Shown here piece after piece: positions 1-48,334 of a stretch of DNA of 48,334 nt. Location: positions 1 through 48,334 of the forward strand of contig QZJL01000029.1 in NCBI GenBank assembly GCA_003599745.1, written 5' to 3'. How positions within the stretch are numbered: the stretch's first letter is position 1; every line of letters begins with the position of its first letter. The translations under genes and the position numbers were made by a program. The notes below the pieces were generated by a model. That model did not search any database, had not been told where the DNA came from, and was given only the letters and a program-made list of their open reading frames with translations. This DNA is from Dehalococcoidia bacterium. GTDB taxonomy: Bacteria > Chloroflexota > Dehalococcoidia > Dehalococcoidales > SURF-40.

Positions 1-1088
<1,088 letters not shown>

Positions 1089-1101
1089 CAGATGAACCAA
1101 C

Positions 1102-1117
1102 GGGGCGTTTGAACATC
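1102..1117. repeat. Direct repeat copy 2 (GGGGCGTTTGAACATC)
   Basis: Exact match to 664..679. Lies 14 nt after the stop of ORF 708..1088. Confidence 0.8.
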
Positions 1118-1218
1118 TGGGGATGATTGGAGCAACCCGGTTGTGGGAAAATTGTCATGTTGACAAACGAAAGACCGAGCGCATAAACTAAAGGAAAACG
1201 CGGGGGATGAGGTGAAAG

Positions 1219-2394
1219 ATGAAGTTACTGGTTATCGGTTTTGGGCAGTGCGGCGGGCGTATCGCCGATGAATTTGCCAGGTTGAATCTCAGGGCACGAC
1301 GGGAGCGCGGCATAGAGATTGCGCCCGGCGTCTTTGCCGTCAACACCGATGCCGCCGACTTAAGCGGCCTTTCCGCCATCCGGCCTGATTACCAGCACCG
1401 GATTTTGATTGGCAGCCGCAAAACCGGCGGTCACGGGGTGGGCAAAGTCAATGAGCTGGGAGCCGAAGTCGCCCGCGACGACGCCGATAAAATCGTAGAC
1501 GCCATCCGCTCGACCAAGCGCTTCTTCGAGTCGGACGCGTTTTTGCTTATCGCCAGCACCGGCGGCGGCACCGGCTCGGGGGCGCTTCCCGTCATGACCA
1601 AGCTCATCAAAGAGCGCTACATGGACAAGCCGGTCTACACCCTAGTCATTCTGCCCTTCGAGCACGAGGAATCCACCGAGGAAAGAAGCGTCTACAACAC
1701 CGCTACCTGCATTAAATCGGTCTCTTCTGCCGCCGACGCCGTGTTCCTGGTTGACAACCAGCGCTATGTGAGGAAAGACTTCTCGCTGCGCAACAACCTG
1801 TCTAAAATCAACGAACTGATTGCCGAACCTTTCTACAACCTGCTCTGTGCCGGTGAGGAGAAAAAGGCAAAGTACGTCGGCGCCAAGATAATTGACGCCG
1901 GCGATATTATCCAGACGGTTACCGGGTTCACCGCCATCGGTTACGGGCGGGAGCAGCTGTCGGCCTTTTCCTTTCCCTTTATCCGCAAGACCGACTTCCG
2001 AACCAAGAGCACCGAGACGCACAAGGGCATCCAGGCAATGGACAAGGCCATCAGCGAGCTATCGGTGAAGTGCAACCCGGCGGATGCTGACAAGGCGCTC
2101 TACCTGCTTGCCGCGCCGCACAGGGAAATGAATATGGATCTTGTGAAAGAGCTGGGCGAGTACCTGCGTTCCCTGGCTCCCCAGGCCACCATCCGCAACG
2201 GCGACTACCCCCGGGAAAAGGGGTTCATGGACGTTACCGTCATATTATCCGGCCTCTCCGACATGGAGAAGGTGCGTGAATACTATGCCCGCTCCACTGT
2301 CTTCATTCCCGAGTTCCAGAGGCGGCAGGTGGAATCGGCGAGCAAGCTCAAGCAGATTGACGAAGCCGCCAAAGACATCCCGTCGCTGTTGTAG
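1219..2394 (+). CDS. Tubulin/FtsZ-superfamily GTPase, CetZ-like
   Basis: N-terminus MKLLVIGFGQCGGRIADEF resembles tubulin GQCGNQ and archaeal CetZ MKLxxIGFGQxGG. Tubulin signature GGGTGSG is present (IASTGGGTGSGALPV), not the FtsZ form GGGTGTG. GHGVG..NELGAE and AGE motifs line up with my recollection of haloarchaeal CetZ1. GAGGTG SD lies 5 nt upstream. Confidence 0.85.
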   Translation: MKLLVIGFGQCGGRIADEFARLNLRARRERGIEIAPGVFAVNTDAADLSGLSAIRPDYQHRILIGSRKTGGHGVGKVNELGAEVARDDADKIVDAIRSTKRFFESDAFLLIASTGGGTGSGALPVMTKLIKERYMDKPVYTLVILPFEHEESTEERSVYNTATCIKSVSSAADAVFLVDNQRYVRKDFSLRNNLSKINELIAEPFYNLLCAGEEKKAKYVGAKIIDAGDIIQTVTGFTAIGYGREQLSAFSFPFIRKTDFRTKSTETHKGIQAMDKAISELSVKCNPADADKALYLLAAPHREMNMDLVKELGEYLRSLAPQATIRNGDYPREKGFMDVTVILSGLSDMEKVREYYARSTVFIPEFQRRQVESASKLKQIDEAAKDIPSLL

Positions 2395-2425
2395 GCGGGC
2401 TACCCCGCTACCTTCCGGTCTTAGC

Positions 2426-2448
2426 AGAGGGGGCTTGTTGCCCCCTCT
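2426..2448 (+). terminator. Candidate intrinsic terminator after the tubulin-like gene
   Basis: 9-bp perfect stem AGAGGGGGC/GCCCCCTCT with loop TTGTT, followed by CTTTGCC (weak U tract). Confidence 0.4.
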
Positions 2449-2560
2449 CTTTGCCTGATGACGCCTATCGTCTTTCAACTTAATCGGGTCTAAGCGGACG
2501 GATACCATTAAACGATAGTTTGGGCTATAATATGAAAGCCAGTAAAATCCAGAGGTATAG

Positions 2561-4200
<1,640 letters not shown>

Positions 4201-4204
<4 letters not shown>

Positions 4205-4500
4205 ACAAGTTTCTGCGCCAGGCGCAGCAGCTCCAGGCACAGCTGGCCAAAGCTCAGGAAGAGCTTGCCAGCCTGACACTAGAAGCCACCGCCGGCGGCG
4301 GCGCGGTGAAGGTCACGGTTGACGGCCAGCAGAACATCAAGTCCATTAAAATCTCGCCCGAGGTGGTGAGCAGAGAAGACACCGAGCTTCTCGAAGACAT
4401 GGTGCTCGCCGGCATTAACGAAGCGTTGGAAAAGTCCCGTAAAGCCGCCCAGGACAGGCTCGGTGGGCTTACCGGCGGTCTGAAAATCCCGGGGATGTAG
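4201..4500 (+). CDS. ybaB: Nucleoid-associated protein YbaB/EbfC family
   Basis: 99 aa, MNKFLRQAQQLQAQLAKAQEEL...AGGGAVKVTVDG. ATGA overlap with the dnaX stop. Canonical dnaX-ybaB-recR synteny. Confidence 0.9.
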
Positions 4501-4523
4501 TTGTAATTAATACAGGGTGTCAT

Positions 4524-4588
4524 AGAGGGGCAAAGCCCCTCTGAAATAAAAAATTCCCCTTCCCTACTTTATTCCTGAGGGAAGGGGA
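4524..4588. other. Two adjacent stem-loops in the ybaB-recR spacer
   Basis: First: 4524-4531 AGAGGGGC / 4535-4542 GCCCCTCT (8 bp, loop AAA). Second: 4555-4565 TCCCCTTCCCT / 4578-4588 AGGGAAGGGGA (11 bp, 12-nt loop). Confidence 0.6.
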
Positions 4589-4631
4589 TTAAGGGGATAG
4601 GTTACCCGAATAGGTATCCGTCCAGGAGGAA

Positions 4632-5246
4632 ATGGACTTGCCCGAACCGACACCGACCCCCGGTACGGTTGAGCGGCTCATCGGCGAACTGAACCGCCTG
4701 CCCGGCATCGGGCCGAAAAGCGCCCAGCGCCTGGCCTACCACCTGCTGCGTGCCTCGGCAGATGACGTCCGCTGCCTGGCCGAAGCCCTGACAGCCCTCA
4801 AAGAAAGGACCCGGCTCTGCTCTATCTGCTGCAACGTCACCGACAGCGACCCCTGCAATATCTGCCGCAGCGAGCAGCGCAACAAAGAGCAAATCTGCAT
4901 CGTGGAGCAACCGCAGGATATCCTCGCCATCGAGCACACCGGTGCTTACCACGGGCGCTACCACGTGCTGCACGGCGCCATTTCGCCCACCGAGGGCGTC
5001 GGCCCCGATAACGTGCGCATCAGCCATCTTATGCGCCGCCTCGACAGCGACCACGCGAGCGAGGTCATACTCGCCACCAACACCAACTTCGAGGGTGAGA
5101 CCACCGCTATGTACCTCACCCGCCTCATCGCTCCCCTAAACATCATGGTAACCCGCCTCGCAAGGGGCTTACCCTTCGGTACCGAGCTGGAATACGCCGA
5201 CGACGTGACCCTGACCCGCGCCCTGGAGGGGCGGCAGAGCTTTTAA
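4632..5246 (+). CDS. recR: Recombination protein RecR
   Basis: [17 protein letters not shown] helix-hairpin-helix, C4 zinc finger [16 protein letters not shown], Toprim region. AGGAGG SD. Confidence 0.95.
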
Positions 5247-5252
5247 CATCCT

Positions 5253-5951
5253 ATGATAACCGCCGGGAAAATCATCTCTTATTTGGAGGTGTGCCAAGAA
5301 GAAAGCGTAAATCTTCAAAGAGGCATGAATTTCCATTTGGGTAGCGGTTACAGTGTCATTCTGATGAGTCTCCGACGTGGTGCTCCGTATGCGGATAGAA
5401 CTGAAGAAAATGGGCAGATACTTATTTACGAAGGTCATGACATACCAAGAACTGACACCAGTCAGAACCCCAAAGCCGTTGACCAGCCGATGACAAACCC
5501 CAGCGGCTCACTAACTCAAAACGGCCTCTTTTACCAAGCTGCAAGTAAATACAAAGAGACCCGGGACAAACCTGAGCTTATAAGAGTCTACGAAAAGATT
5601 CACGCAGGCATTTGGGTTTATAATGGCTTGTTCAAATTAACCGATGCTTGGCAAGAGTTAAGCAAATCTCGAAAAATATTTAAGTTTAAGCTAGAAATAC
5701 TCGATGATACGACGAGAGTCAATAATGAGTTAAGAGAAAAGTCCCCAGAAAATAACCGCATAATCCCTTCCTCAGTGAAACTCGAGGTCTGGAAAAGAGG
5801 CAAGGGTCGGTGCGTGATTTGCGGGAGCAAGGATAACCTTCACTACGACCACATAATACCGTTCTCAAAAGGCGGCTCGTCCCTCGTGGCAGAGAATATT
5901 CAGCTTCTTTGCGTAAGGCACAATCTCGCTAAACGAGACAAAATAGAATAA
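5253..5951 (+). CDS. SRA/YDG-like (PUA-fold) domain fused to an HNH nuclease; putative modification-dependent (type IV) restriction endonuclease
   Basis: C-terminal HNH motif: CVICGSKDNLHYDHIIPFSKGG...NIQLLCVRHNLAKRDK. The N-terminal part follows the SRA pattern (S-x-ILMS..., LIYEGHD, DQ, IRVYEK, WVYNGLFKLTDAW, FKFKLE). AT-rich relative to its neighbours. Confidence 0.7.
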   Translation: MITAGKIISYLEVCQEESVNLQRGMNFHLGSGYSVILMSLRRGAPYADRTEENGQILIYEGHDIPRTDTSQNPKAVDQPMTNPSGSLTQNGLFYQAASKYKETRDKPELIRVYEKIHAGIWVYNGLFKLTDAWQELSKSRKIFKFKLEILDDTTRVNNELREKSPENNRIIPSSVKLEVWKRGKGRCVICGSKDNLHYDHIIPFSKGGSSLVAENIQLLCVRHNLAKRDKIE

Positions 5952-5953
5952 CT

Positions 5954-6739
5954 ATGTCCAGACCGCGTAACTATCAGACCGAAGCCCTCATTATCAGAAA
6001 GACCAGGCTCGGGGAAGCCGACCGCATCCTCAGCCTCTATACCCCCAAGCTGGGTAAAATCCAGGCGGTAGCCAAAGGAGTGCGGCGTCCCCGCAGCAAG
6101 ATGTCGGGGCACTTAGAGCTTGTCACCCACAGCCTTGTTTCGCTGGCGCGCGGGCGCAACATCGACACCGTCACCAACACCCGCACCATCACCGCTTTTC
6201 TGCCCCTGAAGAGCGACCTGCTGCGGGGGGCGGCGGCCCTCTACACTGCCGAGCTGGTTGACCGCTTCACCGCCGACCACATCGAAAATGAGCCGCTTTT
6301 CAAGCTGCTGCTGGCGACATGGCACAAGCTCGCCGGGACGGATGACATCGAGACCGCGCTGCGCTTTTTCGAGCTGCATTTGCTGGAAACGCTGGGCTAC
6401 CGCCCGGAGCTGGAGCACTGCGTCGCCTGCAAAGGGACTTTAACGGCGGCGGGCAACTGGTTTGGCCCGGCGGCGGGCGGCGTCATCTGCCTGGCTTGCG
6501 CCCCGCGCTACCCCCAGAGATTTCCGGTGTCACCCGAGGCGCTTGATACCCTACGTACCCTGCAAAAAAGTGAGCCAGCGACCCTCCCGACTGGCATCAG
6601 TCCAGCGGTATTAAGTGAACTCGTCGCTCTTCTGGGACGATACCTGGAGCACCTGCTGGAAAAAGAGGTCAAATCCGCCCGCTGGCTGGATACCCTCAGA
6701 ATGCAGCTTAACCGGAACGCCGCCAGCCATACCGCTTGA
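5954..6739 (+). CDS. recO: DNA repair protein RecO
   Basis: N-terminal OB fold: EALIIRKTRLGEADRILSLYTPKLGKIQAVAKGVRRPRSK. Cys motif CVAC...CLAC. Confidence 0.9.
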   Translation: MSRPRNYQTEALIIRKTRLGEADRILSLYTPKLGKIQAVAKGVRRPRSKMSGHLELVTHSLVSLARGRNIDTVTNTRTITAFLPLKSDLLRGAAALYTAELVDRFTADHIENEPLFKLLLATWHKLAGTDDIETALRFFELHLLETLGYRPELEHCVACKGTLTAAGNWFGPAAGGVICLACAPRYPQRFPVSPEALDTLRTLQKSEPATLPTGISPAVLSELVALLGRYLEHLLEKEVKSARWLDTLRMQLNRNAASHTA

Positions 6740-6783
6740 AAACGGCGATGGTATAATAGGGCAAAAAACGCAAGGAGGTTCAT

Positions 6784-6948
6784 ATGGCGCAGGAGAATAA
6801 ACGCCGGGGCGGGGCAGGCAGTGCGCTGGCTGGTACCATCTGGTTCATCGGCTTCCTTTTCACCATCGGCTTTGCCAAACTGGTGTGGTGGCAAATCCTG
6901 TTCGGCATCGTCATCTGGCCGTATTACCTGGGAGTGGCGCTCAGGTAA
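6784..6948 (+). CDS. Small membrane protein, 54 aa (below the ORF-track cutoff)
   Basis: AAGGAGG SD lies 6 nt before the ATG. Translation MAQENKRRGGAGSALAGTIWFIGFLFTIGFAKLVWWQILFGIVIWPYYLGVALR has two hydrophobic helices. G/C-biased third codon positions. Confidence 0.45.
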   Translation: MAQENKRRGGAGSALAGTIWFIGFLFTIGFAKLVWWQILFGIVIWPYYLGVALR

Positions 6949-7031
6949 GATTCCTTTACTATCAGCCTCGCAACCTTTATAATAGCCGTATCCAAGAGGA
7001 CTATTTGTCCTGAAACCGGAGACACCCAATC

Positions 7032-8519
7032 ATGACCAAGCAGACCAGCCTTGAAGCCATCACCGAAGAAAGGTTGCAGAAGCTAGAGCGCCTGCGCCAG
7101 CAGGGGTTTAACCCTTATCCCAACCGCTACCGCCGCAGCCATACCGCCAGCGAAGCCGTCGCTCTCCTGGGAACGCAGGAAGCGGCGGGCACCGAGGAAA
7201 GGGGCGAGGTCAGCGTGGCGGGGCGGGTCACCGCGCGGCGGGACATGGGCAAGATCAGCTTCATTGACTTGCGCGACGGCTCGGGGAAAATCCAGTTGCT
7301 ATGCAGTAATGCCCTCGGCGAAGAAGCCCGCCGGGTGCTCAAGGAAATTGACATCGGCGACATCATCGGCGCCAGCGGCAAGGTTTTTCGCACCCGCACC
7401 AAGGAGCCGACCATCGAGACGACCGACATCGTAATGCTCGCCAAGTCGCTCCGGCCGCTGCCGGAAAAATGGCACGGCCTGGCCGACGTTGACAAGCGGC
7501 ACCGCCAGCGCTACCTCGACCTCATCGCCAACCCCGGTGTGAAGGAGATTTTCGAGACCCGCAGCCGCGTCATCGCCAAAGTACGGCAGTTTATGAACCG
7601 GCGGGGGTTTATCGAGGTAGAAACGCCGGTGCTGCAGCCGGAGGCGGGTGGCGCGCTGGCAAGGCCCTTCGTCACCCACCATAACGCCCTCGACCAGGAT
7701 TTCTACCTGCGCATCGCCCTGGAACTTCACTTGAAGCGCCTTATCGTGGGCGGGCTGGAGCGGGTATATGAGATAGGGCGCATCTTCCGTAACGAGGGCC
7801 TTTCCCATAAACACAACCCGGAGTTCACCATGCTGGAATGCTACCAGGCCTACGCCGATTACCGGGACGTGATGAAGCTGGTCGAGAGTATGGTAGCAGG
7901 CGTCTGCCGCAAGACGCGGGGCAGCCTGACCGCCCAGTTCGTGGGGCATGAAATAAACTTCAAGCCACCCTGGAAGCGCCTCGACCTGCGGGAAGCGGTT
8001 AAAAGTTTCAGCGGCATTGACTACGCCGAATGTCCCGACGCCGCTTCGCTGGGCAATGCGATGGTAAAAATCGGAATGACGGTTGACCCGAACAAAGACC
8101 GGGGGCGGCTGATTGACGAGCTTATCTCGACCTACGTCGAACCGAATTTAGTCCAGCCCACCTTCCTGGTGGACTACCCGCGCGATATGTCGCCGCTGGC
8201 AAAAAACCGCCCCGACAACGACCGGGTAGTGGAGCGGTTCGAGGCTTTCGCCGGCGGGATGGAGATTGCCAACGCCTTCACCGAGCTTAACGACCCCGGT
8301 GAGCAGCGACGGCGTTTTAGGGAGCAGGTTGCAGGAAGGTCGGCGCACACCGAAGGCGAAGAATGGACGATTGACGAGGACTACTTGGAAGCGCTGGAAT
8401 ACGGTATGCCGCCCACCGGCGGCCTGGGGGTGGGCATTGACCGGCTGGTGATGCTGGTTACCGGCCAGGAGTCCATCCGCGAGGTGATTTTGTTCCCCCA
8501 GTTAAGGGACAAGCCATAA
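7032..8519 (+). CDS. lysS: Lysine--tRNA ligase (class II)
   Basis: OB-fold N-domain, class II motifs FRNEG and GMPPTGGLGVGIDRLVML. 495 aa. Confidence 0.95.
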   Translation: MTKQTSLEAITEERLQKLERLRQQGFNPYPNRYRRSHTASEAVALLGTQEAAGTEERGEVSVAGRVTARRDMGKISFIDLRDGSGKIQLLCSNALGEEARRVLKEIDIGDIIGASGKVFRTRTKEPTIETTDIVMLAKSLRPLPEKWHGLADVDKRHRQRYLDLIANPGVKEIFETRSRVIAKVRQFMNRRGFIEVETPVLQPEAGGALARPFVTHHNALDQDFYLRIALELHLKRLIVGGLERVYEIGRIFRNEGLSHKHNPEFTMLECYQAYADYRDVMKLVESMVAGVCRKTRGSLTAQFVGHEINFKPPWKRLDLREAVKSFSGIDYAECPDAASLGNAMVKIGMTVDPNKDRGRLIDELISTYVEPNLVQPTFLVDYPRDMSPLAKNRPDNDRVVERFEAFAGGMEIANAFTELNDPGEQRRRFREQVAGRSAHTEGEEWTIDEDYLEALEYGMPPTGGLGVGIDRLVMLVTGQESIREVILFPQLRDKP

Positions 8520-8546
8520 AAACACGCCGCTCGCAAGGAGAAGCCG

Positions 8547-9791
8547 ATGCTCGACCTTAAATATATCAGGGAAAACCCCGAAGCCATCCGCAAGGCGCTT
8601 GCCAGCCGCAAGGACACCGGCCCCCTTGACGACATCATCCGGCTCGACGGTGAACGGCGCGAGAAACTGGCCGAGCTTGACGAGTTGCGTCACGCCCGTA
8701 AGGAAGCCTCGAAAGTCCGGCAAGAGTCCGGGGAAGGCCGAGCGCTCCGGGAGAAGATTAAGACGCTCGAAGAAACGGCGAAAAACCTCGACGAGCAGGT
8801 GGGGGCGCTCCTGCTGCACATGCCCAACATCCCGCAGCCCTCGGTGCCGGTGGGCGCCGGTGAGGAAGACAATGTTATTGTGCGCGCCTGGGGCGAGCCG
8901 AAACAATACCCCTTCACCCTTCTCCCCCACTGGCAGCTCGGCGATAAACTGGACATCATTGACTTCGAGCGCGGCGTCAAAATCTCCGGCACCCGGTTTT
9001 ACGTCCTCAAAGGCCAGGGAGCGAAGCTTCAGCGTGCTCTCATCAACTTTATGCTCGACCTGCATACGAGCGAGCACGGCTATCGCGAGATCTACCCGCC
9101 GTTCATGGTGAAAAGGGAATGCCTGGTCGGCTCGGGCAACCTGCCCAAGTTCTCCGACAACCTCTACCGCGACGCCATTGACGATTTCTGGTTCGTGCCC
9201 ACCGCCGAGGTGCCGCTCACCAACCTGCACCGCGACGAAATCATCCCGCCGGGCGCACTACCCATTAACTACGTGGCCTACACCGCCTGCTTCCGGCGTG
9301 AGAAGATGTCGGCAGGCAAAGATACGAGGGGCATCAAGCGCGGCCACCAGTTCGACAAGGTGGAGATGTACAAGTTCACCGAGCCGGAAAGATCGAACGA
9401 AGAGCTGGAAAAGATGGTCGCCAACGCCGAAGACGTCTGCCAGAAGCTGGGCCTCGCCTACCGCGTCATCGCTCTCTGCACTGCCGACCTGGGCTTTGCC
9501 TCCACCAAGTCGTATGATATTAACGTCTGGGCGGCAGGTTCGGGCGAGTGGCTCGAAGTAAGCTCCTGCTCCAACTGCGGCGACTTCCAGGCGCGCCGCG
9601 CCAACGTCCGCTACCGCCCCAGCCCTGAAGAAAGGCCTCGCTACGTGCACACCCTCAACGGCTCGGGGCTGGCCCTCCCCCGCATCCTGATTGCGGTGCT
9701 AGAAAACTACCAGCAGGCCGACGGCTCAATCGCCGTTCCCGAGGCGCTGCAGCCGTTTATGGGGACAAAAGTCATAAAGCAGCAGGCGTAA
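8547..9791 (+). CDS. serS: Serine--tRNA ligase
   Basis: MLDLKYIRENPE coiled-coil arm, TAEVPL, CFRRE, LNGSGLALPRILIAVLENYQ. Confidence 0.95.
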   Translation: MLDLKYIRENPEAIRKALASRKDTGPLDDIIRLDGERREKLAELDELRHARKEASKVRQESGEGRALREKIKTLEETAKNLDEQVGALLLHMPNIPQPSVPVGAGEEDNVIVRAWGEPKQYPFTLLPHWQLGDKLDIIDFERGVKISGTRFYVLKGQGAKLQRALINFMLDLHTSEHGYREIYPPFMVKRECLVGSGNLPKFSDNLYRDAIDDFWFVPTAEVPLTNLHRDEIIPPGALPINYVAYTACFRREKMSAGKDTRGIKRGHQFDKVEMYKFTEPERSNEELEKMVANAEDVCQKLGLAYRVIALCTADLGFASTKSYDINVWAAGSGEWLEVSSCSNCGDFQARRANVRYRPSPEERPRYVHTLNGSGLALPRILIAVLENYQQADGSIAVPEALQPFMGTKVIKQQA

Positions 9792-9810
9792 AGCCTGAGG
9801 AGGTGTCACG

Positions 9811-9966
9811 ATGGATATGTGGTTGGTCTTTTACTGGACTGGGCCGATTGGCGTCGGCATCTTCCTTATCTGCCTGGGGGCGATGATTTTCCTGCTCACC
9901 AAGGCCGACGAAGTCTCGAAGCGCGCCAAGGCGTTCGCCAGAGAAAAGGGCTTGGACAAAAAGTAA
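9811..9966 (+). CDS. Small membrane protein, 51 aa (below the ORF-track cutoff)
   Basis: GAGGAGG SD lies 7 nt before the ATG. Translation MDMWLVFYWTGPIGVGIFLICLGAMIFLLTKADEVSKRAKAFAREKGLDKK has one TM helix and a basic tail. Preferred over the overlapping listed ORF 9819..10052. Confidence 0.45.
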   Translation: MDMWLVFYWTGPIGVGIFLICLGAMIFLLTKADEVSKRAKAFAREKGLDKK

Positions 9967-10141
9967 CCACACCGCTTCGGTTCCATTTCAGGGTGTTAAC
10001 GTTCCGGGCGGATGACCGGAGGCAAAGAGTTGAAATGTGGGTTGCGAATTAAGCCACATTAGGTTAAAATGTTTTAGTTTGGAACAGGCGTTCCCTCAGG
10101 TTGTCGGGGGAAACAGCCGGGCCGAATCCGGCAGTGGCAAA

Positions 10142-10173
10142 GAAGCCGCGGGACCATCAAGTCCCGCGGCTTC
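10142..10173 (+). other. 13-bp perfect stem-loop in the 5' leader of the CDF transporter gene
   Basis: GAAGCCGCGGGAC (10142-10154) / loop CATCAA / GTCCCGCGGCTTC (10161-10173). It sits 14-23 nt upstream of the candidate start codons. Confidence 0.6.
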
Positions 10174-10186
10174 TCAATAACGTGAG

Positions 10187-11122
10187 GTGTTCGTGATGGA
10201 ACCGACCGGCAAAAAGGGGTTCCTGTACAACACTAAAGATGTCTCCAAGCTGGCGATGGCCGGCATCGGGCTGATGGTTCTGCTAAAAGTAGTGGGCAGC
10301 ATCATCACCGGTAGCATAGGCATCCGGGCCGATGCCATCCATTCGAGCATTGACTTCGTCGGGGCTTTTTTGGGCTTTCTTGCCATCAGGCTGGCCGGGA
10401 GACCGCCTGACGAAGACCATCCCTACGGACATCACAAGGCCGAGAACATCGCCGGGCTATTTATCGCTGGCCTGATTTTTTTCGCCGCCGGCTCCATCAT
10501 CTACGAAGCCATCCGCCGTTTGATACAGGGCGGCGCGGTGGAAATGCTCAGCGTCGGCATCTGGATTACGGCCGCTGCGATTATAATTAACGTAACCATT
10601 TCATGGTGGGCGCTACGCATTGCCAGAGTCAACGATTCGGTTGCCCTGGAAGCTACCGGGAAAGACCTTTACGCTGACGTGCTCAGTTCGGTGGCAGTGC
10701 TCGCCGGCCTTTTGCTGGTACAGTTTACCGGCATCGCAATGCTGGACCCGATAATCGCTATCCTGGTCGGCCTGCTCATCGGCCGCACCGCTTACAAAAC
10801 GATGATGAGGTCTTTGGGCGAGTTGATGGATAAAAGGCTACCCGAAGAAGAAGAAAAAATCATCAGGGATTGTATCAATGAGCACTTTGACCGGGTGGTG
10901 GATGCTCACGAATTTCGAACACACAAGGCCGGGGGACAGCGTTTTGTTGACCTGCACATGGTTATGCCGCGTGACCTCAACCTGGGCCAGGCCCACCACA
11001 TATGTGACCATATCGAGCATCACATCCACCACCGGCTGAAAAGGGTCAGCATCACCATCCACCTAGAACCGTGCCGTGATGAATGCCCCAGTTGCGTTGT
11101 GAAATGCGACCTAAAAAAGTAA
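10187..11122 (+). CDS. Cation diffusion facilitator (CDF) family metal efflux transporter
   Basis: Six TM segments, RADAIHSSIDFVG, HPYGHHKAE, and a His-rich C-terminal domain (HHICDHIEHHIHHRL). The listed start is GTG 10187; ATG 10196 is equally possible. Confidence 0.9.
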   Translation: MFVMEPTGKKGFLYNTKDVSKLAMAGIGLMVLLKVVGSIITGSIGIRADAIHSSIDFVGAFLGFLAIRLAGRPPDEDHPYGHHKAENIAGLFIAGLIFFAAGSIIYEAIRRLIQGGAVEMLSVGIWITAAAIIINVTISWWALRIARVNDSVALEATGKDLYADVLSSVAVLAGLLLVQFTGIAMLDPIIAILVGLLIGRTAYKTMMRSLGELMDKRLPEEEEKIIRDCINEHFDRVVDAHEFRTHKAGGQRFVDLHMVMPRDLNLGQAHHICDHIEHHIHHRLKRVSITIHLEPCRDECPSCVVKCDLKK

Positions 11123-11185
11123 GGTATCAAGTAAGGGATAGCTCCTGACGCTTAACCCGTACGTAACCCGGACTCGCCGCACCAT

Positions 11186-11214
11186 TTGACGCCCCGAGCC
11201 TCTTTGCCTATACT
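11186..11214 (+). promoter_or_regulatory. Candidate sigma-70-type promoter for tRNA-Ser
   Basis: TTGACG (11186-11191), 17-nt spacer, TATACT (11209-11214). The tRNA 5' end is 10 nt downstream. Confidence 0.5.
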
Positions 11215-11224
11215 GAGATGGCGT

Positions 11225-11314
11225 GGAGGGGTGTCCGAGTGGCCTATGGTGACGGTCTTGAAAACCGTTGTCGGTGCAAGCCGACCGTGGGTTCGAATCC
11301 CACCCCCTCCGCCA
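11225..11314 (+). tRNA. tRNA-Ser (anticodon UGA) with encoded CCA
   Basis: Acceptor GGAGGGG/CCCCTCC. Anticodon stem ACGGT/ACCGT with loop CUUGAAA. Long variable arm (TGTCGGTGCAAGCCGACC). T arm GTGGG-TTCGAAT-CCCAC. Discriminator G followed by CCA. Confidence 0.95.
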
Positions 11315-11318
11315 ACCT

Positions 11319-12908
11319 TCACCGCCCCACCACTTCCACCCTCTCCAGCCTCACAAACCCCAGCACATTAGGCTCATAGCCTTTAACGTAGGGCTTCACC
11401 AAAAGGTAGCTCCTGCCTGTCCATAGCGGGATGCAGGCGAAGTCGTCAACCAGCGTCTTTTCAGCCTGTCGGTAGAGGGAAATCATTTTAGCTTCATCCG
11501 GCTCGAGCGCCGCCTGCGCCAGCAGGGCGTCCACTGCCGGGTTGGCATATTCCCCGAAGTTGCTTTCGGAACCAGTGCCGAACAGCACGTCGAGAAAGTT
11601 CTGCGGGTGCGGGTAGTCGGCAATCCAGCCCATATCGAACATCTGGTCTTTCTCCGCCCGCAGGCTATAGAAATAGAAATCGGGCTCTAATTGGCGGAGG
11701 GTGACCTCCACCCCCAGGTTCTCACGCCACTGCACCACCAGGGCATCGAGGTAGCCCGGTACCAGACCGCCCCAGCCGGAGACGGTGAGGACGATGGGCG
11801 GCAGGTTAGCGGCGCTGCCGTAGCGCGAAGCTTCAAGGTATGCCTTCGCCCGGTTGGCGTCGAAGCTCTCGCCCTTCAGATTCGGGTCGTAGCCGGGTAT
11901 GCCGGGTGGCAGGATGCCGTGCGCCACCGGCGCCGTACCGTGGAAGACCAGCGAGGCCAGCTTTTCTTTATCCACCGCCAGGGCAAAAGCACGGCGGACG
12001 TTAACATCGTCGAAGGGCGGCTGGCGGTGGTTAAAGCCGATAAAGCCGAAGCTCAGCTCGGAGACGACCTCAAGCTCACCGAGGAAAGCCCCGGCGGGGT
12101 CGGTGGCCTTATAGATTTCCGCCGAGGAGACTCCGGCGACATCGATCTCGCCGGTCTCGTAGAGGTCGAAGGGCACGCCGCCTAAAAATTTGAAGACGAC
12201 CCTGCCCAGCTTTGCCTTCTCGCCGTAGTAGCCGTCGTTGCCGACAAGGACGAGCTGCTGGCGGGGCTGCCACTGGCTGAGCTTGAAAGGGCCGGTGCCG
12301 TTGGGTTTCTGCCACCACCCGGCGCCACCGGCGACATTGTTGCGGTCAACCACGAAGGAGGTGGGGTAAGCGAGCTTGTAGAGGAAATAGGTCTTCGGGG
12401 CGTCAAGGGTGACCTCAAGGGTATGGTCGCCAATCACCTTTACCCCGCTTATTTCGCTGGCCTTGCCCGATAGCTTGTCCAAAATCCCGACGATGTCGCC
12501 GAGATAGGTGGAGGCGGTCTGCGAGCCGGTCCGGGGGTCAACCGCCCGCTCCCAGGCGTACTTGAAATCCCCGGCGGTGACTTTGCGGCCGTCGTGAAAG
12601 GTCACGTCCTGCCTGAGGAAGAAGGTGTAGGTGAGGCCACCGTTGCTGACTTCCCAGCGTTCGGCGATGTCCGGCGCGGGAGCGAGGTCGTCCTCCAGGC
12701 GGACGAGGCCGCTGAAAATCTGCTGGACGTACCCGCTGGAGGTGGCGTCGGCGGCCAGCGCCGGGTCGAGGGTGAAGGGGTCAATGTTATAGAGGTTCAG
12801 GGTGCCGCCCGAGGGTATGGTTGCAGGCGATAACCATGGCAGGCAGGCTGATAACCCCGGCAAGGCCGTCATCAGCAGAGCGAGCGATAACAGTACCAGC
12901 TTTCTCAT
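11319..12908 (-). CDS. ABC transporter substrate-binding lipoprotein, family 5 (peptide/nickel type); no adjacent permease or ATPase
   Basis: Signal peptide with lipobox LPGLSAC. Overall length and pattern (DPxxxxD, YxFxLRxxVxFHDG, LVxNDxYYG) are typical of SBP_bac_5. Confidence 0.85.
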   Translation of the reverse strand: MRKLVLLSLALLMTALPGLSACLPWLSPATIPSGGTLNLYNIDPFTLDPALAADATSSGYVQQIFSGLVRLEDDLAPAPDIAERWEVSNGGLTYTFFLRQDVTFHDGRKVTAGDFKYAWERAVDPRTGSQTASTYLGDIVGILDKLSGKASEISGVKVIGDHTLEVTLDAPKTYFLYKLAYPTSFVVDRNNVAGGAGWWQKPNGTGPFKLSQWQPRQQLVLVGNDGYYGEKAKLGRVVFKFLGGVPFDLYETGEIDVAGVSSAEIYKATDPAGAFLGELEVVSELSFGFIGFNHRQPPFDDVNVRRAFALAVDKEKLASLVFHGTAPVAHGILPPGIPGYDPNLKGESFDANRAKAYLEASRYGSAANLPPIVLTVSGWGGLVPGYLDALVVQWRENLGVEVTLRQLEPDFYFYSLRAEKDQMFDMGWIADYPHPQNFLDVLFGTGSESNFGEYANPAVDALLAQAALEPDEAKMISLYRQAEKTLVDDFACIPLWTGRSYLLVKPYVKGYEPNVLGFVRLERVEVVGR

Positions 12909-14056
12909 CTGACTGCTCCCGCCAGCTCAGGCTGAGCTGGTGTGGCTGCCCCCGCCAGGTACTGGCTGCGGACGTAGTCCCGCCATAGACGGTTAAGGCC
13001 GTCAGTATCGAAGCCATAGACCTTCAGGAGGGCAGCGTCGTAGTCGCTGCCCTGGCGGAAGACGCCGAGCAATTCCAGCATTCTGGACTGCCCGTAGGTG
13101 CCGATGAGATAATCCACGATACTGAAGCTCTGGGCGTAGGCTAGCACCGCCTGGTCGGTTAACGCCGAAAACGGGCTTGATAGGGTACGGACGGTAAACA
13201 GCCGGTCGGCTGCCACCGCCCGACGAAAAGAGGTGGTAAATTGCCCTTCCAGCGGGCCTTCAGCATACATCGCCATCCCCTCATCCAGCCAGACCGGAAT
13301 ATCAAGGTAGGGGTTATCGGTGAGCTGGTGCACCACCAGGTGGGCCAGCTCGTGGGCGACTGTCCTTTTTCCCCAGTCGAGCATCACCGGCGAAACCCCC
13401 AGTGTTATGATGCCGTAGTCGGGATAAGCGGCGCCGCCCGTCCACTCGCTGGGGAAAACCATCGCCCCCTGCAGGTCGCCGCTGCCGTTGTAAAGGTAGA
13501 CGCTAACCGGGCTTGAGAGCAGCGTGCCGGTGTCCTGGCCCAGGCGGGGCAAAGCCGCCTGCGCCGCCGCCATCATCTCGCGGGCGAAAGCGTCGTTACC
13601 GGCGTACCAGTAGATGGTCAGCTGGCCTTCGCTCAAGCTGCGCCAGGCGTAGCGGGCGTCGTGCCAGTCAACCCGCTTTACCTCGCTGGTAGTCACCCGC
13701 CCCCCGGCATCGGTTAGAAGCCACCAGTAGCGCACCGCCGTGCCCGGGGGCAGGCCGCCGGTAAAGCGCATATCAAGGGTGTAGCCGGCGTCAACCTGCG
13801 TGCCGGGCGTAAACGGCACGGCGACCTCGGCGGTTACCCGGGCAAAGCCGGTACGCTCAACTTCGTAGCGCACGCGGACATCGGTAATCTGGCTATCGCC
13901 GGACGCGGAAAGGGAGAAGTTAAGCCGGGTGGGAAAGTCCGCCTGGGCACCGCTGGATAAGACCCGGGGCCCGCTCTGGGATTGGGCGGCTACCGGGGCG
14001 ACCATCACCCAGACTACCGAGACCAGCAACAGGATGATTAGCAGTTTATGTTTCAT
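12905..14056 (-). CDS. Secreted zinc metallopeptidase, MA-clan-like (HExxH)
   Basis: N-terminal signal peptide (MKHKLLIILLLVSVVWVMVAPVAAQ). HELAH motif in VAHELAHLVVHQ, with a downstream E (WLDEGMAMY). ATGA overlap with the binding-protein gene. Confidence 0.65.
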   Translation of the reverse strand: MKHKLLIILLLVSVVWVMVAPVAAQSQSGPRVLSSGAQADFPTRLNFSLSASGDSQITDVRVRYEVERTGFARVTAEVAVPFTPGTQVDAGYTLDMRFTGGLPPGTAVRYWWLLTDAGGRVTTSEVKRVDWHDARYAWRSLSEGQLTIYWYAGNDAFAREMMAAAQAALPRLGQDTGTLLSSPVSVYLYNGSGDLQGAMVFPSEWTGGAAYPDYGIITLGVSPVMLDWGKRTVAHELAHLVVHQLTDNPYLDIPVWLDEGMAMYAEGPLEGQFTTSFRRAVAADRLFTVRTLSSPFSALTDQAVLAYAQSFSIVDYLIGTYGQSRMLELLGVFRQGSDYDAALLKVYGFDTDGLNRLWRDYVRSQYLAGAATPAQPELAGAVR

Positions 14057-14059
14057 GCT

Positions 14060-15158
14060 TTAAGCCACCTTGCTCAACTGGGCACGGAGATAGGCGCTTA
14101 TAAACCCGTCAAGGTCGCCGTCAAGCACCGATTCGGTGTCGCCGGTCTGGTAGCCGGTGCGGTGGTCTTTCACCAGACGGTAGGGATGCAAAACGTAGCT
14201 CCTTATCTGGTTACCGAAACCGGCGCTCACCCGCTCGCCTTTAAGTTTAGCACGGGCTTCCTCCTGTTTAACCAGTTCCTTTTCCAGGATGCGCGATCGC
14301 AGGATACGCATGGCAATCTCCTTGTTCTGGTGTTGGGAGCGCTCGCTCTGGGAGGTGACCACCAGGCCAGTGGGAAGATGGGTGATGCGCACCGCGCTCG
14401 AAGTCTTCTGCATGTGCTGGCCGCCCGGCCCGCTGGAGCGGAAGGTGTCGATTTTCAGGTCTTCGGGCGGGATTTTAACGTCAACGTCGGCCTCGGCCTC
14501 GGGCAGTACCTCCACCAGGGCAAATGAGGTGTGGCGGGCGTGGTCGGCATCGAAGGGCGAAAGCCGCACCAGGCGGTGCACGCCATGCTCCGACTTGAGG
14601 TAGCCGGTGGCGTGGTCGCCGCTCAGGGCAATGGTGGTGCTCTTGATGCCCGCCTCCTCGCCGGGGGAAGTATCGAGCACCTCGGCCCGGTAGCCCCGCC
14701 GCTCCGCCCAGCGCAGGTACATGCGCAAAAGCATCTCCGCCCAGTCCTGGGACTCGGTGCCGCCCGCCCCGGCGTGGATGGCAACGAGCGCGTTGCGGTC
14801 ATCGTATTCGCCGCCGAAAGCAAGCTCCAGTTCCATCTCGTCAAGCCGCTCTGCCAGCTCTTCAGCTTCTTTACTCACCTCCGGCTCCAGGGCCGGGTCT
14901 GCTTCGGCCAGCGGCACCAGTTCCCTAATATCGGCCACCTTTTTCGCTATCTCCCGCCAGGTGCCGACCAGCTTCTGCTGTTCGGCGAGGCGGCGCATTA
15001 CCTGCTGGGCGTGCGGCCGGTCCTGCCAGAAATCGGGCTTCGCCGACTCTCTCTCTAAAACCGTGATTTCTTTCTCCCGCCCCGCCAGGTCAAAGATGCT
15101 CCATAGCGGCCGCGACCCGGGTTTCGATTTCTTTAAGGGTATCTCTTAAAAGTGCCAT
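14060..15158 (-). CDS. prfB: Peptide chain release factor 2, expressed through a programmed +1 ribosomal frameshift
   Basis: Frame-0 leader runs from ATG 15158: MALLRDTLKEIETRVAAAMEHL, then TGA. After a +1 shift at CTT TGA C the reading continues DLAGREKEITVLERESAKPDFWQDRPHAQQVMRRLAEQQ... into listed ORF 14060..14998. RF2 motifs SPF and GGQHMQKTSSAVRITH are present. Total length is 365 aa. Confidence 0.92.
15089..15095 (-). promoter_or_regulatory. RF2 autoregulatory +1 frameshift site CTT-TGA-C with an upstream internal SD-like GGAG
   Basis: The minus strand reads ATGGAGCAT CTT TGA C. GGAG lies 3 nt before the CUU slip codon, the same geometry as the E. coli prfB site. Confidence 0.9.
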
Positions 15159-15163
15159 CAGTT

Positions 15164-15853
15164 TTACCTCGTACAAACGGATTTTATCAGTCGAAGGTTA
15201 CCGCCCGCCGCCTGGTGGGCAAGCCGCGCTGGCTCGGGCAGACGGTAGCCTCCCAGGCAGCGCATGACCCATTTAATTGACATATTCAGACTGATGCGAT
15301 GGCCAATAGAAACGTAAACCGGCTTCGTCCCCGCCCGGGTGCGCAGCGCCGCCCCGATGACTTCGCCGTTATCCCTGAGCAAGGCGTATTCGCCGGGATT
15401 TTGCCCGGGTTCGGCGTGACTGCCCACCAGCCGCGACTTGGCGCAGCCGATGGCAGGTATGCCGAGAAAAAGACCCAGGTGACAGGCGATACCGAAGCGG
15501 CGGGGATGCGCCAGCCCCTGGCCGTCAACCAGCACCATGTCGGGGACGGTCGCCAGCTTTCGGAAGGCCGCCAGCAGGAGCGGTATCTCACGGAAAGAGA
15601 GCAGGCCGGGGATGTAGGGGAAGTCCAGGCGGCCCTCGACGGCTGACACTTCGACTGTCTCTAATCCGGGATAGTTCAGAACGACGACCGCCGCCCGTGC
15701 CCGCCCATCACGTTCAACGGATATATCTGTGCCGGCGACAAAGCGCACCGCTCGCTTCTGCCATTTTTTGCTGACGCGGACGGCAAGCGACTTTTGCAGG
15801 CCAATCGCCGCGGCGGGGCTGAGCCGCCAGCCGTGCAAATCGGTTACTTCCAT
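15164..15853 (-). CDS. nfi: Endonuclease V (deoxyinosine 3' endonuclease)
   Basis: VAGTDIS, DFPYIPGLLSFREIP, VDGQGLAHPRRFGIACHLG, IGCAKSRL. The ORF is open to a TTG at 15889, but ATG 15853 is preferred because of the promoter geometry. Confidence 0.9.
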   Translation of the reverse strand: MEVTDLHGWRLSPAAAIGLQKSLAVRVSKKWQKRAVRFVAGTDISVERDGRARAAVVVLNYPGLETVEVSAVEGRLDFPYIPGLLSFREIPLLLAAFRKLATVPDMVLVDGQGLAHPRRFGIACHLGLFLGIPAIGCAKSRLVGSHAEPGQNPGEYALLRDNGEVIGAALRTRAGTKPVYVSIGHRISLNMSIKWVMRCLGGYRLPEPARLAHQAAGGNLRLIKSVCTR

Positions 15854-15859
15854 TATTTG

Positions 15860-15889
15860 ATTATAACGGGTACACTTAAATGGGGGCAA
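15860..15889 (-). promoter_or_regulatory. Candidate promoter giving a leaderless nfi transcript
   Basis: Minus strand: TTGCCC, 18-nt spacer, TATAAT, then 6 nt (CAAATA) to ATG 15853. No SD. Confidence 0.45.
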
Positions 15890-15890
15890 C

Positions 15891-15919
15891 TTGACGCCTC
15901 ATTCTTCTTCTGCTAAGAT
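15891..15919 (+). promoter_or_regulatory. Candidate promoter of the ATP synthase operon (divergent from nfi)
   Basis: TTGACG (15891-15896), 17-nt spacer, TAAGAT (15914-15919). Confidence 0.5.
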
Positions 15920-15927
15920 AAATTACT

Positions 15928-16164
15928 TTGGAAGGCGCTAAAGTGGTTGCCGCGCTCAGGCTCGTGGGCGTGGGGTTTTTTATCGGCGGCGCCATCGTAG
16001 CCGGGGTAATGGGCGGCCTCTTTCTGGATAACCGCCTGGGAACCAGACCCTTCCTGACGCTGGCCGGGTTGTTCATCGGCTTGCTGGTTGCCTTTATCGG
16101 CGTCTATCAGATGCTGCTGCCCCTGCTGAAAAACTCTAACAACAATAAAAAGGAGAATGGCTAG
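15928..16164 (+). CDS. AtpZ/AtpI-like small membrane protein at the head of the atp operon
   Basis: Two TM helices. Occupies the position immediately upstream of atpB. The listed start is TTG 15928; GTG 15943, preceded by GGAAGG, is a plausible alternative. Confidence 0.6.
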   Translation: MEGAKVVAALRLVGVGFFIGGAIVAGVMGGLFLDNRLGTRPFLTLAGLFIGLLVAFIGVYQMLLPLLKNSNNNKKENG

Positions 16165-17132
16165 TGGCCAAGAGGGCCAAAAAGGGGTGCCTGGGGTGTT
16201 CCTTTCCCCTGGCGATTGGCCTTATTGTCCTTTTCCTGGCGATGTTCGTTATCGGCTTTCTCGCCGGCCCCATCGGCAGCAAGATGTTTCCCGCTATACA
16301 GCTCCCGGAATGGCTCAGCGTTGCCAAACCGCACCCGGAACTGCCCGCCGAAGTAGTCTTCCATCTCTTCGGCTTTCCCGTCAGTAACAGCATCATTGCC
16401 GCCTGGGTGACCGTCATCGTGGTCATCCTTTTCTTCGGACTGGTCACCCGCCGCTCGAAGCTCATCCCGGGGCGGCTCCAGTCCATCATCGAAGGTCTCC
16501 TGGGCTGGCTCTACGATTTCTGCAAGAACGTTGCCGGTGAGGCTGACGGGCGCAAGTTCTTCCCCATCGTCGCCACCATCTTCATTTTCGTGGCCTTTAA
16601 CGCCTGGCTGGGGTTGCTGCCCGGTTTCGGCTCAATCACGGTACACACCGCCGAGGGCGAGACGCATCTTTTGAGACCAGCTAACACCGATATCAACGTG
16701 CCCCTGGCGCTGGCGCTGATTTCTTTTGTCTTCGTCGAGTATTTCGGCCTGCGGGCACGCGGCATGCGCTACCTGAGCAAGTTCTTCAACTTCGGGGCGT
16801 TTTTCGGCGGTCTCGGGTTGATTTTCCGGGGTAAGGTGATGGGCGGGCTTTCGAAAATGTTTCTCGGGTTTATTAACGCCTTCATTGGTATCATCGAGCT
16901 GCTAAGTGAATTCATCCGAATTTTGAGCTTTACCTTCCGTCTTTTCGGCAATATGACGGCGGGTGAAATCCTGTTGCTGGCGGTCATGTTCCTGCTGCCG
17001 TTCCTTATTGCCCTGCCGTTTTACGTGCTGGAGCTCTTTGTGGGATTTGTCCAGGCTCTTATCTTCGGCGGCCTGACCCTCATCTTTTTAACGCTGGCGG
17101 TCACGCACAAGCACGAAGAAGGAGCCCATTAA
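16164..17132 (+). CDS. atpB: F-type ATP synthase F0 subunit a
   Basis: Polytopic protein with conserved FTFRLFGNMTAGE (essential Arg). GTG start overlaps the upstream TAG. Confidence 0.93.
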   Translation: MAKRAKKGCLGCSFPLAIGLIVLFLAMFVIGFLAGPIGSKMFPAIQLPEWLSVAKPHPELPAEVVFHLFGFPVSNSIIAAWVTVIVVILFFGLVTRRSKLIPGRLQSIIEGLLGWLYDFCKNVAGEADGRKFFPIVATIFIFVAFNAWLGLLPGFGSITVHTAEGETHLLRPANTDINVPLALALISFVFVEYFGLRARGMRYLSKFFNFGAFFGGLGLIFRGKVMGGLSKMFLGFINAFIGIIELLSEFIRILSFTFRLFGNMTAGEILLLAVMFLLPFLIALPFYVLELFVGFVQALIFGGLTLIFLTLAVTHKHEEGAH

Positions 17133-17170
17133 ACAGGTCGGGTTAAACCTAATTTTATAAGGGGGTTAAG

Positions 17171-17401
17171 ATGACACCGGAAGTAATGAAGATGCTGGCG
17201 GTGGGGCTGGCGGTAGGACTGGGCATGCTTGGCCCGGCCCTGGCCCTGGGGCTGATTGGTTACTCCGCCCTTCAGGGTATCGCCCGCAACCCGGAGGCGC
17301 GAGGGCCAATCCTGACCAACATGATTCTAATCGGCGCCTTCGCCGAAGCCATCGGCATTTACGTTCTCATCGTGGGCATTATCCTTGCCTTGGTTGTGTA
17401 G
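17171..17401 (+). CDS. atpE: F-type ATP synthase F0 subunit c
   Basis: 76-aa hairpin proteolipid with loop GIARNPEARG and carboxylate in GAFAEAIGIY. Confidence 0.95.
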   Translation: MTPEVMKMLAVGLAVGLGMLGPALALGLIGYSALQGIARNPEARGPILTNMILIGAFAEAIGIYVLIVGIILALVV

Positions 17402-17429
17402 CAGCCAGAAATAAAAGGGGGGTACTGAC

Positions 17430-17543
17430 ATGGGACAAGACGGTCTGCCGCTTTCCCTTAGTTTGATTATCGTCGCCGCTATTCTCGGGGTGGCGCTGGT
17501 GGTGGGTCTGACGCTGATGGCTATCCTGTCGAACCTGGCCTGA
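17430..17543 (+). CDS. 37-aa hydrophobic micro-ORF between atpE and atpF (below the ORF-track cutoff)
   Basis: GGGGGG SD lies 7 nt before the ATG. Translation MGQDGLPLSLSLIIVAAILGVALVVGLTLMAILSNLA forms a single TM helix. Confidence 0.4.
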   Translation: MGQDGLPLSLSLIIVAAILGVALVVGLTLMAILSNLA

Positions 17544-17580
17544 GGCCGACCCGGAACGCCAACTTAAAGGTGGCTGAATT

Positions 17581-18099
17581 ATGGAAGCCCTGATAAGAAT
17601 TTTAACAAGCTTCGGGGTAACGTGGCCTGCGCTGATTGCGCAGGTGGTGAACTTCGTGCTGCTGCTGGTGCTGCTGCATCTTTTTGCCTACAAGCCGGTG
17701 ATGCGGATGCTCGACGAGCGTTCACGGCGCATCAGGGAGAGCATGGAGCAGACCGAGCTGGTCAAGCAGCAGACGGCACAGGCTGCGGAAGAGACCAAAA
17801 AGCGCCTCGCCCAGGCAAGCTTGGAAGGCCAGGAAATCTTAAACCGCGCCGCCAAGACCGGCGAGGAGATGAGGCAAAAAACCCTTCAGGACGCCAAAGA
17901 AGCCAGCGAAGCCCTTGTCCAGAAAGCGCGCAGCGAAATAGCCGCCGAGCGCGACGAGGCCATTGACAGCGTGCGCCGCGAGTTCGCCGACCTAACTATC
18001 CTGGCGGCGGAAAAGGTAATCAGCCGTTCGCTGGATAAGAAAGCCCACCAGGAGCTGATTGACAGGGTGCTCGAAGAGGGCGAAAGCCTCAAGAAATAA
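17581..18099 (+). CDS. atpF: F-type ATP synthase F0 subunit b
   Basis: N-terminal TM helix followed by a long charged helix (AAEETKKRLAQASLEGQEIL...). Operon position. Confidence 0.9.
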   Translation: MEALIRILTSFGVTWPALIAQVVNFVLLLVLLHLFAYKPVMRMLDERSRRIRESMEQTELVKQQTAQAAEETKKRLAQASLEGQEILNRAAKTGEEMRQKTLQDAKEASEALVQKARSEIAAERDEAIDSVRREFADLTILAAEKVISRSLDKKAHQELIDRVLEEGESLKK

Positions 18100-18168
18100 A
18101 CGGCGTAAGGGCAGCCAGAAATGTTTTAGGGACTGCCCTGATAGCATTACAGAGTATAGAACGAGAAG

Positions 18169-18699
18169 ATGACCATAAGATTAGCGGCCCGGCGTTACGC
18201 CCGGGCAATCTTTGAGATTGCGCTCGAGCGAAATGAGCTTGATAAATGGCAGGCAGACCTTGCCAGCCTCGCCGGTCTCAAAAAAGACGAGGCGGTCTTG
18301 AGCTGGCTGGCAAATCCCCGGGCGGACGGCGGGTTGAAGACCCAGTACCTTGAGCAGCTCGGGCTTGGGCCGCTGGGGCAAAACCTGGCGCACCTCTTGC
18401 TGGGTAAGGGACGCCTGGGCATGGCGGACGAAATTGATGACGAGTACCAGCGGCTGGTAGCCCGGCATCAGGGACTGGAAACCGCCGAGGTGACCACCGC
18501 CGTCCCTTTGTCCGATGTCGAAAAGGAAAACCTGGCAAAACGGCTGGGAACGGTCACCGGTAAGAAGGTAGTGCTCAAGACGGCGGTAGACACTCAAATT
18601 ATCGGCGGCATAACCGCCAGAATCAACGACCAGTTGCTCGACGGCAGCACCCGACGCCGTCTTCTGGACTTAAAAAAGGCAATCAGCGGCGGGAGGTAA
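18169..18699 (+). CDS. atpH: F-type ATP synthase subunit delta (OSCP)
   Basis: LAARRYARAIFEIA start and C-terminal GGITARINDQLLDGSTRRRL. Operon position. Confidence 0.9.
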   Translation: MTIRLAARRYARAIFEIALERNELDKWQADLASLAGLKKDEAVLSWLANPRADGGLKTQYLEQLGLGPLGQNLAHLLLGKGRLGMADEIDDEYQRLVARHQGLETAEVTTAVPLSDVEKENLAKRLGTVTGKKVVLKTAVDTQIIGGITARINDQLLDGSTRRRLLDLKKAISGGR

Positions 18700-18702
18700 G
18701 CG

Positions 18703-20217
18703 ATGGCAACCCGGGGACAGGATATTGTCTCGGTAATCAAAAAGCAGATCGAGCAGTTCGGCGAGAAAGTCGCCCTAGTGGACGTGGGCACGGTCATCGA
18801 GGCCGGAGACGGCATCGCCCGCATCCACGGGCTGAGCGGCGCCCGCTACAGCGAGCTTTTGGAGTTTCCGGGCGGCGTTATGGGCATCGCCCTCAACCTG
18901 GAAGAAGAGAGTGTTTCCGCGGTCATCCTGGGCGACTACAGCCGCATCAAGGAAGGCGACGAGGTGCGCTCAACCGGGCGCATCGCCGAGGTGCCGGTCG
19001 GCGCCGCCCTCATCGGTCGGGTGGTTGACCCGCTGGGCCAGCCGCTGGACGGCAGGGGGACGGTGAAGACCGAGGGCTTCCGCGCCATCGAGCGAGTCGC
19101 CCCCAACGTCGTCACCCGCAGCTCGGTGAACACGCCGGTACAGACCGGCATCAAGGCCATTGACAGCCTCATCCCCATCGGCCGGGGACAGCGCGAGCTT
19201 ATCATCGGCGACCGCTCCACCGGCAAGACCGCCATTACCCTGGACACCATCATCAACCAGAAGGGCGGCGACCTGGTCTGCATCTACGTCGCCATCGGCC
19301 AGAAGGCGAGCAAGGTCGCCCGGGTGGTGGCGACACTGGAATCCCACGGCGCGATGGCGCACACCGTGGTGGTGGCGGCCAACGCCTCGGATAGCGCGGC
19401 GCTCCAATACCTTGCCCCCTACGCCGGCTGCGCCATCGGCGAGGAGTTCATGGAAAAGGGCAAAGACGCCCTCATCGTCTATGACGACCTGACCAAGCAC
19501 GCCTGGGCCTACCGCCAGCTTTCCCTGCTTTTGCACCGCCCGCCGGGACGCGAGGCCTACCCGGGCGACGTATTTTACCTGCACAGCCGCCTCCTTGAGA
19601 GAGCCGCCAAGTATGACCAGGCGCACGGCGGCGGCTCGCTGACGGCGCTGCCCATCATCGAGACGCAGGCCGGCGATGTCTCGGCCTACATCCCCACCAA
19701 CGTAATCTCAATCACCGACGGTCAGATATATCTTGAGACCGACCTCTTCAACGCCGGCACCCGCCCGGCGCTCAACGTGGGTATCTCGGTGTCCCGCGTC
19801 GGTTCGAACGCCCAGACCAAAGCCATGAAACAGGTGGCTTCCCGGCTTAAACTGGAGCTGGCCCAATTCCGGGAACTGGCGGCCTTCGCCCAGTTCGGCA
19901 CCGCTGAGCTCGACAAGGCGACCAAAGCCCAGCTGGAGCGCGGCCAGCGCATCAGCGAGGTCTTGAAGCAGCCGCAATACGTGCCTATGCCGGTGGCTAA
20001 CCAGGTGATGATTCTCTACACCGCCATCAACGGCCACTTAGATGACATCGAAGTCGCCAAACTCACCGCTTTCGAGACCGATTTTCACCGCTTCATGGCC
20101 GCCAACCATCCTGACATCGGCGCTAAAATCGCCGGGGAAAAGCAAATCAGCCCCCAGACCGAGGAAGCTTTAAAGGCGGCGATTGGCGAGTTCAAGAAAG
20201 GGAGACTGCCGGTATAG
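18703..20217 (+). CDS. atpA: F-type ATP synthase subunit alpha
   Basis: Walker [33 protein letters not shown]. Confidence 0.97.
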
Positions 20218-20220
20218 ACG

Positions 20221-21078
20221 ATGGCTAACATCCGCCTCATCCGCCGCCAGATACGCGGCGTCCAGAATATCGCCAAAATCACCCGCGCCATGGAGATGAT
20301 CGCCACCTCCAAGATGCGGCGGGCGCAGGAAGCCGGACTGGCGGGACGGCCCTACGCCGAGTTGATTACGCGGGTGCTGAGTCATCTCGCGGCGCTCGAA
20401 GAGACCGGCCGCGAACACCACCCGCTGCTTGAGCGCCGCCCGGTAAAACGCGTCGCCATACTGCACATCACTCCTGACCGGGGACTCTGCGGCGGCCTTC
20501 ATTCCAGCCTCAACCGCAACCTCGCCAGCTTCATCCTGGAACAGAAGTTGCCGACTAGCCTGATTGTGGTGGGGCGCAAGGGCATCGACTTTGCCCGGCG
20601 CAATCACCTGGACATCCACGCCGAATTCACCCACATGAGCGACCGGGCGAGCCTGCTGGACACCCTGCCCATCTCCCGTATCATCATGGAAGACTACGTC
20701 GGCGGACACTGCGACCAGGTCTTTTTAGCTTACGCCCAGTTTGTCTCCACCACCGTCCAGCGGCCGGTCATGCAGCAGATACTGCCCATCGAACCGGCGA
20801 TGCCGGAAGCAGGGGTAAGTCCCGATTATATCTATGAGCCGGGGCCGACCGCCGTGCTCTCAGCGCTGTTGCCGCGTTTTGTCGAAATGCTGGTCTATCA
20901 CGCCGTACTGGAAGCCATCGCCAGCGAGCAGTCGGCCAGGGTTGTGGCGATGCGCAATGCCACCGACAACGCCAATGAGCTGATACAGAGCCTGACGCTG
21001 ACCTACAACAAGGTGCGCCAGGAGTCCATCACCACCGAGCTGCTGGACATCGCCGGCGGCGCGGCGGCGCTGGGCTGA
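20221..21078 (+). CDS. atpG: F-type ATP synthase subunit gamma
   Basis: IRRQIRGVQNIAKITRAMEMIATSKMRRAQ and C-terminal LTYNKVRQESITTELLDI. Confidence 0.95.
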   Translation: MANIRLIRRQIRGVQNIAKITRAMEMIATSKMRRAQEAGLAGRPYAELITRVLSHLAALEETGREHHPLLERRPVKRVAILHITPDRGLCGGLHSSLNRNLASFILEQKLPTSLIVVGRKGIDFARRNHLDIHAEFTHMSDRASLLDTLPISRIIMEDYVGGHCDQVFLAYAQFVSTTVQRPVMQQILPIEPAMPEAGVSPDYIYEPGPTAVLSALLPRFVEMLVYHAVLEAIASEQSARVVAMRNATDNANELIQSLTLTYNKVRQESITTELLDIAGGAAALG

Positions 21079-21098
21079 GGCTTCAAAAAGACAGTTAG

Positions 21099-22544
<1,446 letters not shown>

Positions 22545-22545
22545 C

Positions 22546-22971
22546 GTGTCACCCATCAGGCTGGACGTTGTCAGTGCCGAGCGGCTGGTTTTCTCCGACG
22601 AGGTGGATATGGTGCTCGCGCCGGGTACTCAGGGGCAACTGGGCATACTGCCGCACCACGCCCCTCTGATGACCATGCTCGAGCCGGGGGAGCTTCTGAT
22701 TCGCAAGGGGAATGCCGAGACATGCCTGGTGGTCGCCGGCGGCTTTATGGAAGTGCGCCCTGACCACGTTACCGTGCTGGCCGAGGCCGCTGAGAAGGCT
22801 GAGGAAATTGACATCGCCCGGGCGGAGGAGGCCCGCTGCCGCGCCGTCGCCCGCCTGGAAAAACACGCCCCCGACGTTGACCTCGGGCAGGCGGAGGCCG
22901 CCTTAAGACGCTCGCTGGCACGCATCAGGGCCGCTGAGAGACTTAAGACCAGGAGACGGCAGGGAGGCTAA
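22546..22971 (+). CDS. atpC: F-type ATP synthase subunit epsilon
   Basis: The GTG start at 22546 gives [20 protein letters not shown]..., the typical epsilon N-terminus. Listed ORF 22498 begins inside atpD in the same frame. Confidence 0.88.
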
Positions 22972-23107
22972 GGGCTGCCCTAACTGAAAGGGTTAGGAGT
23001 TTCCGTTATCTCGGAAGACTGGTTATCCAACGACTTTTTCTTTGTTGTCGTTTCCTCATCACCAACACCCTGATTATAACACAACTTCTCGGCGGATAAG
23101 GCAGAGG

Positions 23108-23138
23108 GCAAAAAACAAACAAAAGAGCCTTATGGCTC
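23108..23138 (-). terminator. Candidate intrinsic terminator of the rpsP-KH operon
   Basis: Minus strand: GGAGCC-AUAA-GGCUCU hairpin followed by UUUGUUUGUUUUUUG. Located about 40 nt after the KH gene stop. Confidence 0.5.
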
Positions 23139-23176
23139 CAGACCTGGTGGGGTTCGTCTGAGGTTGAAAAGGAGAG

Positions 23177-23404
23177 CTAGATAATCTCGAGGGTGACCCG
23201 GGTGCCCGCCTTGGCGGCTTTAACGCGCAGCAGGGTGCGCATCGCGCCGGCAATCCGGCCCTGTTTTCCGATTATCCGGCCCTTATCTTCATCGGCAACC
23301 TTGAGTTGTAAAACGATGCCGCGCTCGTCTTCCGTCTCGGTCACGACCACTGAATCGGGGGCGTTGACAATGGACCTGGCGATGTACTCCACGAGTTCTT
23401 TCAT
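23177..23404 (-). CDS. KH-domain RNA-binding protein (YlqC/UPF0109 type)
   Basis: 75 aa with GxxG motif in GRIIGKQGRIAGAMRTLL. ATGA overlap with the rpsP stop. Conserved rpsP-KH synteny. Confidence 0.85.
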   Translation of the reverse strand: MKELVEYIARSIVNAPDSVVVTETEDERGIVLQLKVADEDKGRIIGKQGRIAGAMRTLLRVKAAKAGTRVTLEII

Positions 23405-23670
23405 GGTGTCTCCTTGAGCTTCTTGAACTTGTCCATGATGCCTGCCTTGGCCAGTAGCCGGGCAACGGTCTCGGTCGGTTGAGCGCCTTTGCCCAGCCAG
23501 TGCAACGCTTGTTCCTCATCAATGACGATGGTTTCCGGGTTGGTGCGGGGGTCAAAGTGGCCGAGCCGGGCGATAAACGCGCCGTCCCTCGGAGAATGGG
23601 AATCGCTGACCACCACCCGGTAGCTCGGTTTCTGCTTGGCTCCAACTCTGCGCAATCTTATTTTAACCAT
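23401..23670 (-). CDS. rpsP: 30S ribosomal protein S16
   Basis: MVKIRLRRVGAKQKPSYRVVVSDSHSPRDG. The listed ORF extends to 23748, but the conserved N-terminus starts at ATG 23670. Confidence 0.95.
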   Translation of the reverse strand: MVKIRLRRVGAKQKPSYRVVVSDSHSPRDGAFIARLGHFDPRTNPETIVIDEEQALHWLGKGAQPTETVARLLAKAGIMDKFKKLKETP

Positions 23671-23679
23671 ACGTATTAC

Positions 23680-23709
23680 ACTATACGATAACCCAGTCGG
23701 GACTGTCAA
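23680..23709 (-). promoter_or_regulatory. Candidate promoter of rpsP giving a near-leaderless transcript
   Basis: Minus strand: TTGACA, 18-nt spacer, TATAGT, then 9 nt to the ATG with no SD. Confidence 0.5.
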
Positions 23710-23886
23710 CCGCCCACAGTGTAATCTTTCTTGACAGCCGGGCCCCACATCTGATTGGAATCTTCGCCAAATGGATATTGACTTTTATGAGACATTAATA
23801 TACTATTCTGGACAACAATATAATTTATGAGAATCGTCGAGTCACAGTTTTCTGACATCGATGGGGACTATCGTGAGGTATCAGGG

Positions 23887-24432
23887 ATGGCATTAATGAC
23901 AGTTCAGGAGGTCGCTGATTATCTTCGGGTCACAACGAAGACGGTATACAGACTGCTTGAGAAAGATAGCATACCGGCGACAAAGGTAGGCCGTCAATGG
24001 AGATTTGACGAGTCCTCAATTGATGTCTGGCTGCGTCAGCAGCCGGCAGAAAAAAAAGTAGCGAATATCCTTGTCATAGACGATGACCAGATGATTTGCC
24101 TGCTTTTCAAAGACGCTCTTGAGGCATTGGGGCACGCTGTAACCACCGTTGAAAACCCTTTAAAAGGATTGGACCTGGTGAAAAACGGAGATTATGACCT
24201 AGTATTTCTTGATTTGAAAATGCCGGGAATGGATGGTGCTGAGCTTTTAGCACAAATCAGGATAGCCAAACCCAAGCTCCCGGTAACTGTGATTACCGGT
24301 TACCCGGAAAGCGAACTTATGATGCGTGCTCTGGTACATGGCCCGCTAGGCGTGATGAGCAAGCCTTTTCGGGTATCGGATGTCCTGATCGCTGTTAATA
24401 ACTACCTCAGATTCGGCACAACGACCAAATAA
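23887..24432 (+). CDS. Response regulator with reversed architecture: N-terminal excisionase/MerR-type HTH and C-terminal receiver domain
   Basis: HTH: MTVQEVADYLRVTTKTVYRLLEKDSIPATKVGRQWRF. REC: ILVIDDD, LVFLDLKMPGMDG, VITGY, SKPF. The ORF is open from ATG 23827; ATG 23887 has a GAGG SD and matches the usual HTH N-terminus. Confidence 0.8.
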   Translation: MALMTVQEVADYLRVTTKTVYRLLEKDSIPATKVGRQWRFDESSIDVWLRQQPAEKKVANILVIDDDQMICLLFKDALEALGHAVTTVENPLKGLDLVKNGDYDLVFLDLKMPGMDGAELLAQIRIAKPKLPVTVITGYPESELMMRALVHGPLGVMSKPFRVSDVLIAVNNYLRFGTTTK

Positions 24433-24437
24433 TATTT

Positions 24438-24457
24438 AAGGAGGGATTATGCGCTGA
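24438..24457 (+). promoter_or_regulatory. Strong SD followed by a two-codon mini-ORF (ATG CGC TGA) upstream of the precursor-peptide gene
   Basis: AAGGAGGG (24438-24445), 3-nt spacer, then ATG-CGC-TGA (24449-24457). Confidence 0.35.
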
Positions 24458-24522
24458 ACATCTTCGCCCATTGAACCATGTCTTCATATTACTGCAAACG
24501 AAATTTCGAAAGGAGTCATCAA

Positions 24523-24753
24523 ATGAGGTCTCAGGCATTACAAAGTCTGGTCAAAAAAATCTTCGGCGACGAAAAGACGAGGCTCGAATTCGAGTCAAAC
24601 CCGGAAGGCGTTCTATCCCAGTTCGATCTATCGAAACAAGAGAAAAAAGCGGTGATGAACACCTATTCTAAACTGGGGTTGGTGAGCGGTAACTCTCAGC
24701 AGATGGAGGCAACGCTTAAAGCCACTATCGATTGGAGTGCCCCCGAGCCGTGA
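24523..24753 (+). CDS. 76-aa candidate RiPP/pheromone precursor peptide (NHLP/Nif11-like leader, Trp-containing C-terminal core)
   Basis: AAAGGAG SD lies 7 nt before ATG 24523 (listed ORF starts at 24478). Leader: LVKKIFGDEKTRLEFESNPEGVLSQFDLSKQEKKAV. C-terminus: ...GNSQQMEATLKATIDWSAPEP, containing the only Trp. Its stop overlaps a GTG of the next gene (GTGA). Confidence 0.6.
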   Translation: MRSQALQSLVKKIFGDEKTRLEFESNPEGVLSQFDLSKQEKKAVMNTYSKLGLVSGNSQQMEATLKATIDWSAPEP

Positions 24754-25715
24754 CGCCACTGCCGTGGCAAGAAAAACAGACTCAGGTTCTCAGAAGTGAG
24801 ATAGATTTAGTTCTGGCGCCTTTGACTAACATTGCTAGTTTATGCGATTTGGTTAAAGAATCTCTTACACAGGAGAGAAGGGCATTTGCCACCGAACACG
24901 AGAATAGCCGGCCGTGGCCTCTATTACCTTTGATAATATGTGAGGCGATCTCAGGCCAATATGAAGTAGCAATCCCTGTGGCAGCCGCTCGCCAATTTAT
25001 GGTAGCTGCTGCTGACATCTTTGATGACATAGAGGACGAAGATTCTCCGAGGTCGTTACCTGCCAAATATGGGGTTGCAGCGGCGACAAATGTGGCGACA
25101 ACTCTTCTAATTCTGGCAGAAAGAGCTGTTACGCGACTTAAAGATAAAGGCGTCTCAAATGAGAATGTAGTCCGAGTCATGGACTCTTTCAATTCGTTCT
25201 ATGCCACTGCATGTGTTGGGCAACACTTAGACCTCTCTTTAACTCCAGAAACAGCGGCCTCGGAGGAAATCTATCTCAGAATCATAGAATTGAAGTCAGC
25301 GTCTCAGGTAAAGTGTGCCTGCAATATAGGAGCGTTGCTAGCAGGAGCTGACCGGCAATTGATCGCCAAGTTCTCAGATTTTGGTTATAACCTTGGAATG
25401 GCTTCACAAATCACAAATGACATTCAGGGGATTACTGATGGAAAGGACATTTTTAATAGAAAAATAACTCTGCCTGTAATATACGCACTAAATCAAACGG
25501 AGGGGGACATTCGGCTAGAGCTAGAGACCGTATTCTGCAAAAGGTCCAAGCATGAACCTGCTACATCATTAATACAGGATTTGTTGTTTCGTACCGGTGG
25601 CATTCACTACGCTGTGGTAAAGATGGAACTATATAGACAGAAAGCTATGGATATCCTATCAGATATTACAAAGTTAGGAATTGTTGTAGAAAGGCTAAAA
25701 CTGTTCCTAGAATGA
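24750..25715 (+). CDS. Polyprenyl-synthetase-family protein with degenerate catalytic motifs; ComQ-like peptide prenyltransferase candidate
   Basis: First acidic motif retained (IFDDIEDED). The second DDxxD is replaced by NDIQG (GMASQITNDIQG). GGKRxRP and RRG signatures are absent. GQHLDL and KITLPVIYAL match the family fold. The ORF is open from TTG 24732; GTG 24750 gives GTGA coupling to the peptide gene. Confidence 0.75.
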   Translation: MTPLPWQEKQTQVLRSEIDLVLAPLTNIASLCDLVKESLTQERRAFATEHENSRPWPLLPLIICEAISGQYEVAIPVAAARQFMVAAADIFDDIEDEDSPRSLPAKYGVAAATNVATTLLILAERAVTRLKDKGVSNENVVRVMDSFNSFYATACVGQHLDLSLTPETAASEEIYLRIIELKSASQVKCACNIGALLAGADRQLIAKFSDFGYNLGMASQITNDIQGITDGKDIFNRKITLPVIYALNQTEGDIRLELETVFCKRSKHEPATSLIQDLLFRTGGIHYAVVKMELYRQKAMDILSDITKLGIVVERLKLFLE

Positions 25716-25731
25716 AACAAACGGAGTTCCC

Positions 25732-28155
25732 TTGAGTTCTTCAGATAATAGATTAAACCGGCTGCTAACTGGGAAAGAAGGACTGAAGCCAACGCTGCTT
25801 TTATTCTTTGCCTTCTGCATTGTAGCTATTTCCCTAATTTTCTTCATCTCAAGTATCGGCAAGCCGTCTATCGGAGTAAGTCTCACTCGTGATTCTCAAG
25901 GTTGGCTAGTCAGCATCACGGATGCAAACGGCTTAGCAAATGAGACTGGTATTAAAGCCGGTGACAGGCCAATAGAAATCAATGGTCAGCCAGCCCAAGT
26001 GTTCTTAGAAAAATACGAAGAGGTCGGTTTGGTTCTTGGAAGACTAATCCAGAAACTCACTGTAGTCGACAATGTTGGACAGACCAAGACGGTAGTTCTT
26101 GAAGGTACTTCACCTTCATGGGAATCGATCATTAGCCGGATCTCGAGGTTTGCAGTCTCCTTCATATTTTGGATAACCGCATTCTTCGTGTTCTTTAAAA
26201 AACCGAAAAGCATTTTATCTCTACTGCTAATATTAATGGGGCTTTCATTCGGTCTTGTCCTTAGTGGGAACATGGCATCTGAGGTTGCAATTGCCACAGC
26301 GGTCTGGTTTGAGGTTACTGCGACAGCTATCGCGCCTTGGCTGCTCCTCCATTTTTTCCTTGCGCTACCCCAGGAGCGAGTTTGGGCTCGGGGAAACAAC
26401 CTCGTATATCTTATCTATCTTTTACCGCTAATTGCTGCGGTTTTATTCCCTATTGTTGGTTATGCTAATGGGCAACCTGTGCCGGGATTTCGATCCTTCA
26501 GGTACGCCTTGTATGCATCGGGATTTATAGCAGTAATTTGTGTGGCAGTCGTCAACTACTTCCGTACTGATTTGACCAGAACAAGGCAGCAAATGAAGAT
26601 AGTGTTATTCGGCTGTCTTGCTGCCCTAATTCCTCCCCTAGCTCTCTATATTATCCCGTCAGCGATATGGGGACGGGCCATTCTTCCCGGAGAAATAAAT
26701 ATTTTGTTTGTTGCGTTCATACCCCTGGCTATGGGTTACGCAGTCGTCACAAAACAGCTGATGGACATAGACGTTATTATGAGGCGGAGTTTGATTTATG
26801 GCCTGGTCACCATAGTGATGGCAGCAATTCTATCGGCCGGTATTTTTATTGCATTTGCTTTCCGTCGCACTATGGGGGTTCCCGAAGAAATACTGATTGC
26901 TCTGATTCTGGGAGGGATTGCCACCGCGTTATTCGGGCCAACCAAGAAGGGCGTTGAAAACCTCATTGACAGGCTTTTCTACAAAGACAGGTACGACTAC
27001 AAGCAAATAATCCAGAGCCTGGGTATCTCTTTGAACTCCGCTATTGGTTTAACCGCAGTTTCACGCCTCGTCGTCGGCACTGTGGTTAACACGTTGAATC
27101 TGGCTGGGGGATGTTTGTTTGTCAGGACACAATCCGGTTCTTTCGAGGTTGGAGCGGCACAGGGCTCGTATATTGACCCGGCCCAACAAAGACAGCTGCT
27201 GGAGCTGATTCCGAAGAGAAGCCGCCTGGTGGAGTTTCCAAATAATGCGCCATCAGAAAGTCCTGACGCAGCCTTCCTGGTGCCGCTCGTAGTAGGTGAG
27301 AAAGAGGTGGGTGTTCTTTGTCTGTCGCGTAAGAAAACCAGACAAGATTTTTCGCCGGACGACCTGTACCTAATCCAGGGGATTGCTTCAGCAGCTTCAA
27401 TGGCGTTGCACAGCGTTATGCTTAAACGTGACGTCAGTATCCGGGCTACTTTTGTCTCGGTCGCCTCCCACGAACTTCGCACCCCGTTGACTTCAATCGT
27501 AGGTTATGCCGACTTACTGCTGCAGCGCGACCCCCCGGCTGCCACCAGGAAACAGTGGCTCAAAAACATTCTTGATAACAGCCAGAGGGTCAGCGATATG
27601 GTGGACGACCTCTTGAATGTCAGCCGAATTCAGTCCGGCAAAACCAGTATCAAGCTTGAAAGAGTGAGCTTACCCGGTCCTCTTGAGGAGACTCTCTCCC
27701 TAAGCCGCGAAACTACCAACAAACATGAATTTGTTGTTGACATAGAACCCGGCCTTCCCTATTTATCGGTTGACCGGAACAAGTTCGGTGAGATTATTGG
27801 TAACCTTCTAAGCAACGCCATTAAATATAGCCCGAATGGTGGACTCATTACCCTTTCCGCTCGCTCTGAACCAGCAGAACACCGCGTAATTGTGAGCGTA
27901 TCTGATGAGGGTATTGGGATAGCTCCCGAAGATAGAGCCTCGCTGTTTACATCTTTTCACCGGATTCAGAGACCCGAGACCAAGGGAATCAGGGGAAGTG
28001 GCCTGGGTCTCTACATAGCCAAAGAGTGGACGGAGGCGATGGGGGGAAATATCTGGGTGGAGAGCGAATTGAACAAAGGCTCAACTTTCTTTGTGGCGGT
28101 TCCGGCTAAGGCTTCAAGTAAGGTGGGACAAGAATCAAGATTACCTGCCGAATAG
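25732..28155 (+). CDS. Polytopic membrane sensor histidine kinase (TM, PDZ-like segment, about 9 further TM helices, GAF-like, HisKA, HATPase)
   Basis: GIKAGDRPIEINGQP (PDZ-like), multiple hydrophobic helices, H-box VASHELRTPL, N box LLSNAIKYSPNGG, G boxes DEGIGI and GSGLGLYIAKEW. TTG start preceded by ACGGAG. Confidence 0.9.
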   Translation: MSSSDNRLNRLLTGKEGLKPTLLLFFAFCIVAISLIFFISSIGKPSIGVSLTRDSQGWLVSITDANGLANETGIKAGDRPIEINGQPAQVFLEKYEEVGLVLGRLIQKLTVVDNVGQTKTVVLEGTSPSWESIISRISRFAVSFIFWITAFFVFFKKPKSILSLLLILMGLSFGLVLSGNMASEVAIATAVWFEVTATAIAPWLLLHFFLALPQERVWARGNNLVYLIYLLPLIAAVLFPIVGYANGQPVPGFRSFRYALYASGFIAVICVAVVNYFRTDLTRTRQQMKIVLFGCLAALIPPLALYIIPSAIWGRAILPGEINILFVAFIPLAMGYAVVTKQLMDIDVIMRRSLIYGLVTIVMAAILSAGIFIAFAFRRTMGVPEEILIALILGGIATALFGPTKKGVENLIDRLFYKDRYDYKQIIQSLGISLNSAIGLTAVSRLVVGTVVNTLNLAGGCLFVRTQSGSFEVGAAQGSYIDPAQQRQLLELIPKRSRLVEFPNNAPSESPDAAFLVPLVVGEKEVGVLCLSRKKTRQDFSPDDLYLIQGIASAASMALHSVMLKRDVSIRATFVSVASHELRTPLTSIVGYADLLLQRDPPAATRKQWLKNILDNSQRVSDMVDDLLNVSRIQSGKTSIKLERVSLPGPLEETLSLSRETTNKHEFVVDIEPGLPYLSVDRNKFGEIIGNLLSNAIKYSPNGGLITLSARSEPAEHRVIVSVSDEGIGIAPEDRASLFTSFHRIQRPETKGIRGSGLGLYIAKEWTEAMGGNIWVESELNKGSTFFVAVPAKASSKVGQESRLPAE

Positions 28156-28539
28156 GGGACGAGAATAAAAAAGATATTAATAGTTGAGGATGACGAGAGC
28201 GTCAGGGACCTGCTCTGTGCCATATTCAACACCTTTATGGGGCGTTACCATACCGTATGCGCCAAAGATGGTGAAGAGGCTCTCAGCATCGCGCGGATTG
28301 ATGTCCCGGATATTATTTTGCTGGATATCAATTTGCCTGGCTTGAACGGATACCAGGTTTGCAGGCTTGTTAAGGCAGACCCGGGGATGTCAGAAACCAA
28401 AGTCATAATGATAACCGGTATGGCGCAAAGCTACGACCAGTCAAAAGCCAGGGAAGCGGGCGCTGACGGTTATTTCACAAAGCCATTCAGTTCCGCCGCC
28501 CTGGCTAAAAAAGTGGGGACTCTTCTTGAGAGCAGATAA
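28156..28539 (+). CDS. Stand-alone receiver (REC) domain whose conserved N-terminus precedes the first canonical start codon; in frame with the kinase across one TAG
   Basis: The frame opens right after the kinase TAG: GTRIKKILIVEDDESVRDLLCAIFNTFMGRY... No ATG, GTG or TTG occurs in frame before ATG 28237. REC residues present: EDD, ILLDINLPGLNG, MITG, FTKPF. Confidence 0.75.
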   Translation, partial: GTRIKKILIVEDDESVRDLLCAIFNTFMGRYHTVCAKDGEEALSIARIDVPDIILLDINLPGLNGYQVCRLVKADPGMSETKVIMITGMAQSYDQSKAREAGADGYFTKPFSSAALAKKVGTLLESR

Positions 28540-28541
28540 AG

Positions 28542-29108
28542 ATGCAAGTGGCAGAGCGCGACGCAGTAGTGCTAGTTGACGAGCAGGGCCGTGACAAGTA
28601 TCAAGATGATGGCCGGCTATCCATCTCCGGGAAGATAGAGGCGCATCGCCGTGGTCAATTACATAGGGCGGTTTCTGTCTTCATCTTTAACGATGGGAAC
28701 GAAATTTTGCTGCAGAAGCGCGCTGATGGTAAGTATCATTCCCCGGGAAAGTGGACTAATACCTGTTGCACTCATCCTGTACCGGGTGAGAGTCCAGTTA
28801 AAGCTGCACGAAGCAGGCTCGTTGAGGAAATGGGAATTGTAACCCAGTTAACCGAGGCCTTTGCGTTTTTATATCGAGCCGATGTCGGAAATGGTCTAGT
28901 CGAAAATGAATTCGACCACGTATTCGTCGGGGTCTTTAATCAGAAACCAAACCCTGACCCGGATGAAGTGTCCGACTGGAAATGGACGCCTGCAAAAGAG
29001 TTAAGACAAGAATTGGATATTAATCCTGATGAGTATAGTCCCTGGCTTCGGCAATGCTTCAGCGAAGTGTTTGAATACAGGCTACGAGACGCGAGCGGTT
29101 GCATATGA
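28542..29108 (+). CDS. idi: Isopentenyl-diphosphate delta-isomerase, type 1 (Nudix fold)
   Basis: HRRGQLHRAVSVFIFN, LLQKRA..K, KWTNTCCTHP (catalytic Cys), VENEFDHVFVG (catalytic Glu). Confidence 0.88.
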   Translation: MQVAERDAVVLVDEQGRDKYQDDGRLSISGKIEAHRRGQLHRAVSVFIFNDGNEILLQKRADGKYHSPGKWTNTCCTHPVPGESPVKAARSRLVEEMGIVTQLTEAFAFLYRADVGNGLVENEFDHVFVGVFNQKPNPDPDEVSDWKWTPAKELRQELDINPDEYSPWLRQCFSEVFEYRLRDASGCI

Positions 29109-29881
29109 ACTACCTGACTCTATTTGTTTCATTGCGTTGCACACAGACGTGTGCTCATTGTCTGTACGGATGTTCTCCCGCTAAAGGAGAGCACATGTCC
29201 CGGGAAGTTTTCATAAGGTCAGTAGCCATTGCCAAAGAGAGTCGAATCACGACATTGAATTTCTTCGGTGGGGAACCATTGCTTAACCCGCATTTCTTTC
29301 CCATGCTGCAGACAGCGTTCGAAAATGGTTTTTCCGTAATGCTCGCAACAAATTGCCGTCCTCTTGCCCGAAAAGAGCTTTTCGCCAAATTTCTAAGCAT
29401 TACCAAAACCCACCAAGAGAAAATACATATTTTCACTGCCAGAGACAAGTTTCATCTGGAGCATTTCGACCCGTTTAATGTCATCGCCGCTTTGAGGAAA
29501 GAAAATTACGAAGTCTCCGTTAGTGATTATTCTAATGAGGCAATTCTATTGTCTGAATATAACTTTTACAATCAGAACCTGCGGGACCTGAACACGCTCT
29601 ATTCGTGTTGCGGGGGCCGGTGGACGGACTATCTCGGAGTCTTGCCAGATGGTGCGTGGACGATTTGCCCCCCGTCTCTGGAAGCATTCGGTAACATCTT
29701 TTCTAACAGCCTTGAAGAGATTGTGGAATTCAAACGTGGATTGCCGCTACGCTATGCCGAAGGGTGTACCGATTGTCTGACAGACTTCAAGATCTTCCGG
29801 AAAGAATTCGAGATGGGGAAAGCCTTTCAAGCCGCGGAAAAGTCAAAGACAGGCAGCACACCCAATCCTGACGCGGTGTAA
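29105..29881 (+). CDS. Radical SAM enzyme with a SPASM/twitch-like C-terminal Cys domain (RiPP-maturase-like)
   Basis: CxxxCxxC in SLRCTQTCAHCLY and FFGGEPLL. C-terminal CGGRWTDYLGVLPDGAWTIC fits CX13GX4C, followed by CTDC. ATG 29105 overlaps the idi stop (ATGA). Confidence 0.8.
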   Translation: MNYLTLFVSLRCTQTCAHCLYGCSPAKGEHMSREVFIRSVAIAKESRITTLNFFGGEPLLNPHFFPMLQTAFENGFSVMLATNCRPLARKELFAKFLSITKTHQEKIHIFTARDKFHLEHFDPFNVIAALRKENYEVSVSDYSNEAILLSEYNFYNQNLRDLNTLYSCCGGRWTDYLGVLPDGAWTICPPSLEAFGNIFSNSLEEIVEFKRGLPLRYAEGCTDCLTDFKIFRKEFEMGKAFQAAEKSKTGSTPNPDAV

Positions 29882-29915
29882 CCAGGAAGTTCAAACGCAT
29901 TTTAGGGGTAATATT

Positions 29916-31022
29916 ATGAATGTTGCCAAAATCCTCGTCGTGGATGATGAGGAAGCCGTGCGAGAAGTGATTCAGGCGATGCTTGAAACTAAAGGGTATG
30001 AAGTAGACGTCGCGGGGGACGCTGTGGAAGCATTAGCAGATGCCAAGCAAAAACAATACGATTTGCTCATCACGGACATCTGTATGCCCGAGATAGACGG
30101 TTTGGAGCTTAGCCGAAGGTTGCGGGAATCAAGCCCTGATATTGCTTCAATACTGGTTACCGGATACCCGACGGTTGACACGGCAATGGCAGGGGTCAAG
30201 ACAGGCGTCTATGACTATATAATCAAACCGGTAAGGAAGGATAAACTTTGTCATTCCGTAGCCAGTGTCATTAAAAGGCAACAGCACGTGCGTTTTCTGG
30301 AGAAAATGGCGCGCGATTCACAAAAAGAGGAAAACGACCGGGGGCAGTTCGTCAACGTCCTTGCCCACGAACTTTACACATCACTTACACCGATGCTCAC
30401 TGGCGCCGAACTAATGCTGGAAAGAGTCAAAGGTGAGCCGAACACTGTCGAGGACAGGTTGGCAAAGGTAATGTTCGGCAGCGCACAGATGATGCGCTAT
30501 CGCCTCGACAAATTGCTGCTGCTCGCCCGGCTTGAGGCAGGAGGCTTTGTCTTACATTTAACTCGGTTTGACGTTCTGACCATCATCAAGCAAGCAAAAG
30601 CAAGGTTTGACGTCGTAGCATCCGAGAAGGGTCAGCGCTTGGAATTGGATATACCGGATAGCCCACTTCCCATCAAAGCCGATCGCTCTTGTCTCGAGCA
30701 GGTTATAACAAACCTCTTGGAGAACGCGTTGAAATTTACACCCGAAGGCGGAAAAGTTCTATTAGAAGCGAAGATTGTCGAGGGTGAACTGTTGGTCAGT
30801 GTGCAAGACAGTGGGGCCACATTTACTGACGAAGAGCGTCAGCGTCTGATGCAACCATTTTGGAGGAGCGAGATAGACAGGCAAAGGATTCCCGGGGTTC
30901 GCCTAGGGTTAGCTCTGTGCCAGAAGTTAGTTGAAATTCAAGGTGGTACGATTTGGGTAGAGGGCGGCAAGGAAGGAGGAAACACTTTCGCTTTCGCTGT
31001 GCCGGTTTCAGCCACTGAGTAG
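29916..31022 (+). CDS. Soluble hybrid REC-HisKA-HATPase sensor kinase
   Basis: REC: ILVVDDEE, LLITDICMPEIDG, LVTGY, IKP. H-box LAHELYTSLTP, N box NLLENALKFTPEGG, G box GVRLGLALCQKLVE. No TM segment. Confidence 0.88.
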   Translation: MNVAKILVVDDEEAVREVIQAMLETKGYEVDVAGDAVEALADAKQKQYDLLITDICMPEIDGLELSRRLRESSPDIASILVTGYPTVDTAMAGVKTGVYDYIIKPVRKDKLCHSVASVIKRQQHVRFLEKMARDSQKEENDRGQFVNVLAHELYTSLTPMLTGAELMLERVKGEPNTVEDRLAKVMFGSAQMMRYRLDKLLLLARLEAGGFVLHLTRFDVLTIIKQAKARFDVVASEKGQRLELDIPDSPLPIKADRSCLEQVITNLLENALKFTPEGGKVLLEAKIVEGELLVSVQDSGATFTDEERQRLMQPFWRSEIDRQRIPGVRLGLALCQKLVEIQGGTIWVEGGKEGGNTFAFAVPVSATE

Positions 31023-31140
31023 TTCAACTTCCTGAATTGCCGTTGAGATTGCACATTTGTAAGTATCGGTATTAAAAATGGTGGTAGCCGAATTCGCCAC
31101 AATAAATAAGCCACACTAAAAATGTCGCTTCTTTAGTGCG

Positions 31141-31671
31141 ATGACAAAACCTCAAAGAATGATTCATATTATGGAAAAACGTTTGAGAGGGGGCGGGAGC
31201 AGTATGGCGACTCGTGGCGTTGGTGATATGACCGATGCGGAAGTAACCGATTTTATCAAGCAATCTGCCTGCGGCGTCGTCACGGTTATGGATGGCAACC
31301 GGCCGTACTCGGTGGTGCTGGAACACTACTATGACGGCAAGAACTTCTACTTCGGGTGCAGTACCCGCGAAGACCAGCGGAAGCTGAGGTGCATCCGTGA
31401 GAACCCGCATGCCACCTTTATGATGTACCAGTCCCGGCGCGAAAACCCCGGTATGCTCAAGCAGGATACGAAATGCCGGTCGGTGCTGGTTGAGGGCAAG
31501 CTCCGCGAAGCGGAGATAAAGACGGTGAAATCCCGGGAGTTCGGCCAGGTGAATTTGAAGTTGCTCAAGCTCGAGCCGGATATCATCAGCAACTGGCGCT
31601 GCACCAGAAAAACCTGTGACTGGGAGACACGCTGGTACGAGCGCTACCCCGAATTGGTAGCGGACCTGTAA
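31141..31671 (+). CDS. Pyridoxamine 5'-phosphate oxidase-family (FMN-binding split-barrel) protein
   Basis: MTDAEVTDFIKQSACGVVTVMDGNRPYSVVLEHYYDGKNFYFGCS...KLRCIRENPHATF fits the PNPOx-like N-terminal pattern. The true start may be an internal Met (31204 or 31228). Confidence 0.65.
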   Translation: MTKPQRMIHIMEKRLRGGGSSMATRGVGDMTDAEVTDFIKQSACGVVTVMDGNRPYSVVLEHYYDGKNFYFGCSTREDQRKLRCIRENPHATFMMYQSRRENPGMLKQDTKCRSVLVEGKLREAEIKTVKSREFGQVNLKLLKLEPDIISNWRCTRKTCDWETRWYERYPELVADL

Positions 31672-31720
31672 CCGCAGGTTCGCCCTCCTTCGTTATTGTC
31701 CTGCCCTGCCGCCAGCAGAA

Positions 31721-31749
31721 TTGACTTGGAGTGGTCTGGATGCTATCAT
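31721..31749 (+). promoter_or_regulatory. Candidate promoter upstream of the uracil-DNA glycosylase gene
   Basis: TTGACT (31721-31726), 17-nt spacer, TATCAT (31744-31749). Confidence 0.4.
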
Positions 31750-31788
31750 AAATCCTGATTTCAGAGAGGTATATGGACTGACCGAAAA

Positions 31789-32385
31789 ATGCCGGCCTTA
31801 GATGACCTTGCCCGGGAAATTTGCCTCTGCCGCAAGTGCCCGGCTCTGGTGAAAAGCCGCACCCTGGTGGTGCCCGGCTGCGGCCCGGACGATGCCCCAA
31901 TCCTGTTTATCGGGGAGGCCCCTGGCTACAACGAAGACCAGCAGGGGCTGCCCTTTGTCGGCGCCGCCGGGGCTTTCCTTGACGAGCTGCTTGCCTCCAT
32001 CAAGCTGAAACGGGACGAGGTCTTTATCACCAACATCATCAAGTGCCGTCCCCCGGAAAACCGCGACCCGCTGCCCACCGAAATCTCAAACTGCAATCCC
32101 TGGCTGGAAAGCCAGCTAGGGCGGTTGAAACCCAGGATGATTGTGACACTGGGGCGCTACTCGCTGGCTAGATTTTTCCCCGGCAAGACCATCAGCAAAA
32201 TCCACGGCACGGCGCAAAAGCGTAACGGCGTTATCTATTTCGCCATGTACCATCCGGCGGCGGCGCTGCATCAGGGAACCCTGCGCCAGACCATCATCGA
32301 GGATATGGCGCGCATCCCCGGCCTGCTTGCCCAGGCCAGTAAAGTGGCCGAGGATGACCAGCCGCGCCAGATGAGCATGTTTTAG
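31789..32385 (+). CDS. udg: Uracil-DNA glycosylase, family 4 (Fe-S type)
   Basis: CRKCPAL Cys cluster, motif A GEAPGYNEDQQGLPFVGAAG, FITNIIKCRPP, motif B YHPAAAL. Confidence 0.9.
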   Translation: MPALDDLAREICLCRKCPALVKSRTLVVPGCGPDDAPILFIGEAPGYNEDQQGLPFVGAAGAFLDELLASIKLKRDEVFITNIIKCRPPENRDPLPTEISNCNPWLESQLGRLKPRMIVTLGRYSLARFFPGKTISKIHGTAQKRNGVIYFAMYHPAAALHQGTLRQTIIEDMARIPGLLAQASKVAEDDQPRQMSMF

Positions 32386-32394
32386 GTAGAGAAT

Positions 32395-34056
32395 ATGGCT
32401 AAATCAAGGCTTAAGATTATCCCCCTCGGCGGCCTCGGCGAAATCGGCAAAAACATGATGGTGATTGAGTGTGACAACGACATCATCATCGTTGACGTCG
32501 GCCTGATGTTCCCCGATATCGAGATGATGGGCGTTGACCTGGTCATCCCCGATATCAGCTATCTCGAAGACCAGCGGGACCGCATCCGGGGCATCATCAT
32601 CACTCACGGCCACCAGGACCACATCGGCGCGCTGCCCTATCTTCTGCCGGTGCTTAACGCGCCGGTCTACGCCACCCGGCTGACCATGGGCTTAATCGAA
32701 GGCGAGCTTAAGGAGCAGAAGGTCCGCGACCGGGTGGTCTTGAAAGTGCTGCCCTCGGACGGGGTGGTTACCCTCGGGAAGTTCCGGGTGGAGTTTTTCC
32801 CGGTTAATCACAGCATCCCCGACGCCGTCGGTCTCATCATTGATACCCCGCTGGGTAAAATCGTGCACACCGGCGATTTCAAGCTCGACCATACCCCGGT
32901 GAGCGGCAAGCCGACCGATTTTTCGCGTCTGGCCTGCCTTGGGGTTAAAGGAGTGCTGCTCTTGCTCTCGGACTCGACCTACGCCGAGCTGCCGGGCTAC
33001 ACCCCCTCCGAAAGCGTGGTCGGAGAAAACCTGGAGCGCGTCATCGCCGCTGCCCCGGGACGGGTCATCGTGGCTACCTTCTCATCCTTGGTGTCACGCA
33101 TCCAGCAGGTGATAGACGCCGCCGTCAAACACCAGCGGCGCGTTTTCATCGTCGGTCGCTCTATGACCAACACCGTGCGTATTTCCCAGGAGTTGGGCTA
33201 TCTCCGGGCGCCGGACGGGGTGCTCGGCCAGCTCGATGAGTTAAAGGGTCTGCCGGCGGATAAAATCGTCTTTGTCACCACCGGCAGCCAGGGGGAGCCG
33301 ACCTCAGCGCTGGTACGCATCGCCAACCGCGACTTCCGCCAGCTTCACATCGTCCCCGGTGACACGGTTGTGATTTCGGCCTCGCCCATCCCGGGCAACG
33401 AGGCATTGATTCATCGCGTGATTAACGACATCTTCAAGCAGGGGGCGCAGGTGCTTTACAGCGGCCTGGCGCAGCCCGCCGTCCATGTCCACGGCCACGC
33501 CAGCCAGGAAGAGCTGAAACTGATTTTGAGCCTCACCAAGCCCCGCTTTTTCGTGCCGGTGCACGGTGAGTACCGCCACCTGGTGCAGCATGCCCGGCTC
33601 GCCGAGCAGGTGGGCGTGGCCCGTGAAAATATCTTCGTGATGCAAGACGGCGACATTCTGGAGCTTGGCCCCCGCCATGGCCGGGTGACAGGCCGCGCCA
33701 ATGCCGGCAACGTCTACGTGGACGGCCTCAGCGTGGGCGACATCGGTAGCGTCGTCCTGCGCGACCGTAAGATGCTTTCGCGGGACGGCATCGTGATGGT
33801 AATCATCGCCATTAACGGCCAGACCGGCGAGCTGGTCGGCCGCCCGGACATCATCTCGCGCGGCTTTGTGGAAAGCAAAGACCTCGACGTCATCGAACAT
33901 AGCCGCGACCTTGTCAGCGAGGTGCTTACCCACCGCCGCAACCGGCTTGCCGAGTGGAGCGTCATTGATAATAAGGTGAGGGAAACCCTTAATCGTTTCT
34001 ACTACGAGCAGACCAGGCGCCGTCCCATGATATTGCCCTTTATGATGAAAGTGTGA
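32395..34056 (+). CDS. rnj: Ribonuclease J
   Basis: KIIPLGGLGEIGKNMMV, metallo-beta-lactamase HxHxDH (HGHQDHIGALP), beta-CASP region, HGHASQEEL. 553 aa. Confidence 0.93.
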   Translation: MAKSRLKIIPLGGLGEIGKNMMVIECDNDIIIVDVGLMFPDIEMMGVDLVIPDISYLEDQRDRIRGIIITHGHQDHIGALPYLLPVLNAPVYATRLTMGLIEGELKEQKVRDRVVLKVLPSDGVVTLGKFRVEFFPVNHSIPDAVGLIIDTPLGKIVHTGDFKLDHTPVSGKPTDFSRLACLGVKGVLLLLSDSTYAELPGYTPSESVVGENLERVIAAAPGRVIVATFSSLVSRIQQVIDAAVKHQRRVFIVGRSMTNTVRISQELGYLRAPDGVLGQLDELKGLPADKIVFVTTGSQGEPTSALVRIANRDFRQLHIVPGDTVVISASPIPGNEALIHRVINDIFKQGAQVLYSGLAQPAVHVHGHASQEELKLILSLTKPRFFVPVHGEYRHLVQHARLAEQVGVARENIFVMQDGDILELGPRHGRVTGRANAGNVYVDGLSVGDIGSVVLRDRKMLSRDGIVMVIIAINGQTGELVGRPDIISRGFVESKDLDVIEHSRDLVSEVLTHRRNRLAEWSVIDNKVRETLNRFYYEQTRRRPMILPFMMKV

Positions 34057-34077
34057 CCTGGCCGGGAGGTTGGGAGG

Positions 34078-36336
34078 ATGACTAGAAAAAAAACAGCCTC
34101 ACGGGAAAGGGCGGGCAGGGACGCCGCGCCCGCCTCCGGCAGGCGGTTCTTTGTCCGGCTGGCGCGTTTTCTTCTTGTGGTCGCCGCGGTCGGCCTACTC
34201 TGGTGGCGGTGGGACGATATCGTTTTGTGGGCGGAAAGCGTGGCTGCCGGTACCGCCAATATTTTTGGCTGGGGGCTATTCCTGGTCGTCATTTTTCTCC
34301 TGGCCATTTTCATCGCGCTGATTTACCGGTCCCTGTTACCCTATATCAGAGTATTACGCCCCATAATTTTTCACTTCCACCAGTGGCTGGGGGGCGTCAG
34401 CCTGATACTGGCGGCCTGGGGAGTGCTGGCCCTCTTTGGTCTGGGAGGCCGTATCGGGGACTGGGTTATCACCCAGAACGCTGCCATCGGCGTTTTGAGA
34501 ATTTTTGGTTTCGTGCTTTTAGGTACCGCGCTGATTGCCCCGCGGGCCTCGTACCGCGCCCTGAAATGGGTTTTCAAACGGCCTGCGGGAAAGCTAAAAG
34601 TTCAAACGCCATTACCGGTTGCCCCGCTGCTTGCTGACCTGCCGCCGGAGAAAGCGGCGCTGGAGAAGACCACGCCCGAAAAGGTTTTGCCGGCAAGTTC
34701 TTTCCCTCCGGCAGCGGCGGCGCTGTCTGCGGGGGTTGAGGCCATTGCCGAAGCCAAGAAAAAGCTGGCTGCGGCGACTGCCGCGCCGAAAGCGCCTGAG
34801 GAACTGCGGGAGGTAGCCAGAGAGGTCTGGCGCAAATACGGCGAAGACCCTTCGCTGGTAGTGGTTGATGGCTGGCGGCTGCCGCCGCTTGAAATCCTGG
34901 ATGCCATCCCGGAGGTCGAGTTCAGCAAGGCCGACAACTTAAATCGCGCCCGCCTGATTGAGGAAGCCCTCTCAAGCTACGGGGTTGATGCCAAGGTGGT
35001 GCAGATTAATGTCGGGCCGACCGTGACCCAGTTCGGCATTGAGCCGGGTTGGGACCGCCGGGTAAAAGAGGTCAAAGAGAGAGACCGCGACGGCAACACA
35101 ATCTCCCGCCAAGAAGAAATATCCCGCACCCGCGTCAAAGTGGAGCGCATCAGTTCGCTGGCTAATGACCTGGCGCTCTCTCTGGCGGCGCCGAGCATCC
35201 GCATCGAGGCCCCGGTGCCGGGCAAATCGGTAGTGGGTATCGAGGTGCCCAACACCGTATCCAGCCAGGTTAGCCTGCGCGGGGTCATCGAGACCAACGT
35301 ATATCAGAAGCAGAGCGCCCGTTCGAAGCTCGCGGTAGCGCTGGGGAAGGGGGCCGGTGGGGAGGCCGCCGCCGGCGACCTGACGAAAATGCCTCATCTG
35401 CTCATTGCCGGGGCGACCGGCAGCGGCAAGACGGTATGCCTCAACGCTATCATCTCTGGCCTTCTGCTCCAGAACACCCCCTACGACCTCAAGTTCATAC
35501 TGGTTGACCCCAAGCGGGTGGAGCTTACACCCTATGACGGCATACCCCACCTGGCGACACCGGTCATCGTTGATATTGACCGGGCACTAAGCTCGCTTCG
35601 CTGGCTTGCCGGCGAGATGGACAAACGTTACCCCAAGATGGCCGCCGCCGGGGTGCGCAACATCGAGGGCTACAACAAAAACCGCCAGGGAGCCGAGAAG
35701 ATGCCCTGCCTGGTGCTGGTGATTGACGAGCTGGCCGACCTCATGATGGCCGGCTTTGACGAGGTCGAGCAAATCATCTGCCGCCTTGCCCAGCTTGGCC
35801 GGGCGGCCGGCATTCACCTGGTGGTGGCGACCCAGCGCCCTTCGGTGGACGTGGTCACCGGTCTCATCAAGGCCAACTTCCCCACCCGTATCAGCTTTGC
35901 CGTGACCTCGCAGGTGGACTCGCGCACCATACTCGACATCGGCGGTGCGGAAAAGCTGCTGGGCCGCGGCGATATGCTCTACATGGCTACCGAATCGGCC
36001 AAGCCCAAGCGCCTCCAGGGCTGCTACGTCTCGGACGCCGAGACCGAGCGGCTGGTCTTTTTCTGGAGTAACCAGCGCCCCCAGGCGCCGCCCTCGCTCC
36101 AGATTGATGACCTGGCGATGACCGCCAGGCCTGAGAGCCAGCCCGAGGATGCCCTGTTGGAAGCCGCCCGCCAGCTTGCCCGGGAGCACCAGCAGGTTTC
36201 CGCCTCATTTCTGCAGCGCCGGCTGCGCATCGGCTACCCCCGTGCCGCCCGCATTATGGAACAGCTTGAAGAGGAAGGTTTTGGCCGGGGCGAGGACCTA
36301 CCCACCCCGCCCCCTAGCCAGTCCAGGAGAGACTGA
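34078..36336 (+). CDS. ftsK: DNA translocase FtsK/SpoIIIE
   Basis: N-terminal TM helices, Pro/Ala linker, Walker A GATGSGKTVCLN, Walker B VIDELADLMM, and a C-terminal gamma winged helix (SASFLQRRLRIGYPRAARIMEQLEEEG). Confidence 0.95.
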   Translation: MTRKKTASRERAGRDAAPASGRRFFVRLARFLLVVAAVGLLWWRWDDIVLWAESVAAGTANIFGWGLFLVVIFLLAIFIALIYRSLLPYIRVLRPIIFHFHQWLGGVSLILAAWGVLALFGLGGRIGDWVITQNAAIGVLRIFGFVLLGTALIAPRASYRALKWVFKRPAGKLKVQTPLPVAPLLADLPPEKAALEKTTPEKVLPASSFPPAAAALSAGVEAIAEAKKKLAAATAAPKAPEELREVAREVWRKYGEDPSLVVVDGWRLPPLEILDAIPEVEFSKADNLNRARLIEEALSSYGVDAKVVQINVGPTVTQFGIEPGWDRRVKEVKERDRDGNTISRQEEISRTRVKVERISSLANDLALSLAAPSIRIEAPVPGKSVVGIEVPNTVSSQVSLRGVIETNVYQKQSARSKLAVALGKGAGGEAAAGDLTKMPHLLIAGATGSGKTVCLNAIISGLLLQNTPYDLKFILVDPKRVELTPYDGIPHLATPVIVDIDRALSSLRWLAGEMDKRYPKMAAAGVRNIEGYNKNRQGAEKMPCLVLVIDELADLMMAGFDEVEQIICRLAQLGRAAGIHLVVATQRPSVDVVTGLIKANFPTRISFAVTSQVDSRTILDIGGAEKLLGRGDMLYMATESAKPKRLQGCYVSDAETERLVFFWSNQRPQAPPSLQIDDLAMTARPESQPEDALLEAARQLAREHQQVSASFLQRRLRIGYPRAARIMEQLEEEGFGRGEDLPTPPPSQSRRD

Positions 36337-36393
36337 CAGGCGATTAAGTTTAGCGCATTAAGTAGAGGAACCCGTGCCGGTCGAACCATCGGC

Positions 36394-36432
36394 TCGCCCT
36401 TTGACAAGCTCCCTTCGACAAGCTCAGGGCGA
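36394..36432. repeat. Tandem 14-nt-period repeat flanked by a 7-bp inverted repeat
   Basis: CCCTTTGACAAGCTC (36397-36411) and CCCTTCGACAAGCTC (36411-36425) differ at one base. They are flanked by TCGCCCT (36394-36400) and AGGGCGA (36426-36432). Confidence 0.6.
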
Positions 36433-36481
36433 ACGGAACTAAATGTCTGACATATTTACACAACTAAGCACTGACCCTTCT

Positions 36482-37243
36482 CTATGCCTGGATTTTTTCG
36501 AAAAGATAGCTGCCGATGGCCAACAAGACGACCGCCAGGACGACCATAACCAGCAGGTCGGTGGCGATACCGAAGACGCTTGAGTCTATCAGGGCGCCGC
36601 GCAAGCCGTCCACGCCGTAACTCACCGGGTTGACCCTGGTCACCACCTCCATCGCCGCCGGCAGTCCCTGGAGCGGGAAAAGGGCGCCGGAAAGAAAGAA
36701 GAGGGGCATCACCAGGAAGTTCATGATGAGCTGGAACCCCTGCATATCCTCAATCCGCGAGGCGATGGCTACCCCGAACGATGTGAATATGACGGCGACC
36801 AGAAAAACGAACAGCGCTCCGAGGGGCAGCATCAGCGGGTCATGGAAGCGGAAACCGATGACAAGCGCCATGAGGAAGACAATCAGCCCCTGAAACGAGG
36901 CTACGGTCGCCCCGCCCAGGGTCTTGCCCAGCATAATCTGCCAGCGGGGTACCGGCGCAATCATCGTCTCTTTCAGAAATCCGAACTGCCGGTCCCAGAT
37001 AAGGTCAATACCGGAAAAGACGGCGGCGAACAAGACACTCATCATGATGATGCCCGGGCCTAAAAACTGGATGTAGTCCCCCTGACCAGCCTGGCGGAAG
37101 ACCTGGCCGAAACCGAAGCCGAAAGCCAGCATGAAAAGCAGGGGCTGGCCGAGCGCGCCGACGATGCGGGAACGGGCGCGGAAGTATTTTTTAACCTGCC
37201 TCAGCCAGAGAATGTAGATGGTACTCACCGCTGTCGCCGCCAC
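36482..37243 (-). CDS. ABC-2 type transporter permease
   Basis: 253 aa with six hydrophobic segments. Start overlaps the stop region of the upstream ATPase gene (19-nt overlap). Confidence 0.85.
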   Translation of the reverse strand: MAATAVSTIYILWLRQVKKYFRARSRIVGALGQPLLFMLAFGFGFGQVFRQAGQGDYIQFLGPGIIMMSVLFAAVFSGIDLIWDRQFGFLKETMIAPVPRWQIMLGKTLGGATVASFQGLIVFLMALVIGFRFHDPLMLPLGALFVFLVAVIFTSFGVAIASRIEDMQGFQLIMNFLVMPLFFLSGALFPLQGLPAAMEVVTRVNPVSYGVDGLRGALIDSSVFGIATDLLVMVVLAVVLLAIGSYLFEKIQA

Positions 37244-38064
37244 ATCCTACCCATTTCCCGCATGCGGTCGAGGCTGCTTACCTCCTGCTCGCGGATGGTG
37301 CTCCCGGTAAGCGCGATGAAAGCCTCTTCTAGCGAGGTTGTGTTCGTCCGGGCAACCAGATCATGGGGCGAGCCAATCGCGATGATTTTGCCGTGGTCAA
37401 TGATGGCAATCCGCTCGGCGATTTTCTCGGCCTCGTCCATGTAGTGGGTGGTGAAAAACACCGTCATGCCTTCCTGGCGATTGATGTCCTTGATGTAGTT
37501 CCAGATGTGGTTGCGGGTCTGGGGGTCGAGGCCGAGTGTCGGCTCGTCCAGGAAGAGTATTTTGGGGTGGTGCAGCAGCCCCCGGGCAATCTCCAGCCGC
37601 CGTTTCATGCCCCCGGAGAACGTCTTGACCAGGCTGTGGCGGCGCTCCCACAGCTCGACGAATTTCAAAAGCTCGGCGGTGCGCTCGTCCCTGATATCTT
37701 TCGGCACCTTGTACAGTATGGCGTGGTAGCGCATATTTTCCAGGCCGGTCAGGTCGTCGTCCAGGCTGGGGTCCTGGAAAACGATGCCGAACGATTTTCT
37801 CACGGCGTCCTTTCGGTTTGCCGGATCATTGCCGTCTACCGTGATTTCTCCGCCGGTCGGCTGGAGCAGGGTGGTGAGCATCTTGATGGTGGTTGACTTG
37901 CCCGCCCCGTTGGGTCCCAGGAAGGCGAATATTTCGCCCCTTTCGACACTGAAAGTGATATCGTCAACCGCTGCAAAGTCCTTGAATTTCTTGAACAGGC
38001 CGGTCACCGTAACGATGGCCCCGGAGGCCATTAAATCAACTTCCGCAGTACTTTTACCCATCAA
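37225..38064 (-). CDS. ABC transporter ATP-binding protein (DrrA-like exporter ATPase)
   Basis: Walker A GPNGAGKST, signature FSGGMKRRLEIA, Walker B ILFLDEPTLGLD. The start may be the internal Met at 38031. Confidence 0.9.
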   Translation of the reverse strand: MMGKSTAEVDLMASGAIVTVTGLFKKFKDFAAVDDITFSVERGEIFAFLGPNGAGKSTTIKMLTTLLQPTGGEITVDGNDPANRKDAVRKSFGIVFQDPSLDDDLTGLENMRYHAILYKVPKDIRDERTAELLKFVELWERRHSLVKTFSGGMKRRLEIARGLLHHPKILFLDEPTLGLDPQTRNHIWNYIKDINRQEGMTVFFTTHYMDEAEKIAERIAIIDHGKIIAIGSPHDLVARTNTTSLEEAFIALTGSTIREQEVSSLDRMREMGRMWRRQR

Positions 38065-38221
38065 TCTTCAGCGCCAACTCCGAATTTTTAATCGCGCCTG
38101 GTAAAAAGGCAGCCAGCGGCAACTTATAACGTTTTTAATTAATCATAGCAGGTCAGCGGGCAATAAGTCACATTCCGGCAGTTGACGGCGCTAGCTTTGA
38201 CTGGCGGGCAAGCTGTCCAGG

Positions 38222-40876
38222 CTACTCGTCGGCGTCCTCACCATCGGGATAGACGCCGGCGTAATATTTGGGGGAGGGACGGGCGGTGCTGGCCGTCAGC
38301 ACTTCGAGCTTTGCCACCTGCACCTTGCGGTAGACTTCCTGATAGTCCTTCTTTAAGCCGTTTACGGTGAGCAAGTCGCTGATTTTGATGCCGAAAAGCC
38401 GCTCGTTTTCCTCAAGGTAAGGCAGAATGAGTTGCCAGTCTTTTTCCGACAGAGGGGCGAACTCGCCGCCATTGAGCTGCTCATCGCTCGTCTTGCGGTG
38501 CGGGTCGCGGAGATAAATGGCGCCTCCCGAGGCCAGGGAAAAGAGATTTGAGCCCGGGTAAGGCAATTCCTGCTCGGTGATATTGCCGTCATCATCGAAG
38601 GTGACGCCGTTAACGATGACGAAGCCGCCGCCGTTTAAGGGGTCGCCGGCCATAAACGACTCCGCCAGGTAGTCAAGGCAGCTTCCGTTGATGACGACAC
38701 GCGGCCTGCCCACGGCGTTGATGAGCGGCCTCCCGGCGGCGTTACCCATGATGTAAACTTCGCCGCCTTTAGCGCCGTACATAAAGGTCTGGCCCACGTC
38801 GCCGTAAATCGCCAGCTTACCCCGTTTCATTATCTGGCCGACCTGGTCCTGAGCGTTGGCGTGTACGTAAATTTCCAGCCCGTCAATGCCGGAGGCGAGG
38901 TAATCGCCCGAGGCGTCATAGACGTCAATGCGCACCCCGTCCGAGCCGGCTCCGAGGCCTGAGCCGCAAAAACGCTGTCCCCGGTAGCCATAAGCGATGA
39001 ACTGCTTCCAGCCAAACTGGTATGCCGCCACGATGAGGCGGGCGTCGCAGTCGTCGCCCTCCGGCGGAAATTCCCTGGCATTGATTACCAGTATCTTTTC
39101 ATTACCCTCTGGCGCGCGCAAGTCGTTCCGTGTTGCCCAATCAATACGTTTGTAAGTCCCCGTTGATTTTTTGCTAATCTCCGGTATGGCAGCAAAAATG
39201 CCAGCCAAGCTCTCGCGCACCGTCTGCAGAACCAGACTACGCTTTTTGTTACCCAACGGCAGGCGGATGTCGTTGATATAGGTGAGAACGTTAACGGCGG
39301 TCGCCCGTATGGTATCATTTCCAGACGCTTCGTCTGCCAAGCCGGCGCAAAAATGCCGGAGGGCGGCGTAGTCCCAGCCGGCGATGTTCTTGCGGCAGAA
39401 CTCTTTTAGAGCTATGGCTTCGGGATTTGCCAGTGCCTCTTTTATTTTTACTTCAGCCGCTTTGCCCGAGCTTGATTTTATCGCGGCCGGCTCGACTCTT
39501 TTGCTTTCCGCTCCCACCGGCTCGCCGAACTTGTTGGTGCAGGTAAGGGTCTTGGCGCCATCAGTGCCGTCTTTTACCGTGAAGATGAAAGCGCCGCCGT
39601 CGCTCGAGCTGCCGCCGCGGGCGTTCCAGTAGCGGTCGGCGATGGGGCCAAAGCGGCTGTCCTCTCTTGCCAGGCTCTGCAGGGTAGCGTCAATCGCCTG
39701 CTTTTCCGAGCAGATAAGGCCGATTTGCGCTTCGCCGTTCTGGATGGCGAAGACCTGCGGCCTCAGCATGGCGGTATCGGTGATGCCGATGAGCTGGAAT
39801 TCTTTTCTGGCGGCGTTATTGCGGGCGATGATGAAAAACCAGGGGCCGTCCGGCGAGGCGTGGAGGTGGCTCTGCTGGATGCGCCGGTATATCGCCTGCC
39901 TGGCCACTGGTAAGCGGTCGAAGTCGTGCTCGGTGGTCGGGGCGATGGCCTCGATGATGTATTCCAGGGGGTAGCCGAAGCCCCGGCTCCAGAGGTCGAA
40001 AAGCAGCACCGAAACCTCGGTATCGGTTAGGAACTGGGGGGAAATGTTAAATTCCCTGAGATACTCGGTTATGGCGTGGTAGTTGGCGAAGTCCCCGTTA
40101 TGCACCAGGGCTTCATTCAAGCCGATAAAGGGGTGGGCGCCGCCCGGGTGCCAGACCCGTCCCTTGGTGGGGTAGCGCTGGTGGGCAATCCAGCCGTGCG
40201 CCCGGAAGTTGTCGAGTAAGTAGTATTTGGCGACCAGCTCGGCGTAGCCCACGATTTTCAAAATCATCAGGTTACGGCCGTGCGAGAGCACGAAAGCCTG
40301 TTTTTCGCCCAGCGAGGCGTAGAATTTATGGTTAAGGCGATAAGAGTTCTGGTAGATGAACTCGTCCTCGGCGGCGCGCCGGTCTAAGCCGCCGAGCCTG
40401 TTTTCGGTGATGAAGCGGCTAAGGGCGTCCTCTTTGACGCGCACGAAATAGCGGTTGACGTCGGGCGGCTTGACTTCCAGTCCCTTAATGTCGCGGTAGT
40501 CGTCAACCGTGGGCACCTTGCTTGCCTGATGGATTTCCAGATAAGGCTCGATGCACTTTTTCTCCACTCTGCCGGCGGCTTTGGGGTCGAGCAGGGCGAC
40601 CTGGAGCATGTAGTCGTTATCGAGAATGTCCGGTGACACACCGAGGTCTTCGGCCACCATGCCGACGGCGGCGATGCCGCCGCCCTTGCCGTTGCCCCGG
40701 TTATGCATCTGCACCGACGGCTCGAAAATGTGTCGTCCGCCCACCGGGAGGGAGGCGATGAAGCCGGTGACGCCGCAGCCGCCCTCTTCCGCCGCCTTGC
40801 CCTTCTCAAAGGTGTCTTCGGGTAATGCGGCGCGGGAGGCAGCTATTTTGTCGAACAGGTCATTTTTGTCAGTCAT
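38222..40876 (-). CDS. Glutamate-synthase-like protein: class II (Ntn) glutamine amidotransferase domain fused to a GXGXG (GltB C-terminal) domain
   Basis: Catalytic-Cys context EEGGCGVTGFI after a 33-aa presequence. HQRYPTKG, HNGDFANYH and DTEV are present. C-terminal region: GDVGQTFMYGAKGGEVYIMGNAAGRPLINAVGRPRVVINGSCLDYLAESFMAG. Confidence 0.85.
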   Translation of the reverse strand: MTDKNDLFDKIAASRAALPEDTFEKGKAAEEGGCGVTGFIASLPVGGRHIFEPSVQMHNRGNGKGGGIAAVGMVAEDLGVSPDILDNDYMLQVALLDPKAAGRVEKKCIEPYLEIHQASKVPTVDDYRDIKGLEVKPPDVNRYFVRVKEDALSRFITENRLGGLDRRAAEDEFIYQNSYRLNHKFYASLGEKQAFVLSHGRNLMILKIVGYAELVAKYYLLDNFRAHGWIAHQRYPTKGRVWHPGGAHPFIGLNEALVHNGDFANYHAITEYLREFNISPQFLTDTEVSVLLFDLWSRGFGYPLEYIIEAIAPTTEHDFDRLPVARQAIYRRIQQSHLHASPDGPWFFIIARNNAARKEFQLIGITDTAMLRPQVFAIQNGEAQIGLICSEKQAIDATLQSLAREDSRFGPIADRYWNARGGSSSDGGAFIFTVKDGTDGAKTLTCTNKFGEPVGAESKRVEPAAIKSSSGKAAEVKIKEALANPEAIALKEFCRKNIAGWDYAALRHFCAGLADEASGNDTIRATAVNVLTYINDIRLPLGNKKRSLVLQTVRESLAGIFAAIPEISKKSTGTYKRIDWATRNDLRAPEGNEKILVINAREFPPEGDDCDARLIVAAYQFGWKQFIAYGYRGQRFCGSGLGAGSDGVRIDVYDASGDYLASGIDGLEIYVHANAQDQVGQIMKRGKLAIYGDVGQTFMYGAKGGEVYIMGNAAGRPLINAVGRPRVVINGSCLDYLAESFMAGDPLNGGGFVIVNGVTFDDDGNITEQELPYPGSNLFSLASGGAIYLRDPHRKTSDEQLNGGEFAPLSEKDWQLILPYLEENERLFGIKISDLLTVNGLKKDYQEVYRKVQVAKLEVLTASTARPSPKYYAGVYPDGEDADE

Positions 40877-40885
40877 TGTGTTGCC

Positions 40886-42439
40886 TCATAACACCAGCTT
40901 CTTCTTCGGGGTCGGCTGATACTCCTGACGTTCTTCTTCATCCAGGTAGTCCAGGTGTACCAGCAGGTCGGAGCGCCCCACCAGTTCCCGGATGCTGCGC
41001 ATGCCGTAGCGGCGCAAAATCTCGCACCATTGCTTGCGCCAGGCGGTGTACATGTTGACCAGCCGCTGCTCCGCCCACTCCTCGCCGATTTCGCAGCCAA
41101 GCTCGGGGTCGGTGGTGGCGATGCTGCGGGCACAGCCCCGCCCGCTCTCGCAGTTGCCGCAGCGGATACATTCGAGGGCGACCAGTTCGGCGGTGCCGAT
41201 GACGGCGCCGTCGGCTCCCAGGGCGATGGCTTTCGCCACATCCACCGCGTTGCGGATGCCGCCGGAGGCCATAAAGCAAAGCTCGTCGCGCACTCCCTCG
41301 TTGAGCAAAAAGCGGTGCACTTTGGGTATGGCGTATTCGATGGGCATGGCGATGTTTTTCTTGGAAATGTCCGGGGCGGCGCCGGTGCCGCCGTACTTGC
41401 CGTCAAAATGAATGATGTTGGTGCCGGCGTAGTAGCTGCCCACCGCCACCATGTCGCAGTCGGTGGGGGTCGAGACCTTCACCGATACCAGCGCCCGGGG
41501 ATTGATTTCTTTAATCCAGTCGAGGTGCTTTTTGTGGTCTTCCACCGAGTAGACACTGTGGAAGGGAAACGGCGAAAACAGCGAGCTGCCGACCACCGTC
41601 TCGCGGATTTTGGCAACCTCGGCGGTGACTTTATCGCCCAGAAGGTGGCCGCCCAGCCCGGGTTTGGCGCCCTGGGCGTACTTGAACTCGACCACCGGGG
41701 CGCGCTGGATGGTCTCTTCCCGCACGCCGAAAAGCCCGGTCGCCACCTGGGTGATGATGTTGTCCTTGTAGGGGACAAAGGCGTCGGGGTAGCCGCCCTC
41801 ACCGGTACAGGTGAGGGTATCAAGTTTGCCGGCCGCTCGCGCCCGCGCCACCAGCACCGGCAGCGCCGTCGAGCCAAACGACATGCCGCCGGAGTAGCAG
41901 GGTAGCGAGAGCACCCTTTCCGGTCGTCCGTCCTGGCGCTTGTTAAGACAAATCGAGGTGTCAATTTCCTCATCGGGAATATCGAGATAATCTTTGGGGT
42001 CGGGGATGCGGAAGCGCATCTTGTCGAATCCGCCGCCGGAGTAGCCCAGGCTGTATTCGAGGTCAATGTAAGGCAGCTCGCCGGTCTCGGCCATGTACCA
42101 GTGTCCCAAAATCATCTCCGCCGGCCAGCGGTAGTCCCCCAGCGTCTCGATGATAGGATTAACCGCCACCGAAAGAGCCTGCTGCGGGCAGTTTTTTACG
42201 CAGTAGAAGTCGTTGGCCTGGCACTTCGGGCCGACGCACTTATAGTCGAGCGGGCGCACCGGCTGGCTGTAGCCCTCGTAACGGAGGTGCACGCCGTAAG
42301 GGCAAAGCTCGGCGCATTTTCCGCAGGAGATGCACTGCGCACTGCGCCGCACGACGTACTTGCCGATGGGGTTGCGGTAGCGGGACGGCGTTACTTTTAC
42401 CTCGGGGAGTACGGTTTTCTCAGTCATGGTGGTGCTCAC
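40886..42439 (-). CDS. Glutamate-synthase FMN-binding (central) domain protein with N-terminal 2x[4Fe-4S] ferredoxin motifs (archaeal GltB2-like)
   Basis: CISCGKCAELCP and CVKNCP, then GGMSFGS, CTGEGG, KYAQGAKPGLGGHLLGDKV, SPFPFHSVYSVEDH, ASGGIRN. The listed start is GTG 42439 (GTGA overlap with the upstream gene); ATG 42427 is an alternative. Confidence 0.85.
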   Translation of the reverse strand: MSTTMTEKTVLPEVKVTPSRYRNPIGKYVVRRSAQCISCGKCAELCPYGVHLRYEGYSQPVRPLDYKCVGPKCQANDFYCVKNCPQQALSVAVNPIIETLGDYRWPAEMILGHWYMAETGELPYIDLEYSLGYSGGGFDKMRFRIPDPKDYLDIPDEEIDTSICLNKRQDGRPERVLSLPCYSGGMSFGSTALPVLVARARAAGKLDTLTCTGEGGYPDAFVPYKDNIITQVATGLFGVREETIQRAPVVEFKYAQGAKPGLGGHLLGDKVTAEVAKIRETVVGSSLFSPFPFHSVYSVEDHKKHLDWIKEINPRALVSVKVSTPTDCDMVAVGSYYAGTNIIHFDGKYGGTGAAPDISKKNIAMPIEYAIPKVHRFLLNEGVRDELCFMASGGIRNAVDVAKAIALGADGAVIGTAELVALECIRCGNCESGRGCARSIATTDPELGCEIGEEWAEQRLVNMYTAWRKQWCEILRRYGMRSIRELVGRSDLLVHLDYLDEEERQEYQPTPKKKLVL

Positions 42440-43848
42440 ATTCCTATCCCGCTCACTTTTCGCGTGCCGAATAGCGGTGCAAAGCTATCTCTTTCGAGGT
42501 CGTCGAACCACATTGACCGGCCGACTTCGCCCCGCATCCGTCTTGCCTCGCGGATGCCGAAAGCGCCCATTACCTCCAGCAGCTGGTTGTGCCAGGCGCA
42601 CATCAGGTTGGTGATGCGCTGCGCCGCCCATCCCCGCTCAACCTCGCCGAGCTTCACCGGGCAGCTTTTGCCGTCCTTGCAGCGGTAGCAGAGACGGCAT
42701 TCCAGAGCAACGAGTAACGGCGTGTCAATCGCCACCGCGTCCGCCCCGCAGATGAGCGACTTGGCGACGTGCTCGGCCAGGATGACCCCGCCGGAAAAGA
42801 TGAGATTAACTTCCGGACGGATGCGGTTTTCCACCAGTTTGAGATGGATTTCCCGAATCATATCCTTGAGATAGCGCGGCTTTCCCGCACCCACTTCACG
42901 TCCTTTTTCGCTGCCGTAAAAGTGGATGGTATCCACCCCGGTCCTGGCAAGTTCCAGCGCCCGCGCCGCGGCTTCAGCATCCAGCGGCAGGCCGACCGAA
43001 GTAAACAGCCCCGGTTTTATAGAACGCAGGTCGGCAAAGGTTTTTTCGATGCCCGGCCCATCGGCAAGCTCAACCATGCAGCTGGCACGGATGAGGTCAG
43101 CATAGCTCTGGTAGTTGGCCGCTGTCAGGCGCGGTATTAAGCTCCCGGCGTATTCCGCGATTTGGGGTGAGTAGTTTTCTGCCTTAACGAACATCAGGCT
43201 GCCAAGCTCGCCGGCGGCTTCCGCCATCGCCAGGCGCACCGTTTCGCTCAAGATTCCGAACTCCGGCTCCTGGAAGACGATGGGCAGCGGTATTTCAAGT
43301 ATTGGCGCAGGTTCACTTGCCAGCGACATATCTTCTTTGAACTCGAGCTTTACTGGGCGGCGGGAAAGCTCGACGGTGGTGTTGATATACTCGCGCCCGT
43401 GGATGCCGTCACGGGTGGGGCGCACAATCTCCGACATGTCCGTCCAGATGGCGTCAAAGCCTTCCCCGACAAAGGGGCCTCTGTAACCGGCGCCCGAAAC
43501 CGGGATTTTGCCGGTATGCGCCTGCGCCCAGGTTGAACTGATGATATTGGGCGTAAAGTAGTCGTCGCCCATCGTCCGGTATTCCGGGTTGACCGCCATC
43601 GAGAATATGCCCTTGGTACACTCCTCGACGCAGCGGTAGCAGCTCTTGCAGATATAGAGATACTCCGGCTCGGTCATGGTGCTCCAGTGCAGGAAGTTGT
43701 CCTTGAAGATGCCGTAGACGCACCTCTTCTTGACGCAGAGGCGGCAGCTGCCGGCGCAGTCCTCGCGGAACTCCACCGTGGCATACTTGCCAACCGGCGG
43801 AAAGCGGGGGTCGGCGACTCTGGGATGTATGGCGTATTTTTTAGGCAT
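42436..43848 (-). CDS. Divergent glutamate-synthase-related paralogue with an N-terminal Cys-rich region
   Basis: The C-terminal half parallels the 517-aa neighbour: ICGADAVAIDTPLLVALECRLCYRC here, LGADGAVIGTAELVALECIRCGNC there. N-terminal Cys motifs CRLCVKKRC and CKSCYRCVEEC. Canonical FMN-site motifs are not obvious. Confidence 0.65.
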   Translation of the reverse strand: MPKKYAIHPRVADPRFPPVGKYATVEFREDCAGSCRLCVKKRCVYGIFKDNFLHWSTMTEPEYLYICKSCYRCVEECTKGIFSMAVNPEYRTMGDDYFTPNIISSTWAQAHTGKIPVSGAGYRGPFVGEGFDAIWTDMSEIVRPTRDGIHGREYINTTVELSRRPVKLEFKEDMSLASEPAPILEIPLPIVFQEPEFGILSETVRLAMAEAAGELGSLMFVKAENYSPQIAEYAGSLIPRLTAANYQSYADLIRASCMVELADGPGIEKTFADLRSIKPGLFTSVGLPLDAEAAARALELARTGVDTIHFYGSEKGREVGAGKPRYLKDMIREIHLKLVENRIRPEVNLIFSGGVILAEHVAKSLICGADAVAIDTPLLVALECRLCYRCKDGKSCPVKLGEVERGWAAQRITNLMCAWHNQLLEVMGAFGIREARRMRGEVGRSMWFDDLERDSFAPLFGTRKVSGIGM

Positions 43849-43865
43849 GATTATCTACCTGTCCG

Positions 43866-44780
43866 CTAAGCAGGCCGGGGATAGAGTTTACTTTTCTCCA
43901 CAATCTCAGGGACAACACTTTCCCACTCGATGGCCATGAGGTGGATGCCCGCCACGCCTTTAGTCTCACGCAGCTCGGCTACGGTCTCCGTGCAGATTTT
44001 GATGCCCTCTTCGGCGGCCCTGTCCTCGGGGACACCGGCCATCCGCTTGATGACCGCCTCCGGCACGCTCATACCAGCCACCTTGTTCGCCATATACTTT
44101 GCCATCCTGGTTGACTTCATCGGTGTTACCCCGGCCAGTATATAGACTTTCTCCAGCAGCCCCCGCTCTTCAGCCATTTTCAGCCACTCTTTAAAGCGCG
44201 GCAGGTCATAAACGCACTGGGTCTGGATGAACCGGGCGCCGGCGGCGATTTTTTTCGCCAGGCGGATGACGCGGTATTCGAAGGGGTCGGCGAAGGGGTT
44301 TTCCGCCGCCCCGATGAACATCTCGGGGGCAACGTTGAGTTTGTAGCCGCTCATGTCGGTGCCCTCATCGCTCATTTTCTTAACCGTATTCAGAAGGTGC
44401 ATTGAGTCAATGTCATAGACGTTTCTGGCATCGGGCTGGCTGCCGAAGGTCTGGTGGTCGCCGGAGAGGCACAGGATATTTCTGATGCCCAGGGAGTATG
44501 CTCCCATAATGTCCGATTGCAGGGCGATGCGGTTGCGGTCGCGGGTTACCATCTGCATGACCGGCTCGATGCCCATCTGGAGAAGATGGGCGCAGGCGGC
44601 GACGCTTGACATGCGCACGATGGCCGTCTGGTTATCGGTCACGTTGACGGCGTCGGTGTAGCCTTTTAAGGCCGCGCCTTTCTTTTTGATGACCTCGGCG
44701 TTGGCGCCGCGAGGCGGGCCGCACTCGGCGGTCACCGCGAACTGGCCGCTTAGTAATATTTGTTCCAGTCGGGTGGTCAT
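43866..44780 (-). CDS. metF: Methylenetetrahydrofolate reductase, MetF subunit (acetogen/anaerobe MetFV type)
   Basis: FAVTAECGPPRG, VNVTDNQTAIVRMSS, CLSGDH, and the TIM-barrel pattern typical of MetF. ATGA overlap with metV. Confidence 0.88.
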   Translation of the reverse strand: MTTRLEQILLSGQFAVTAECGPPRGANAEVIKKKGAALKGYTDAVNVTDNQTAIVRMSSVAACAHLLQMGIEPVMQMVTRDRNRIALQSDIMGAYSLGIRNILCLSGDHQTFGSQPDARNVYDIDSMHLLNTVKKMSDEGTDMSGYKLNVAPEMFIGAAENPFADPFEYRVIRLAKKIAAGARFIQTQCVYDLPRFKEWLKMAEERGLLEKVYILAGVTPMKSTRMAKYMANKVAGMSVPEAVIKRMAGVPEDRAAEEGIKICTETVAELRETKGVAGIHLMAIEWESVVPEIVEKSKLYPRPA

Positions 44781-45445
44781 ACCATCAAGTCCTCTCTGAC
44801 CAGTTTCCGGGGGCCGCCGGCGTCGGCGGTGCGCCAGTCCTTCGGGGGGACGTAGTTATAGAGCTTTTCCGTCTCGCCGAAGGCCTGGTAGCGGTCAATG
44901 ATGAGCTGCCAGGCGCAGTCGGTCTCGGGATTTACCTCGCACTTACCGTTTTTCGAGCCGCCGCAGGGGCCGTTGAGCAGCTTCTTGGAGCAACGGCTGA
45001 TGGGGCAGATGCCCGAAAACACATCCAGGACGCAGTTGCCGCAGCCCAGGCACTTCTCGGTAAAAAGCCCCGGCTGCTCCAGAATGCCGATAAAGGTGGT
45101 GTTCACCCCGGGCAGCACCGGTATTTTGGGAAAGCGGCTGGCAACCATCTGCACCCCGGCACCGCAGGCCAGTGACAGGACCGCCTGGTTCTGGGTCGCC
45201 AGGGATGCCGCCTGCCGGATGAATTCGCCCTCGCACTGGCGCTCGACCGTAAGCTCGCTGATTTTGGTTTTCTTACCGTCCTTGCCGAAGGCCAGGCGCA
45301 GCGCGGAAGCCAGCGTCGCCACCTCTTCCTCGCCGCCGGCAAAACAGGTCTTGACGCACGTCCCGCAGCCTAAAATGAGGAAATTGTCATAAGGCGCGAC
45401 CATGGCCTTGATTTCCTCAAGCGGTTTTTGCTCGCCAACTATCAT
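44777..45445 (-). CDS. metV: Methylene-THF reductase-associated MetV subunit (MTHFR C-terminal/zinc-ribbon FeS protein)
   Basis: LILGCGTCVKTCFAGG, CLGCGNCV, CPISRCSKKLLNGPCGGSKNGKCEV...CAW. Confidence 0.8.
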   Translation of the reverse strand: MIVGEQKPLEEIKAMVAPYDNFLILGCGTCVKTCFAGGEEEVATLASALRLAFGKDGKKTKISELTVERQCEGEFIRQAASLATQNQAVLSLACGAGVQMVASRFPKIPVLPGVNTTFIGILEQPGLFTEKCLGCGNCVLDVFSGICPISRCSKKLLNGPCGGSKNGKCEVNPETDCAWQLIIDRYQAFGETEKLYNYVPPKDWRTADAGGPRKLVREDLMV

Positions 45446-45484
45446 ATTCTCACTCCGCTAAAATGTGGCTAGGATTAAACTCTG

Positions 45485-45946
45485 TTAAGAGACGGGATTT
45501 GTCCCCAGCGCCTCCAGCCCGGCGAGGGTCTCTTTTAGGATGTGCTCAACAGCCGTGTCGTCTCCCTGGGTAACGTTGAAAATGTTGAGCCGCCCGCCGC
45601 CCAGCCCGATTTCATCGAGCATCTTTTTTACCCTGGCGACCCGCCTGGCCGCCCGGAGGTTACCGGAAACGTGCCGGCAGGCGCCCTCAGGGCACGCCAG
45701 CACGAGCACGGCATCGGCTCCGGCCTCGAATGCCCGCAGCAGAAAGACCTCTCGTGTCATGCTGGAGCACGGCATTTTTACGGCCTTGAGTTCGCAGTCA
45801 CCGTTGTTCTCAAAGGCTAAGTCGGCGGCATTAAAACAGTGGAATACCGTAATCTTGGGCCGGAACGCCCTTTTAGCGAGACTGACTTCCTCTGCGGTTC
45901 GGGTGGTTACCATGTTGCCCTGCCTTTTGCCGTCATTATGCGGCAA
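45485..45946 (-). CDS. mvhD: MvhD/FlpD-like hydrogenase iron-sulfur subunit
   Basis: ITVFHCFNAA...KMPCSSMTREVFLLRAFEAGADAVLVLACPEGACRH fits the MvhD (methyl-viologen-reducing hydrogenase delta) pattern. The start may be ATG 45913. Confidence 0.82.
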   Translation of the reverse strand: MPHNDGKRQGNMVTTRTAEEVSLAKRAFRPKITVFHCFNAADLAFENNGDCELKAVKMPCSSMTREVFLLRAFEAGADAVLVLACPEGACRHVSGNLRAARRVARVKKMLDEIGLGGGRLNIFNVTQGDDTAVEHILKETLAGLEALGTNPVS

Positions 45947-46154
45947 GCGGTTGCCGTTGTATGTTATTTAAATATTACACGGTATTTCGGGTTTTGTCAA
46001 GCTACGTAATTATCGGAGGGAGAAAGCCACCGGTCTTTTAGACGGCAAAATAAATGCTAAAATTGCCGTATTATTTTACATTTGAAGGTGGCGCCCCTGA
46101 CTTTGCAGCCTTTTTAGCGCCCATTTTGCCGCTGGCCGGCGGCTGATTTAAGGG

Positions 46155-46183
46155 TGGACAAGCGGCTTTGATTTCGCTACTAT
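46155..46183 (+). promoter_or_regulatory. Candidate promoter of the glucan phosphorylase gene
   Basis: TGGACA (46155-46160), 17-nt spacer, TACTAT (46178-46183). The second in-frame ATG (46194) lies 10 nt downstream with no SD. Confidence 0.4.
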
Positions 46184-48320
46184 GAGATTAGTTATGATAT
46201 CAGAGTTGCCCGAACGCATATCCCGCTTGCAAGAAATGGCAGGCAATCTATGGTGGAGCTGGCACAGTAATGCCCGCCAGATGTTCGCATCACTGGACTT
46301 CCCCCTGTGGCAGCTCACCGGGCAGAACCCGGTCAGGCTGTTGCACGACATCACCCCCTCCCGGTTGCAGGCGGCGGCTAAAGACCCGGCATTTCTGGCG
46401 CGGTATGATGCCGCCATGGCGTCTTTCGACGCCGACATGTCGGTGAGGGAGAGCTGGTTTACGCAAAAATACCCCGACCTGCTGCACGGCCCGGTCGCTT
46501 ACTTTTCCGCGGAGTTTGCCCTGCACGCTTCGCTGCCGATTTACGCCGGGGGCCTGGGCGTGCTGGCCGGCGACACCTGCAAGGAGGCCTGCGACCTGGG
46601 GCTGCCGCTGGTCGGCGTCGGTTTCATGTACCCCCAGGGGTACTTCCAGCAGCACATTTCGGCTGACGGCTGGCAGGAGGAAGCCTATCACCAGCTTGAC
46701 TTTCAGCAGTCGCCCGTCCATCCCGTTCCCTGGCCCGAGGGACAGGGTCCCCTTATCTCTGTCCCGATTGCCGACCGGACGGTTCGTTTCAGCGCCTGGC
46801 AGGTTCTGCTGGGCCGTGTCCGCCTTTATCTGATTGACACCAACGTTGAGGAAAACGCCCCCCGCGACCGCCTGCTTTCGGCACGGCTCTACGCCGCCGA
46901 CCGGGAGCACCGTCTCCAGCAGGAAATCCTGCTGGGCATCGGCGGCGTCCGCCTGCTGCGGGCACTGGGTATCTCGCCCTCCATCTGGCATGCCAACGAA
47001 GGGCACACCGCCTTCATGTTTTTAGAACGCGCCCGGGAAGAGGTGGCGAAGGGAACGACATTTACCGAAGCGGCCAGGCGCATTCAGGCAAACAGCGTCT
47101 TCACCACGCACACGCCGGTGCCGGCGGGCCACGATGCTTTTTCCCGGGACCTGATGGACAAATATTTCGGTAACTACCGGGAGTCGCTGGGTATCAGCCG
47201 GGACGACTTCCTGGCGCTTGGCGGGACGAACGGCGCGACGGACGAAGATTTTAATATGACAGCGCTGTCGCTGAAGATGTCCGGCTATCGCTGCGGGGTA
47301 AGCCAGCTTCACGGCGAGGTGACGCGGCGGATGTGGCATATCCTCTGGCCGGATGTCAGAGAGAACAAGGTGCCGATTTGCCACGTCACCAACGGGGTGC
47401 ACGTGCCCACGTGGCTGGCGCCGGAGCTTTACCGGCTGCTGGAAAAACATATGGGGCCCGACCTGCTGAAGAAGCAGGATGACCCCCGGTTCTGGAAGGC
47501 CATTGACGATATACCGGACGAAGAGTTCTGGGCGGTCAGGCAGGCGCTCAAGAATAAGCTGGTTTATATTATTGACCAGCGTGCCCGGCGCCTGTGGGCT
47601 GACCACGGGGTGACCGCCGAGCAGGTCATCGCCGCCGGTTCCCTGTTCGATAGCGGGGCGCTCACCATCGGCTTTGTCCGGCGCTTTGCCGAGTATAAGC
47701 GGCCGGCGCTGGTCTTTTATGACTTGGAGCGTCTCAAGCGCATCCTGACCGACCGCTGGCGGCCGGTGCAGATAATCTTCGCCGGCAAGTCGCACCCGGC
47801 GGACCTGGCTTCCAAGCACCTTCTCCAGCAGGTCTATAACCTGGTCAAAGACCGCGGTTTCCGGGGACACGTTGCCTTCATCGAAAACTATGATATGCGC
47901 TGCGCCCGTTACCTGGTGCAGGGGGTTGACATCTGGCTGAACAACCCCCGCCGCCACCAGGAGGCCAGCGGCACCAGCGGCATGAAGGCGGCCATCAACG
48001 GTGTCCCCCATCTCAGTGTCCTCGACGGCTGGTGGCCGGAGGGATTCAACGGCAAAAACGGCTGGACCATCGGCGAGAAAGAGACAAGTCCCGATGCCGA
48101 GGACGCCGCCGATGCCGGCTCGCTCTACCAGCTCCTTGAAGAAAAGATAGTGCCGCTATACTACGAGCGTGACCGCCAGGGGGTGCCCCATGGCTGGATT
48201 AAGGTCGCCAAGAGCGCCGTCAATTCGGTAATGCCCGCCTTCTGCGCCCGGAGGATGCTCAAGGAGTACGTAAGCCGGATGTACTGCCCGGCGGCGGCGG
48301 GGCAGTGCGCTCTGGACTAG
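46182..48320 (+). CDS. glgP: Alpha-glucan phosphorylase (GT35, short maltodextrin/glycogen phosphorylase type)
   Basis: FSAEFALHASLPIYAGGLGVLAGD, ANEGHTAF, FARRFAEYKR-like (VRRFAEYKRPAL), PLP-Lys motif EASGTSGMKAAINGV. The start may be ATG 46194. Confidence 0.9.
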   Translation: MRLVMISELPERISRLQEMAGNLWWSWHSNARQMFASLDFPLWQLTGQNPVRLLHDITPSRLQAAAKDPAFLARYDAAMASFDADMSVRESWFTQKYPDLLHGPVAYFSAEFALHASLPIYAGGLGVLAGDTCKEACDLGLPLVGVGFMYPQGYFQQHISADGWQEEAYHQLDFQQSPVHPVPWPEGQGPLISVPIADRTVRFSAWQVLLGRVRLYLIDTNVEENAPRDRLLSARLYAADREHRLQQEILLGIGGVRLLRALGISPSIWHANEGHTAFMFLERAREEVAKGTTFTEAARRIQANSVFTTHTPVPAGHDAFSRDLMDKYFGNYRESLGISRDDFLALGGTNGATDEDFNMTALSLKMSGYRCGVSQLHGEVTRRMWHILWPDVRENKVPICHVTNGVHVPTWLAPELYRLLEKHMGPDLLKKQDDPRFWKAIDDIPDEEFWAVRQALKNKLVYIIDQRARRLWADHGVTAEQVIAAGSLFDSGALTIGFVRRFAEYKRPALVFYDLERLKRILTDRWRPVQIIFAGKSHPADLASKHLLQQVYNLVKDRGFRGHVAFIENYDMRCARYLVQGVDIWLNNPRRHQEASGTSGMKAAINGVPHLSVLDGWWPEGFNGKNGWTIGEKETSPDAEDAADAGSLYQLLEEKIVPLYYERDRQGVPHGWIKVAKSAVNSVMPAFCARRMLKEYVSRMYCPAAAGQCALD

Positions 48321-48334
48321 CGGCGAACGGTGGG

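Follow-up and report, generated by a model that had tools for sequence, protein, structure and literature searches.

The 48-kb stretch of Dehalococcoidia DNA analyzed here (the window; 48,334 nt at full length) encodes a 391-aa protein that is probably a functional tubulin/FtsZ-superfamily GTPase of the CetZ-like type, from a widespread and vertically inherited Dehalococcoidia clade; we propose that it forms GTP-dependent filaments acting on cell shape or the envelope alongside FtsZ. A reading of the DNA letters made without database searches (the sequence-only reading) had already called the protein CetZ-like on the basis of its overall length and three motifs, and the motifs are all in place: GFGQCGGRIADEF at residues 7 to 19, the GHGVG..NELGAE block as GGHGVGKVNELGAE at residues 70 to 83, and GGGTGSG instead of the FtsZ form GGGTGTG. 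Coordinates of the gene, its domains and its flanking signals are collected in Table 1.

Table 1. Features of the CetZ-like gene and its flanks, in window positions
Feature	Position	Strand	Basis
Sigma-70-like promoter candidate: TTGACA, 18-nt spacer, TAAACT; 30 nt 5' of the start codon	1160..1189	+	10/12 matches
Shine-Dalgarno GAGGTG, 4 nt 5' of the ATG	1209..1214	+	Read directly from the sequence
CDS, 391-aa CetZ-like tubulin/FtsZ-superfamily GTPase; ATG start, stop codon included	1219..2394	+	ORF, Pfam, PDB, homologue, AlphaFold and dN/dS evidence
N-terminal GTPase domain, Pfam Tubulin PF00091, residues 3-182	1225..1764	+	E 1.5e-35; motif alignment; pLDDT 84-98
T1 loop GFGQCGG in the GTPase domain	1237-1257	+	Motif alignment
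T4 tubulin signature GGGTGSG, residues 115-121	1561..1581	+	Sequence, motif alignment
C-terminal CetZ_C domain, Pfam PF21011, residues 189-356	1783..2286	+	E 2.6e-19; 69.8 bits vs gathering score 21.6
T7 (synergy) loop IIDAGDIIQ, residues 224-232	1888..1914	+	Alignments to CetZ1 and FtsZ
M-loop region, residues 243-265: hydrophobic cluster AFSFPFI, then conserved DFRxKSxE	1945..2013	+	Alignment with the long CetZ1 M-loop
Long C-terminal helix, residues 350-384, equivalent to the CetZ/tubulin-style H11 extension	2266..2370	+	DSSP on AlphaFold model, pLDDT 84-97
C-terminal tail KDIPSLL, candidate adaptor-docking peptide	2371..2391	+	Family-wide motif D-[ILV]-P-[ST]-L-L after a variable stretch
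GC-rich hairpin, 9-bp stem AGAGGGGGC / GCCCCCUCU, 5-nt loop, 32 nt past the stop codon, then CUUUGCC	2426..2448	+	MFE -34.2 kcal/mol for 2395-2470, z = -3.4
TATAAT box ahead of dnaX	2526-2531		Sequence

Domain, sequence and fold comparisons bear out the CetZ-like assignment. Both Pfam domains in Table 1 score above their gathering thresholds; searches of the protein with Pfam gave no FtsZ_C match, CetZ_C being matched instead, and no Tubulin_C match. The CetZ_C hidden Markov model (HMM) of a published survey also matches the Dehalococcoidia clade (PMC9871819), and the T1 loop and GGGTGSG signature of the GTPase domain are invariant in the family. The best PDB sequence matches, both full length, are CetZ1 (4b46; E = 3.6e-46, residues 1 to 377) and CetZ2 (4b45; E = 8.5e-35), versus ~1e-9 to 1e-13 for FtsZ entries, which match over the N-terminal domain only. 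The AlphaFold model, built on a diverse 73-sequence alignment, has a pLDDT of 92.9; it replaced a run on a shallow alignment (55 sequences, 72 to 100% identical) that gave a pLDDT of 59.8 and an unusable C-terminal domain. Foldseek places the solved CetZ structures 4b46, 4b45 and 3zid (CetZ1, CetZ2 and Methanosaeta thermophila CetZ) at ranks 1 to 4 (E = 7e-35 to 1e-27; target TM 0.91/0.92), with FtsZ folds ~10 orders of magnitude weaker. The predicted structure is nearest to these CetZ structures with the C-terminal helix at residues 350 to 384 included, in support of the early CetZ-like call.

Two other memberships were considered and rejected. Tubulin and BtubAB match far more weakly than CetZ1 (BtubB 1.8e-8 and gamma-tubulin ~1e-6 versus 1e-46), and no tubulin appears among the top 50 fold matches. 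For the Tubulin_2 family (PF13809; FtsZl1 type) the match is confined to 40 residues around T4 and scores 17.4 bits, below the Pfam gathering threshold of 27. CetZ is called archaea-specific in the CetZ literature, and the host here is a bacterium of the Dehalococcoidia with bacterial housekeeping genes; an archaeal host is a taxonomic habit of that literature and not a molecular criterion.

At the residue level, motif alignment also locates in the GTPase domain the T3 region, GGHGVG, and a T5 insertion specific to the clade, HEESTEER. GGGTGSG occurs once in the window when all six frames are scanned, and G116, G117, T118, G119, S120 and G121 are invariant across 55 family members. In the T7 loop, D226 and D229 align with D215/E218 of CetZ1 and with the NVDFADV motif of FtsZ and presumably serve as the catalytic acids with which one subunit completes the GTPase site of its neighbor in the filament; D226, G228, D229 and I230 are invariant in the family. 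The M-loop is flexible in the AlphaFold model (pLDDT ~57 at residues 251 to 260), and P253, F260, R261, K263 and E266 of this region are conserved. Two residues of the tail, P388 and L390, do not vary in the family, and L391 reaches at least 90% conservation; the model gives the tail low confidence (pLDDT 53). The tail is similar to DIPAFLR, the C-terminal peptide of FtsZ (confirmed in 9isk_A), and to the Chloroflexota FtsZ tails MDIPAFLRR and LNIPSILRR, over a span of ~6 residues and with the basic residues that follow DIPxFL in FtsZ missing. Since a phmmer search of the last 38 residues against the PDB for FtsZ-tail matches returned chance matches only, this resemblance is one of motif comparison.

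The genes around the CetZ-like ORF are bacterial and on the same strand: the enolase C terminus (205 to 711) on one side and dnaX (2561 to 4204), ybaB (4201 to 4500) and recR (4632 to 5246) on the other, as the sequence-only reading had described, with recO, lysS and serS coming after recR. The host also has bacterial genes for F-type ATP synthase and FtsK. Of 69 Dehalococcoidia loci that could be evaluated, 59 have the order CetZ-like gene, dnaX, ybaB, recR (median gap to dnaX, 152 bp), among them that of the closed 1.12-Mb genome CP070693.1, and the gene order is identical on a second assembly of the same sample. Because this synteny is conserved across the 59 loci, a closed genome included, the contig is not chimeric, and the earlier statement that the gene is no binning artefact holds. 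The GC content of the gene (0.57 to 0.59) is that of its flanks. A dN/dS of 0.10 to 0.14 (~0.10 against the closest relative) shows strong purifying selection, and the gene's fixed position immediately ahead of dnaX-ybaB-recR is older than the divergence of the Dehalococcoidia sampled. Second paralogues are located elsewhere, beside eno/gap or with coiled-coil-like proteins. A 126-aa membrane ORF upstream of the gene (708 to 1088) was dropped as a candidate partner because no homologue of it lies beside the gene in the other 80 loci. At 28 related loci, two paralogues and a pair of helical repeat proteins together make up a four-gene module. The fixed dnaX-adjacent position, the DIPSLL tail, the combination of a D-x-x-D T7 with a GQCGG T1, and the four-gene module are apparently unreported so far.

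Judging from the nucleotide signals in Table 1, the CetZ-like gene appears to be a transcription unit of its own, equipped with a promoter-like site, a ribosome-binding site and a terminator hairpin. The promoter candidate is a consensus match alone, and shuffled sequences yield a mean of 1.2 sites, about the one observed. The hairpin is likely a transcription terminator between the CetZ-like gene and dnaX; a consensus terminator scan missed it because its T-tract is short. A search of sequencing runs found the gene in no RNA run and in three DNA metagenomes only, at 5 to 9% of sampled words each.

Full-length homologues number in the hundreds at 72 to 90% identity, with the top ones all from Dehalococcoidia or Chloroflexota, and GTDB species genomes hold at least 531 loci, of which the best 80 are all Dehalococcoidia. 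Two deep-branch relatives lie in bacterial-type gene neighborhoods. The protein is 65% identical over its full length to Dehalogenimonas AKG53714.1, which belongs, alongside Dehalococcoides mccartyi, to a 100%-supported Dehalococcoidia clade of a published maximum-likelihood (ML) tree (Santana-Molina et al. 2023, PMC9871819). In that tree the clade lies among archaeal "CetZ-like" groups and outside the authors' canonical CetZ node, that is, the CetZ1/CetZ2 node bounded by Thermococcales CetZ; a Methanosarcinia clade with a Methanothrix thermoacetophila sequence is a near neighbor, and the Dehalococcoidia clade also takes in a few Patescibacteria (PMC9871819), a group not known to be wall-less. 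Our neighbor-joining (NJ) tree recovers the clade with support of 100/100 when no outgroup is included and of 0.91 once FtsZ is added as one. The protein falls in this separate clade in the NJ tree, the published position of the clade is outside the canonical CetZ node, and the protein is best called CetZ-like.

Rooted with one FtsZ, the NJ tree gives archaeal monophyly a support of only 0.23 and leaves the bacterial clade either sister to or nested in the archaeal CetZs, which makes it a weak guide to the direction of transfer. The placement among archaeal CetZ-like lineages in the published tree fits an ancient archaea-to-bacteria transfer, and passage from archaea into an early Dehalococcoidia ancestor is the most likely history; in many lineages the gene has since duplicated into two to three paralogues. 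On this history the transfer was an old event and not a recent one, the gene is by now fully domesticated, and it is a further species-level member of a catalogued clade, a little-studied bacterial Dehalococcoidia lineage of CetZ-like proteins. The sequence-only reading had offered a choice between horizontal acquisition of an archaeal-type protein and membership in a bacterial CetZ-like clade; these describe the same thing and both stand. The gene is less novel than was suggested because the clade was reported in 2023 (PMC9871819).

The CetZ-like gene is probably present in addition to FtsZ, as a further cytoskeletal paralogue, and does not replace it, because D. mccartyi keeps a canonical ftsZ-ftsA pair; this evidence comes from related Dehalococcoidales genomes, the window itself spanning 48 kb. 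D. mccartyi 195 has ftsZ (DET0343) and ftsA (DET0342) plus further "FtsZ" genes, DET0589 and DET0636, and published data give two CetZ_C matches for each D. mccartyi genome. Dehalococcoidales have kept mraZ-mraW-ftsA-ftsZ and lost the dcw wall genes, and members of the order lack peptidoglycan and have an S-layer-type envelope. Indirect evidence on cell shape comes from the proteome of D. mccartyi BTF08: disc-shaped cells of pure cultures are rich in btf_0551, labeled "FtsZ/Tubulin GTPase", barrel-shaped cells from co-cultures have little or none of it, and the tubulin-like protein and "FtsZ" drop together in cells with an arrested ring-shaped septum. Both btf_0551 and DET0589/DET0636 are probably members of the clade described here. 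The BTF08 proteome correlation also covers the FtsZ-labeled protein and could reflect growth rate alone.

By homology, the protein likely forms GTP-dependent filaments that shape or divide peptidoglycan-less cells. It would polymerize head to tail on GTP, like CetZ1, FtsZ and tubulin, into dynamic protofilaments in which the T7 loop of one subunit activates hydrolysis in the next, and the flexible hydrophobic M-loop may touch neighboring filaments laterally or the envelope. The conserved DIPSLL peptide, which follows the long helix and a variable stretch, could dock the filament on an adaptor, for which the most economical candidate would be one that recognizes the similar FtsZ tail: FtsA, or SepF if present. 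Such filaments might contribute to the disc-like form of the wall-less cell, or to remodeling of its envelope, in parallel with division driven by FtsZ. A broader and distinctly tentative proposal is that the Dehalococcoidia CetZ-like proteins are an archaeal-style envelope cytoskeleton that was co-opted when peptidoglycan was swapped for an S-layer, is docked through an FtsZ-type peptide on the adaptor that FtsZ itself uses (FtsA or SepF) and, together with the helical repeat proteins linked to it in many genomes, sets the disc shape and aids division.

It is conceivable, although we think it rather unlikely, that the protein is a second division protein and not a shape determinant, acting with FtsZ at the division site through an adaptor shared by way of the DIPSLL tail. 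In wall-less archaea, two FtsZ paralogues share ring assembly and constriction. Several observations would suit a comparable arrangement here: the tail is closest to the FtsZ peptide core DIPxΦL, T7 is of the FtsZ D-x-x-D type and not the CetZ D-x-x-E type, Dehalococcoidales dispense with wall synthesis yet retain ftsA-ftsZ, the tubulin-like protein and "FtsZ" of BTF08 fall together in arrested-septum cells, and a CetZ review points to the importance of dual FtsZs for archaea that lack a pseudomurein wall. However, the fold and domain content are those of CetZ and not FtsZ, characterized CetZs are dispensable for division, and in the loci examined the gene shows no linkage to ftsA, ftsZ or mraZ, its neighbors being eno/gap and dnaX-ybaB-recR. 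The same location, outside dcw/ftsA, argues against a divergent canonical FtsZ misread as CetZ-like, an idea that draws on the many database entries named "cell division protein FtsZ" or "cell division GTPase FtsZ" and that we regard as scarcely credible. The FtsZ equivalog model TIGR00065 scores 70.4 bits against a cut-off of 295.2 and covers model positions 19 to 197 only, within the N-terminal domain; FtsZ_C is missing; and D. mccartyi has its canonical ftsZ-ftsA pair at a separate locus.

TubZ-type proteins of the tubulin superfamily segregate DNA, and a TubZ-like, DNA-associated filament for chromosome segregation or replication-linked organization would explain why the gene adjoins dnaX, ybaB (nucleoid-associated) and recR in 59 of 69 loci. 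We consider this improbable. Streamlined genomes can keep gene order without a functional link, the second paralogues sit elsewhere, and the signals on either side of the gene (promoter-like site, Shine-Dalgarno, strong hairpin and a -10 box before dnaX) suggest transcription apart from dnaX. Membership in TubZ itself was rejected: the context is one of chromosomal housekeeping genes, no TubR-like partner or centromere-like repeats adjoin the gene, and neither TubZ nor BtubA/B structures are among the top 50 folds, which CetZ leads. The description of CetZ as archaea-specific makes its occurrence on a bacterial contig look suspect, but an artefact, be it chimerism or contamination of the contig or an archaeal gene inserted recently and without a function in its host, is the faintest of prospects and is effectively refuted by the synteny data, with the same order in dozens of independent assemblies, the closed genome and the second assembly of the same sample. 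Flank-like GC and a dN/dS of ~0.1 also speak against it, and the family is its own bacterial clade, distinct from archaeal sequences.

If the broader proposal of a co-opted envelope cytoskeleton is true, CetZ would be a cross-domain way to shape S-layer cells and not an archaeal speciality. Peptidoglycan-less bacteria with an archaeal-looking S-layer envelope offer a natural test of CetZ filaments as a general means of shaping or dividing cells that have an S-layer and no wall; they could also show what adaptation a protein of the tubulin superfamily undergoes once it has passed from one domain to another. Dehalococcoides and Dehalogenimonas, organohalide respirers that can be cultivated and serve in bioremediation, belong to the clade, and concrete, testable handles are provided by the conserved tail with its likeness to FtsZ, by the T7 loop of FtsZ type and by the helical repeat proteins linked to the gene. 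For this window, the gene adds one further member to a catalogued family.

Compared with known systems, the protein shares GQCG in T1, GGGTGSG in T4 and a C-terminal helical extension with tubulin and BtubA/B but differs from them in its weak sequence matches, the missing Tubulin_C and their absence from the top 50 folds. With bacterial FtsZ it has in common the superfamily fold (target TM ~0.84), the D-x-x-D of T7 and a C-terminal peptide resembling DIPAFLR. In contrast to FtsZ, it has GGGTGSG and not GGGTGTG in T4 and GQCGG and not GGGGGN in T1, fails the equivalog model, carries CetZ_C and a long C-terminal helix instead of FtsZ_C and a long disordered linker, and is encoded outside dcw/ftsA.

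The closest solved structure is Haloferax volcanii CetZ1 (4b46; Foldseek E = 7e-35, target TM 0.91, rmsd 2.5 Å; sequence E = 3.6e-46), which shares the Tubulin and CetZ_C domains, GGGTGSG, the GHGVG..NELGAE block, a long M-loop with a hydrophobic cluster, the C-terminal helix and a short hydrophobic tail. Differences from CetZ1 include an identity of only ~31%, the bacterial host and placement in separate, well-supported clades. T1 reads GQCGG, with a tubulin-like Cys, versus GQAGG in CetZ1, and T7 is D-x-x-D versus D-x-x-E; T5 has a 3-residue insertion, the M-loop is ~9 residues shorter, and the tail is DIPSLL versus LESLF. In CetZ1 the E218A variant is GTPase defective, the hydrophobic M-loop tip LLSRL and the tail LESLF are essential, and T7, M-loop and C-tail mutants all lose function (preprint 10.1101/2024.04.08.588506). 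CetZ2 (4b45), whose M-loop is very short, and Methanosaeta (Methanothrix) thermophila CetZ (3zid) are the second- and third-best folds, at 22 to 29% identity. The nearest known system is the Dehalococcoidia clade of Santana-Molina et al. 2023 (such as AKG53714.1 and D. mccartyi WP_041331079.1 and WP_010936364.1), whose members come from the same host class and appear among the CetZ_C HMM matches of the published data; AKG53714.1 has the same length, motifs, M-loop and KDIPSLL tail. Nothing fundamental sets the protein apart from this clade, although the window has one copy, at the dnaX locus, and many relatives have two to three paralogues.

The CetZ-like gene is an intact ORF, from ATG to stop, and contains all of the motifs quoted in the sequence-only reading, among them the sole GGGTGSG across all frames of the window. 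Pfam assigned its product two domains, namely Tubulin, a GTPase domain (E = 1.5e-35), and CetZ_C, a C-terminal domain specific to CetZ (E = 2.6e-19; 69.8 bits versus a gathering score of 21.6), with no FtsZ_C or Tubulin_C match and with Tubulin_2 below threshold. The top full-length matches in a sequence search of the PDB were Haloferax volcanii CetZ1 (4b46; 3.6e-46) and CetZ2 (4b45; 8.5e-35), followed by M. thermophila CetZ, while matches to FtsZs (1e-13 to 1e-9) covered the N-domain only and, like those to tubulins (1e-8 to 1e-6), were weaker. An AlphaFold model built on a diverse alignment of 73 sequences (pLDDT, 92.9; pTM, 0.90) was flexible in the M-loop (residues ~250 to 260) and the last seven residues. 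The earlier reading had singled out the C-terminal helix for comparison with CetZ structures; the model has such a helix of 35 residues (350 to 384), and Foldseek ranked CetZ1 first in the PDB (E = 7e-35; target TM, 0.91; rmsd, 2.5 Å), followed by CetZ2 (TM, 0.92) and M. thermophila CetZ. FtsZ structures scored about ten orders of magnitude weaker than CetZ structures, and tubulin, BtubAB, and TubZ were all absent from the top 50 PDB matches. The two Pfam domains, together with CetZ1 and CetZ2 as top matches in both sequence and fold, support the CetZ-like assignment. Canonical FtsZ was rejected, with the NCBIfam FtsZ equivalog scoring only 70 bits (cutoff, 295) and aligning to the N-terminal half alone.

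Coordinates of features in the window and at related loci outside it
Feature	Location	Position	Strand
Hydrophobic ORF, 126 aa	window	708-1088	+
CetZ-like gene, 391 aa	window	1219-2394	+
Motif GFGQCGGRIADEF	CetZ-like protein	residues 7-19	
Motif GGHGVGKVNELGAE	CetZ-like protein	residues 70-83	
Motif GGGTGSG	CetZ-like protein	residues 115-121	
SAD/SRA + HNH nuclease gene, 232 aa	window	5253-5951	+
Split glutamate-synthase-like cluster	window	38222-45445	-
Hypothetical gene pair (+ 25 other loci)	L011	6529-8847	
Hypothetical gene pair	L013	8414-10724	
Hypothetical gene pair	L033	2980-5747	
Divergent CetZ-like protein, 418 aa, and following 327-aa protein	L089	8001-10305	
Divergent CetZ-like protein, 418 aa, and following 327-aa protein	L090	8001-10305	

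The same-strand bacterial neighbors named earlier (the 3' end of enolase, dnaX, ybaB, and recR) are all present, as are recO, lysS, and serS, and the remaining window holds usual bacterial housekeeping genes (RF2, endonuclease V, an F-type ATP synthase operon, FtsK, RNase J, two-component systems, and glutamate-synthase-like genes). A GAGGTG Shine-Dalgarno precedes the CetZ-like gene, a strong 9-bp GC hairpin lies 32 nt past its stop codon (z = -3.4), and a TATAAT box stands ahead of dnaX; judged from such signals, the gene looks like a separate transcription unit. Its promoter-like site (TTGACA-18-TAAACT) is not above chance expectation. A search for RNA data covering the gene returned none.

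The nearest proteins were hundreds of 391-aa sequences (72 to 90% identity) labeled Dehalococcoidales, Dehalococcoidia, or Chloroflexota. Scanning GTDB with each species represented by a single genome recovered at least 531 loci; the top 80 were all from Dehalococcoidia MAGs, and the gene is commonplace for this class. Of the 69 evaluable loci among these 80, 59 had dnaX downstream in the same orientation (median gap, 152 bp), the order usually continuing as ybaB-recR-[variable gene]-recO-lysS-serS, with eno or gap upstream. The order recurs in a closed 1.12-Mb genome (CP070693.1), on other long contigs, and on another contig from the JGI sample that gave the window. A chimeric contig or a recent import is excluded by this recurrent order, by a GC content equal to that of the flanks (0.57 to 0.59), and by a low dN/dS against the nearest relatives (0.10 to 0.14). 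The claim that the gene is no binning artifact therefore holds well beyond the window, and the same evidence indicates that it is an old, vertically inherited resident of these genomes, under selection.

Three other features of the window deserve mention. The hydrophobic ORF immediately 5' of the CetZ-like gene overlaps the enolase stop codon (ATGA) and had no Pfam match and no equivalent at 80 related loci, where its slot is taken by gap or other genes. The nuclease gene between recR and recO has a markedly low GC content (0.44 to 0.48 versus about 0.59), and relatives carry other cargo in this slot (Fer4 plus AFOR, a Polyketide_cyc2 protein, or an N6/N4 DNA methylase). The gene has the appearance of a modified-cytosine-dependent (type IV restriction-like) defense gene inserted at a variable hotspot. 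In the glutamate-synthase-like cluster, one protein has a GXGXG domain and two have a Glu_synthase domain, with Fe-S motifs in one of these two. The cluster adjoins MTHFR, DUF5981, and an FlpD/MvhD-like gene, a layout that calls to mind GltS of the archaeal type and electron-bifurcating MTHFR modules.

The suggestion of a little-studied bacterial CetZ-like clade was borne out. The maximum-likelihood tree in the supplement of Santana-Molina et al. (2023; PMC9871819) contains a clade of Dehalococcoidia and a few Patescibacteria with 100% support, placed among archaeal CetZ-like lineages. Its Dehalococcoidia belong to the orders GIF9 and Dehalococcoidales, including D. mccartyi and Dehalogenimonas formicexedens, with three paralogues from a single Dehalogenimonas genome. 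Since our protein shares 65% identity over its full length with a Dehalogenimonas member of this clade (AKG53714.1), its sequence places it in the same clade. An exhaustive search of representatives returned 82 clusters at E ≤ 1e-30 and 326 at E ≤ 1e-10. In a neighbor-joining tree of 80 full-length sequences, the root of which is not fixed even with an FtsZ outgroup, the group of the window protein (n = 32) was apart from the CetZ1/CetZ2 group (100/100 bootstrap; 0.91 with the FtsZ outgroup). The latter also holds sequences labeled Halobacteria, Thermococci, and Bathyarchaeia, and deep members of the former have bacterial-type gene contexts. In the published tree (supplementary file 43), the Patescibacteria sequences (Paceibacteria) lie within the Dehalococcoidia clade, and Dehalococcoidia of the order UBA3495 form a second group, apart from this clade and nested with Bathyarchaeia and Hydrothermarchaeota; both placements imply that inter-domain transfer would have happened more than once.

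Dehalococcoidales, whose wall is S-layer-like, have kept mraZ-mraW-ftsA-ftsZ but lost the dcw genes for peptidoglycan (PMC10608941). In D. mccartyi 195, ftsZ (DET0343) adjoins ftsA (DET0342), and two further FtsZ-annotated genes, DET0589 and DET0636, are both transcribed (PMC5102406), which tallies with the published two CetZ_C matches per D. mccartyi genome (PMC9871819). Judged from D. mccartyi and relatives, the CetZ-like protein of Dehalococcoidales is an additional paralogue and no substitute for FtsZ. In strain BTF08, an "FtsZ/Tubulin GTPase" (btf_0551), an "FtsZ" (btf_0595), and a nearby hypothetical protein were abundant in disc-shaped pure-culture cells, whereas in barrel-shaped cells from co-culture their levels were low or below detection (PMC8163811). 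Locus-tag spacing, similar in the two strains (44 for btf_0551/btf_0595 versus 47 for DET0589/DET0636), suggests that both BTF08 proteins may be the CetZ-like pair. The "FtsZ" btf_0595 may accordingly be the second CetZ-like paralogue instead of the canonical FtsZ, which is DET0343 in strain 195.

Many genomes carry a second CetZ-like paralogue (58 to 68% identity), either arranged in tandem or located some 3 kb upstream. An opposite-strand pair of conserved hypothetical genes, encoding a ~174-aa protein and a ~570- to 730-aa protein of Ala/Glu/Lys-rich helical repeats, had no Pfam family above threshold; two CetZ-like genes were present in 28/28 loci with both hypothetical genes, which were absent from the 48 single-copy loci and from the window. 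This four-gene module suggests that the two proteins may be filament-associated partners. A divergent protein of the same bacterial-type clade (homologue cluster P0148; loci L089 and L090) is followed by a conserved 327-aa protein of unassigned family. The surrounding region is densely populated by IS605/TnpB, resolvases, IS66, and a group II intron reverse transcriptase; mobile DNA may accordingly carry this branch of the family.

The window gene is a fresh member of a bacterial CetZ-like clade that was catalogued before and is functionally unstudied. Reviews still portray CetZ as archaea specific, a view to which this family is an under-appreciated exception, present in cultivable organisms and offering clear experimental handles. 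In the proposed mechanism, GTP would drive head-to-tail polymerization, the M-loop would give lateral or envelope contacts, the tail would dock to an adaptor (FtsA or SepF being the most economical candidates), and the filaments would shape and/or divide the wall-less cell.

Alignment with CetZ1, CetZ2, and FtsZ, together with conservation within the family, outlines the anatomy. The T1 loop has the tubulin form GQCGG, with Cys, versus GQAGG in archaeal CetZ; T4 is GGGTGSG here and AGGTGSG in many paralogues; and T5 has a clade-specific three-residue insertion (HEESTEER). In T7 (IDAGDI), D226 and D229 are invariant in the family, an FtsZ-type D-x-x-D at the site of CetZ1 E218, mutation of which blocks GTPase turnover (preprint 10.1101/2024.04.08.588506). 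A hydrophobic cluster and a conserved DFRxKSxE mark the M-loop, which is of intermediate length; in CetZ1, a long M-loop with a hydrophobic tip and the tail LESLF are both essential (same preprint). The C-terminal helix gives way to a variable stretch, and the last residues are D-[ILV]-P-[ST]-L-L, with P388 and L390 invariant. Similar tails occur in paralogues, in deep bacterial members (…IPLLL and …LPSLL), and in archaeal CetZ-like proteins of Bathyarchaeia (KDIPPLL) and Thermococci (FDLPPL). Although without the trailing basic residues of the FtsZ C-terminal peptide, the tail strikingly resembles that peptide, both in 9isk_A (DIPAFLRKQAD) and in Chloroflexota FtsZs (MDIPAFLRR and LNIPSILRR).

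Follow-up and report, generated by a model that had tools for sequence, protein, structure and literature searches.

A low-G+C island of a Dehalococcoidia genome encodes a predicted ComQXP-type peptide-pheromone cassette

Does a compact run of eight genes in a Dehalococcoidia genome specify a prenylated-peptide signalling system related to that of Bacillus, or does it serve another function? Within the 48,334-nt stretch of DNA analysed here (the window), the original prediction had singled out an AT-rich island of eight plus-strand genes and likened it to ComQXPA. We located all eight genes in the predicted order between 23827 and 31022, co-directional and tightly packed, and both predicted junctions were seen: a GTGA overlap of the peptide stop and transferase start at 24750-24753, and an ATGA overlap of the radical-SAM gene onto idi at 29105-29108. 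The features of the island are as follows.

23827..24432, + strand: HTH_17-REC response regulator (PF12728 1.6e-17, N-terminal; PF00072 6e-25, C-terminal)
24438..24457, + strand: Shine-Dalgarno AAGGAGG, then mini-ORF ATG CGC TGA (sequence inspection)
24523..24753, + strand: precursor peptide X, 76 aa (NHLP-clan leader, variable core, invariant Trp71, tail SAPEP)
24750..25715, + strand: predicted ComQ-type (trans-IDS-like) peptide Trp prenyltransferase Q (PF00348 95.6 bits)
25732..28155, + strand: ComP-like polytopic sensor kinase P (domain search and hydropathy)
about 28165..28539, + strand: single-domain receiver, REC (PF00072 6e-20)
28542..29108, + strand: type-1 isopentenyl-diphosphate isomerase, idi, accessory (NF002995 167.6 bits, cut-off 127)
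29105..29881, + strand: small radical-SAM enzyme with a Cys-rich C-terminal (Twitch/SPASM-like) region, accessory (SPASM 19.6 bits)
29916..31022, + strand: soluble REC-HisKA-HATPase hybrid kinase (domain search; GC3 0.54)

Recounting the base composition gave 47.4% G+C for the island (23750-31140) against 59.4% for the rest of the window, and the hand counts on which the AT-rich claim had been based (22/60 at 25801-25860 and 46/60 at 18961-19020) were exact. Third-position G+C is 0.40-0.60 across all eight island genes and 0.77-0.80 in atpD, the UDG-like gene and RNase J. As the PNPOx-like gene to the right of the island is host-like by this measure (0.71), the right edge falls between 31022 and 31141. 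Gene order in a close relative (AtpD 94% identical) matches that of the window up to base 23711 and diverges beyond, and we therefore place a breakpoint at the left edge. Cassette G+C is also below that of its flanks in most related loci; island status follows from these lower-G+C cassettes together with the composition and the synteny break in the window. In agreement with the predicted absence of an integrase, a search of the island edges for a tRNA, an integrase or a flanking direct repeat found none.

The ComQXPA analogy depended on the small ORF upstream of the synthase homologue being conserved. The peptide gene lies 5' of the transferase in 77/80 evaluable related loci, where, as in our related-locus counts generally, some identical contigs seen in different samples are included, and its Trp is conserved in 73/73 distinct homologues; the order peptide, transferase, kinase noted for the window also holds. 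A ribosome-binding site (AAAGGAG) stands 7 nt ahead of the ATG of X, and sites of the AAGGAGG type precede all of its homologues. The NHLP-clan model NF038399 was matched by 27/30 members of the peptide family (best E 5.5e-11), and entropy amongst the 73 distinct peptides peaks at positions -3 to +1 around the Trp. Using hhalign, the family matched peptides encoded at the same position in Ktedonobacteria (96% probability) and Clostridia (92%), while the leader matched Bacillaceae ComX weakly (probability 21%).

By its sequence, Q carries the pseudo-SARM of ComQ and StheQ and not the DDxxD motif of an elongating synthase. FARM residues D92, D93 and D96 are kept in all 40 diverse Q members, at identities down to 28%, and the second Asp-rich motif (SARM) is replaced by Q220-x-x-N223-D224, which is invariant in the same set: Asn replaces the first SARM Asp in 40/40 members, a later Asp is also gone, and the arginines of the IPP-binding basic motif GGKRxRP are not conserved. 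W56 is found in 35/40 members. A conserved Gln just ahead of the SARM marks Trp-prenylating trans-IDS-like enzymes (2026 review), and nearly every top-ranking library representative carries Q-x-x-N-D, with canonical DDxxD synthases only further down the list. The predicted likeness to ComQ is further borne out by 32% identity (E 1e-25) to comQ from a canonical comQXPA locus in Halobacillus, where the gene order is Q, X, P (HisKA_3), A (REC-GerE).

A kinase homologue directly follows Q in 46/49 loci. Kinase P has about 10 hydrophobic segments, arranged as TM1, an outer loop with a weak PDZ match and nine more TM segments, followed by GAF, HisKA and HATPase_c domains. Colinear alignments to ComP-like kinases from Halobacillus (residues 18-564, E 2e-19) and Desulfosporosinus (over 801 aa, E 4e-29) show homology between its sensor half and ComP-type kinases. 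Its transmitter is HisKA (PF00512), as originally proposed, and not HisKA_3. Divergence within the kinase is greatest in the outer loop (42-54% identity vs 65-88% for HisKA); this fast-evolving loop and the hypervariable residues around the Trp suggest pherotype-like specificity groups. At the sequence level, then, the transferase, peptide and kinase comparisons all agree with a ComQXPA-like prenyl-Trp module in a non-Firmicute, and the system encoded by the island, although remote, is truly related to the ComQXP pheromone system of Bacillus; we infer its function from this relationship.

The regulators fit the original prediction in part. The receiver without an output domain is present, but the HTH_17-REC protein, not this bare REC, is the probable output regulator. 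It joins an N-terminal excisionase/MerR-type DNA-binding domain to a C-terminal receiver, and a homologue with at least 45% identity is encoded just 5' of the peptide gene in 33/58 evaluable loci. A promoter scan found promoter-like sites at 23778-23824, upstream of this gene, and in about half of the 40 distinct loci compared, its stop codon is followed by a Shine-Dalgarno sequence and a 1-12-codon ORF comparable to the mini-ORF of the window. Homologues of the bare REC were found in 15/40 loci and start with GTG, ATG or TTG. In the window, the first canonical start codon is ATG 28237, and the first residue of the N-terminus IKKILIVEDDE is encoded by ATA 28165, which shares its frame with the TAG stop of the kinase; this ATA is a possible start, and the gene may be decaying. 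The REC-kinase hybrid is tied to the module only through composition and position: no close homologue lies beside the cassette amongst the related loci, and it is not conserved with it.

An isomerase and a SPASM-like radical-SAM enzyme had been read as part of the system. Both genes are present, but they are accessory, occurring in about 15-20% of family loci (idi in 7/36, always 3' of the kinase or receiver, and the radical-SAM gene in 5/32). The radical-SAM enzyme is EpeE/YydG-like, is nearest to enzymes that modify RiPPs and has a Cys-rich C-terminal region; its SPASM match of 19.6 bits is under the 21.5 cut-off. Its best PDB match by sequence is YydG/EpeE (E 1.2e-9), and by structure EpeE (TM 0.55-0.59) and SkfB; the family is small (130 matches), with invariant residues C12, C16, C19, C23, C168, C169, C188, C221 and C224. 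In the window and in related loci L020, L031, L088 and L089/L120, the gene closes the cassette at its 3' end; L031 and L089/L120 also have the whole block from the HTH_17-REC gene to this one. From these sequence relationships the enzyme is a candidate peptide tailoring enzyme. Its substrate need not be X, since a search of the enzyme for an RRE-like leader-binding domain returned none and in one genome the gene is 260 kb away from the cassette.

Collectively, homology and conserved neighbourhood suggest that the island is probably a laterally mobile ComQXP-type peptide-pheromone cassette of Dehalococcoidia. In the mechanism that we propose, the 76-aa X would be translated and its NHLP-type leader would dock on Q, which appears to keep the Mg2+/prenyl-diphosphate site (FARM) and whose second Asp-rich motif may have become a Gln/Asn indole-positioning site. 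Q would then move a prenyl group from its diphosphate donor onto the indole of the invariant Trp71, probably at C3, as with ComX, PalX and StheX. Where present, idi could provide more DMAPP for the donor pool and the EpeE/YydG-like radical-SAM enzyme could introduce a second modification on the peptide. Factors encoded outside the cassette would remove the leader and export the lipopeptide; the ComP-homologous kinase would sense the extracellular peptide through its PDZ-like loop and 10-TM domain, and its HisKA transmitter would phosphorylate the HTH_17-REC regulator, which would change transcription. A branch or phosphate sink may be provided by the bare REC and the hybrid kinase.

We weighed this pheromone cassette against other accounts of the same genes. 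The genes could form an ordinary operon for isoprenoid supply, in which a two-component system controls a GGPP/FPP synthase and idi and the small ORF is incidental. This would be in keeping with the adjoining idi, with PF00348 and GGPP-synthase models as the best named matches of Q, and with source annotations that name its homologues 'geranylgeranyl pyrophosphate synthase'. The named models, however, score far under their cut-offs (for example 98.7 bits vs 475), the altered SARM and lost IPP-binding arginines argue against chain elongation, and idi is missing from about 80% of loci when the peptide is found in 96%, making this reading very improbable. The locus could instead be a RiPP natural-product cluster, making for example a membrane-active prenylated lipopeptide as a secondary metabolite, beside an unrelated two-component system whose kinase senses something else; the NHLP-clan leader and RiPP-type radical-SAM enzyme are compatible with this, and PalQ-made prenylated Trp peptides can be antimicrobial. 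Yet the kinase is no random neighbour, as its ComP-homologous sensor half and its place after Q extend over two phyla, no transporter, immunity gene or protease was found accompanying the cassette at related loci, and the tailoring genes are missing from most of them. We regard such a cluster as unlikely.

Alternatively, the prenylated peptide may be a cell-bound or intracellular modulator, such as a membrane-anchored partner of the kinase, and not a diffusible quorum signal. The locus is without signal peptide, exporter or peptidase, and neither an exporter nor a leader protease is encoded in any related locus examined; the high conservation of the leader is compatible with a folded small protein, and StheX, predicted to be ordered over residues 1-59, is found in a stable complex with StheQ. 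Against this stands the fit of the hypervariable Trp core and the most divergent, extracytoplasmic kinase loop to an extracellular ligand-receptor pair. ComX likewise has, to our knowledge, no dedicated exporter, and we know of no leader-removal or export factors for it. A cell-bound or intracellular role seems to us quite unlikely.

The original prediction held that no such combination had been described, which is only partly true, as the publication of PalPXQ in 2023 and of StheQ/StheX from Chloroflexi in August 2026 weakens the novelty. For the radical-SAM enzyme, the peptide epimerase EpeE/YydG (PDB 8ai1-8ai6) and SkfB, both of which act on ribosomal peptides, share with it a radical-SAM core and a Cys-ligated auxiliary-cluster region, but are only 14-16% identical to the island enzyme, which is about 80 residues shorter and, unlike them, has an additional conserved Cys right after CxxxCxxC. 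In Paenibacillus alvei, a Firmicute, three genes form a unit: PalP is a histidine kinase, PalX an NHLP-type precursor whose C-terminal Trp is conserved, and PalQ a Trp prenyltransferase of the trans-IDS-like type. The peptide gene comes ahead of the transferase gene, as in the island (PMC10853753). PalQ, in contrast, belongs to a separate sequence cluster remote from the ComQ family (no more than 25% identity to ComQ) and needs a strictly C-terminal Trp, whereas the island family has, with one exception, at least one residue after it.

ComQXPA of B. subtilis, together with comQXPA-like loci from other Firmicutes, shares with the island a homologous transferase with a FARM and an N-D pseudo-SARM, a short pre-peptide with a conserved Trp near the C-terminus within a variable core, a homologous polytopic sensor domain of about 10 TM segments with a PDZ-like first loop, and adjacent genes on one strand whose G+C is under that of their surroundings (Dogsa et al. 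2014, PMC4008528). The island differs in its host (Chloroflexota), gene order (X-Q-P vs Q-X-P), NHLP-clan leader, the placing of the Trp 1 or 5 residues from the C-terminus across its family, its HisKA rather than HisKA_3 transmitter, HTH_17-REC and bare REC regulators in place of a ComA-type REC-GerE protein, and the idi and radical-SAM genes as optional extras. Because the transmitter and regulators differ from ComP and ComA, the output is not transferable from Bacillus.

A parallel within the same phylum is Sphaerobacter thermophilus, where in vitro work showed farnesylation of the StheX Trp by StheQ and the two form a stable complex, with StheX residues 1-59 predicted to be ordered (preprint, August 2026; 10.64898/2026.08.29.745113). 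StheQ is likewise a ComQ homologue with a FARM, a pseudo-SARM and an upstream Gln, and its catalytic residues D85, D89, D91, D153, K174, Q212, N215 and D216, as described there, correspond to D92, D96, D98, D161, K182, Q220, N223 and D224 of Q, whose numbering runs a constant 7 or 8 residues higher. The adjacent peptide of ~70 aa also has an ordered leader and a C-terminal Trp, although StheX ends in W-W-x, unlike the island peptide, the FARM of StheQ is D-E-x-x-D, and its pseudo-SARM retains D219 where Q has G227. No kinase, regulator, idi or radical-SAM enzyme is described in the preprint, which does not settle on a biological role. The island suggests that a subsurface phylum that has been little studied uses lipid-modified peptides as signals; the key enzyme chemistry has already been shown in this phylum by the preprint.

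The AT-rich island described in the original prediction is present: positions 23750-31140 contain 47.4% G+C compared with 59.4% in the remaining window, and the two 60-base hand counts that accompanied the prediction (22/60 and 46/60 G+C) proved exact on recount. Third-position G+C (GC3) is 0.40-0.60 in each of the eight island genes and 0.77-0.80 in atpD, the UDG-like gene and the RNase J gene, and the compositional shift at the island is both real and sharp. All eight genes lie on the plus strand with gaps of 2-90 nt or overlapping junctions, the latter including the predicted GTGA and ATGA overlaps, and profile searches agree with the domain assignments first proposed:

Genes of the island (23750-31140), in order
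First gene, plus strand: regulator gene with HTH_17 and REC domain matches
Plus strand: gene for the 76-aa precursor peptide, X, with a good ribosome-binding site
Plus strand: polyprenyl_synt homologue by domain match, the transferase Q
Plus strand: kinase P, with about ten hydrophobic segments, a weak PDZ match in the first loop, GAF, HisKA and HATPase_c
Plus strand: bare REC gene, by domain match
Plus strand: type-1 IPP isomerase (idi), scoring above the equivalog cut-off
29105-29881, plus strand: radical-SAM protein, with a SPASM score just under the cut-off
Last gene, plus strand: REC-HisKA-HATPase hybrid kinase, by domain match

As expected, the island gene list holds no integrase, and a search of the island edges for tRNA genes, integrases and flanking direct repeats found none. 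Of the criteria for a genomic island, deviant composition and a synteny break at the left edge were seen, while an integrase, a tRNA and a flanking repeat were not found. The host is a Dehalococcoidales-like member of the Chloroflexota, its AtpD being 93-94% identical to proteins from metagenome-assembled genomes so labelled; on the closest such contig, synteny spans the atp operon, the KH-domain gene and rpsP and ends at window base 23711, and the break therefore falls at the left island edge. We excluded the PNPOx-like gene directly to the right because its GC3 is host-like (0.71) and no related locus carries such a gene. The REC-kinase hybrid has no counterpart adjoining the cassette, the gene block around X-Q-P, in other loci, and belongs to the island by composition and position only. 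The G+C content of the cassette is below that of its flanks in most Dehalococcoidia loci (L001-L031 and L083), for example 0.39 versus 0.49-0.54 in L010 and L011 and 0.49 versus 0.62 in L009. The low-G+C anomaly is thus a property of the cassette family and not of the window alone, and is consistent with frequent lateral exchange. An Rfam scan returned no RNA family match within the island, and a promoter and terminator scan was uninformative on whether it forms a single transcript. Elsewhere in the window lie a NiCo (nickel/cobalt) riboswitch aptamer (10070-10158, plus strand; 38 bits against a gathering score of 37) and a tRNA-Ser (tga) gene (11225-11314).

Q has a trans-isoprenyl diphosphate synthase fold (PF00348 at 95.6 bits) and more than 550 relatives in a large protein collection, nearly all of them metagenomic; 89 library clusters (50% identity) match it at E < 1e-30. 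In a scan of one genome per species the family is chiefly found in Dehalococcoidia. Weaker relatives come from the remaining Chloroflexota, Ktedonobacteria among them, followed by Desulfosporosinus, Dehalobacter and Desulfitobacterium and lastly by Bacillaceae. Motif conservation was scored over 40 members with pairwise identity down to 28%. Residues D92, D93 and D96 of the first Asp-rich motif (FARM) are invariant, and the second motif reads Q220-x-x-N223-D224 in all 40, such that the first Asp of the second Asp-rich motif (SARM) is replaced by Asn and the later Asp is gone. The arginines of the basic IPP-binding motif of elongating synthases (GGKRxRP) are not conserved, and W56 occupies this position in 35/40 members. 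A retained FARM combined with a pseudo-SARM, N-D-x-x-x, and a Gln one turn upstream is the mark of ComQ, of StheQ from Sphaerobacter thermophilus (10.64898/2026.08.29.745113) and of trans-IDS-like Trp prenyltransferases, and Q carries such a pseudo-SARM with the conserved upstream Gln. The StheQ catalytic residues map on Q at a constant +7 or +8 offset, a comparison made from the residue numbers printed in the text of that preprint and not from the StheQ sequence.

The closest comparison is with comQ from a canonical comQXPA locus of Halobacillus, whose textbook layout comprises the transferase gene, a Trp peptide of 57-63 aa, a HisKA_3 kinase of 778 aa and a REC-GerE regulator. Q matches this comQ with 32% identity (E 1e-25, 91.7 bits) and scores no higher than 57 bits against any elongating synthase in the PDB, and its homology to canonical-locus comQ is the stronger of the two. 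All scores of Q against the elongating-synthase equivalog models are far under cut-off. There is apparently no ComQ model in NCBIfam, and because the canonical comQ itself receives the same sub-threshold synthase matches as Q, the absence of a ComQ model match for Q is uninformative. Assignment of Q as a chain-elongating GGPP or FPP synthase was rejected, as it has neither the DDxxD SARM nor the GGKRxRP motif. The FARM, the pseudo-SARM and the homology to comQ instead argue that Q is, as predicted, a putative ComQ-like Trp peptide prenyltransferase, and many of the 'geranylgeranyl pyrophosphate synthase' annotations in Dehalococcoidia genomes are probably wrong.

The original prediction was to be abandoned if homologous loci lacked a conserved small ORF upstream of the synthase, and this is clearly not the case. 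Among loci with a transferase at least 40% identical to the Q of the window, a homologous small ORF lies 230-330 nt upstream of Q in 77 of the 80 that were evaluable, although locus counts throughout include some contigs met in more than one sample and depend on the chosen identity thresholds. An AAGGAGG-type ribosome-binding site precedes every homologous X ORF. Across 73 distinct X peptides the N-terminal ~55 residues are well conserved and one Trp is invariant (73/73); the most variable positions are the three before this Trp and the one after it, with an entropy of 2.8-3.7 bits. Two tail types predominate, W-x (36 peptides) and W-x-[AS]-P-x-P (27 peptides, including WSAPEP in the window). 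As both co-occur with the radical-SAM gene when loci with the gene are compared with the rest, the tails do not mark radical-SAM substrates.

Profile matches suggest an NHLP-clan leader for X. The X of the window scores 18.7 bits against NF038399, under the cut-off of 40, and 27 of 30 X relatives match this model (best E 5.5e-11), with 10 also matching the NHLP leader model TIGR03793. Ktedonobacteria and clostridial loci likewise have small Trp-terminal ORFs at this upstream position, and profile comparison of X with these peptides gave probabilities of 96% and 92%, respectively. For four Bacillaceae ComX peptides, encoded downstream of comQ, the same comparison with the Dehalococcoidia X leaders gave a probability of only 21%, and leader homology between X and Bacillus ComX is not claimed.

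That the peptide precedes the transferase was likewise correctly predicted: the island order is regulator, X, Q, P, REC and not Q-X-P-A. The X-Q-P order is found in all Chloroflexota loci and in those of Desulfosporosinus, Dehalobacter and Desulfitobacterium (L037-L085), where an ORF of 55-68 aa with a Trp motif at its end precedes the transferase, overlapping the start of the latter. As a Trp peptide downstream of the transferase occurs only in Bacillaceae loci, the Q-X-P order may be derived.

The region between the regulator gene and X shows several further features. Near-consensus sigma-70 promoters (TTGAC, 17 nt, TATACT) lie directly upstream of X in L015, L017, L020, L129, L131 and L133, which suggests that in these distant members X-Q-P is transcribed apart from the upstream regulator gene; the 90-nt gap before X in the window has no equally clear promoter. 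A perfect palindrome, CGAAATTTCG, is found just upstream of the X ribosome-binding site in the window, and was dropped as a candidate operator as it is not conserved in related loci. Immediately behind the HTH_17-REC stop codon and before X, window positions 24438-24457 contain a strong Shine-Dalgarno sequence and a very short ORF (MR-stop). This pair recurs at the same site in L004, L031, L033, L088, L089, L093, L094, L097, L098, L101, L108, L141 and L142; variants in loci other than the window include M-stop, MI-stop, MHI-stop, MYI-stop and ORFs of 8-12 codons such as MAAQDKLLQSDE, and the element is present in some form in about half of 40 distinct loci. It may be a decayed gene, or may serve in regulation as a start-stop element or leader ORF.

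A full-length homologue of P follows the transferase in 46/49 loci. Residues 18-564 of P are colinear with their counterparts in the Halobacillus ComP-like kinase (E 2e-19), the match to the Desulfosporosinus kinase spans the whole protein (E 4e-29), and both of these kinases likewise show weak PDZ matches in the first loop. By these alignments, the membrane half of P is homologous to that of ComP and not merely alike in being polytopic, which agrees with the predicted ComP-like kinase. The transmitter is of the HisKA type, also as anticipated (PF00512, 6.9e-19), whereas the Firmicute comparators have HisKA_3 (PF07730). Within the family, the outer loop of the kinase is the most divergent region (42-54% identity) and HisKA the least (65-88%), a pattern that fits co-evolution between a ligand and its receptor, but gradients of this kind are common among sensor kinases.

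A ComA-type REC-GerE/LuxR regulator is not found in the island, which instead has HTH_17-REC upstream and a bare REC downstream. The predicted receiver lacking an output domain is present after P, and HTH_17-REC is the first gene of the island. Across the family, an HTH_17-REC gene lies ahead of X in 33/58 loci and a bare REC gene follows the kinase gene in 15/40. At window positions 28153-28240, the TAG stop of P is in frame with the REC gene that follows. REC homologues begin with GTG, ATG or TTG before 'xKKILIVEDEE', and as the window has AGA-ATA here, there is no canonical REC start before the ATG at 28237, the use of which would remove the acidic pocket of the receiver. The gene may be decaying, translation may begin at the ATA behind the ribosome-binding site AGGGGA, or read-through of the stop codon may yield a hybrid kinase. 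In L004, L006, L088 and L089 an extra gene of 235-245 aa, whose sole Pfam match is a receiver domain, lies immediately upstream of HTH_17-REC; the window has no such gene, as its island directly adjoins the rpsP promoter region.

The dedicated isomerase and putative radical-SAM maturase that had been proposed as part of the system are both present in the island, but they are accessory: among evaluable loci, 7/36 have idi and 5/32 the radical-SAM gene, both without exception located 3' in the cassette, at its end. L031 and L089/L120 contain the entire run of genes from HTH_17-REC through to the radical-SAM gene. With 130 matches, the radical-SAM family is a small one, and most long contigs that bear the gene also carry the cassette; in one Dehalogenimonas genome the two are 260 kb apart. 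Its members share an invariant CxxxCxxC, followed four residues on by one more Cys, together with C168, C169, C188, C221 and C224. The island enzyme has no N-terminal domain ahead of its radical-SAM core and scores 19.6 bits against Pfam SPASM (cut-off 21.5). Among solved structures the peptide epimerase YydG/EpeE is nearest to it in sequence (E 1.2e-9), and an AlphaFold model (pLDDT 79) best matches EpeE (TM 0.55-0.59), followed by the RiPP maturase SkfB. Our best guess, albeit a weakly supported one, is that it may be a peptide-tailoring enzyme. Gene callers start this gene (29105-29881) at an internal Met, giving 228 aa in the window, and do likewise in about half of its homologues (P0437-P0510; 206-222 aa); these truncated calls cut off CxxxCxxC and lose the Pfam match. 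The L020 protein as called has only 206 aa, whereas an alignment of the L020 DNA with the window enzyme extends over 254 aa at 60% identity. The short calls look like a systematic annotation artefact.

The adjacency of an X with an invariant Trp, a ComQ-type Q and a ComP-homologous P argues for the predicted ComQXPA-like prenyl-Trp signalling module, and the best-supported model is a ComQXP-type pheromone circuit. X would be made and its leader would dock on Q, which would prenylate Trp71; where present, idi would support the prenyl donor pool and the radical-SAM enzyme would make a second modification. Unlinked factors would process and export the peptide, the ComP-like domain would sense it, and the HisKA transmitter would phosphorylate the HTH_17-REC regulator. 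Other readings of these genes, namely that they produce a RiPP with no signalling function, that the product acts as a cell-bound modulator, or that they constitute a plain isoprenoid operon, are less well supported than the pheromone circuit. An extension of the circuit, which we advance as a speculation and consider rather unlikely, is that Dehalococcoidia run widespread, pherotype-diversified quorum sensing in which a Trp-prenylated peptide is also tailored (e.g. by epimerisation or cross-linking) by a small radical-SAM enzyme of a kind not described before, and a ComP-type sensor has been rewired to HisKA/HTH_17-REC output. Were this so, the doubly modified pheromone would be a new chemical subclass of ComX-like signals, and X-Q-P an ancient unit that has passed between phyla.

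The Dehalococcoidia, a subsurface class of slow growers that are hard to grow and for the most part uncultured, matter in organohalide respiration and subsurface carbon cycling. Our literature searches found no characterised cell-cell signalling in this class, which has hundreds of metagenomic members of the family. If the pheromone circuit holds, ComX-type lipopeptide signalling would not be peculiar to Firmicutes but would involve a modular X-Q-P unit shared with Chloroflexota, the orphan chemistry of StheQ and its peptide StheX would gain a candidate receptor and regulatory output, and synthetic prenylated peptides would offer a testable handle on density-dependent behaviour in enrichment cultures. 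It would also suggest that a prenylated peptide receives radical-SAM tailoring of an uncharacterised kind.

A 2014 census found comQXPA-like loci to be confined to Firmicutes (PMC4008528). The PalPXQ unit of Paenibacillus, published in 2023, combines a kinase with an NHLP-type Trp peptide and a remote trans-IDS-like prenyltransferase (PMC10853753). A preprint of 31 August 2026 reports that StheQ, from the Chloroflexi species Sphaerobacter thermophilus, farnesylates StheX, an adjacent 69-aa peptide, at its penultimate Trp, and describes this as an extension of ComQ-like systems outside Firmicutes; no kinase or regulator is named in the preprint, which leaves the biological role open (10.64898/2026.08.29.745113). 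Given PalPXQ and StheQ/StheX, neither the enzyme class nor the notion that Chloroflexi have ComQ-like systems is new, and to this extent the claim that the system had not been described does not stand. It does stand for the architecture, sensor, output and accessory genes, as full-text literature searches found nothing on the Dehalococcoidia Q family, its ComP-like kinase, or the added idi and radical-SAM genes. The novelty lies in the architecture of the cassette, its ComP-homologous sensor, its rewired output, its accessory genes for tailoring and the breadth of the family in Dehalococcoidia. The island has in common with ComQXPA a short pre-peptide encoded next to the transferase, whose conserved Trp lies within a variable C-terminal core, and a ComP-homologous polytopic sensor. 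It differs in that ComQXPA has a HisKA_3 transmitter, the REC-GerE regulator ComA after comP and the order Q-X-P-A, whereas the island has HisKA, HTH_17-REC with a bare REC, and the order X-Q-P.

Follow-up and report, generated by a model that had tools for sequence, protein, structure and literature searches.

The window (the whole 48,334-nt stretch of Dehalococcoidia DNA analysed here) carries, in a low-GC island, a cassette consisting of a short precursor gene (X), the gene of an enzyme with the polyprenyl-synthase fold (Q) and the gene of a sensor histidine kinase (P), preceded by a response-regulator gene and followed by four further genes (Table 1). Two overlapping promoter matches ahead of the regulator gene probably mark the promoter of a regulator-X-Q-P transcription unit; no convincing promoter was found between the regulator gene and X, and no Rfam family within 22.9-31.9 kb. 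The interval between regulator gene and X does hold a strong ribosome-binding site followed by a two-codon mini-ORF, and the same site, with ATG-TAA or an ORF of two to three codons, recurs at the same place in related loci L001, L032 and L038.

Table 1. Position of genes, protein regions and signals of the X-Q-P locus in the window.
Feature	Position	Strand	Evidence and remarks
Two overlapping sigma-70-like promoter matches	23778..23824	+	TTGACT-17-TACTAT and TTAATA-18-TATAAT; consensus matches only
Response regulator, N-terminal HTH_17 and C-terminal receiver	23887..24432	+	HTH_17 1.6e-17, Response_reg 6e-25 (Pfam)
Strong AAGGAGG ribosome-binding site and two-codon mini-ORF (ATG CGC TGA)	24438..24457	+	Between regulator gene and X
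Ribosome-binding site AAAGGAG of X	24509..24515	+	7 nt before ATG 24523
X, 76-residue precursor peptide (ComX/StheX-like)	24523..24753	+	Translation, homologues, alignments, codon-position bias
Leader of X, residues 1-62, conserved helical domain of LigA/NHLP-like superfamily	24523..24708	+	Alignments, AlphaFold2, family-level profile matches
Variable C-terminal region of X, residues 63-76 (ATLKATIDWSAPEP), holding the predicted pheromone	24709..24750	+	Hypervariable in alignments
TGG codon of Trp71, predicted prenylation site	24733..24735	+	Invariant in both alignments; in 161/161 family members
Q, ComQ-family enzyme and putative peptide tryptophan prenyltransferase, polyprenyl-synthase fold	24750..25715	+	PF00348 3e-27, motifs, ComQ identity
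P, 807-residue sensor histidine kinase	25732..28155	+	Pfam, hydropathy
Sensor module of P, residues 1-560, ComP-like	25732..27411	+	Pfam, hydropathy, profile homology
Stand-alone receiver domain	28156..28539	+	In the frame of P, parted from P by a single TAG (28153)
Type 1 isopentenyl-diphosphate (IPP) isomerase, accessory	28542..29108	+	NF002995 2e-49, above cut-off
Small radical-SAM protein, 260 residues, accessory	29099..29881	+	PF04055 2e-7, SPASM 1e-3
Hybrid receiver + HisKA + HATPase_c kinase, without membrane segments	29916..31022	+	Within low-GC island

The regulator ORF opens at 23827, and its homologues start at MGLMTLQEV, that is, at ATG 23887. The protein is conserved directly upstream of X in L001-3, L016, L032 and L038 (60-73% identity); its HTH_17 is an excisionase/MerR-like DNA-binding domain, which makes it a candidate output regulator in the role of ComA. 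The stand-alone receiver has no canonical start codon before 28237 and is conserved after the kinase in L001-3, L014, L018 and L032, and the hybrid kinase may be a phosphorelay partner, though it is uncertain whether it belongs to the system. The IPP isomerase gene occurs in L001-3, L014, L016 and L032 only.

The radical-SAM protein has a CX3CX2C motif and a Cys-rich C-terminal part of SPASM/twitch-like character, falls below all curated maturase cut-offs, and finds among solved structures only YydG-type epimerases as sequence relatives, over the N-terminal core only. Its gene is present in L001-3, L024 and L032 (64-77% identity) and missing from L014 and L016-L019. A metagenome scan with this protein returned one irrelevant locus at 25% identity; its linkage to X-Q is known from four locus types. 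The enzyme may add a second modification.

The X gene and its precursor family

The earlier note had proposed X as a precursor peptide on the basis of its letters. Its translation is exactly as given there (76 residues), and the AAAGGAG described ahead of ATG 24523 is present. A search for close homologues returned 17, and a profile search covering 1.84 billion cluster representatives expanded the family to 89 clusters at 50% identity (57 with E <= 1e-10), amounting to 161 unique sequences that were previously without annotation and labelled 'hypothetical protein'. The homologues begin at a Met matching 24523 (MKSQALQ...), and related loci have a ribosome-binding site of AAGGAGG type at the same spacing to this start. 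When the leader is compared in frame 24523 with ten related loci, nucleotide differences at codon positions 1, 2 and 3 number 185, 105 and 306: because substitutions concentrate at third positions, the frame appears to be under purifying selection. The X ORF is thus a genuine, conserved gene under selection. Its stop codon (TGA, 24751-24753) overlaps the GTG start of Q (24750) in a shared GTGA.

Two other products had been named as ones that might displace it, and both reading frames exist: ATG 24478 lies in frame with X, and a 66-residue ORF (24471..24671) overlaps it in another frame. The former was rejected since the extension that it adds is not conserved and merely translates the ribosome-binding site; the latter was rejected since it overlaps the selected frame and bears no sign of conservation. 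Given homologues in 89 clusters that start at the equivalent Met, the conserved ribosome-binding site of that Met and the predominance of third-position substitutions, the chance that X is a random open frame, or that either of these frames encodes the true product, is negligible. A paralogue check of the whole window turned up neither another precursor nor another sensor. L005, taken at one stage for X in another genomic context, was dropped, blastn showing it to be window 23048..26646.

Family alignments separate a conserved leader from a hypervariable tail. In the alignment of 79 representatives at 50% identity only Met1 and Trp71 are invariant; across the family a Trp is present in the tail of all 161 unique members and elsewhere at just 8 of 8930 residues. 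Leader conservation together with an invariant Trp is what the earlier note had expected of a precursor peptide when related small ORFs were aligned, and this is what the alignments gave. As also described, X contains no Cys over its whole length, and its sole Trp (residue 71) is the sixth residue from the C-terminus (WSAPEP), with a Lys close by (Lys66, within LKATIDW). The tail Trp is second from the C-terminus in 86 of the 161 members and sixth in 45. Tails of the class WxxPxP are found in 33 unique members and vary at positions -5, -2, -1, +1 and +4 relative to Trp; an example of a tail peptide of X is TLKATIDWSAPEP. The leader of X terminates in a conserved (Q)LEA motif, and in five relatives the core is repeated in tandem (two to three units per precursor, each with its own Trp), the repeat unit beginning at the LEA motif.

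A likeness of the leader to NHLP and Nif11 leaders had been asserted, with profile searches suggested as the check. From these searches the leader is NHLP-like at the level of the superfamily only: of 79 family members, 57 match NF038399 (NHLP clan; E <= 0.01, best 6e-12), 66 match PF07746 (LigA subunit), 26 TIGR04509, nine TIGR03793 and three Nif11, while window X itself stays beneath the curated cut-offs (NF038399, 18.7 bits against 40; TIGR04509, 17.4 against 34; LigA, 20.2 against 25.3) and has no profile match to Nif11 (PF07862) or TIGR03793. The NHLP part of the claim therefore stands for the family, and the Nif11 part does not stand for X. An AlphaFold2 model of X predicts five helices over residues 3-67 (pLDDT 66); a fold search with this model gave weak, non-significant matches only, the best being the LigA-like region of DesB (E 0.37), with the SonA borosin precursors at E 4-6.

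Two negative observations of the earlier note were borne out. There is no Gly-Gly cleavage site ahead of the tail in the X sequence, and no peptidase or export gene was found in the island; a search for the gene of a C39-peptidase ABC exporter within 23.8-31.7 kb was likewise negative. This agrees with the case of ComX, whose protease is likewise not known (PMC10853753).

The Q enzyme, the P sensor and their divergence

The proposal that the neighbouring enzyme is ComQ-like holds. Q has a FARM (DDIED, residues 92-96) and a pseudo-SARM (NDIQG, residues 223-227) that are both invariant in sets of 19 and of 38 family members, distant ones included, and has these motifs in common with Bacillus ComQ (DDIEDKD / QIANDHYG, from L091 and L066) and with a Sphaerobacter StheQ-like protein. 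Identity to Bacillus ComQ is 28-31% (E 4e-19 to 2e-27 by tblastn and blastp; 59-84 bits by phmmer) and to the StheQ-like protein 30%. With window Q as query, phmmer scores a Desulfosporosinus Q at 131 bits, the StheQ-like protein at 88 and ComQ of B. zhangzhouensis at 84; canonical synthases in the PDB reach 57 at most. By motifs and scores alike, Q belongs to the ComQ family. The AlphaFold2 model (pLDDT 86.6) has as nearest folds GGPP synthase (TM 0.82) and the indole prenyltransferase Ord1 (TM 0.75), a search without power to tell peptide prenyltransferases from chain-elongating synthases; StheQ was not found in the PDB, by sequence or by fold. The Q partner enzymes of the X family are mislabelled 'geranylgeranyl pyrophosphate synthase'.

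What the earlier note missed is that X and Q, together with the downstream kinase, resemble a signalling cassette of the ComQXP type. P begins with a TM helix, followed by a PDZ-like outer loop, about nine TM helices, a YKDRYDY motif and a GAF domain; residues 561-807 form a HisKA (PF00512) + HATPase_c transmitter. The sensor module is homologous to proteins encoded downstream of Q in other loci, and a profile of it built without any Bacillus sequence matches Bacillus ComP at E 1.4e-41 (L091; profile positions 12-539 of 546) and E 4e-34 (L066). On this profile evidence the sensor of P is homologous to that of ComP. In other lineages the module is fused to HisKA_3 kinases or to HD-GYP or GGDEF domains: in a Sphaerobacter sp. 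locus, for example, a ComP-like sensor is joined to HD-GYP, GAF and GGDEF domains and not to a kinase, and distant members of the X-Q family (L011-13) have a HisKA_3 + GerE pair.

X lies directly upstream of Q in all Chloroflexi loci examined, and where a locus extends far enough beyond Q, a homologous sensor module nearly always comes next. On these data, X, its ComQ-family enzyme and the ComP-homologous sensor travel as a unit through Chloroflexota, Dehalococcoidia included. Identity to relatives is 53-58% for Q and 54-59% for the sensor module, as against 65-76% for the kinase core, 60-73% for the regulator and 64-77% for the radical-SAM protein: the divergence of Q and sensor is pherotype-like. 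In Bacillus, com loci are described as highly polymorphic, with conservation falling from ComA through ComP and ComQ to ComX (PMC4008528).

Proposed pathway and alternative readings

We consider it likely that X is the precursor of a ComX-like, Trp-prenylated signalling peptide, and – because Q falls in the ComQ family and the sensor of P is homologous to that of ComP – that the locus is an X-Q-P cassette working like ComQXPA. X and Q would be translated together through their overlapping stop and start, and the helical leader of some 62 residues would dock onto Q. Q keeps the prenyl-diphosphate-binding FARM of polyprenyl synthases and, because the second Asp-rich motif is replaced by NDxxx, would not elongate chains: rather, it would transfer a prenyl group to C3 of Trp71, from a donor pool that the IPP isomerase probably supplies. 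On the model of ComX, PalX and StheX, ring closure at the modified Trp would yield a pyrroloindoline; unlinked host functions would then cut off the leader, releasing a short prenylated peptide from within ATLKATIDWSAPEP. Outside the cell this peptide would be sensed by the ComP-like multi-span sensor of P, which would signal via receiver proteins to the HTH_17 regulator encoded just upstream of X, the outcome being cell-density or kin-specific gene control. Prenylation of X by Q is suggested by analogy, through homology (about 30% identity) to enzymes assayed by others; signalling through P and the regulator we infer, as we do the length of the prenyl donor, the cleavage site and export. A profile-profile comparison (hhalign) of the X family with 17 Firmicute ComX peptides aligned the two over the full length, Trp included (probability 80%, E 1.5e-5), and is suggestive of a link.

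The same genes could be read otherwise. X might give rise to a prenylated RiPP natural product, such as an antimicrobial or membrane-active lipopeptide, with the two-component genes regulating production or immunity. The leader resembles the NHLP clan, which serves many non-signalling RiPPs; accessory genes of tailoring type (radical-SAM, IPP isomerase) are present; and the family includes multi-core precursors, a trait typical of natural-product RiPPs such as the cyanobactins. For StheX, too, the available text of the preprint leaves the role open (bioRxiv 10.64898/2026.08.29.745113). Yet X-Q is invariably linked to a membrane sensor with homology to ComP, the receptor of ComX, and this module always feeds a signalling output (in other lineages HisKA_3, HD-GYP or GGDEF), genes for transport, immunity or proteolysis were not found in the island, and Q and the sensor diverge together, faster than the kinase core, as expected of a signal-receptor pair; we hold a natural product to be unlikely. 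Considerably less likely again is that X is an unprocessed, small LigA-like protein, a subunit or regulator of Q with no secreted product. The matches of 66 of 79 family members to PF07746, the predicted folding of the leader into a helical domain and the stable complex of StheX with StheQ described in the preprint (bioRxiv 10.64898/2026.08.29.745113) all fit such a subunit, but it would not explain why the tail is disordered and hypervariable and keeps a single invariant Trp, why only the tail unit is repeated in tandem in some relatives, why StheX and PalX have been shown to be prenylated, or why the linkage to a ComP-like sensor is constant.

The earlier note had offered Trp71 as the target of the ComQ-like enzyme, of the radical-SAM enzyme, or of both. 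The first of these is supported, Q being of the ComQ family and StheQ farnesylating a Trp of StheX; the second fares poorly. Were the radical-SAM enzyme the main modifier, installing a streptide-like Lys-Trp or other carbon-carbon crosslink while Q served isoprenoid metabolism, one could point to the SPASM-like C-terminal part of the protein, to the recurrence of its gene beside X-Q-P in L001-3, L024 and L032 and to Lys66, five residues before Trp71. However, only 20 of 158 tails have a Lys within seven residues N-terminal of the Trp, and such a Lys is lacking from tails of the other loci with the radical-SAM gene (L001, VVHDTNFWTDL; L032, AIEPTATWHAPTP; L024, GAEPLIAWV). The gene is missing from most related loci, where Q is always present, its 260-residue product matches peptide maturases over the N-terminal core only and under their cut-offs, and the second Asp-rich motif, on which chain elongation depends, is absent from Q. 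The Lys-Trp crosslink can thus be set aside as the least probable of these three alternatives, if by a narrow step from the subunit.

If X is indeed the precursor of a prenylated signal, a wider set of propositions comes into view, which we put forward tentatively, since that all of them hold jointly is doubtful: quorum sensing or kin recognition by a functioning peptide system in Dehalococcoidia, from which peptide pheromones are not known; a doubly tailored signal; a portable receptor module; multi-copy precursors; and a single leader superfamily for ComX, StheX and PalX. The signal might be prenylated by Q and then altered by the radical-SAM enzyme; the sensor module would have been plugged into two kinase families, HD-GYP phosphodiesterases and GGDEF cyclases across Chloroflexota, so that in some lineages c-di-GMP levels would be under the direct control of a prenylated peptide of this kind; each multi-core precursor molecule would yield several copies of the pheromone; and ComX, StheX and PalX would be branches of one NHLP/LigA-like leader superfamily.

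Dehalococcoidia includes organohalide-respiring genera used in bioremediation, and since members of the class are hard to grow, cell-density signals could matter in practice. ComX-type signalling was thought in a 2014 census to be confined to Firmicutes (PMC4008528); evidence from outside that phylum has so far come from one 2026 preprint, which in its available text concerns an isolated enzyme-peptide pair (bioRxiv 10.64898/2026.08.29.745113), and a ComX-like system has so far been without description in Dehalococcoidia (Chloroflexota). The locus also brings an annotation to a family of at least 89 clusters, would tie ComX-like precursors to the NHLP/LigA leader superfamily, raises the hypothesis of c-di-GMP enzymes governed by prenylated peptides in some lineages, and offers to biocatalysis new candidate Trp-prenylating enzymes with a substrate class in which the Trp is internal (WxAPxP).

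Comparison with known systems

Streptide-type peptides resemble X in being short and Trp-containing and in having a radical-SAM gene close by, and streptide has also been linked to quorum sensing; in the window, however, the Lys is not conserved across relatives and the radical-SAM protein is small, optional and under curated maturase cut-offs. The leader of X is helical like that of NHLP/Nif11 precursors, comes close to it in length and pattern, and falls in the same superfamily as the LigA subunit; X differs from these precursors in that it lacks a Gly-Gly motif and a C39-peptidase exporter, its core is not rich in Cys, Ser or Thr, and the modifying enzyme is a predicted prenyltransferase.

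PalQ/PalX/PalP of Paenibacillus alvei (2023) stands closer, with an NHLP-type leader, a conserved Trp in a short core, prenylation at indole C3 and a cluster that includes a histidine kinase gene; the PalX leader can direct and enhance Trp prenylation and is not strictly required (PMC10853753). PalQ, by contrast, is terpene-synthase-like and clusters apart from ComQ, whereas window Q is of the PF00348 (polyprenyl_synt) type, a distinction that is drawn from the published description (PMC10853753) and not from sequence comparison. PalQ requires Trp as the last residue and tolerates no C-terminal extension: because the window Trp is internal, substrate geometry may differ.

StheQ/StheX comes from the same phylum and likewise pairs a ComQ homologue with a peptide of about 70 residues. 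According to the available text of the preprint of August 2026 (bioRxiv 10.64898/2026.08.29.745113), StheQ farnesylates a near-C-terminal Trp of the 69-residue StheX in vitro; StheX has Trp at positions 67 and 68, and an ordered N-terminal region of about 59 residues precedes a disordered, Trp-containing tail, as is predicted for X; that text carries no description of a receptor and leaves the biological role open. A 69-residue peptide (...GWWS) encoded beside Q of a Sphaerobacter sp. Bu17 MAG (L084) matches the X family profile at E 8e-8; this peptide, which fits the published description, served as proxy for StheX and is not that of S. thermophilus DSM 20745 itself. The two hosts belong to distant lineages, Thermomicrobia and Dehalococcoidia.

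The com-like loci of Clostridia (Desulfosporosinus, Dehalobacter, Desulfitobacterium; Dogsa et al. 2014, PMC4008528) place X upstream of Q, as does the window; their Q is 28-35% and their kinase sensor module 20-27% identical to those of the window. They differ in the type of kinase (HisKA_3 as against HisKA), in the place of the Trp within the variable tail (second from the C-terminus as against sixth) and in the X leader, whose matches to the Chloroflexi X profile fall short of significance (E 0.004-0.7 against a small database).

The fullest comparison is with ComQXPA of Bacillus. The order of genes is regulator-X-Q-P in the window and Q-X-P-A in Bacillus, and the hosts are Chloroflexota and Firmicutes, respectively. 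X has 76 residues and a LigA/NHLP-like leader, as against about 55 residues for Bacillus ComX, and the Pfam ComX family (PF05952) matches neither window X (E <= 0.1) nor any of 79 family members (E <= 0.01). In ComX of strain 168 the Trp is third from the C-terminus; in the window it is sixth, in a conserved WxAPxP tail, in StheX second from the end and in PalX the last residue. The transmitter is HisKA with GAF, not HisKA_3 as in Bacillus ComP, and the regulator is HTH_17 with a receiver, not REC-GerE as in ComA; the window has in addition the receiver, IPP isomerase, radical-SAM enzyme and hybrid kinase genes. The receptor is thus common to both in its sensor half alone, on the profile matches, and transmitter and regulator are not orthologous. 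Shared by the two systems are a small precursor, conserved towards the N-terminus and ending in a hypervariable tail with one essential Trp; a precursor gene that adjoins, on the same strand, the gene of a ComQ-family enzyme; the lack of a dedicated protease or exporter; a downstream kinase with a homologous multi-span sensor and PDZ-like loop; and an enzyme and sensor that diverge faster than the kinase core.

The precursor gene and its family

The ribosome-binding site, the translation and the Cys-free peptide with a single Trp that an earlier note had described for X, the candidate precursor gene, are all present in the sequence: the 76-residue translation has no Cys, and Lys66 lies five residues ahead of Trp71. 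A word-indexed search returned 17 close homologues, and scanning 1.84 billion cluster representatives with a profile gave a family of 89 clusters (57 with E <= 1e-10). Leader nucleotide differences from ten related loci were distributed over codon positions 1/2/3 as 185/105/306. Judged by these sequence comparisons, the X ORF is real and a chance frame is ruled out. The longer product beginning at 24478, which the earlier note had kept as an alternative, was rejected: its added stretch merely translates the ribosome-binding site, and in homologues the initiating Met is the one corresponding to 24523.

Features of the cassette and its surroundings (window positions), and outputs of the sensor module across related loci
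Feature	Position or locus	Description
Peptidase_MA_2 zinc metalloprotease, predicted secreted	12905-14056 (-)	HELAH motif, signal-peptide-like N-terminus
Mini-ORF element, regulator-X gap	24438-24457	strong ribosome-binding site AAGGAGG, then ATG CGC TGA
Ribosome-binding site of X	24509-24515	AAAGGAG, 7 nt 5' of ATG 24523
Trp71 codon	24733-24735	sole Trp of X, sixth from C-terminus
X stop / Q GTG start overlap	24750-24753	GTGA
Q, ComQ-family enzyme	24750..25715	polyprenyl_synt; FARM DDIED; NDIQG replaces second Asp-rich motif
P, sensor kinase	25732..28155	TM helix, PDZ-like outer loop, ~9 further TM segments, YKDRYDY motif, GAF; then HisKA + HATPase_c
Output: HisKA kinase	window clade	
Output: HisKA + receiver		
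Output: HisKA_3 kinase, then receiver-GerE regulator	L011-13	true ComP/ComA type
Output: HD-GYP	L009 9249-11606; L033 6970-9378; L034 6834-9080	
Output: HD-GYP + GAF + GGDEF	L084 6835-10164	Sphaerobacter sp.

The leader conservation and invariant Trp that were expected of the family are borne out by alignment: close relatives show strong conservation over residues 1-62 and, Trp71 excepted, variation in the final ~14, and among 79 diverse representatives Met1 and Trp71 are the only invariant columns. The tail Trp is present in all 161 unique full-length sequences, whose other 8930 residues contain just 8 Trp; counted from the C-terminus, the last Trp occupies position two in 86 sequences and position six in 45, of which 33, window X included, form a W-x-(A/S)-P-x-P class. 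The consensus of this class is ...S-Q-Q-L-E-A-A-L-x-P-T-x-x-W-x-A-P-x-P, and its variable positions directly flank the Trp. Five relatives (P0018, P0143, P0155, P0177 and P0187) carry two to three tandem LEA-initiated units of the form LEA...W...P behind one leader, for example ...MEATLEGPWSAP LEATLEGPWSAPEP in P0018 (L004 10001-10294). Since the tail unit alone is repeated, the tail – not the leader – is the product-encoding part, and the tandem cores suggest that several peptide copies arise from each precursor.

The leader had been likened to NHLP and Nif11 leaders, a claim that holds at the level of the superfamily and fails as membership. Window X scores below every curated threshold (18.7 bits against 40 for NF038399, 17.4 against 34 for TIGR04509, 20.2 against 25.3 for LigA PF07746) and has no match to the Nif11 or TIGR03793 models; among the 79 family members, however, 57 match NF038399 (best 6e-12), 66 LigA, 26 TIGR04509, 9 TIGR03793, 7 Frankia_peptide and 3 Nif11. 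Pfam ComX is matched by none of the 79. An AlphaFold2 model of X (pLDDT 66, moderate confidence) places five helices over residues 3-67, followed by a disordered tail; its best fold match, a weak one, is the LigA-like part of DesB. The search of representatives also returned P0205, a Cys-rich repetitive protein of 609 residues in which six stretches match the X profile (repeat ...SILSEGEFSxEEREEILARH...); the two probably share a helix pattern without being related.

The ComQ-family enzyme

Retention of the FARM together with replacement of the second Asp-rich motif defines the ComQ-family peptide Trp prenyltransferases (bioRxiv 10.64898/2026.08.29.745113; PMC10853753), and the DDIED and NDIQG motifs are invariant across the Q family, distant members included. 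Queried with the Q alignment, a search covering a single genome for each species returned first Dehalococcoidia and Dehalococcoidales MAGs and one Dehalogenimonas genome (44-58% identity), then other Chloroflexota (Ktedonobacteraceae and a Sphaerobacter sp. among them), and last Desulfosporosinus, Dehalobacter, Desulfitobacterium and genuine Bacillus comQ genes. The nearest homologues of Q, X and P mark the host as a probable member of Dehalococcoidia. Pairwise identity of window Q is 29-31% with Bacillus ComQ and 30% with the Sphaerobacter protein; DDI(E/Q)DxD and Q(I/L)xND occur in all of them. An AlphaFold2 model of Q (pLDDT 86.6) can be superposed on both GGPP synthase and the indole prenyltransferase Ord1, the same two structural neighbours reported for StheQ (bioRxiv 10.64898/2026.08.29.745113).

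In the Clostridial com-like loci (L039-L083: Desulfosporosinus, Dehalobacter, Desulfitobacterium) a Trp-tailed small ORF (tails such as ...PLDLWG and ...PMATWQ) lies 5' of the ComQ homologue, the X-Q order of Chloroflexota; in Bacillaceae the Trp-tailed ORF lies 3' of comQ, the opposite order. Four X-Q loci near-identical or close to those of Dehalococcoidales (L026, L038, L054, P0101) come from MAGs labelled Clostridiales, Syntrophaceae, Gammaproteobacteria and Bathyarchaeia; the off-taxon labels probably arose through misbinning of short contigs. The peptide of L025 is identical to that of L026.

The sensor module and the island

Residues 1-560 of P have a homologue in the protein whose gene directly follows Q at other loci, whatever its output (local search, small database). 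A profile of this sensor module, built without any Bacillus sequence, matches Bacillus ComP over nearly the whole module at E 1.4e-41 (local hmmsearch, small database). After X-Q, Sphaerobacter sp. and further Chloroflexota have the sensor joined to HD-GYP (and GGDEF) in place of a kinase, a hint that the peptide may regulate c-di-GMP. In the window, the reading frame of P, closed by TAG 28153-28155, is continued by the receiver domain that follows (…LPAE-stop-GTRIKKILIVEDD…). The first ATG/GTG/TTG thereafter is 28237, where a start would remove the receiver's acidic pocket; the codon about three places 5' of KKILIVEDD, ATA in the window, is ATG, GTG or TTG in relatives. For this receiver (28153-28240) three explanations are possible: initiation at a rare ATA, loss of the start codon, or a hybrid kinase made by reading through the TAG.

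A regulator (HTH_17 + receiver) is encoded 5' of X and conserved in the nearest clade. Its ORF opens at ATG 23827, but the first Met of homologues corresponds to 23887 (MALMTVQEV); with 23887 as the real start, promoter-like sites at 23778-23824 fall 60-110 nt upstream. The mini-ORF between regulator and X has counterparts at the matching position in relatives (ATG CAT ATT TAA in L001; ATG TAA in L032 and L038), and this conserved start-stop element may set ribosome loading before X. Genes 3' of P encode the receiver, a type 1 IPP isomerase, a 260-residue radical-SAM protein and a soluble hybrid kinase; the isomerase and radical-SAM genes occur in only part of the related loci. The whole cassette lies inside an island (~23.5-31.5 kb) of 44-51% GC against 59-65% in the flanks, bordered by rpsP/KH genes (minus strand) and a uracil-DNA-glycosylase-like gene; the island is probably acquired DNA. 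A tRNA scan found only tRNA-Ser at 11225. The window's only candidate extracellular protease, the Peptidase_MA_2 protein, is encoded in high-GC backbone 10 kb upstream of the cassette, to which no link was found.

A ComX-type reading, its alternatives and known systems

The best-supported reading of the X-Q-P locus is a ComX-type signal system, for which we infer prenylation, donor length, cleavage site, export and signalling of X. X would be made together with Q, its leader would dock on Q, and Q would prenylate Trp71; host functions would then trim X and release a short lipopeptide, to be detected by the ComP-like sensor of P and signalled to the HTH_17 regulator. Precedents are StheQ, which farnesylates the penultimate Trp of the 69-residue StheX (bioRxiv 10.64898/2026.08.29.745113), and PalQ, whose prenylation of PalX, an NHLP-type peptide, at its terminal Trp is boosted by the leader (PMC10853753). 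A 69-residue ...GWWS peptide beside Q in Sphaerobacter sp. matches the X-family profile (E 8e-8; local search, small database) and fits the published description of StheX, its locus being from a MAG of a species other than the preprint's. Identity to relatives is 53-58% for Q and 54-59% for the sensor module, compared with 65-76% for the kinase core, 60-73% for the regulator and 64-77% for the radical-SAM protein: a pattern in keeping with a signal-receptor pair. Bacillus com loci have likewise been described as highly polymorphic (PMC4008528). When the profile of the Chloroflexi X family was compared with one of Firmicute ComX (17 peptides read from retrieved loci), the probability was 80% (E 1.5e-5), which is no more than suggestive of relationship.

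A prenylated RiPP without a signalling role is possible but improbable; it leaves the constant linkage to a ComP-like sensor unexplained. Taking X for a non-processed LigA-like subunit does not account for the repeated, hypervariable tails. The earlier note had also raised radical-SAM modification of the Trp, as in the Lys-Trp crosslink of streptide. This is unlikely: a Lys near the Trp occurs in just 20 of 158 tails and is missing from those of other radical-SAM-bearing loci, and the radical-SAM gene is itself optional among related loci. The enzyme may add a second modification.

A 2014 census placed comQXPA-like loci in Firmicutes only (PMC4008528), a 2022 survey of KEGG reported ComP/ComA-like pairs from Chloroflexi (PMC8895600), and an August 2026 preprint described one Chloroflexi enzyme-peptide pair, leaving its role open (bioRxiv 10.64898/2026.08.29.745113); ComQ and Dehalococcoidia are never mentioned together in the literature searched. 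Homology links three components of the window's system to ComQXPA, the Bacillus pheromone system: X, Q and the sensor portion of P. The window's system differs in that X has no match to Pfam ComX, P lacks a HisKA_3 transmitter, the regulator is not of the GerE type, the gene order is another, and a new tail class and accessory genes are added. Since these components are shared but several defining features fail, we file the window's system, on sequence grounds, as one that would work like ComQXPA: a variant and not a strict member.

Follow-up and report, generated by a model that had tools for sequence, protein, structure and literature searches.

A putative ComQ-type peptide tryptophan prenyltransferase in a candidate peptide-signalling cassette of a Dehalococcoidia-like Chloroflexota bacterium

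What is a protein that databases call a geranylgeranyl pyrophosphate (GGPP) synthase doing between a short peptide gene and a sensor histidine kinase? The question is raised by gene Q in a 48,334-nucleotide stretch of bacterial DNA (the window), whose host is a Dehalococcoidia-like member of the Chloroflexota by taxonomy via AtpD. The initial annotation had read Q as a prenyltransferase whose acceptor is the product of the peptide gene that overlaps its start, and the motif signature of Q, the coupled peptide with its invariant Trp and the ComP-like kinase that follows all support that reading. We consider it probable that Q is a ComQ-type, Mg2+-dependent peptide Trp prenyltransferase in a putative peptide-pheromone cassette resembling that of Bacillus, its catalysis being predicted from sequence. 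The genes concerned are as follows.

23827 to 24432, forward strand: response regulator with an N-terminal HTH_17 (excisionase/MerR-type) domain (PF12728, E 1.6e-17) and a C-terminal receiver (PF00072, E 6.1e-25)
24523 to 24753, forward strand: precursor peptide X, 76 aa (MRSQ...KATIDWSAPEP), overlapping the start of Q
24750 to 25715, forward strand: Q, a trans-isoprenyl-diphosphate-synthase-fold protein, 321 aa from GTG 24750 (PF00348, E 3.5e-27)
25732 to 28155, forward strand: P, a sensor histidine kinase of 807 aa (Pfam domains and hydropathy)
28156 to 28539, forward strand: stand-alone, CheY-like receiver (PF00072, E 6e-20, the match starting at profile position 24)
28542 to 29108, forward strand: type 1 isopentenyl-diphosphate isomerase, interconverting IPP and DMAPP (NF002995, 167.6 bits against a cut-off of 127; TIGR02150, 118.2 against 105.8)
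29099 to 29881, forward strand: small radical-SAM/SPASM-like accessory protein with a CxxxCxxC motif (PF04055, 31.8 bits against 29.5; SPASM below cut-off)
29916 to 31022, forward strand: REC-HisKA-HATPase hybrid kinase at the end of a low-GC island (Pfam and GC profile)

All strings quoted for Q in the initial annotation are found in the translation of the open reading frame at 24732–25715. That annotation started the gene at TTG 24732, which is the less likely choice; the start is probably GTG 24750, a codon that forms a GTGA overlap with the stop of the upstream peptide gene. The public-collection gene call (P0001) is 321 aa long, and residues of Q are numbered here from GTG 24750. An AF2 model built from a 101-sequence alignment reached a pLDDT of 89.6 (an earlier model from 20 sequences, at 64.5, was set aside). 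Together with the PF00348 match and a Foldseek search, in which the model superposed on the GGPP synthase 5jfq_B at TM 0.82/0.86 and on the indole prenyltransferase Ord1 at 0.76/0.80, it gives Q the all-alpha fold of trans-isoprenyl diphosphate synthases. Fold search does not separate ComQ-like enzymes from canonical synthases, and the PDB copy that was searched holds no ComQ-family structure.

Sequence scores place Q within this superfamily and outside its curated synthase families. HMMER matched Q to GGPP synthases in the PDB at E 1e-14; canonical representatives with DD and RRG motifs scored about 130 bits, and Bacillus ComQ aligned by BLASTP with 29% identity over 247 aa (E 5e-11, 48.5 bits). 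Q fell below the cut-off of every NCBIfam synthase equivalog, each score being less than one quarter of the required value: IdsB was best with 98.7 bits against 475, followed by GGPP_syn with 91.2 against 500 and FPPsyn with 49.6 against 275. Bacillus ComQ itself, when searched against Pfam and NCBIfam, matches only PF00348 and generic synthase models.

The motifs that bind substrate in canonical synthases are more informative. We set their registers by HMMER alignment to solved synthases (3ipi, 3rmg and 5jfq) and by MAFFT alignment with canonical relatives, and followed them through 101 metagenomic homologues that are 56–63% identical to the window's Q (mean column identity 74%). Three segments matter.

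24903 to 24920, forward strand: NSRPWP, at the position of the IPP-binding GGKRxRP motif, with Lys changed to Ser and the second Arg to Trp
25023 to 25043, forward strand: first aspartate-rich motif (FARM) DDIEDED, comprising D92, D93, E95, D96 and D98, invariant in the 101 homologues
25407 to 25430, forward strand: pseudo-SARM of ComQ/StheQ type, Q220-x-x-N223-D224-I-Q-G227 (QITNDIQG), with a conserved upstream Gln

The first acidic motif is intact, as had been proposed from the sequence, and the IPP-binding elements are indeed gone: NSRPWPLL (24903–24926) replaces GGKRxRP, and a four-residue deletion directly after the FARM removes the canonical RRG, so that DDIEDEDSPR----SLP aligns on DDxxDxxxxRRxxxx. 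R101 aligns with the first Arg of RRG, but it is not conserved and is Glu in most of the family. Further along, NDIQG aligns on the second aspartate motif (SARM), DDxx(D/G), and the lid loop behind it is about nine residues shorter and has lost the TGK that carries the lid Lys. Q therefore has none of the canonical set formed by DDxx(D/G), GGKRxRP, RRG and the lid Lys. We use pseudo-SARM for a motif in which the second Asp alone is kept and position 1 is Asn (or Gly) (PMC5331326; bioRxiv 10.64898/2026.08.29.745113). The second motif had also been described as degenerate, which is correct for the Asp-to-Asn change at position 1, the diagnostic change in Q, but not for the Gly at position 5: because the nearest canonical relatives also carry DDxxG, G227 is ruled out as a degenerate position. 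The two alignments uphold the registers of the initial annotation, with neither the second DDxxD nor the IPP-binding residues conserved. Besides the five FARM residues, K182, Q220, N223, D224 and G227 are invariant across the 101 homologues and W56 is nearly so; because of this invariance, the motif states of Q are not chance.

This pattern bears directly on whether Q might be a geranylgeranyl or polyprenyl diphosphate synthase that condenses IPP and merely tolerates odd motifs. The JGI names of its homologues (GGPP synthase), the PF00348 match, the GGPP synthases that are its best structural matches and the nearby IPP isomerase gene would all suit such an enzyme. Yet four elements that bind IPP or diphosphate are missing, and invariantly so in the family; the equivalog scores are far below cut-off; condensation requires both aspartate motifs (PMC5331326); and at the loci compared Q never occurs in an isoprenoid or carotenoid context, always lying within the peptide/kinase cassette. 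We regard a condensing synthase as exceedingly unlikely, and the database name of Q as a misnomer.

The same states instead make up the published signature of ComQ-family Trp prenyltransferases, namely an N-D pseudo-SARM and an intact FARM without RRG or GGKRxRP (PMC5331326; bioRxiv 10.64898/2026.08.29.745113). In ComQ only the second SARM Asp is kept, and changing N to D at position 1 cripples activity (PMC5331326). Q, with its DDxxD FARM and pseudo-SARM, probably falls into this family in the broad sense of InterPro IPR033965 ('trans-IDS-like PTs'). Of the 150 closest cluster representatives at 50% identity, 132 are full-length, and 99 of these belong to the N-D clade; a pseudo-SARM ending in Asp (NDxxD) marks a second family (loci L053 and L056–L060 of our survey, below), and QxxDDxxD without RRG, the pattern of the Paenibacillus alvei peptide Trp prenyltransferase PalQ, occurs in 16 other representatives and is absent from the window's Q family. 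PalQ qualifies the premise from which the initial annotation argued. That both motifs are needed for condensation holds (PMC5331326), but a lost SARM characterises the ComQ branch and is not a prerequisite for peptide prenylation, because PalQ keeps two SARM Asp, D200 and D204 (PMC10853753). Because Q is closer overall to canonical synthases than to Bacillus ComQ, it is the motifs and indels in common, not a resolved tree, that suggest a shared origin of ComQ and the N-D branch.

If Q modifies a peptide, the gene that overlaps its start is the obvious candidate. X begins 7 nt behind an AAGGAG and has a helical, NHLP/LigA-like leader (about residues 1–61) followed by a hypervariable core whose sole Trp, Trp71, is encoded at 24733–24735. 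Open reading frames homologous to X lie upstream of Q in 42 loci and yield 38 unique sequences, all of which keep W71 (38/38), whereas identity in the alignment drops from 0.60 in the leader to 0.29 in the core. Q thus has as its neighbour a small precursor peptide that carries a conserved Trp close to the C-terminus. Five residues follow Trp71 in the window, the Trp of X in other loci is 1 or 0 residues from the C-terminus, and only one of the 38 homologues has Trp as its C-terminal residue. NHLP-clan models matched many of the 38 (NF038399 in 27, TIGR04509 in 11 and TIGR03793 in 5), all below curated cut-offs and at best with E 9e-8, and an X profile searched against the PDB matched the SonA/LigA-domain RiPP precursors at E 8.5e-4. 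The Pfam search gave no match of X to the ComX family PF05952, whose cut-off of 25 bits is passed by Bacillus ComX (locus L006) with 42.1.

These peptides also weigh on a different reading, in which Q acts on a small aromatic molecule such as free tryptophan or indole, as Ord1 does, or is some other non-peptide transferase, and X is unrelated. Ord1 (PDB 9V4G-J) is among the matches of Q by sequence (E 4.9e-11) as well as by structure, and it too uses a FARM plus Gln/Asn near the SARM. Such a role, however, would leave unexplained the tight and often overlapping linkage of Q and X at 42 loci and the one invariant Trp, and the N-D enzymes StheQ and ComQ act on neighbouring peptides (PMC5331326); we hold it to be very unlikely.

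A candidate receptor is encoded directly behind Q. P has a first transmembrane helix, a PDZ-like extracytoplasmic loop (about residues 50–136; E 0.011), about nine more transmembrane helices, and then GAF, HisKA and HATPase domains, hydropathy indicating about 10 helices in all. BLASTP aligned it with Bacillus ComP both as a whole protein (E 7e-15) and through the transmembrane module alone (E 6e-13), the latter alignment including IPLAMGYAVVTKQLMDID against IPLALVYQFVVNKIYDID; by these alignments P is a membrane sensor homologous to ComP. In the 37 window-family loci whose contig continues beyond Q, the next gene is without exception a homologous kinase, and within the P family the sensor half (0.44–0.59) is more divergent than the catalytic half (0.71–0.74).

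On the other side of X, the HTH_17 response regulator is likely the output regulator, an analogue of ComA. It stands directly upstream of the X gene in loci L001–L005, and tblastn recovered it (58–72% identity) in most loci where the contig is long enough to include it. With homologues of 181–192 aa, translation may in fact begin at Met21 (23887). The stand-alone receiver is syntenic behind the kinase in most loci. Inspection of its frame and of the homologues in L001 and L003 shows that a complete REC domain is encoded, beginning at about 28156 (TRIKKILIVEDDE...), whereas its first canonical start is ATG 28237, from which the acidic pocket would be lost; with no canonical start codon for the whole domain, some decay of the cassette may have taken place in the window. 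The IPP isomerase, which is above both curated equivalog cut-offs, is found at this position in L001, L002 and L031 as well. Elsewhere the radical-SAM gene follows the isomerase only in L031 (62% identity). We considered a streptide-like Lys-Trp crosslink made by this enzyme and dropped the idea, as the Lys before the Trp is not conserved in L031. The REC-HisKA-HATPase hybrid kinase was found in no other locus compared.

Could the prenylated product be something other than a signal? Q might prenylate Trp71 of X to give a lipidated RiPP with antimicrobial or membrane activity, with the kinase and regulators controlling or sensing its production. In favour of this, the X leader resembles the NHLP clan, which is characteristic of natural products of the RiPP class, both the window and L031 continue with a radical-SAM/SPASM gene, the literature handles the PalQ product as a RiPP and as a lipidation tool (PMC10853753; PMC13290415), and the biological role of StheX, the peptide partner of the Chloroflexi enzyme StheQ, is stated in the literature to be unknown. 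Against a RiPP, the conserved core of the cassette holds no transporter, protease or immunity gene, its only strictly syntenic partners are the ComP-homologous sensor and the regulators, and a hypervariable core around a fixed Trp, paired with a faster-evolving sensor half, mirrors the pherotype pattern of ComX and ComP (PMC4008528). A RiPP outcome therefore seems unlikely to us, though it deserves more weight than either reading without a modified peptide.

The arrangement is not a peculiarity of the window. An alignment-based scan of contigs returned 54 loci. The order regulator, X, Q, kinase and often receiver recurs; the cassette is syntenic over dozens of contigs from sediment, peat and aquifer metagenomes, the IPP isomerase is present in some loci, and the genomic neighbourhoods differ between loci. 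A single-protein pattern scan had found no match among metagenome contigs and one among genome contigs, a Bacillus degQ-comQXPA locus whose ComX passes PF05952 and which served as the Bacillus reference. In the window the cassette forms a low-GC island; a scan of this island for promoters and terminators found terminators at the level of shuffled sequence and no clear operon boundaries. The cassette contains neither a protease nor an exporter gene; Bacillus comQXPA is likewise not known to include either. It is possible, although we would put it somewhat below an even chance, that the cassette is a widespread, horizontally mobile and pherotype-diversified prenyl-peptide quorum-sensing system of uncultured Dehalococcoidia-like Chloroflexota and neighbouring lineages.

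We propose the following mechanism. The FARM of Q would bind and ionise an allylic prenyl diphosphate of C5 to C15 chain length, while the dismantled IPP site (the Lys and Arg of GGKRxRP, RRG, the first SARM Asp and the lid loop) would leave space for the C-terminal core of X, whose NHLP-like leader may dock on Q. A Gln three residues ahead of the SARM has been implicated in Trp recognition (PMC13290415). The indole of Trp71 would then attack the prenyl cation, probably at C3 and with pyrroloindoline closure, as in ComX and PalX. After removal of the leader, the lipidated peptide would be exported and sensed by P, which in turn would pass the signal to the HTH_17 response regulator, whose gene precedes that of X; the stand-alone receiver may modulate signal flow from P, and the co-located IPP isomerase plausibly boosts the supply of DMAPP or allylic donor.

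ComX-type signalling, in which a pheromone is activated by Trp prenylation, has long been held a speciality of Bacillus and the Firmicutes. Chloroflexota are important in subsurface carbon and organohalide cycling and are hard to culture. A 2026 preprint described one such enzyme and its peptide from a cultivated member of the Chloroflexi, with neither receptor nor biological role attached (bioRxiv 10.64898/2026.08.29.745113). To this the window adds a complete candidate circuit of regulator, precursor, prenyltransferase, ComP-like receptor, receiver and prenyl-donor supply, with pherotype-like variation of the X core around a fixed Trp. Sets of peptide, enzyme and receptor can be synthesised, which makes cell-cell signalling testable in Chloroflexota, and the enzymes are candidate Trp-prenylating biocatalysts for an internal Trp behind an NHLP-like leader. 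The analysis also corrects a systematic mis-annotation as 'geranylgeranyl pyrophosphate synthase'; should the cassette indeed be a widespread quorum-sensing system, the large N-D clade would mean that Trp-prenylated peptide signalling is common in bacteria beyond the Firmicutes, hidden under such labels.

Among known systems, the canonical trans-isoprenyl diphosphate synthases (5JFQ, 3IPI and 6KD7) share with Q the all-alpha fold, the FARM, GQxxDL, K(S/T)A and the Gln before the SARM. They differ in having a DD SARM, GGKRxRP, RRG and the lid Lys of TGK, where Q has Asn for the first Asp and lacks the others, and in context, as Q sits in a signalling cassette.

PalQ is a trans-IDS-like Trp prenyltransferase encoded directly after an NHLP-type precursor, PalX, in the order P-X-Q with an adjacent histidine kinase; it shares with Q the conserved Gln three residues before the SARM, and the PalX leader enhances modification (PMC10853753). 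The two systems part at several points. PalQ D200 and D204 correspond to N223 and G227 of Q, so that Q has neither of these two Asp; PalQ strictly requires Trp as the last residue, whereas X continues for five residues beyond Trp71; and the kinase gene is upstream in the Pal locus, but P is downstream in the window.

StheQ of Sphaerobacter thermophilus, a member of the same phylum, is a ComQ-family enzyme. It has a FARM with a single Mg2+, a pseudo-SARM at N215-D216, and the residues K174 and Q212 (bioRxiv 10.64898/2026.08.29.745113); comparison of published residue numbers pairs K174, Q212, N215 and D216 with K182, Q220, N223 and D224 of Q at a constant offset of +8. Its neighbouring peptide is likewise about 70 aa long with a Trp close to the C-terminus, which in StheX has been shown by experiment to be prenylated, and StheQ and StheX form a stable complex in SEC. 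The differences are that stheX lies downstream of stheQ whereas X lies upstream of Q, and that the pseudo-SARM of StheQ is NDxxD, as in L053 and L056–L060, whereas that of the window's Q ends in Gly. The preprint takes up neither a kinase nor a regulator and assigns StheX no biological role (bioRxiv 10.64898/2026.08.29.745113).

A further parallel is with Bacillus ComQXPA. ComQ has FDDIEDED and NDxxG in common with Q, together with the deletions that follow the FARM and shorten the lid loop; next to the enzyme gene, both encode a small precursor whose Trp lies close to the C-terminus, within a hypervariable core (PMC4008528); ComP has 10 transmembrane helices, its loop 1 adopting a PDZ fold (PMC9620489), like the roughly 10 helices, PDZ-like first loop and homologous membrane module of P; and in both the genes lie on one strand as overlapping or closely spaced frames. 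Set against the locus definition of Dogsa et al. 2014, the window has the adjacent, same-strand ComP-type kinase but neither a PF05952 precursor nor the ComA and gene order of that definition. The order is Q-X-P(-A) in Bacillus and regulator-X-Q-P-receiver here; ComX belongs to PF05952, whereas X is a 76-aa peptide with an NHLP-clan-like leader; ComP has a HisKA_3 DHp domain and P has GAF and HisKA; ComA is of NarL/LuxR type and encoded downstream, whereas the HTH_17 regulator of the window is upstream; a stand-alone receiver and an IPP isomerase are additional; and the hosts are Firmicutes and Chloroflexota, respectively. The cassette is a new, uncharacterised representative of ComQ-type systems, with a variant architecture of X-Q-P order, NHLP-like precursor, HisKA kinase and HTH_17 regulator.

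The initial annotation had described a frame at 24732-25715 (+) as a polyprenyl-synthase homologue with its first acidic motif intact, its second degenerate and the IPP-binding signatures missing; that frame exists and carries every string quoted from it. The enzyme gene, Q, has two candidate starts, TTG 24732 and GTG 24750. The GTG overlaps the stop of a small upstream ORF, X, as GTGA and yields 321 aa, the length of the public-collection gene call (P0001), and homologues start further in, at MWQERQ. Residues of Q are numbered here from GTG 24750. The product matches Pfam polyprenyl_synt (PF00348, E 3.5e-27); none of the NCBIfam synthase equivalogs comes near its curated cut-off, all scoring far below (bits/cut-off: IdsB 98.7/475, GGPP_syn 91.2/500, FPPsyn 49.6/275). 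Direct translation places three elements of Q as follows:

24903-24926, + strand: NSRPWPLL
25023-25043, + strand: DDIEDED, in the first aspartate-rich motif (FARM)
25407-25430, + strand: QITNDIQG, containing the second-motif (SARM) position

Motif registers were tested by HMMER alignment to solved synthases (3IPI, 3RMG, 5JFQ) and by a MAFFT alignment of 132 representative relatives including canonical enzymes. In both, NSRPWP occupies the GGKRxRP position (Lys to Ser, second Arg to Trp), the canonical RR(G/H)xP site after the first acidic motif is a 4-residue deletion, NDIQG takes the second-motif position, and the loop ahead of KITLP has lost 9 residues and has no 'TGK' lysine. The claim that the second motif is degenerate and GGKRxRP and RRG are missing therefore holds in register, with two adjustments. 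The final G is no part of the degeneracy, since DDxxG is also what the nearest canonical enzymes have, and the diagnostic change is Asp to Asn at position 1. The Arg of DSPR falls on the first RRG arginine, a position where most family members have Glu. In a 101-sequence alignment (homologues 56-63% identical to Q, mean column identity 74%), D92, D93, E95, D96, D98, K182, Q220, N223, D224 and G227 are invariant and W56 nearly so. Because these residues are invariant, the 'degenerate' state is a selected family character rather than motif decay. An AlphaFold model (pLDDT 89.6, pTM 0.89) leaves the predicted trans-isoprenyl-synthase-type fold in no doubt, with TM scores of 0.82/0.86 for its superposition on GGPP synthase 5jfq_B and 0.76/0.80 for that on the indole prenyltransferase Ord1; fold alone does not separate the two functions. 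A genuine GGPP synthase, which the first superposition would accommodate and which would have to work with the altered motifs and the GGPP_syn shortfall, is extremely improbable.

The gene coupled to Q is the following:

24523-24753, + strand: small ORF X, preferred start ATG 24523, preceded at 7 nt by AAGGAG

X encodes 76 aa with one Trp (MRSQALQSLVKKIFGDEKTRLEFESNPEGVLSQFDLSKQEKKAVMNTYSKLGLVSGNSQQMEATLKATIDWSAPEP). In 42 loci the enzyme gene is immediately preceded by an ORF homologous to X. Across 38 unique sequences, the leader (residues 1-61) has a mean identity of 60% and residues 62-70 just 29%, and 13 residue types occur at position 72; all 38 have Trp71, at constant spacing from the leader. 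Two tails past the Trp are common, x-A-P-x-P (18/38) and a single residue (16/38), and one peptide ends on the Trp itself. The best-supported reading is that Q would be a ComQ-type peptide Trp prenyltransferase acting on Trp71 of X, within a ComQXPA-like sensing circuit. That Q instead prenylates a small-molecule indole, as its likeness to Ord1 would allow, is very unlikely beside a coupled peptide gene with an unvarying Trp. Profile comparison points to probable kinship of the X leader with the NHLP/LigA-domain clan of RiPP precursors: among the 38 members, 27 match NF038399 (best E 9e-8), 11 TIGR04509 and 5 TIGR03793, all below curated cut-offs, and the family profile finds SonA-type precursors in the PDB (E 8.5e-4). 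Window X has no match to Pfam ComX.

The genes around Q all lie on one strand:

23827-24432, + strand: HTH_17+REC response regulator, upstream of X
25732-28155, + strand: kinase of 807 aa, after Q
28156/28237-28539, + strand: stand-alone receiver (REC), after the kinase
28542-29108, + strand: type 1 IPP isomerase, scoring above curated cut-offs
29099-29881, + strand: small radical-SAM/SPASM protein, after the IPP isomerase
29916-31022, + strand: REC-HisKA-HATPase protein, at the end of the cassette

The core of response regulator, X, Q, kinase and receiver recurs in unrelated genomic neighbourhoods and, X being counted separately (42 loci), in essentially every metagenome locus with a long enough contig; three of these cassettes (L001, L002, L031) also carry the IPP isomerase. 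The window kinase has about 10 hydrophobic segments, with a loop of about 85 residues behind the first that weakly matches PDZ, followed after the membrane part by GAF, HisKA and HATPase domains. Its sensor half is more divergent than its catalytic half (0.44-0.59 vs 0.71-0.74, 13 loci). That the X-Q product is instead a RiPP natural product, a reading suited to the NHLP-like leader and one in which the kinase and regulators would just control or sense its production, is less likely than that it is a pheromone, and unlikely overall.

Three further genes deserve comment. The receiver frame carries a complete REC domain starting at about 28156 (TRIKKILIVEDDE...), with no ATG, GTG or TTG where homologues start, and its first canonical start, ATG 28237, would remove the region of the acidic phospho-acceptor pocket. 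Either translation of this gene (28156-28539) begins at a non-canonical codon (ATA or ACG), or the gene has been inactivated. The radical-SAM protein (260 aa, CxxxCxxC, sub-threshold SPASM) has a counterpart only in L031 (10347-11054, 62% identity), also after an IPP isomerase. The peptide could receive a second modification from this enzyme; a thioether is excluded, because neither the window nor the L031 peptide has Cys. The terminal hybrid kinase, the last gene of a low-GC island, is absent from the other cassettes examined.

That island spans 23800-31100, the cassette having 47.7% GC against 59.3% for the rest of the window, and is flanked by rpsP/khpA on one side and UDG/RNase J/FtsK on the other; neither an integrase nor a tRNA was seen at its borders. 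At other loci cassette GC is near that of the flanks (39 to 52%), and this difference suggests that a higher-GC host acquired the window cassette horizontally from a lower-GC relative. For the ATP synthase beta subunit encoded in the window, identity to MAG proteins labelled Chloroflexota and Dehalococcoidales is 93-94%. Mobile or defence-type genes adjoin the cassettes of L003 (DNA methylase, PLD-helicase) and L005 (BrxC/PglY-like, DUF4007), which fits a location of the L001-L005 cassettes in variable genomic regions. A close homologue (P0083, 59% identity) bears the NCBI label 'Candidatus Bathyarchaeia archaeon' MAG, probably a binning artefact, since the remaining family sits in bacterial contexts.

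An exhaustive HMMER search over 1.84 billion cluster representatives returned 8606 sequences at E<=1e-3 and 89 at E<=1e-30. Among the 132 full-length sequences in the best 150 representatives, 99 combine an N-D second motif with absence of an RRG-like motif, 16 have a D-D motif without RRG (including P0342, P0343, P0362, P0367, P0381 and P0384), and 13 are fully canonical (GGKRxRP, RRG, TGK loop); GGKRxRP is also absent from the first two groups in the alignment. In several of the 16 the spacing is QxxDDxxD, as published for PalQ of Paenibacillus alvei, and this group may comprise PalQ-like peptide prenyltransferases. A second, high-GC N-D family (L053, L056-L060; FARM DVFDDIADGE, pseudo-SARM NDARD) appears among the fetched loci. 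L053 (2219-5617) encodes in order Q, a 77-aa peptide ending ...PVFWAA and a multi-TM kinase with a PDZ-like loop, a Q-X-P arrangement from soil metagenomes that resembles ComQ/StheQ.

A single-protein pattern scan of genome contigs matched only the degQ-comQXPA locus of Bacillus sp. ISL-51, whose ComX exceeds the Pfam PF05952 threshold. Its ComQ (FDIFDDIEDED, IENDYYG) is 29% identical to Q over 247 residues (E 5e-11) and shares both deletions. Its ComP matches the window kinase overall (E 7e-15) and in the membrane module alone (E 6e-13; IPLAMGYAVVTKQLMDID against IPLALVYQFVVNKIYDID), and weakly in the first loop (E 0.011). In published modelling, ComP has ten TM helices and its first extracellular loop adopts a PDZ fold (PMC9620489); the two kinases have the same architecture, and the sensor divergence qualitatively resembles the Bacillus comQ-comX-comP(N) polymorphism (PMC4008528). 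In ISL-51, comP (L006 6907-9211) is broken into separate ORFs at 6907-7422 and 7460-9211, possibly by a frameshift or stop inactivating the pheromone receptor, or by an assembly error.

The central insight of the initial annotation, an enzyme of this fold turned to a peptide, agrees with published principle and is a rediscovery, because pseudo-SARM ComQ-family enzymes, one characterised Chloroflexi example among them, and NHLP-type precursors paired with PalQ are already known. ComQ keeps only the second Asp of its SARM, the first residue being Asn (or Gly), and an N-to-D change drastically lowers geranylation; the name pseudo-SARM denotes this region (PMC5331326). In Sphaerobacter thermophilus (Chloroflexi), StheQ prenylates Trp68 of a neighbouring 69-aa peptide, has a single Mg2+ at the FARM, with none bound by its pseudo-SARM (N215, D216, D219), and holds diphosphate through K174 and Q212 (bioRxiv 10.64898/2026.08.29.745113); K182, Q220, N223 and D224 of Q lie at a constant +8 offset from their StheQ equivalents, and the FARM residues at +7. 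PalQ, a third trans-IDS-like Trp prenyltransferase, follows an NHLP-type precursor beside a kinase, keeps two SARM aspartates and requires a C-terminal Trp (PMC10853753). The known trans-IDS-like peptide prenyltransferases, according to a 2026 review that also emphasises the Gln ahead of the SARM, are ComQ, ChrPC-P and PalQ (PMC13290415). Censuses place complete comQXPA loci in Firmicutes only (PMC4008528; PMC8895600). Against this background, what is new is the uncharacterised, mis-annotated Q subfamily itself, its pairing of a ComQ-type active site with a leader of probable PalX type, the presence outside Firmicutes of a complete candidate receptor/regulator cassette, and its breadth in metagenomes; we classify the cassette as a variant architecture of the known ComQ-type system.

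Follow-up and report, generated by a model that had tools for sequence, protein, structure and literature searches.

Glutamate synthase (GOGAT) is the main gate through which nitrogen enters biomass; it is known to take electrons from NAD(P)H or ferredoxin, with F420 proposed as a further donor. In the archaeal-type split enzyme, as in Methanocaldococcus jannaschii, the glutaminase, the ferredoxin-fused FMN subunit (GltB2) and the GXGXG subunit are separate polypeptides, and we found this type also in Dehalococcoidaceae-like genomes of Dehalococcoidia. N-methylglutamate synthase MgsABC, which is linked to folate C1 metabolism, consists of three GltB-derived subunits (glutaminase-like, GXGXG and FMN) without ferredoxin domains, encoded in a methylamine-utilisation cluster (gmaS, mgdABCD). 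MvhD is a known adaptor of Hdr complexes. F420-dependent glutamate synthases, in which FrhB is joined to GltB domains by fusion or by gene clustering, have been proposed for methanogens and ANME (mentioned in PMC9012536), and Moorella thermoacetica has a MetFV-HdrABC-MvhD methylene-THF reductase (Mock et al. 2014, as cited in PMC5736913 and PMC7325909).

Here, we analysed six minus-strand open reading frames at positions 38222-45946 of a 48,334-nt window from a Dehalococcoidia bacterium, encoding in order MvhD, MetV, MetF and proteins of 470 aa (X470), 517 aa (G517) and 884 aa (G884), with junctions of 39, −4, 17, −4 (or +8 from the next ATG) and 9 nt. Re-reading the frames bore out the six genes, their coordinates and the junctions given in an earlier note on this DNA, and its gene identifications agreed with the domains called with Pfam and NCBIfam profiles. 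The mvhD start lies more likely at ATG 45913 (142 aa), which is preceded by the ribosome-binding site AAGGCAGGG, than at TTG 45946. We propose, with a probability of about 0.55, that the products of the six genes work as a single iron-sulfur flavoprotein system and serve the cell as its glutamate synthase, most likely the only one of this bacterium.

Table 1 Features of the six-gene cassette and its upstream region, in window positions
Feature	Position	Strand	Description
G884, glutaminase::GXGXG fusion	38222..40876	-	PF01493 and weak PF13522 (GATase_6)
G517, 2x[4Fe-4S] ferredoxin domain and glutamate synthase FMN domain, GltB2-like	40886..42439	-	Fer4; PF01645 Glu_synthase
X470, ferredoxin-like domain and GltS-FMN-type barrel	42436..43848	-	Catalytically degenerate G517 paralogue
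MetF, flavin subunit of methylene-THF reductase	43866..44780	-	PF02219 (MTHFR), 139.7 bits
MetV, iron-sulfur subunit of MetVF-type methylene-THF reductase	44777..45445	-	PF12225 (DUF5981), 122.8 bits
MvhD-like [2Fe-2S] adaptor, 142 aa	45485..45913	-	PF02662 FlpD, 86.8 bits; ORF open to TTG 45946
Palindrome CGGCAA-N4-TTGCCG, candidate operator	45941..45956	.	Between −10 box and mvhD start
Sigma-70-like promoter	45972..46000	-	TTGACA-17 nt-TAATAT upstream of mvhD; consensus match only
Distal inverted repeat CGGCAA-N14-TTGCCG	46043..46068	.	Upstream of −35 box

G884 comprises a propeptide (residues 1-33), a class-II (Ntn) glutaminase, a helical linker (~470-590) and a GXGXG beta-helix with a PF01493 score of 42.5 bits, over the cut-off. 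The 33-aa presequence that had been placed ahead of the catalytic Cys was read correctly: residue 34 opens the GGCGVTGF motif, and Cys34, Arg60, HQRYPT, HNGD and TDTE were invariant in 49/49 sequences. In an AlphaFold model, residue 34 superposes on Cys1 of GltS, PurF and GlmS, and the chain from this residue superposes on the GltS alpha subunit (Z 22-23.5, ~575 residues), covering glutaminase and beta-helix domains together, with residues 594-860 also matching FwdC (Z 15) and the GltS C-terminal domain. G517 aligns to residues 857-1170 of Azospirillum brasilense GltS and superposes on its FMN domain, the AQGAKPG...R stretch is kept, and 69 of 74 rows retain the Gln/Lys/Arg that bind 2-oxoglutarate, the remaining 5 being gapped there, with one contact altered (His in place of Gln of GGQL). 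Its PF01645 score of 284-285 bits is much lower than the 453-466 bits of ordinary archaeal-type GltB2 of relatives, and the substrate could therefore differ.

X470 is collinear with G517 (25% identity, E 1e-33) and its barrel can be overlaid on the FMN domain of GltS (Z 25), but it lacks the ~46-residue AQGAKPG...R substrate loop and the GGTGA motif of G517, and only the C-terminal half of the Pfam Glu_synthase profile matches (60 bits). Twelve cluster cysteines are invariant in X470 and twelve are invariant or nearly so in G517, whose CX2CX2CX5C four are present in 74/74. This motif, found on the FMN domain of both proteins in place of the bacterial/plant CX5CX4C, is of archaeal style and, judged from sequence, probably binds a [4Fe-4S] cluster. 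In the phylogeny that the earlier note had suggested, the two proteins are sister clades whose sub-clades correspond, and both stand outside ordinary archaeal-type GltB2; several lineages have them fused in chains of 970-1040 aa. X470 is probably the electron-entry subunit of the synthase core, and as such an evident example of a catalytic barrel put to new use as a hub for electron transfer. We consider it very likely that the trio X470/G517/G884 is the GOGAT.

Like the archaeal-type enzyme, the trio has an Ntn glutaminase with an N-terminal Cys, a GXGXG beta-helix, a 2x[4Fe-4S] domain before the FMN barrel and no GltB central domain. By contrast, the glutaminase and GXGXG parts are joined in one chain through the helical linker, the extra degenerate GltB2 paralogue is obligatory and MvhD always goes along. 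All three proteins superpose on bacterial GltB/GltD structures (A. brasilense 1EA0, 2VDC and 6S6S; Bacillus subtilis 7MFM), from which they differ in lacking GltD and the central domain, in having a 4-Cys rather than a 3-Cys cluster motif, in the splitting and permutation of domains across three chains and in the electron input. No GltD, FrhB or pyridine-nucleotide domain was found in the six proteins with Pfam and NCBIfam profiles. As in the proposed F420-dependent type, a split core would take a lineage-specific electron-input module in the place of GltD, here MvhD-MetVF rather than FrhB, and an F420-binding domain is absent. In the comparison with MgsABC, G517 and X470 have ferredoxin domains; the NCBIfam scan listed no MgsABC model, which the library may not include, and the neighbours in relatives are not methylamine genes but glnA, amtB, glnB and nrpR.

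The side-by-side genes for MetF, MetV and MvhD resemble those of the M. thermoacetica reductase, and both systems combine iron-sulfur and flavin electron-transfer proteins in anaerobes with the Wood-Ljungdahl pathway. However, the operon is without HdrABC, its partner being a glutamate synthase core, and no Hdr gene was found in the cassette or its flanks. The source genome carries a Moorella-like set elsewhere, an HdrC-HdrB-HdrL-MvhD-MetV cluster on contig C9, together with a separate MetF inside the acs operon (contig C4), to which the cassette MetF, a second copy, is 43% identical; the complete genome G014, too, combines the cassette with an Hdr-linked MetF::MetV fusion. Given that the separate Hdr-MvhD-MetV cluster and the acs MetF serve the Wood-Ljungdahl pathway and the cassette MetVF is an extra copy, MvhD-MetVF is probably a dedicated electron-input module. 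It is probably also exchangeable, because, where MvhD/MetVF are missing, a GlcD-like FAD/Fe-S protein is encoded ahead of X470 (L117) or in one chain with it (L119, P0138 and P0150).

In a pattern scan, at least 596 species genomes of anaerobic bacteria gave matches, and all 80 loci fetched showed the same gene set wherever the contig extended far enough. X470 always occurred together with MvhD, G517 and G884 (80 loci, at least seven phyla), and wherever the upstream DNA sufficed, MvhD, whose four cysteines are invariant, adjoined X470 or MetV/MetF. MetV (13/13 cysteines invariant in 55 sequences) and MetF usually accompany the core, in at least three gene orders, and lie near it in Chloroflexota, Desulfobacterota, Actinomycetota, Armatimonadota, Omnitrophota, Planctomycetota and Latescibacterota; carriers include abundant sediment Dehalococcoidia and complete-oxidising sulfate reducers. 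The linkage of the six genes is far beyond chance. The synteny survey thus upheld the view that MetFV/MvhD and the glt-like genes belong together, with MvhD as a constant member and MetV/MetF as usual but not universal ones. The earlier note's first reading, a split GOGAT that happens to be co-transcribed with the reductase, is too weak, because the neighbourhood survives gene-order shuffling across phyla.

The same loci bear on whether the operon instead holds two uncoupled but co-regulated enzymes, a ferredoxin-dependent split GOGAT (perhaps with MvhD) and a biosynthetic MetVF reductase. MvhD-X470-G517-G884 occurs without MetF or MetV within 10 kb in four loci (L076, L080, L086 and L090), MetVF alone is reported to be an active enzyme in Clostridium ljungdahlii and Thermoanaerobacter kivui, and the ferredoxin-like N-terminal domains of both X470 and G517 could take electrons from free ferredoxin. 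Yet the linkage of MetV/MetF with the trio persists through changes of gene order in several phyla, neighbouring genes overlap or lie close together, the Wood-Ljungdahl pathway is already provided with another MetF and MetV in this genome, and the Hdr-complex adaptor MvhD stands between the two halves in every architecture, making uncoupled enzymes unlikely. We consider it somewhat probable that MvhD-MetVF is the electron-transfer partner of the trio.

The neighbourhood and the distribution of other GOGATs point to nitrogen assimilation. In 18/80 loci, glnA, P-II genes or both are found no more than 10 kb from the cassette, and in about a dozen glnA is the next gene upstream in the same orientation; one locus reads glnA-amtB-glnB-mvhD-metV-X470-G517-G884 (L092), another is flanked by guaA, pyrG, nadE and hisF (L090), and in G057 the string is followed by hisH-hisF-GXGXG-nrpR and, later on that strand, by amtB-glnB-glnA. 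Among 201 Dehalococcoidia genomes surveyed, those without X470 encode a ~1500-aa GltB or a ~260-aa stand-alone GXGXG protein, whereas G884 is the type of the sole GXGXG protein in 14/16 X470-positive genomes, so that the cassette takes the place of the canonical or archaeal-type enzyme. Most of the Dehalococcoidia carriers sampled appear to have no GOGAT besides it, and no known donor subunit is present. The earlier note had asked for Hdr genes and another GOGAT elsewhere in the genome: the former are on contig C9, and the 78%-complete assembly, which has glnA, gave no further GXGXG, GATase_2 or strong Glu_synthase match and no GDH; a second GOGAT or GDH could lie in the unassembled part.

These results also weigh on the note's second reading, in which the cassette is a methylene-THF reductase whose GltB-like proteins replace HdrABC as the electron-input module. 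In such a complex, the GOGAT chemistry would be lost or run in reverse with glutamate as donor. The operon does lack Hdr, X470 occupies the place beside MetF and its substrate loop is gone. The glutaminase and 2-oxoglutarate sites are nevertheless strictly conserved, the neighbours are glnA/amtB/glnB/nrpR, the trio replaces other GOGATs in carrier genomes, and it occurs without MetFV and also together with Hdr; at gene level, the independent glt-like operons that the note had named as a refutation do exist in relatives (L076, L080, L086, L090, L117 and L119). This reading, which had the polarity wrong, is very improbable, the trio being very likely a genuine GOGAT core. The argument that the extra paralogue is not needed for a glutamate synthase fails because X470 is a constant part of that core.

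For the six-gene glutamate synthase, we infer a physical complex, a route for electrons through it and, least directly of all, a donor. G884 would shed its 33-residue propeptide, Cys34 would then hydrolyse glutamine, and the GXGXG beta-helix would hold the glutaminase against the synthase, as in GltS. The ammonia would pass to G517, where 2-oxoglutarate would be aminated and the imine reduced at FMN, fed by the 4-Cys cluster on the barrel and the two ferredoxin-type clusters. X470, a G517 duplicate that lost the substrate loop and kept all three cluster sites, would be the point of electron entry, with MvhD ([2Fe-2S]) and MetV connecting it to MetF, and MvhD-MetVF would take the place of the GltD, ferredoxin or FrhB of other glutamate synthases. 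The simplest source of the two electrons would be 5-methyl-THF, oxidised at MetF (E0' ~-200 mV, as against ~-120 to -140 mV for 2-oxoglutarate + NH4+/glutamate); alternatively, reduced ferredoxin could deliver them at MetV or X470. Against the proposal stand the small flux of glutamate synthesis relative to catabolic methyl-THF turnover and the fact that, to our knowledge, MetVF enzymes characterised to date act as reductases. Methyl-THF as donor is tentative, and MetF cannot be a universal donor, given the loci without it, which include six with MetV (L065, L066, L087, L088, L091 and L092).

Eight loci contain MvhD-MetF-X470-G517-G884-HdrC-HdrB-HdrL as one string, a ten-gene type in which HdrCB-HdrL with an NAD(P)H-type domain is also present; by analogy with Moorella, this suggests that MetF may be the acceptor there. 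Joined with the contig C9 HdrCB-HdrL, the cassette might be equivalent to this ten-gene operon of other phyla and bifurcate electrons from NAD(P)H by a flavin-based mechanism, with glutamate synthesis, methylene-THF reduction or both as the exergonic side that pays for ferredoxin reduction. The source genome has HdrB, HdrC, a second MvhD, a second MetV and an HdrL 44-49% identical to that of the ten-gene loci, and MvhD is known to dock HdrA. Full-length HdrL was not found, however, in the six-gene carriers G150 (97% complete), G052 and G008, and the separate Hdr cluster, where present, usually has its own MetF and MetV and resembles a self-sufficient Moorella-type reductase, which leaves such a complex improbable for the six-gene type.

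Returning to the six-gene glutamate synthase, it is possible, if speculative, that the cassette represents an undescribed class with lineage-specific donor modules, here MvhD-MetVF with 5-methyl-THF as reductant, around a constant core of a glutaminase::GXGXG fusion, a catalytically active GltB2 and its dead paralogue as iron-sulfur hub; our literature search found no paper describing this widespread design. If true, the Wood-Ljungdahl methyl branch would supply the reductant for nitrogen assimilation, a direct redox link between C1 and nitrogen metabolism, and in Hdr-containing relatives exergonic glutamate formation could drive ferredoxin reduction by electron bifurcation. Knowing the donor would reveal how anaerobes short of energy meet the cost of nitrogen assimilation and whether that cost is tied to the methyl branch, and could bear on the long-standing question of the redox partners of MetVF-type reductases.

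Upstream of mvhD, the putative promoter is the top site of the region in a consensus scan (10/12 matches). RNA folding of the candidate operator palindrome gave no significance. It has only 3 copies in the 1.56 Mb genome, the other two within long ORFs, and a similar GCGGCAA-N4-TTGCCGC lies at the same position in two other Dehalococcoidales loci (L004 and L005). Four ACGGCAA half-sites fall within 145 bp, the only such cluster in the genome.

The stretch is one contig of a 1.56-Mb genome that is 78% complete, and its best protein matches are from Dehalococcoidales. The six minus-strand genes described from the sequence in the earlier note were present as open reading frames joined by junctions of 39, −4, 17, −4 and 9 nt, and Pfam domains agreed with the proposed MvhD, MetV, MetF, GltB-FMN and glutaminase-GXGXG identities. 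We read the last three genes, encoding the 470-aa GltB-like X470, the 517-aa ferredoxin-FMN GltB2 protein G517 and the 884-aa glutaminase-GXGXG fusion G884, as a glutamate synthase, preceded here by the FlpD-type adaptor MvhD and the methylene-THF reductase subunits MetV and MetF. Translation of MvhD more likely begins at the ATG at 45913, where a good ribosome-binding site is present. The genes flanking the cassette are unrelated, namely an ABC transporter downstream and a divergent phosphorylase-like gene upstream.

Features of the cassette and its leader, with the evidence for each
Feature	Position	Strand	Evidence
MvhD	45485-45946	minus	Pfam: FlpD
MetV	44777-45445	minus	Pfam: DUF5981
MetF	43866-44780	minus	Pfam: MTHFR
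X470	42436-43848	minus	Pfam: Glu_synthase, partial match
G517	40886-42439	minus	Pfam: Fer4 and strong Glu_synthase match
G884	38222-40876	minus	Pfam: weak GATase_6 and GXGXG
Promoter TTGACA-17-TAATAT	46000-45972	minus	sequence match, predicted

The glutaminase domain of G884 opens at Cys34 within a GGCGVTGF motif, and an AlphaFold model of the protein (pLDDT 72) superposes on the GltS alpha subunit with residue 34 at the position of Cys1, in keeping with the 33-aa presequence previously proposed to precede the catalytic cysteine. In this superposition, the glutaminase and the C-terminal beta-helix fit together (Z 22–23.5, ~575 residues, rmsd ~5 Å). PurF and GlmS were also superposed from their residue 1, with Z 17–18, and residues 594–860 of the model matched FwdC with Z 15. 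Cys34, Arg60 and the HQRYPT, HNGD and TDTE motifs were invariant in the window's G884 and 48 orthologues (n = 49).

G517 aligns with residues 857–1170 of A. brasilense GltS, including the AQGAKPG...R substrate segment, whose residues were kept in 69 of 74 rows, the other five having a gap there. Its 12 cluster cysteines were kept in 69–74 of the 74 rows, with a barrel cluster motif of CX2CX2CX5C in contrast to the CX5CX4C of bacterial GltS. X470 is collinear with G517 over its full length (25% identity, E 1e-33) and contains 12 invariant cysteines, but has neither the substrate loop of ~46 residues nor the GGTGA motif. The X470 model (pLDDT 79) superposed on the FMN domain of GltS (788–1195) with Z 25 and on other FMN barrels with Z ~22. 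A maximum-likelihood tree was built from six reference barrels and 34 rows taken from 14 loci, a minority of all loci, with a midpoint root for drawing only. In it, X470 and G517 formed sister clades (support 97/94) with matching sub-clades, separate from canonical GltB and, on the point for which the earlier note had proposed a phylogeny, from the ordinary archaeal-type GltB2 of the relatives. We ruled out that X470 supplies the GltB central domain otherwise missing here, given that its profile touches that domain weakly, together with the FMN-domain superposition and its sister position to G517.

The gene neighbourhood was surveyed in the best 80 loci of at least 599 matches. Genes for glnA and/or P-II lay within 10 kb of the cassette at 18 of these 80 loci, with glnA directly upstream on the same strand at about a dozen; one locus (L092) reads glnA-amtB-glnB-mvhD-metV-X470-G517-(23S-IVP gene)-G884, and another (L090) is flanked by guaA, pyrG, nadE and hisF. 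In the own genome, glnA was present, and GDH, GATase_2, a second GXGXG and another strong Glu_synthase match were all not found in the 78%-complete assembly, so that the second glutamate synthase for which a search had been suggested did not appear there. Among 201 sampled Dehalococcoidia genomes, 163 encode a GXGXG protein; X470-negative members carry a GltB of ~1500 aa or a stand-alone GXGXG type of ~260 aa, and 14 of 16 X470-positive genomes have a single GXGXG match, of the G884 type, a distribution that we read as a pattern and not a statistic because the sampled relatives are not independent.

The cassette is widespread. X470 homologues numbered 7223 among the scored candidates, the family comprised 860 clusters at 50% identity, and a pattern scan restricted to a single genome from each species gave at least 599 matching stretches, at least 596 of them encoding a relative; phyla in the record titles were Chloroflexota, Desulfobacterota, Actinomycetota, Latescibacterota, Armatimonadota, Omnitrophota and Planctomycetota. 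Carriers include MAGs assigned to Desulfobacula, Desulfosarcina, Desulfonema limicola, Desulforapulum and Geobacter. Among the best 80 loci, X470 was always followed by G517 and G884, contig permitting, and MvhD preceded X470 wherever upstream DNA reached about 900 nt. The linkage of mvhD-metVF with glt-like genes thus recurs, as the earlier note had asked: about 50 of these 80 loci have the order MvhD-MetV-MetF-X470-G517-G884, five have MvhD-X470-G517-G884-MetV-MetF, eight have MvhD-MetF-X470-G517-G884-HdrC-HdrB-HdrL (HdrL being an HdrA/GltD-type fusion), six have MvhD-MetV-X470-G517(-G884) with no MetF, and four have MvhD-X470-G517-G884 with neither MetV nor MetF. Two further Dehalococcoidales contigs carry the six-gene set with wholly different flanks. 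X470 also occurs fused to G517 (chains of 970–1040 aa) or to a GlcD-like FAD oxidase and Fer4 (1176–1218 aa), one of the latter heading an operon whose other two genes encode G517 and G884. In one Dehalococcoidia genome (G057), with no MvhD and no MetFV, a separate 613-aa GlcD-like/Fer4 protein stands ahead of X470-G517-G884 (L117, G057:C12:2381-14100), followed by hisH, hisF, a gene for a 257-aa GXGXG protein and nrpR; amtB, glnB and glnA lie farther on the same strand. The nrpR gene in this neighbourhood of the GlcD-headed glutamate synthase encodes an NrpR-type repressor, a nitrogen repressor typical of methanogens.

Some loci depart in detail. At L065:8960-12951 (MvhD-MetV-X470-G517), no G884 was detectable in 8 kb downstream, and its glutaminase-GXGXG gene may be located elsewhere or be too divergent for detection. 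In L092, from a Syntrophobacterales MAG, a 23S rRNA-intervening-sequence protein gene (PF05635; 13346-13735) sits between G517 and G884. The cassette proteins of four loci (L020, L028, L042 and L051) are unusually like those of the window across phyla; G517 of the window shares 84% identity over the barrel part used in the tree (82% by tblastn) with its counterpart in a MAG labelled Syntrophobacterales, and 71–76% with those of Desulfobacterales and Actinomycetota, and the tree intermixes phyla. This cross-phylum similarity suggests whole-cassette horizontal transfer, or mis-binning of L020.

Across these architectures, MvhD and the X470-G517-G884 core are constant, and the remainder varies between MetVF, MetF together with HdrCB-HdrL-MvhD-MetV, and a GlcD-like flavoprotein. 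X470 would act as the iron-sulfur entry hub of the core, with the variable part as an electron-input module in place of GltD. A complex prediction for X470 with MvhD scored 0.01, below the mark, and was counted neither for nor against such contact. MetV is absent from all solved structures. In the six-gene form, the only sites for a redox substrate are those for folate in MetF and for 2-oxoglutarate in G517, and a domain scan of the six proteins returned no domain of the pyridine-nucleotide, F420 or hydrogenase kind. On this basis, the simplest scheme that closes has glutamate formation driven by the oxidation of 5-methyl-THF. 5-Methyl-THF, oxidized at MetF, may thus be the donor, a reaction that is downhill by textbook potentials. 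The main alternative is that reduced ferredoxin enters as donor at MetV or X470, and both the architectures without MetF and the operons that include Hdr count against 5-methyl-THF as a general donor rule. An argument by analogy, from the GlcD-like variant as a 2-hydroxyacid donor at ~−190 mV to a methyl-THF donor, was not relied on.

Elsewhere in the own genome, contig C4 (21600-31740) carries a complete acs operon of FolD, AcsD, CODH, ACS, AcsC, AcsE and MetF, followed by a DUF3786 protein, and this MetF, 43% identical to that of the cassette, has no MetV beside it. Contig C9 (952-8001) encodes HdrC, HdrB, a 1487-aa HdrL, MvhD and a second MetV, answering the earlier question of whether hdr genes exist outside the cassette. 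The Moorella-like reductase genes are therefore split over two loci, and the MvhD-MetVF of the cassette is an extra set. The complete genome G014 likewise has HdrC-HdrB-HdrA/GltD and then a MetF-MetV fusion in addition to the cassette, and ACS was present in all five type-A relatives tested. Dependence of the six-gene type on HdrL in trans is weakened, as full-length HdrL occurs in 9 of 15 carriers and was not found in the carriers G150 (97% complete), G052 and G008. The MvhD of contig C9 contains one in-frame TGA inside its FlpD match, possibly selenocysteine by analogy with VhuD, and an in-frame stop also interrupts the cassette MvhD of L086.

Among known systems, those nearest to this one are the split glutamate synthase of archaeal type, the MetFV-HdrABC-MvhD reductase of Moorella, bacterial GltBD and proposed F420-dependent forms. 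The cassette lies outside the Moorella reductase type, since its operon contains no Hdr, and it differs from the known glutamate synthases in lacking all of their donor subunits. Chloroflexi hdrABC-mvhD-metVF clusters have been treated without glt genes (PMC5736913), and the full-text literature searched, with subscription journals outside the search, contained no account of a glutamate synthase associated with MvhD/MetVF.

Around the predicted promoter, four ACGGCAA/TTGCCGT half-sites fall inside 145 bp (45927-46069), the sole such cluster of the genome, and the proximal palindrome CGGCAA-N4-TTGCCG recurs in the leaders of two relatives (L004 and L005); this palindrome may be an operator. The palindrome has two further copies in the own genome, and since each lies within a long ORF they provide no evidence of a regulon. 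The leader had no match in Rfam, and its RNA fold was no better than shuffles.

Elsewhere in the window, positions 24000-31000 have a G+C content of 45–52%, versus 57–63% in the remainder, and encode a polyprenyl synthetase, a GAF sensor kinase and a hybrid response regulator/kinase; this segment may be acquired DNA. Positions 21147-22544 of the window, in this Dehalococcoidales genome, encode an A/V-type ATP synthase subunit (ATP-synt_ab and V/A-type C-terminal domain).
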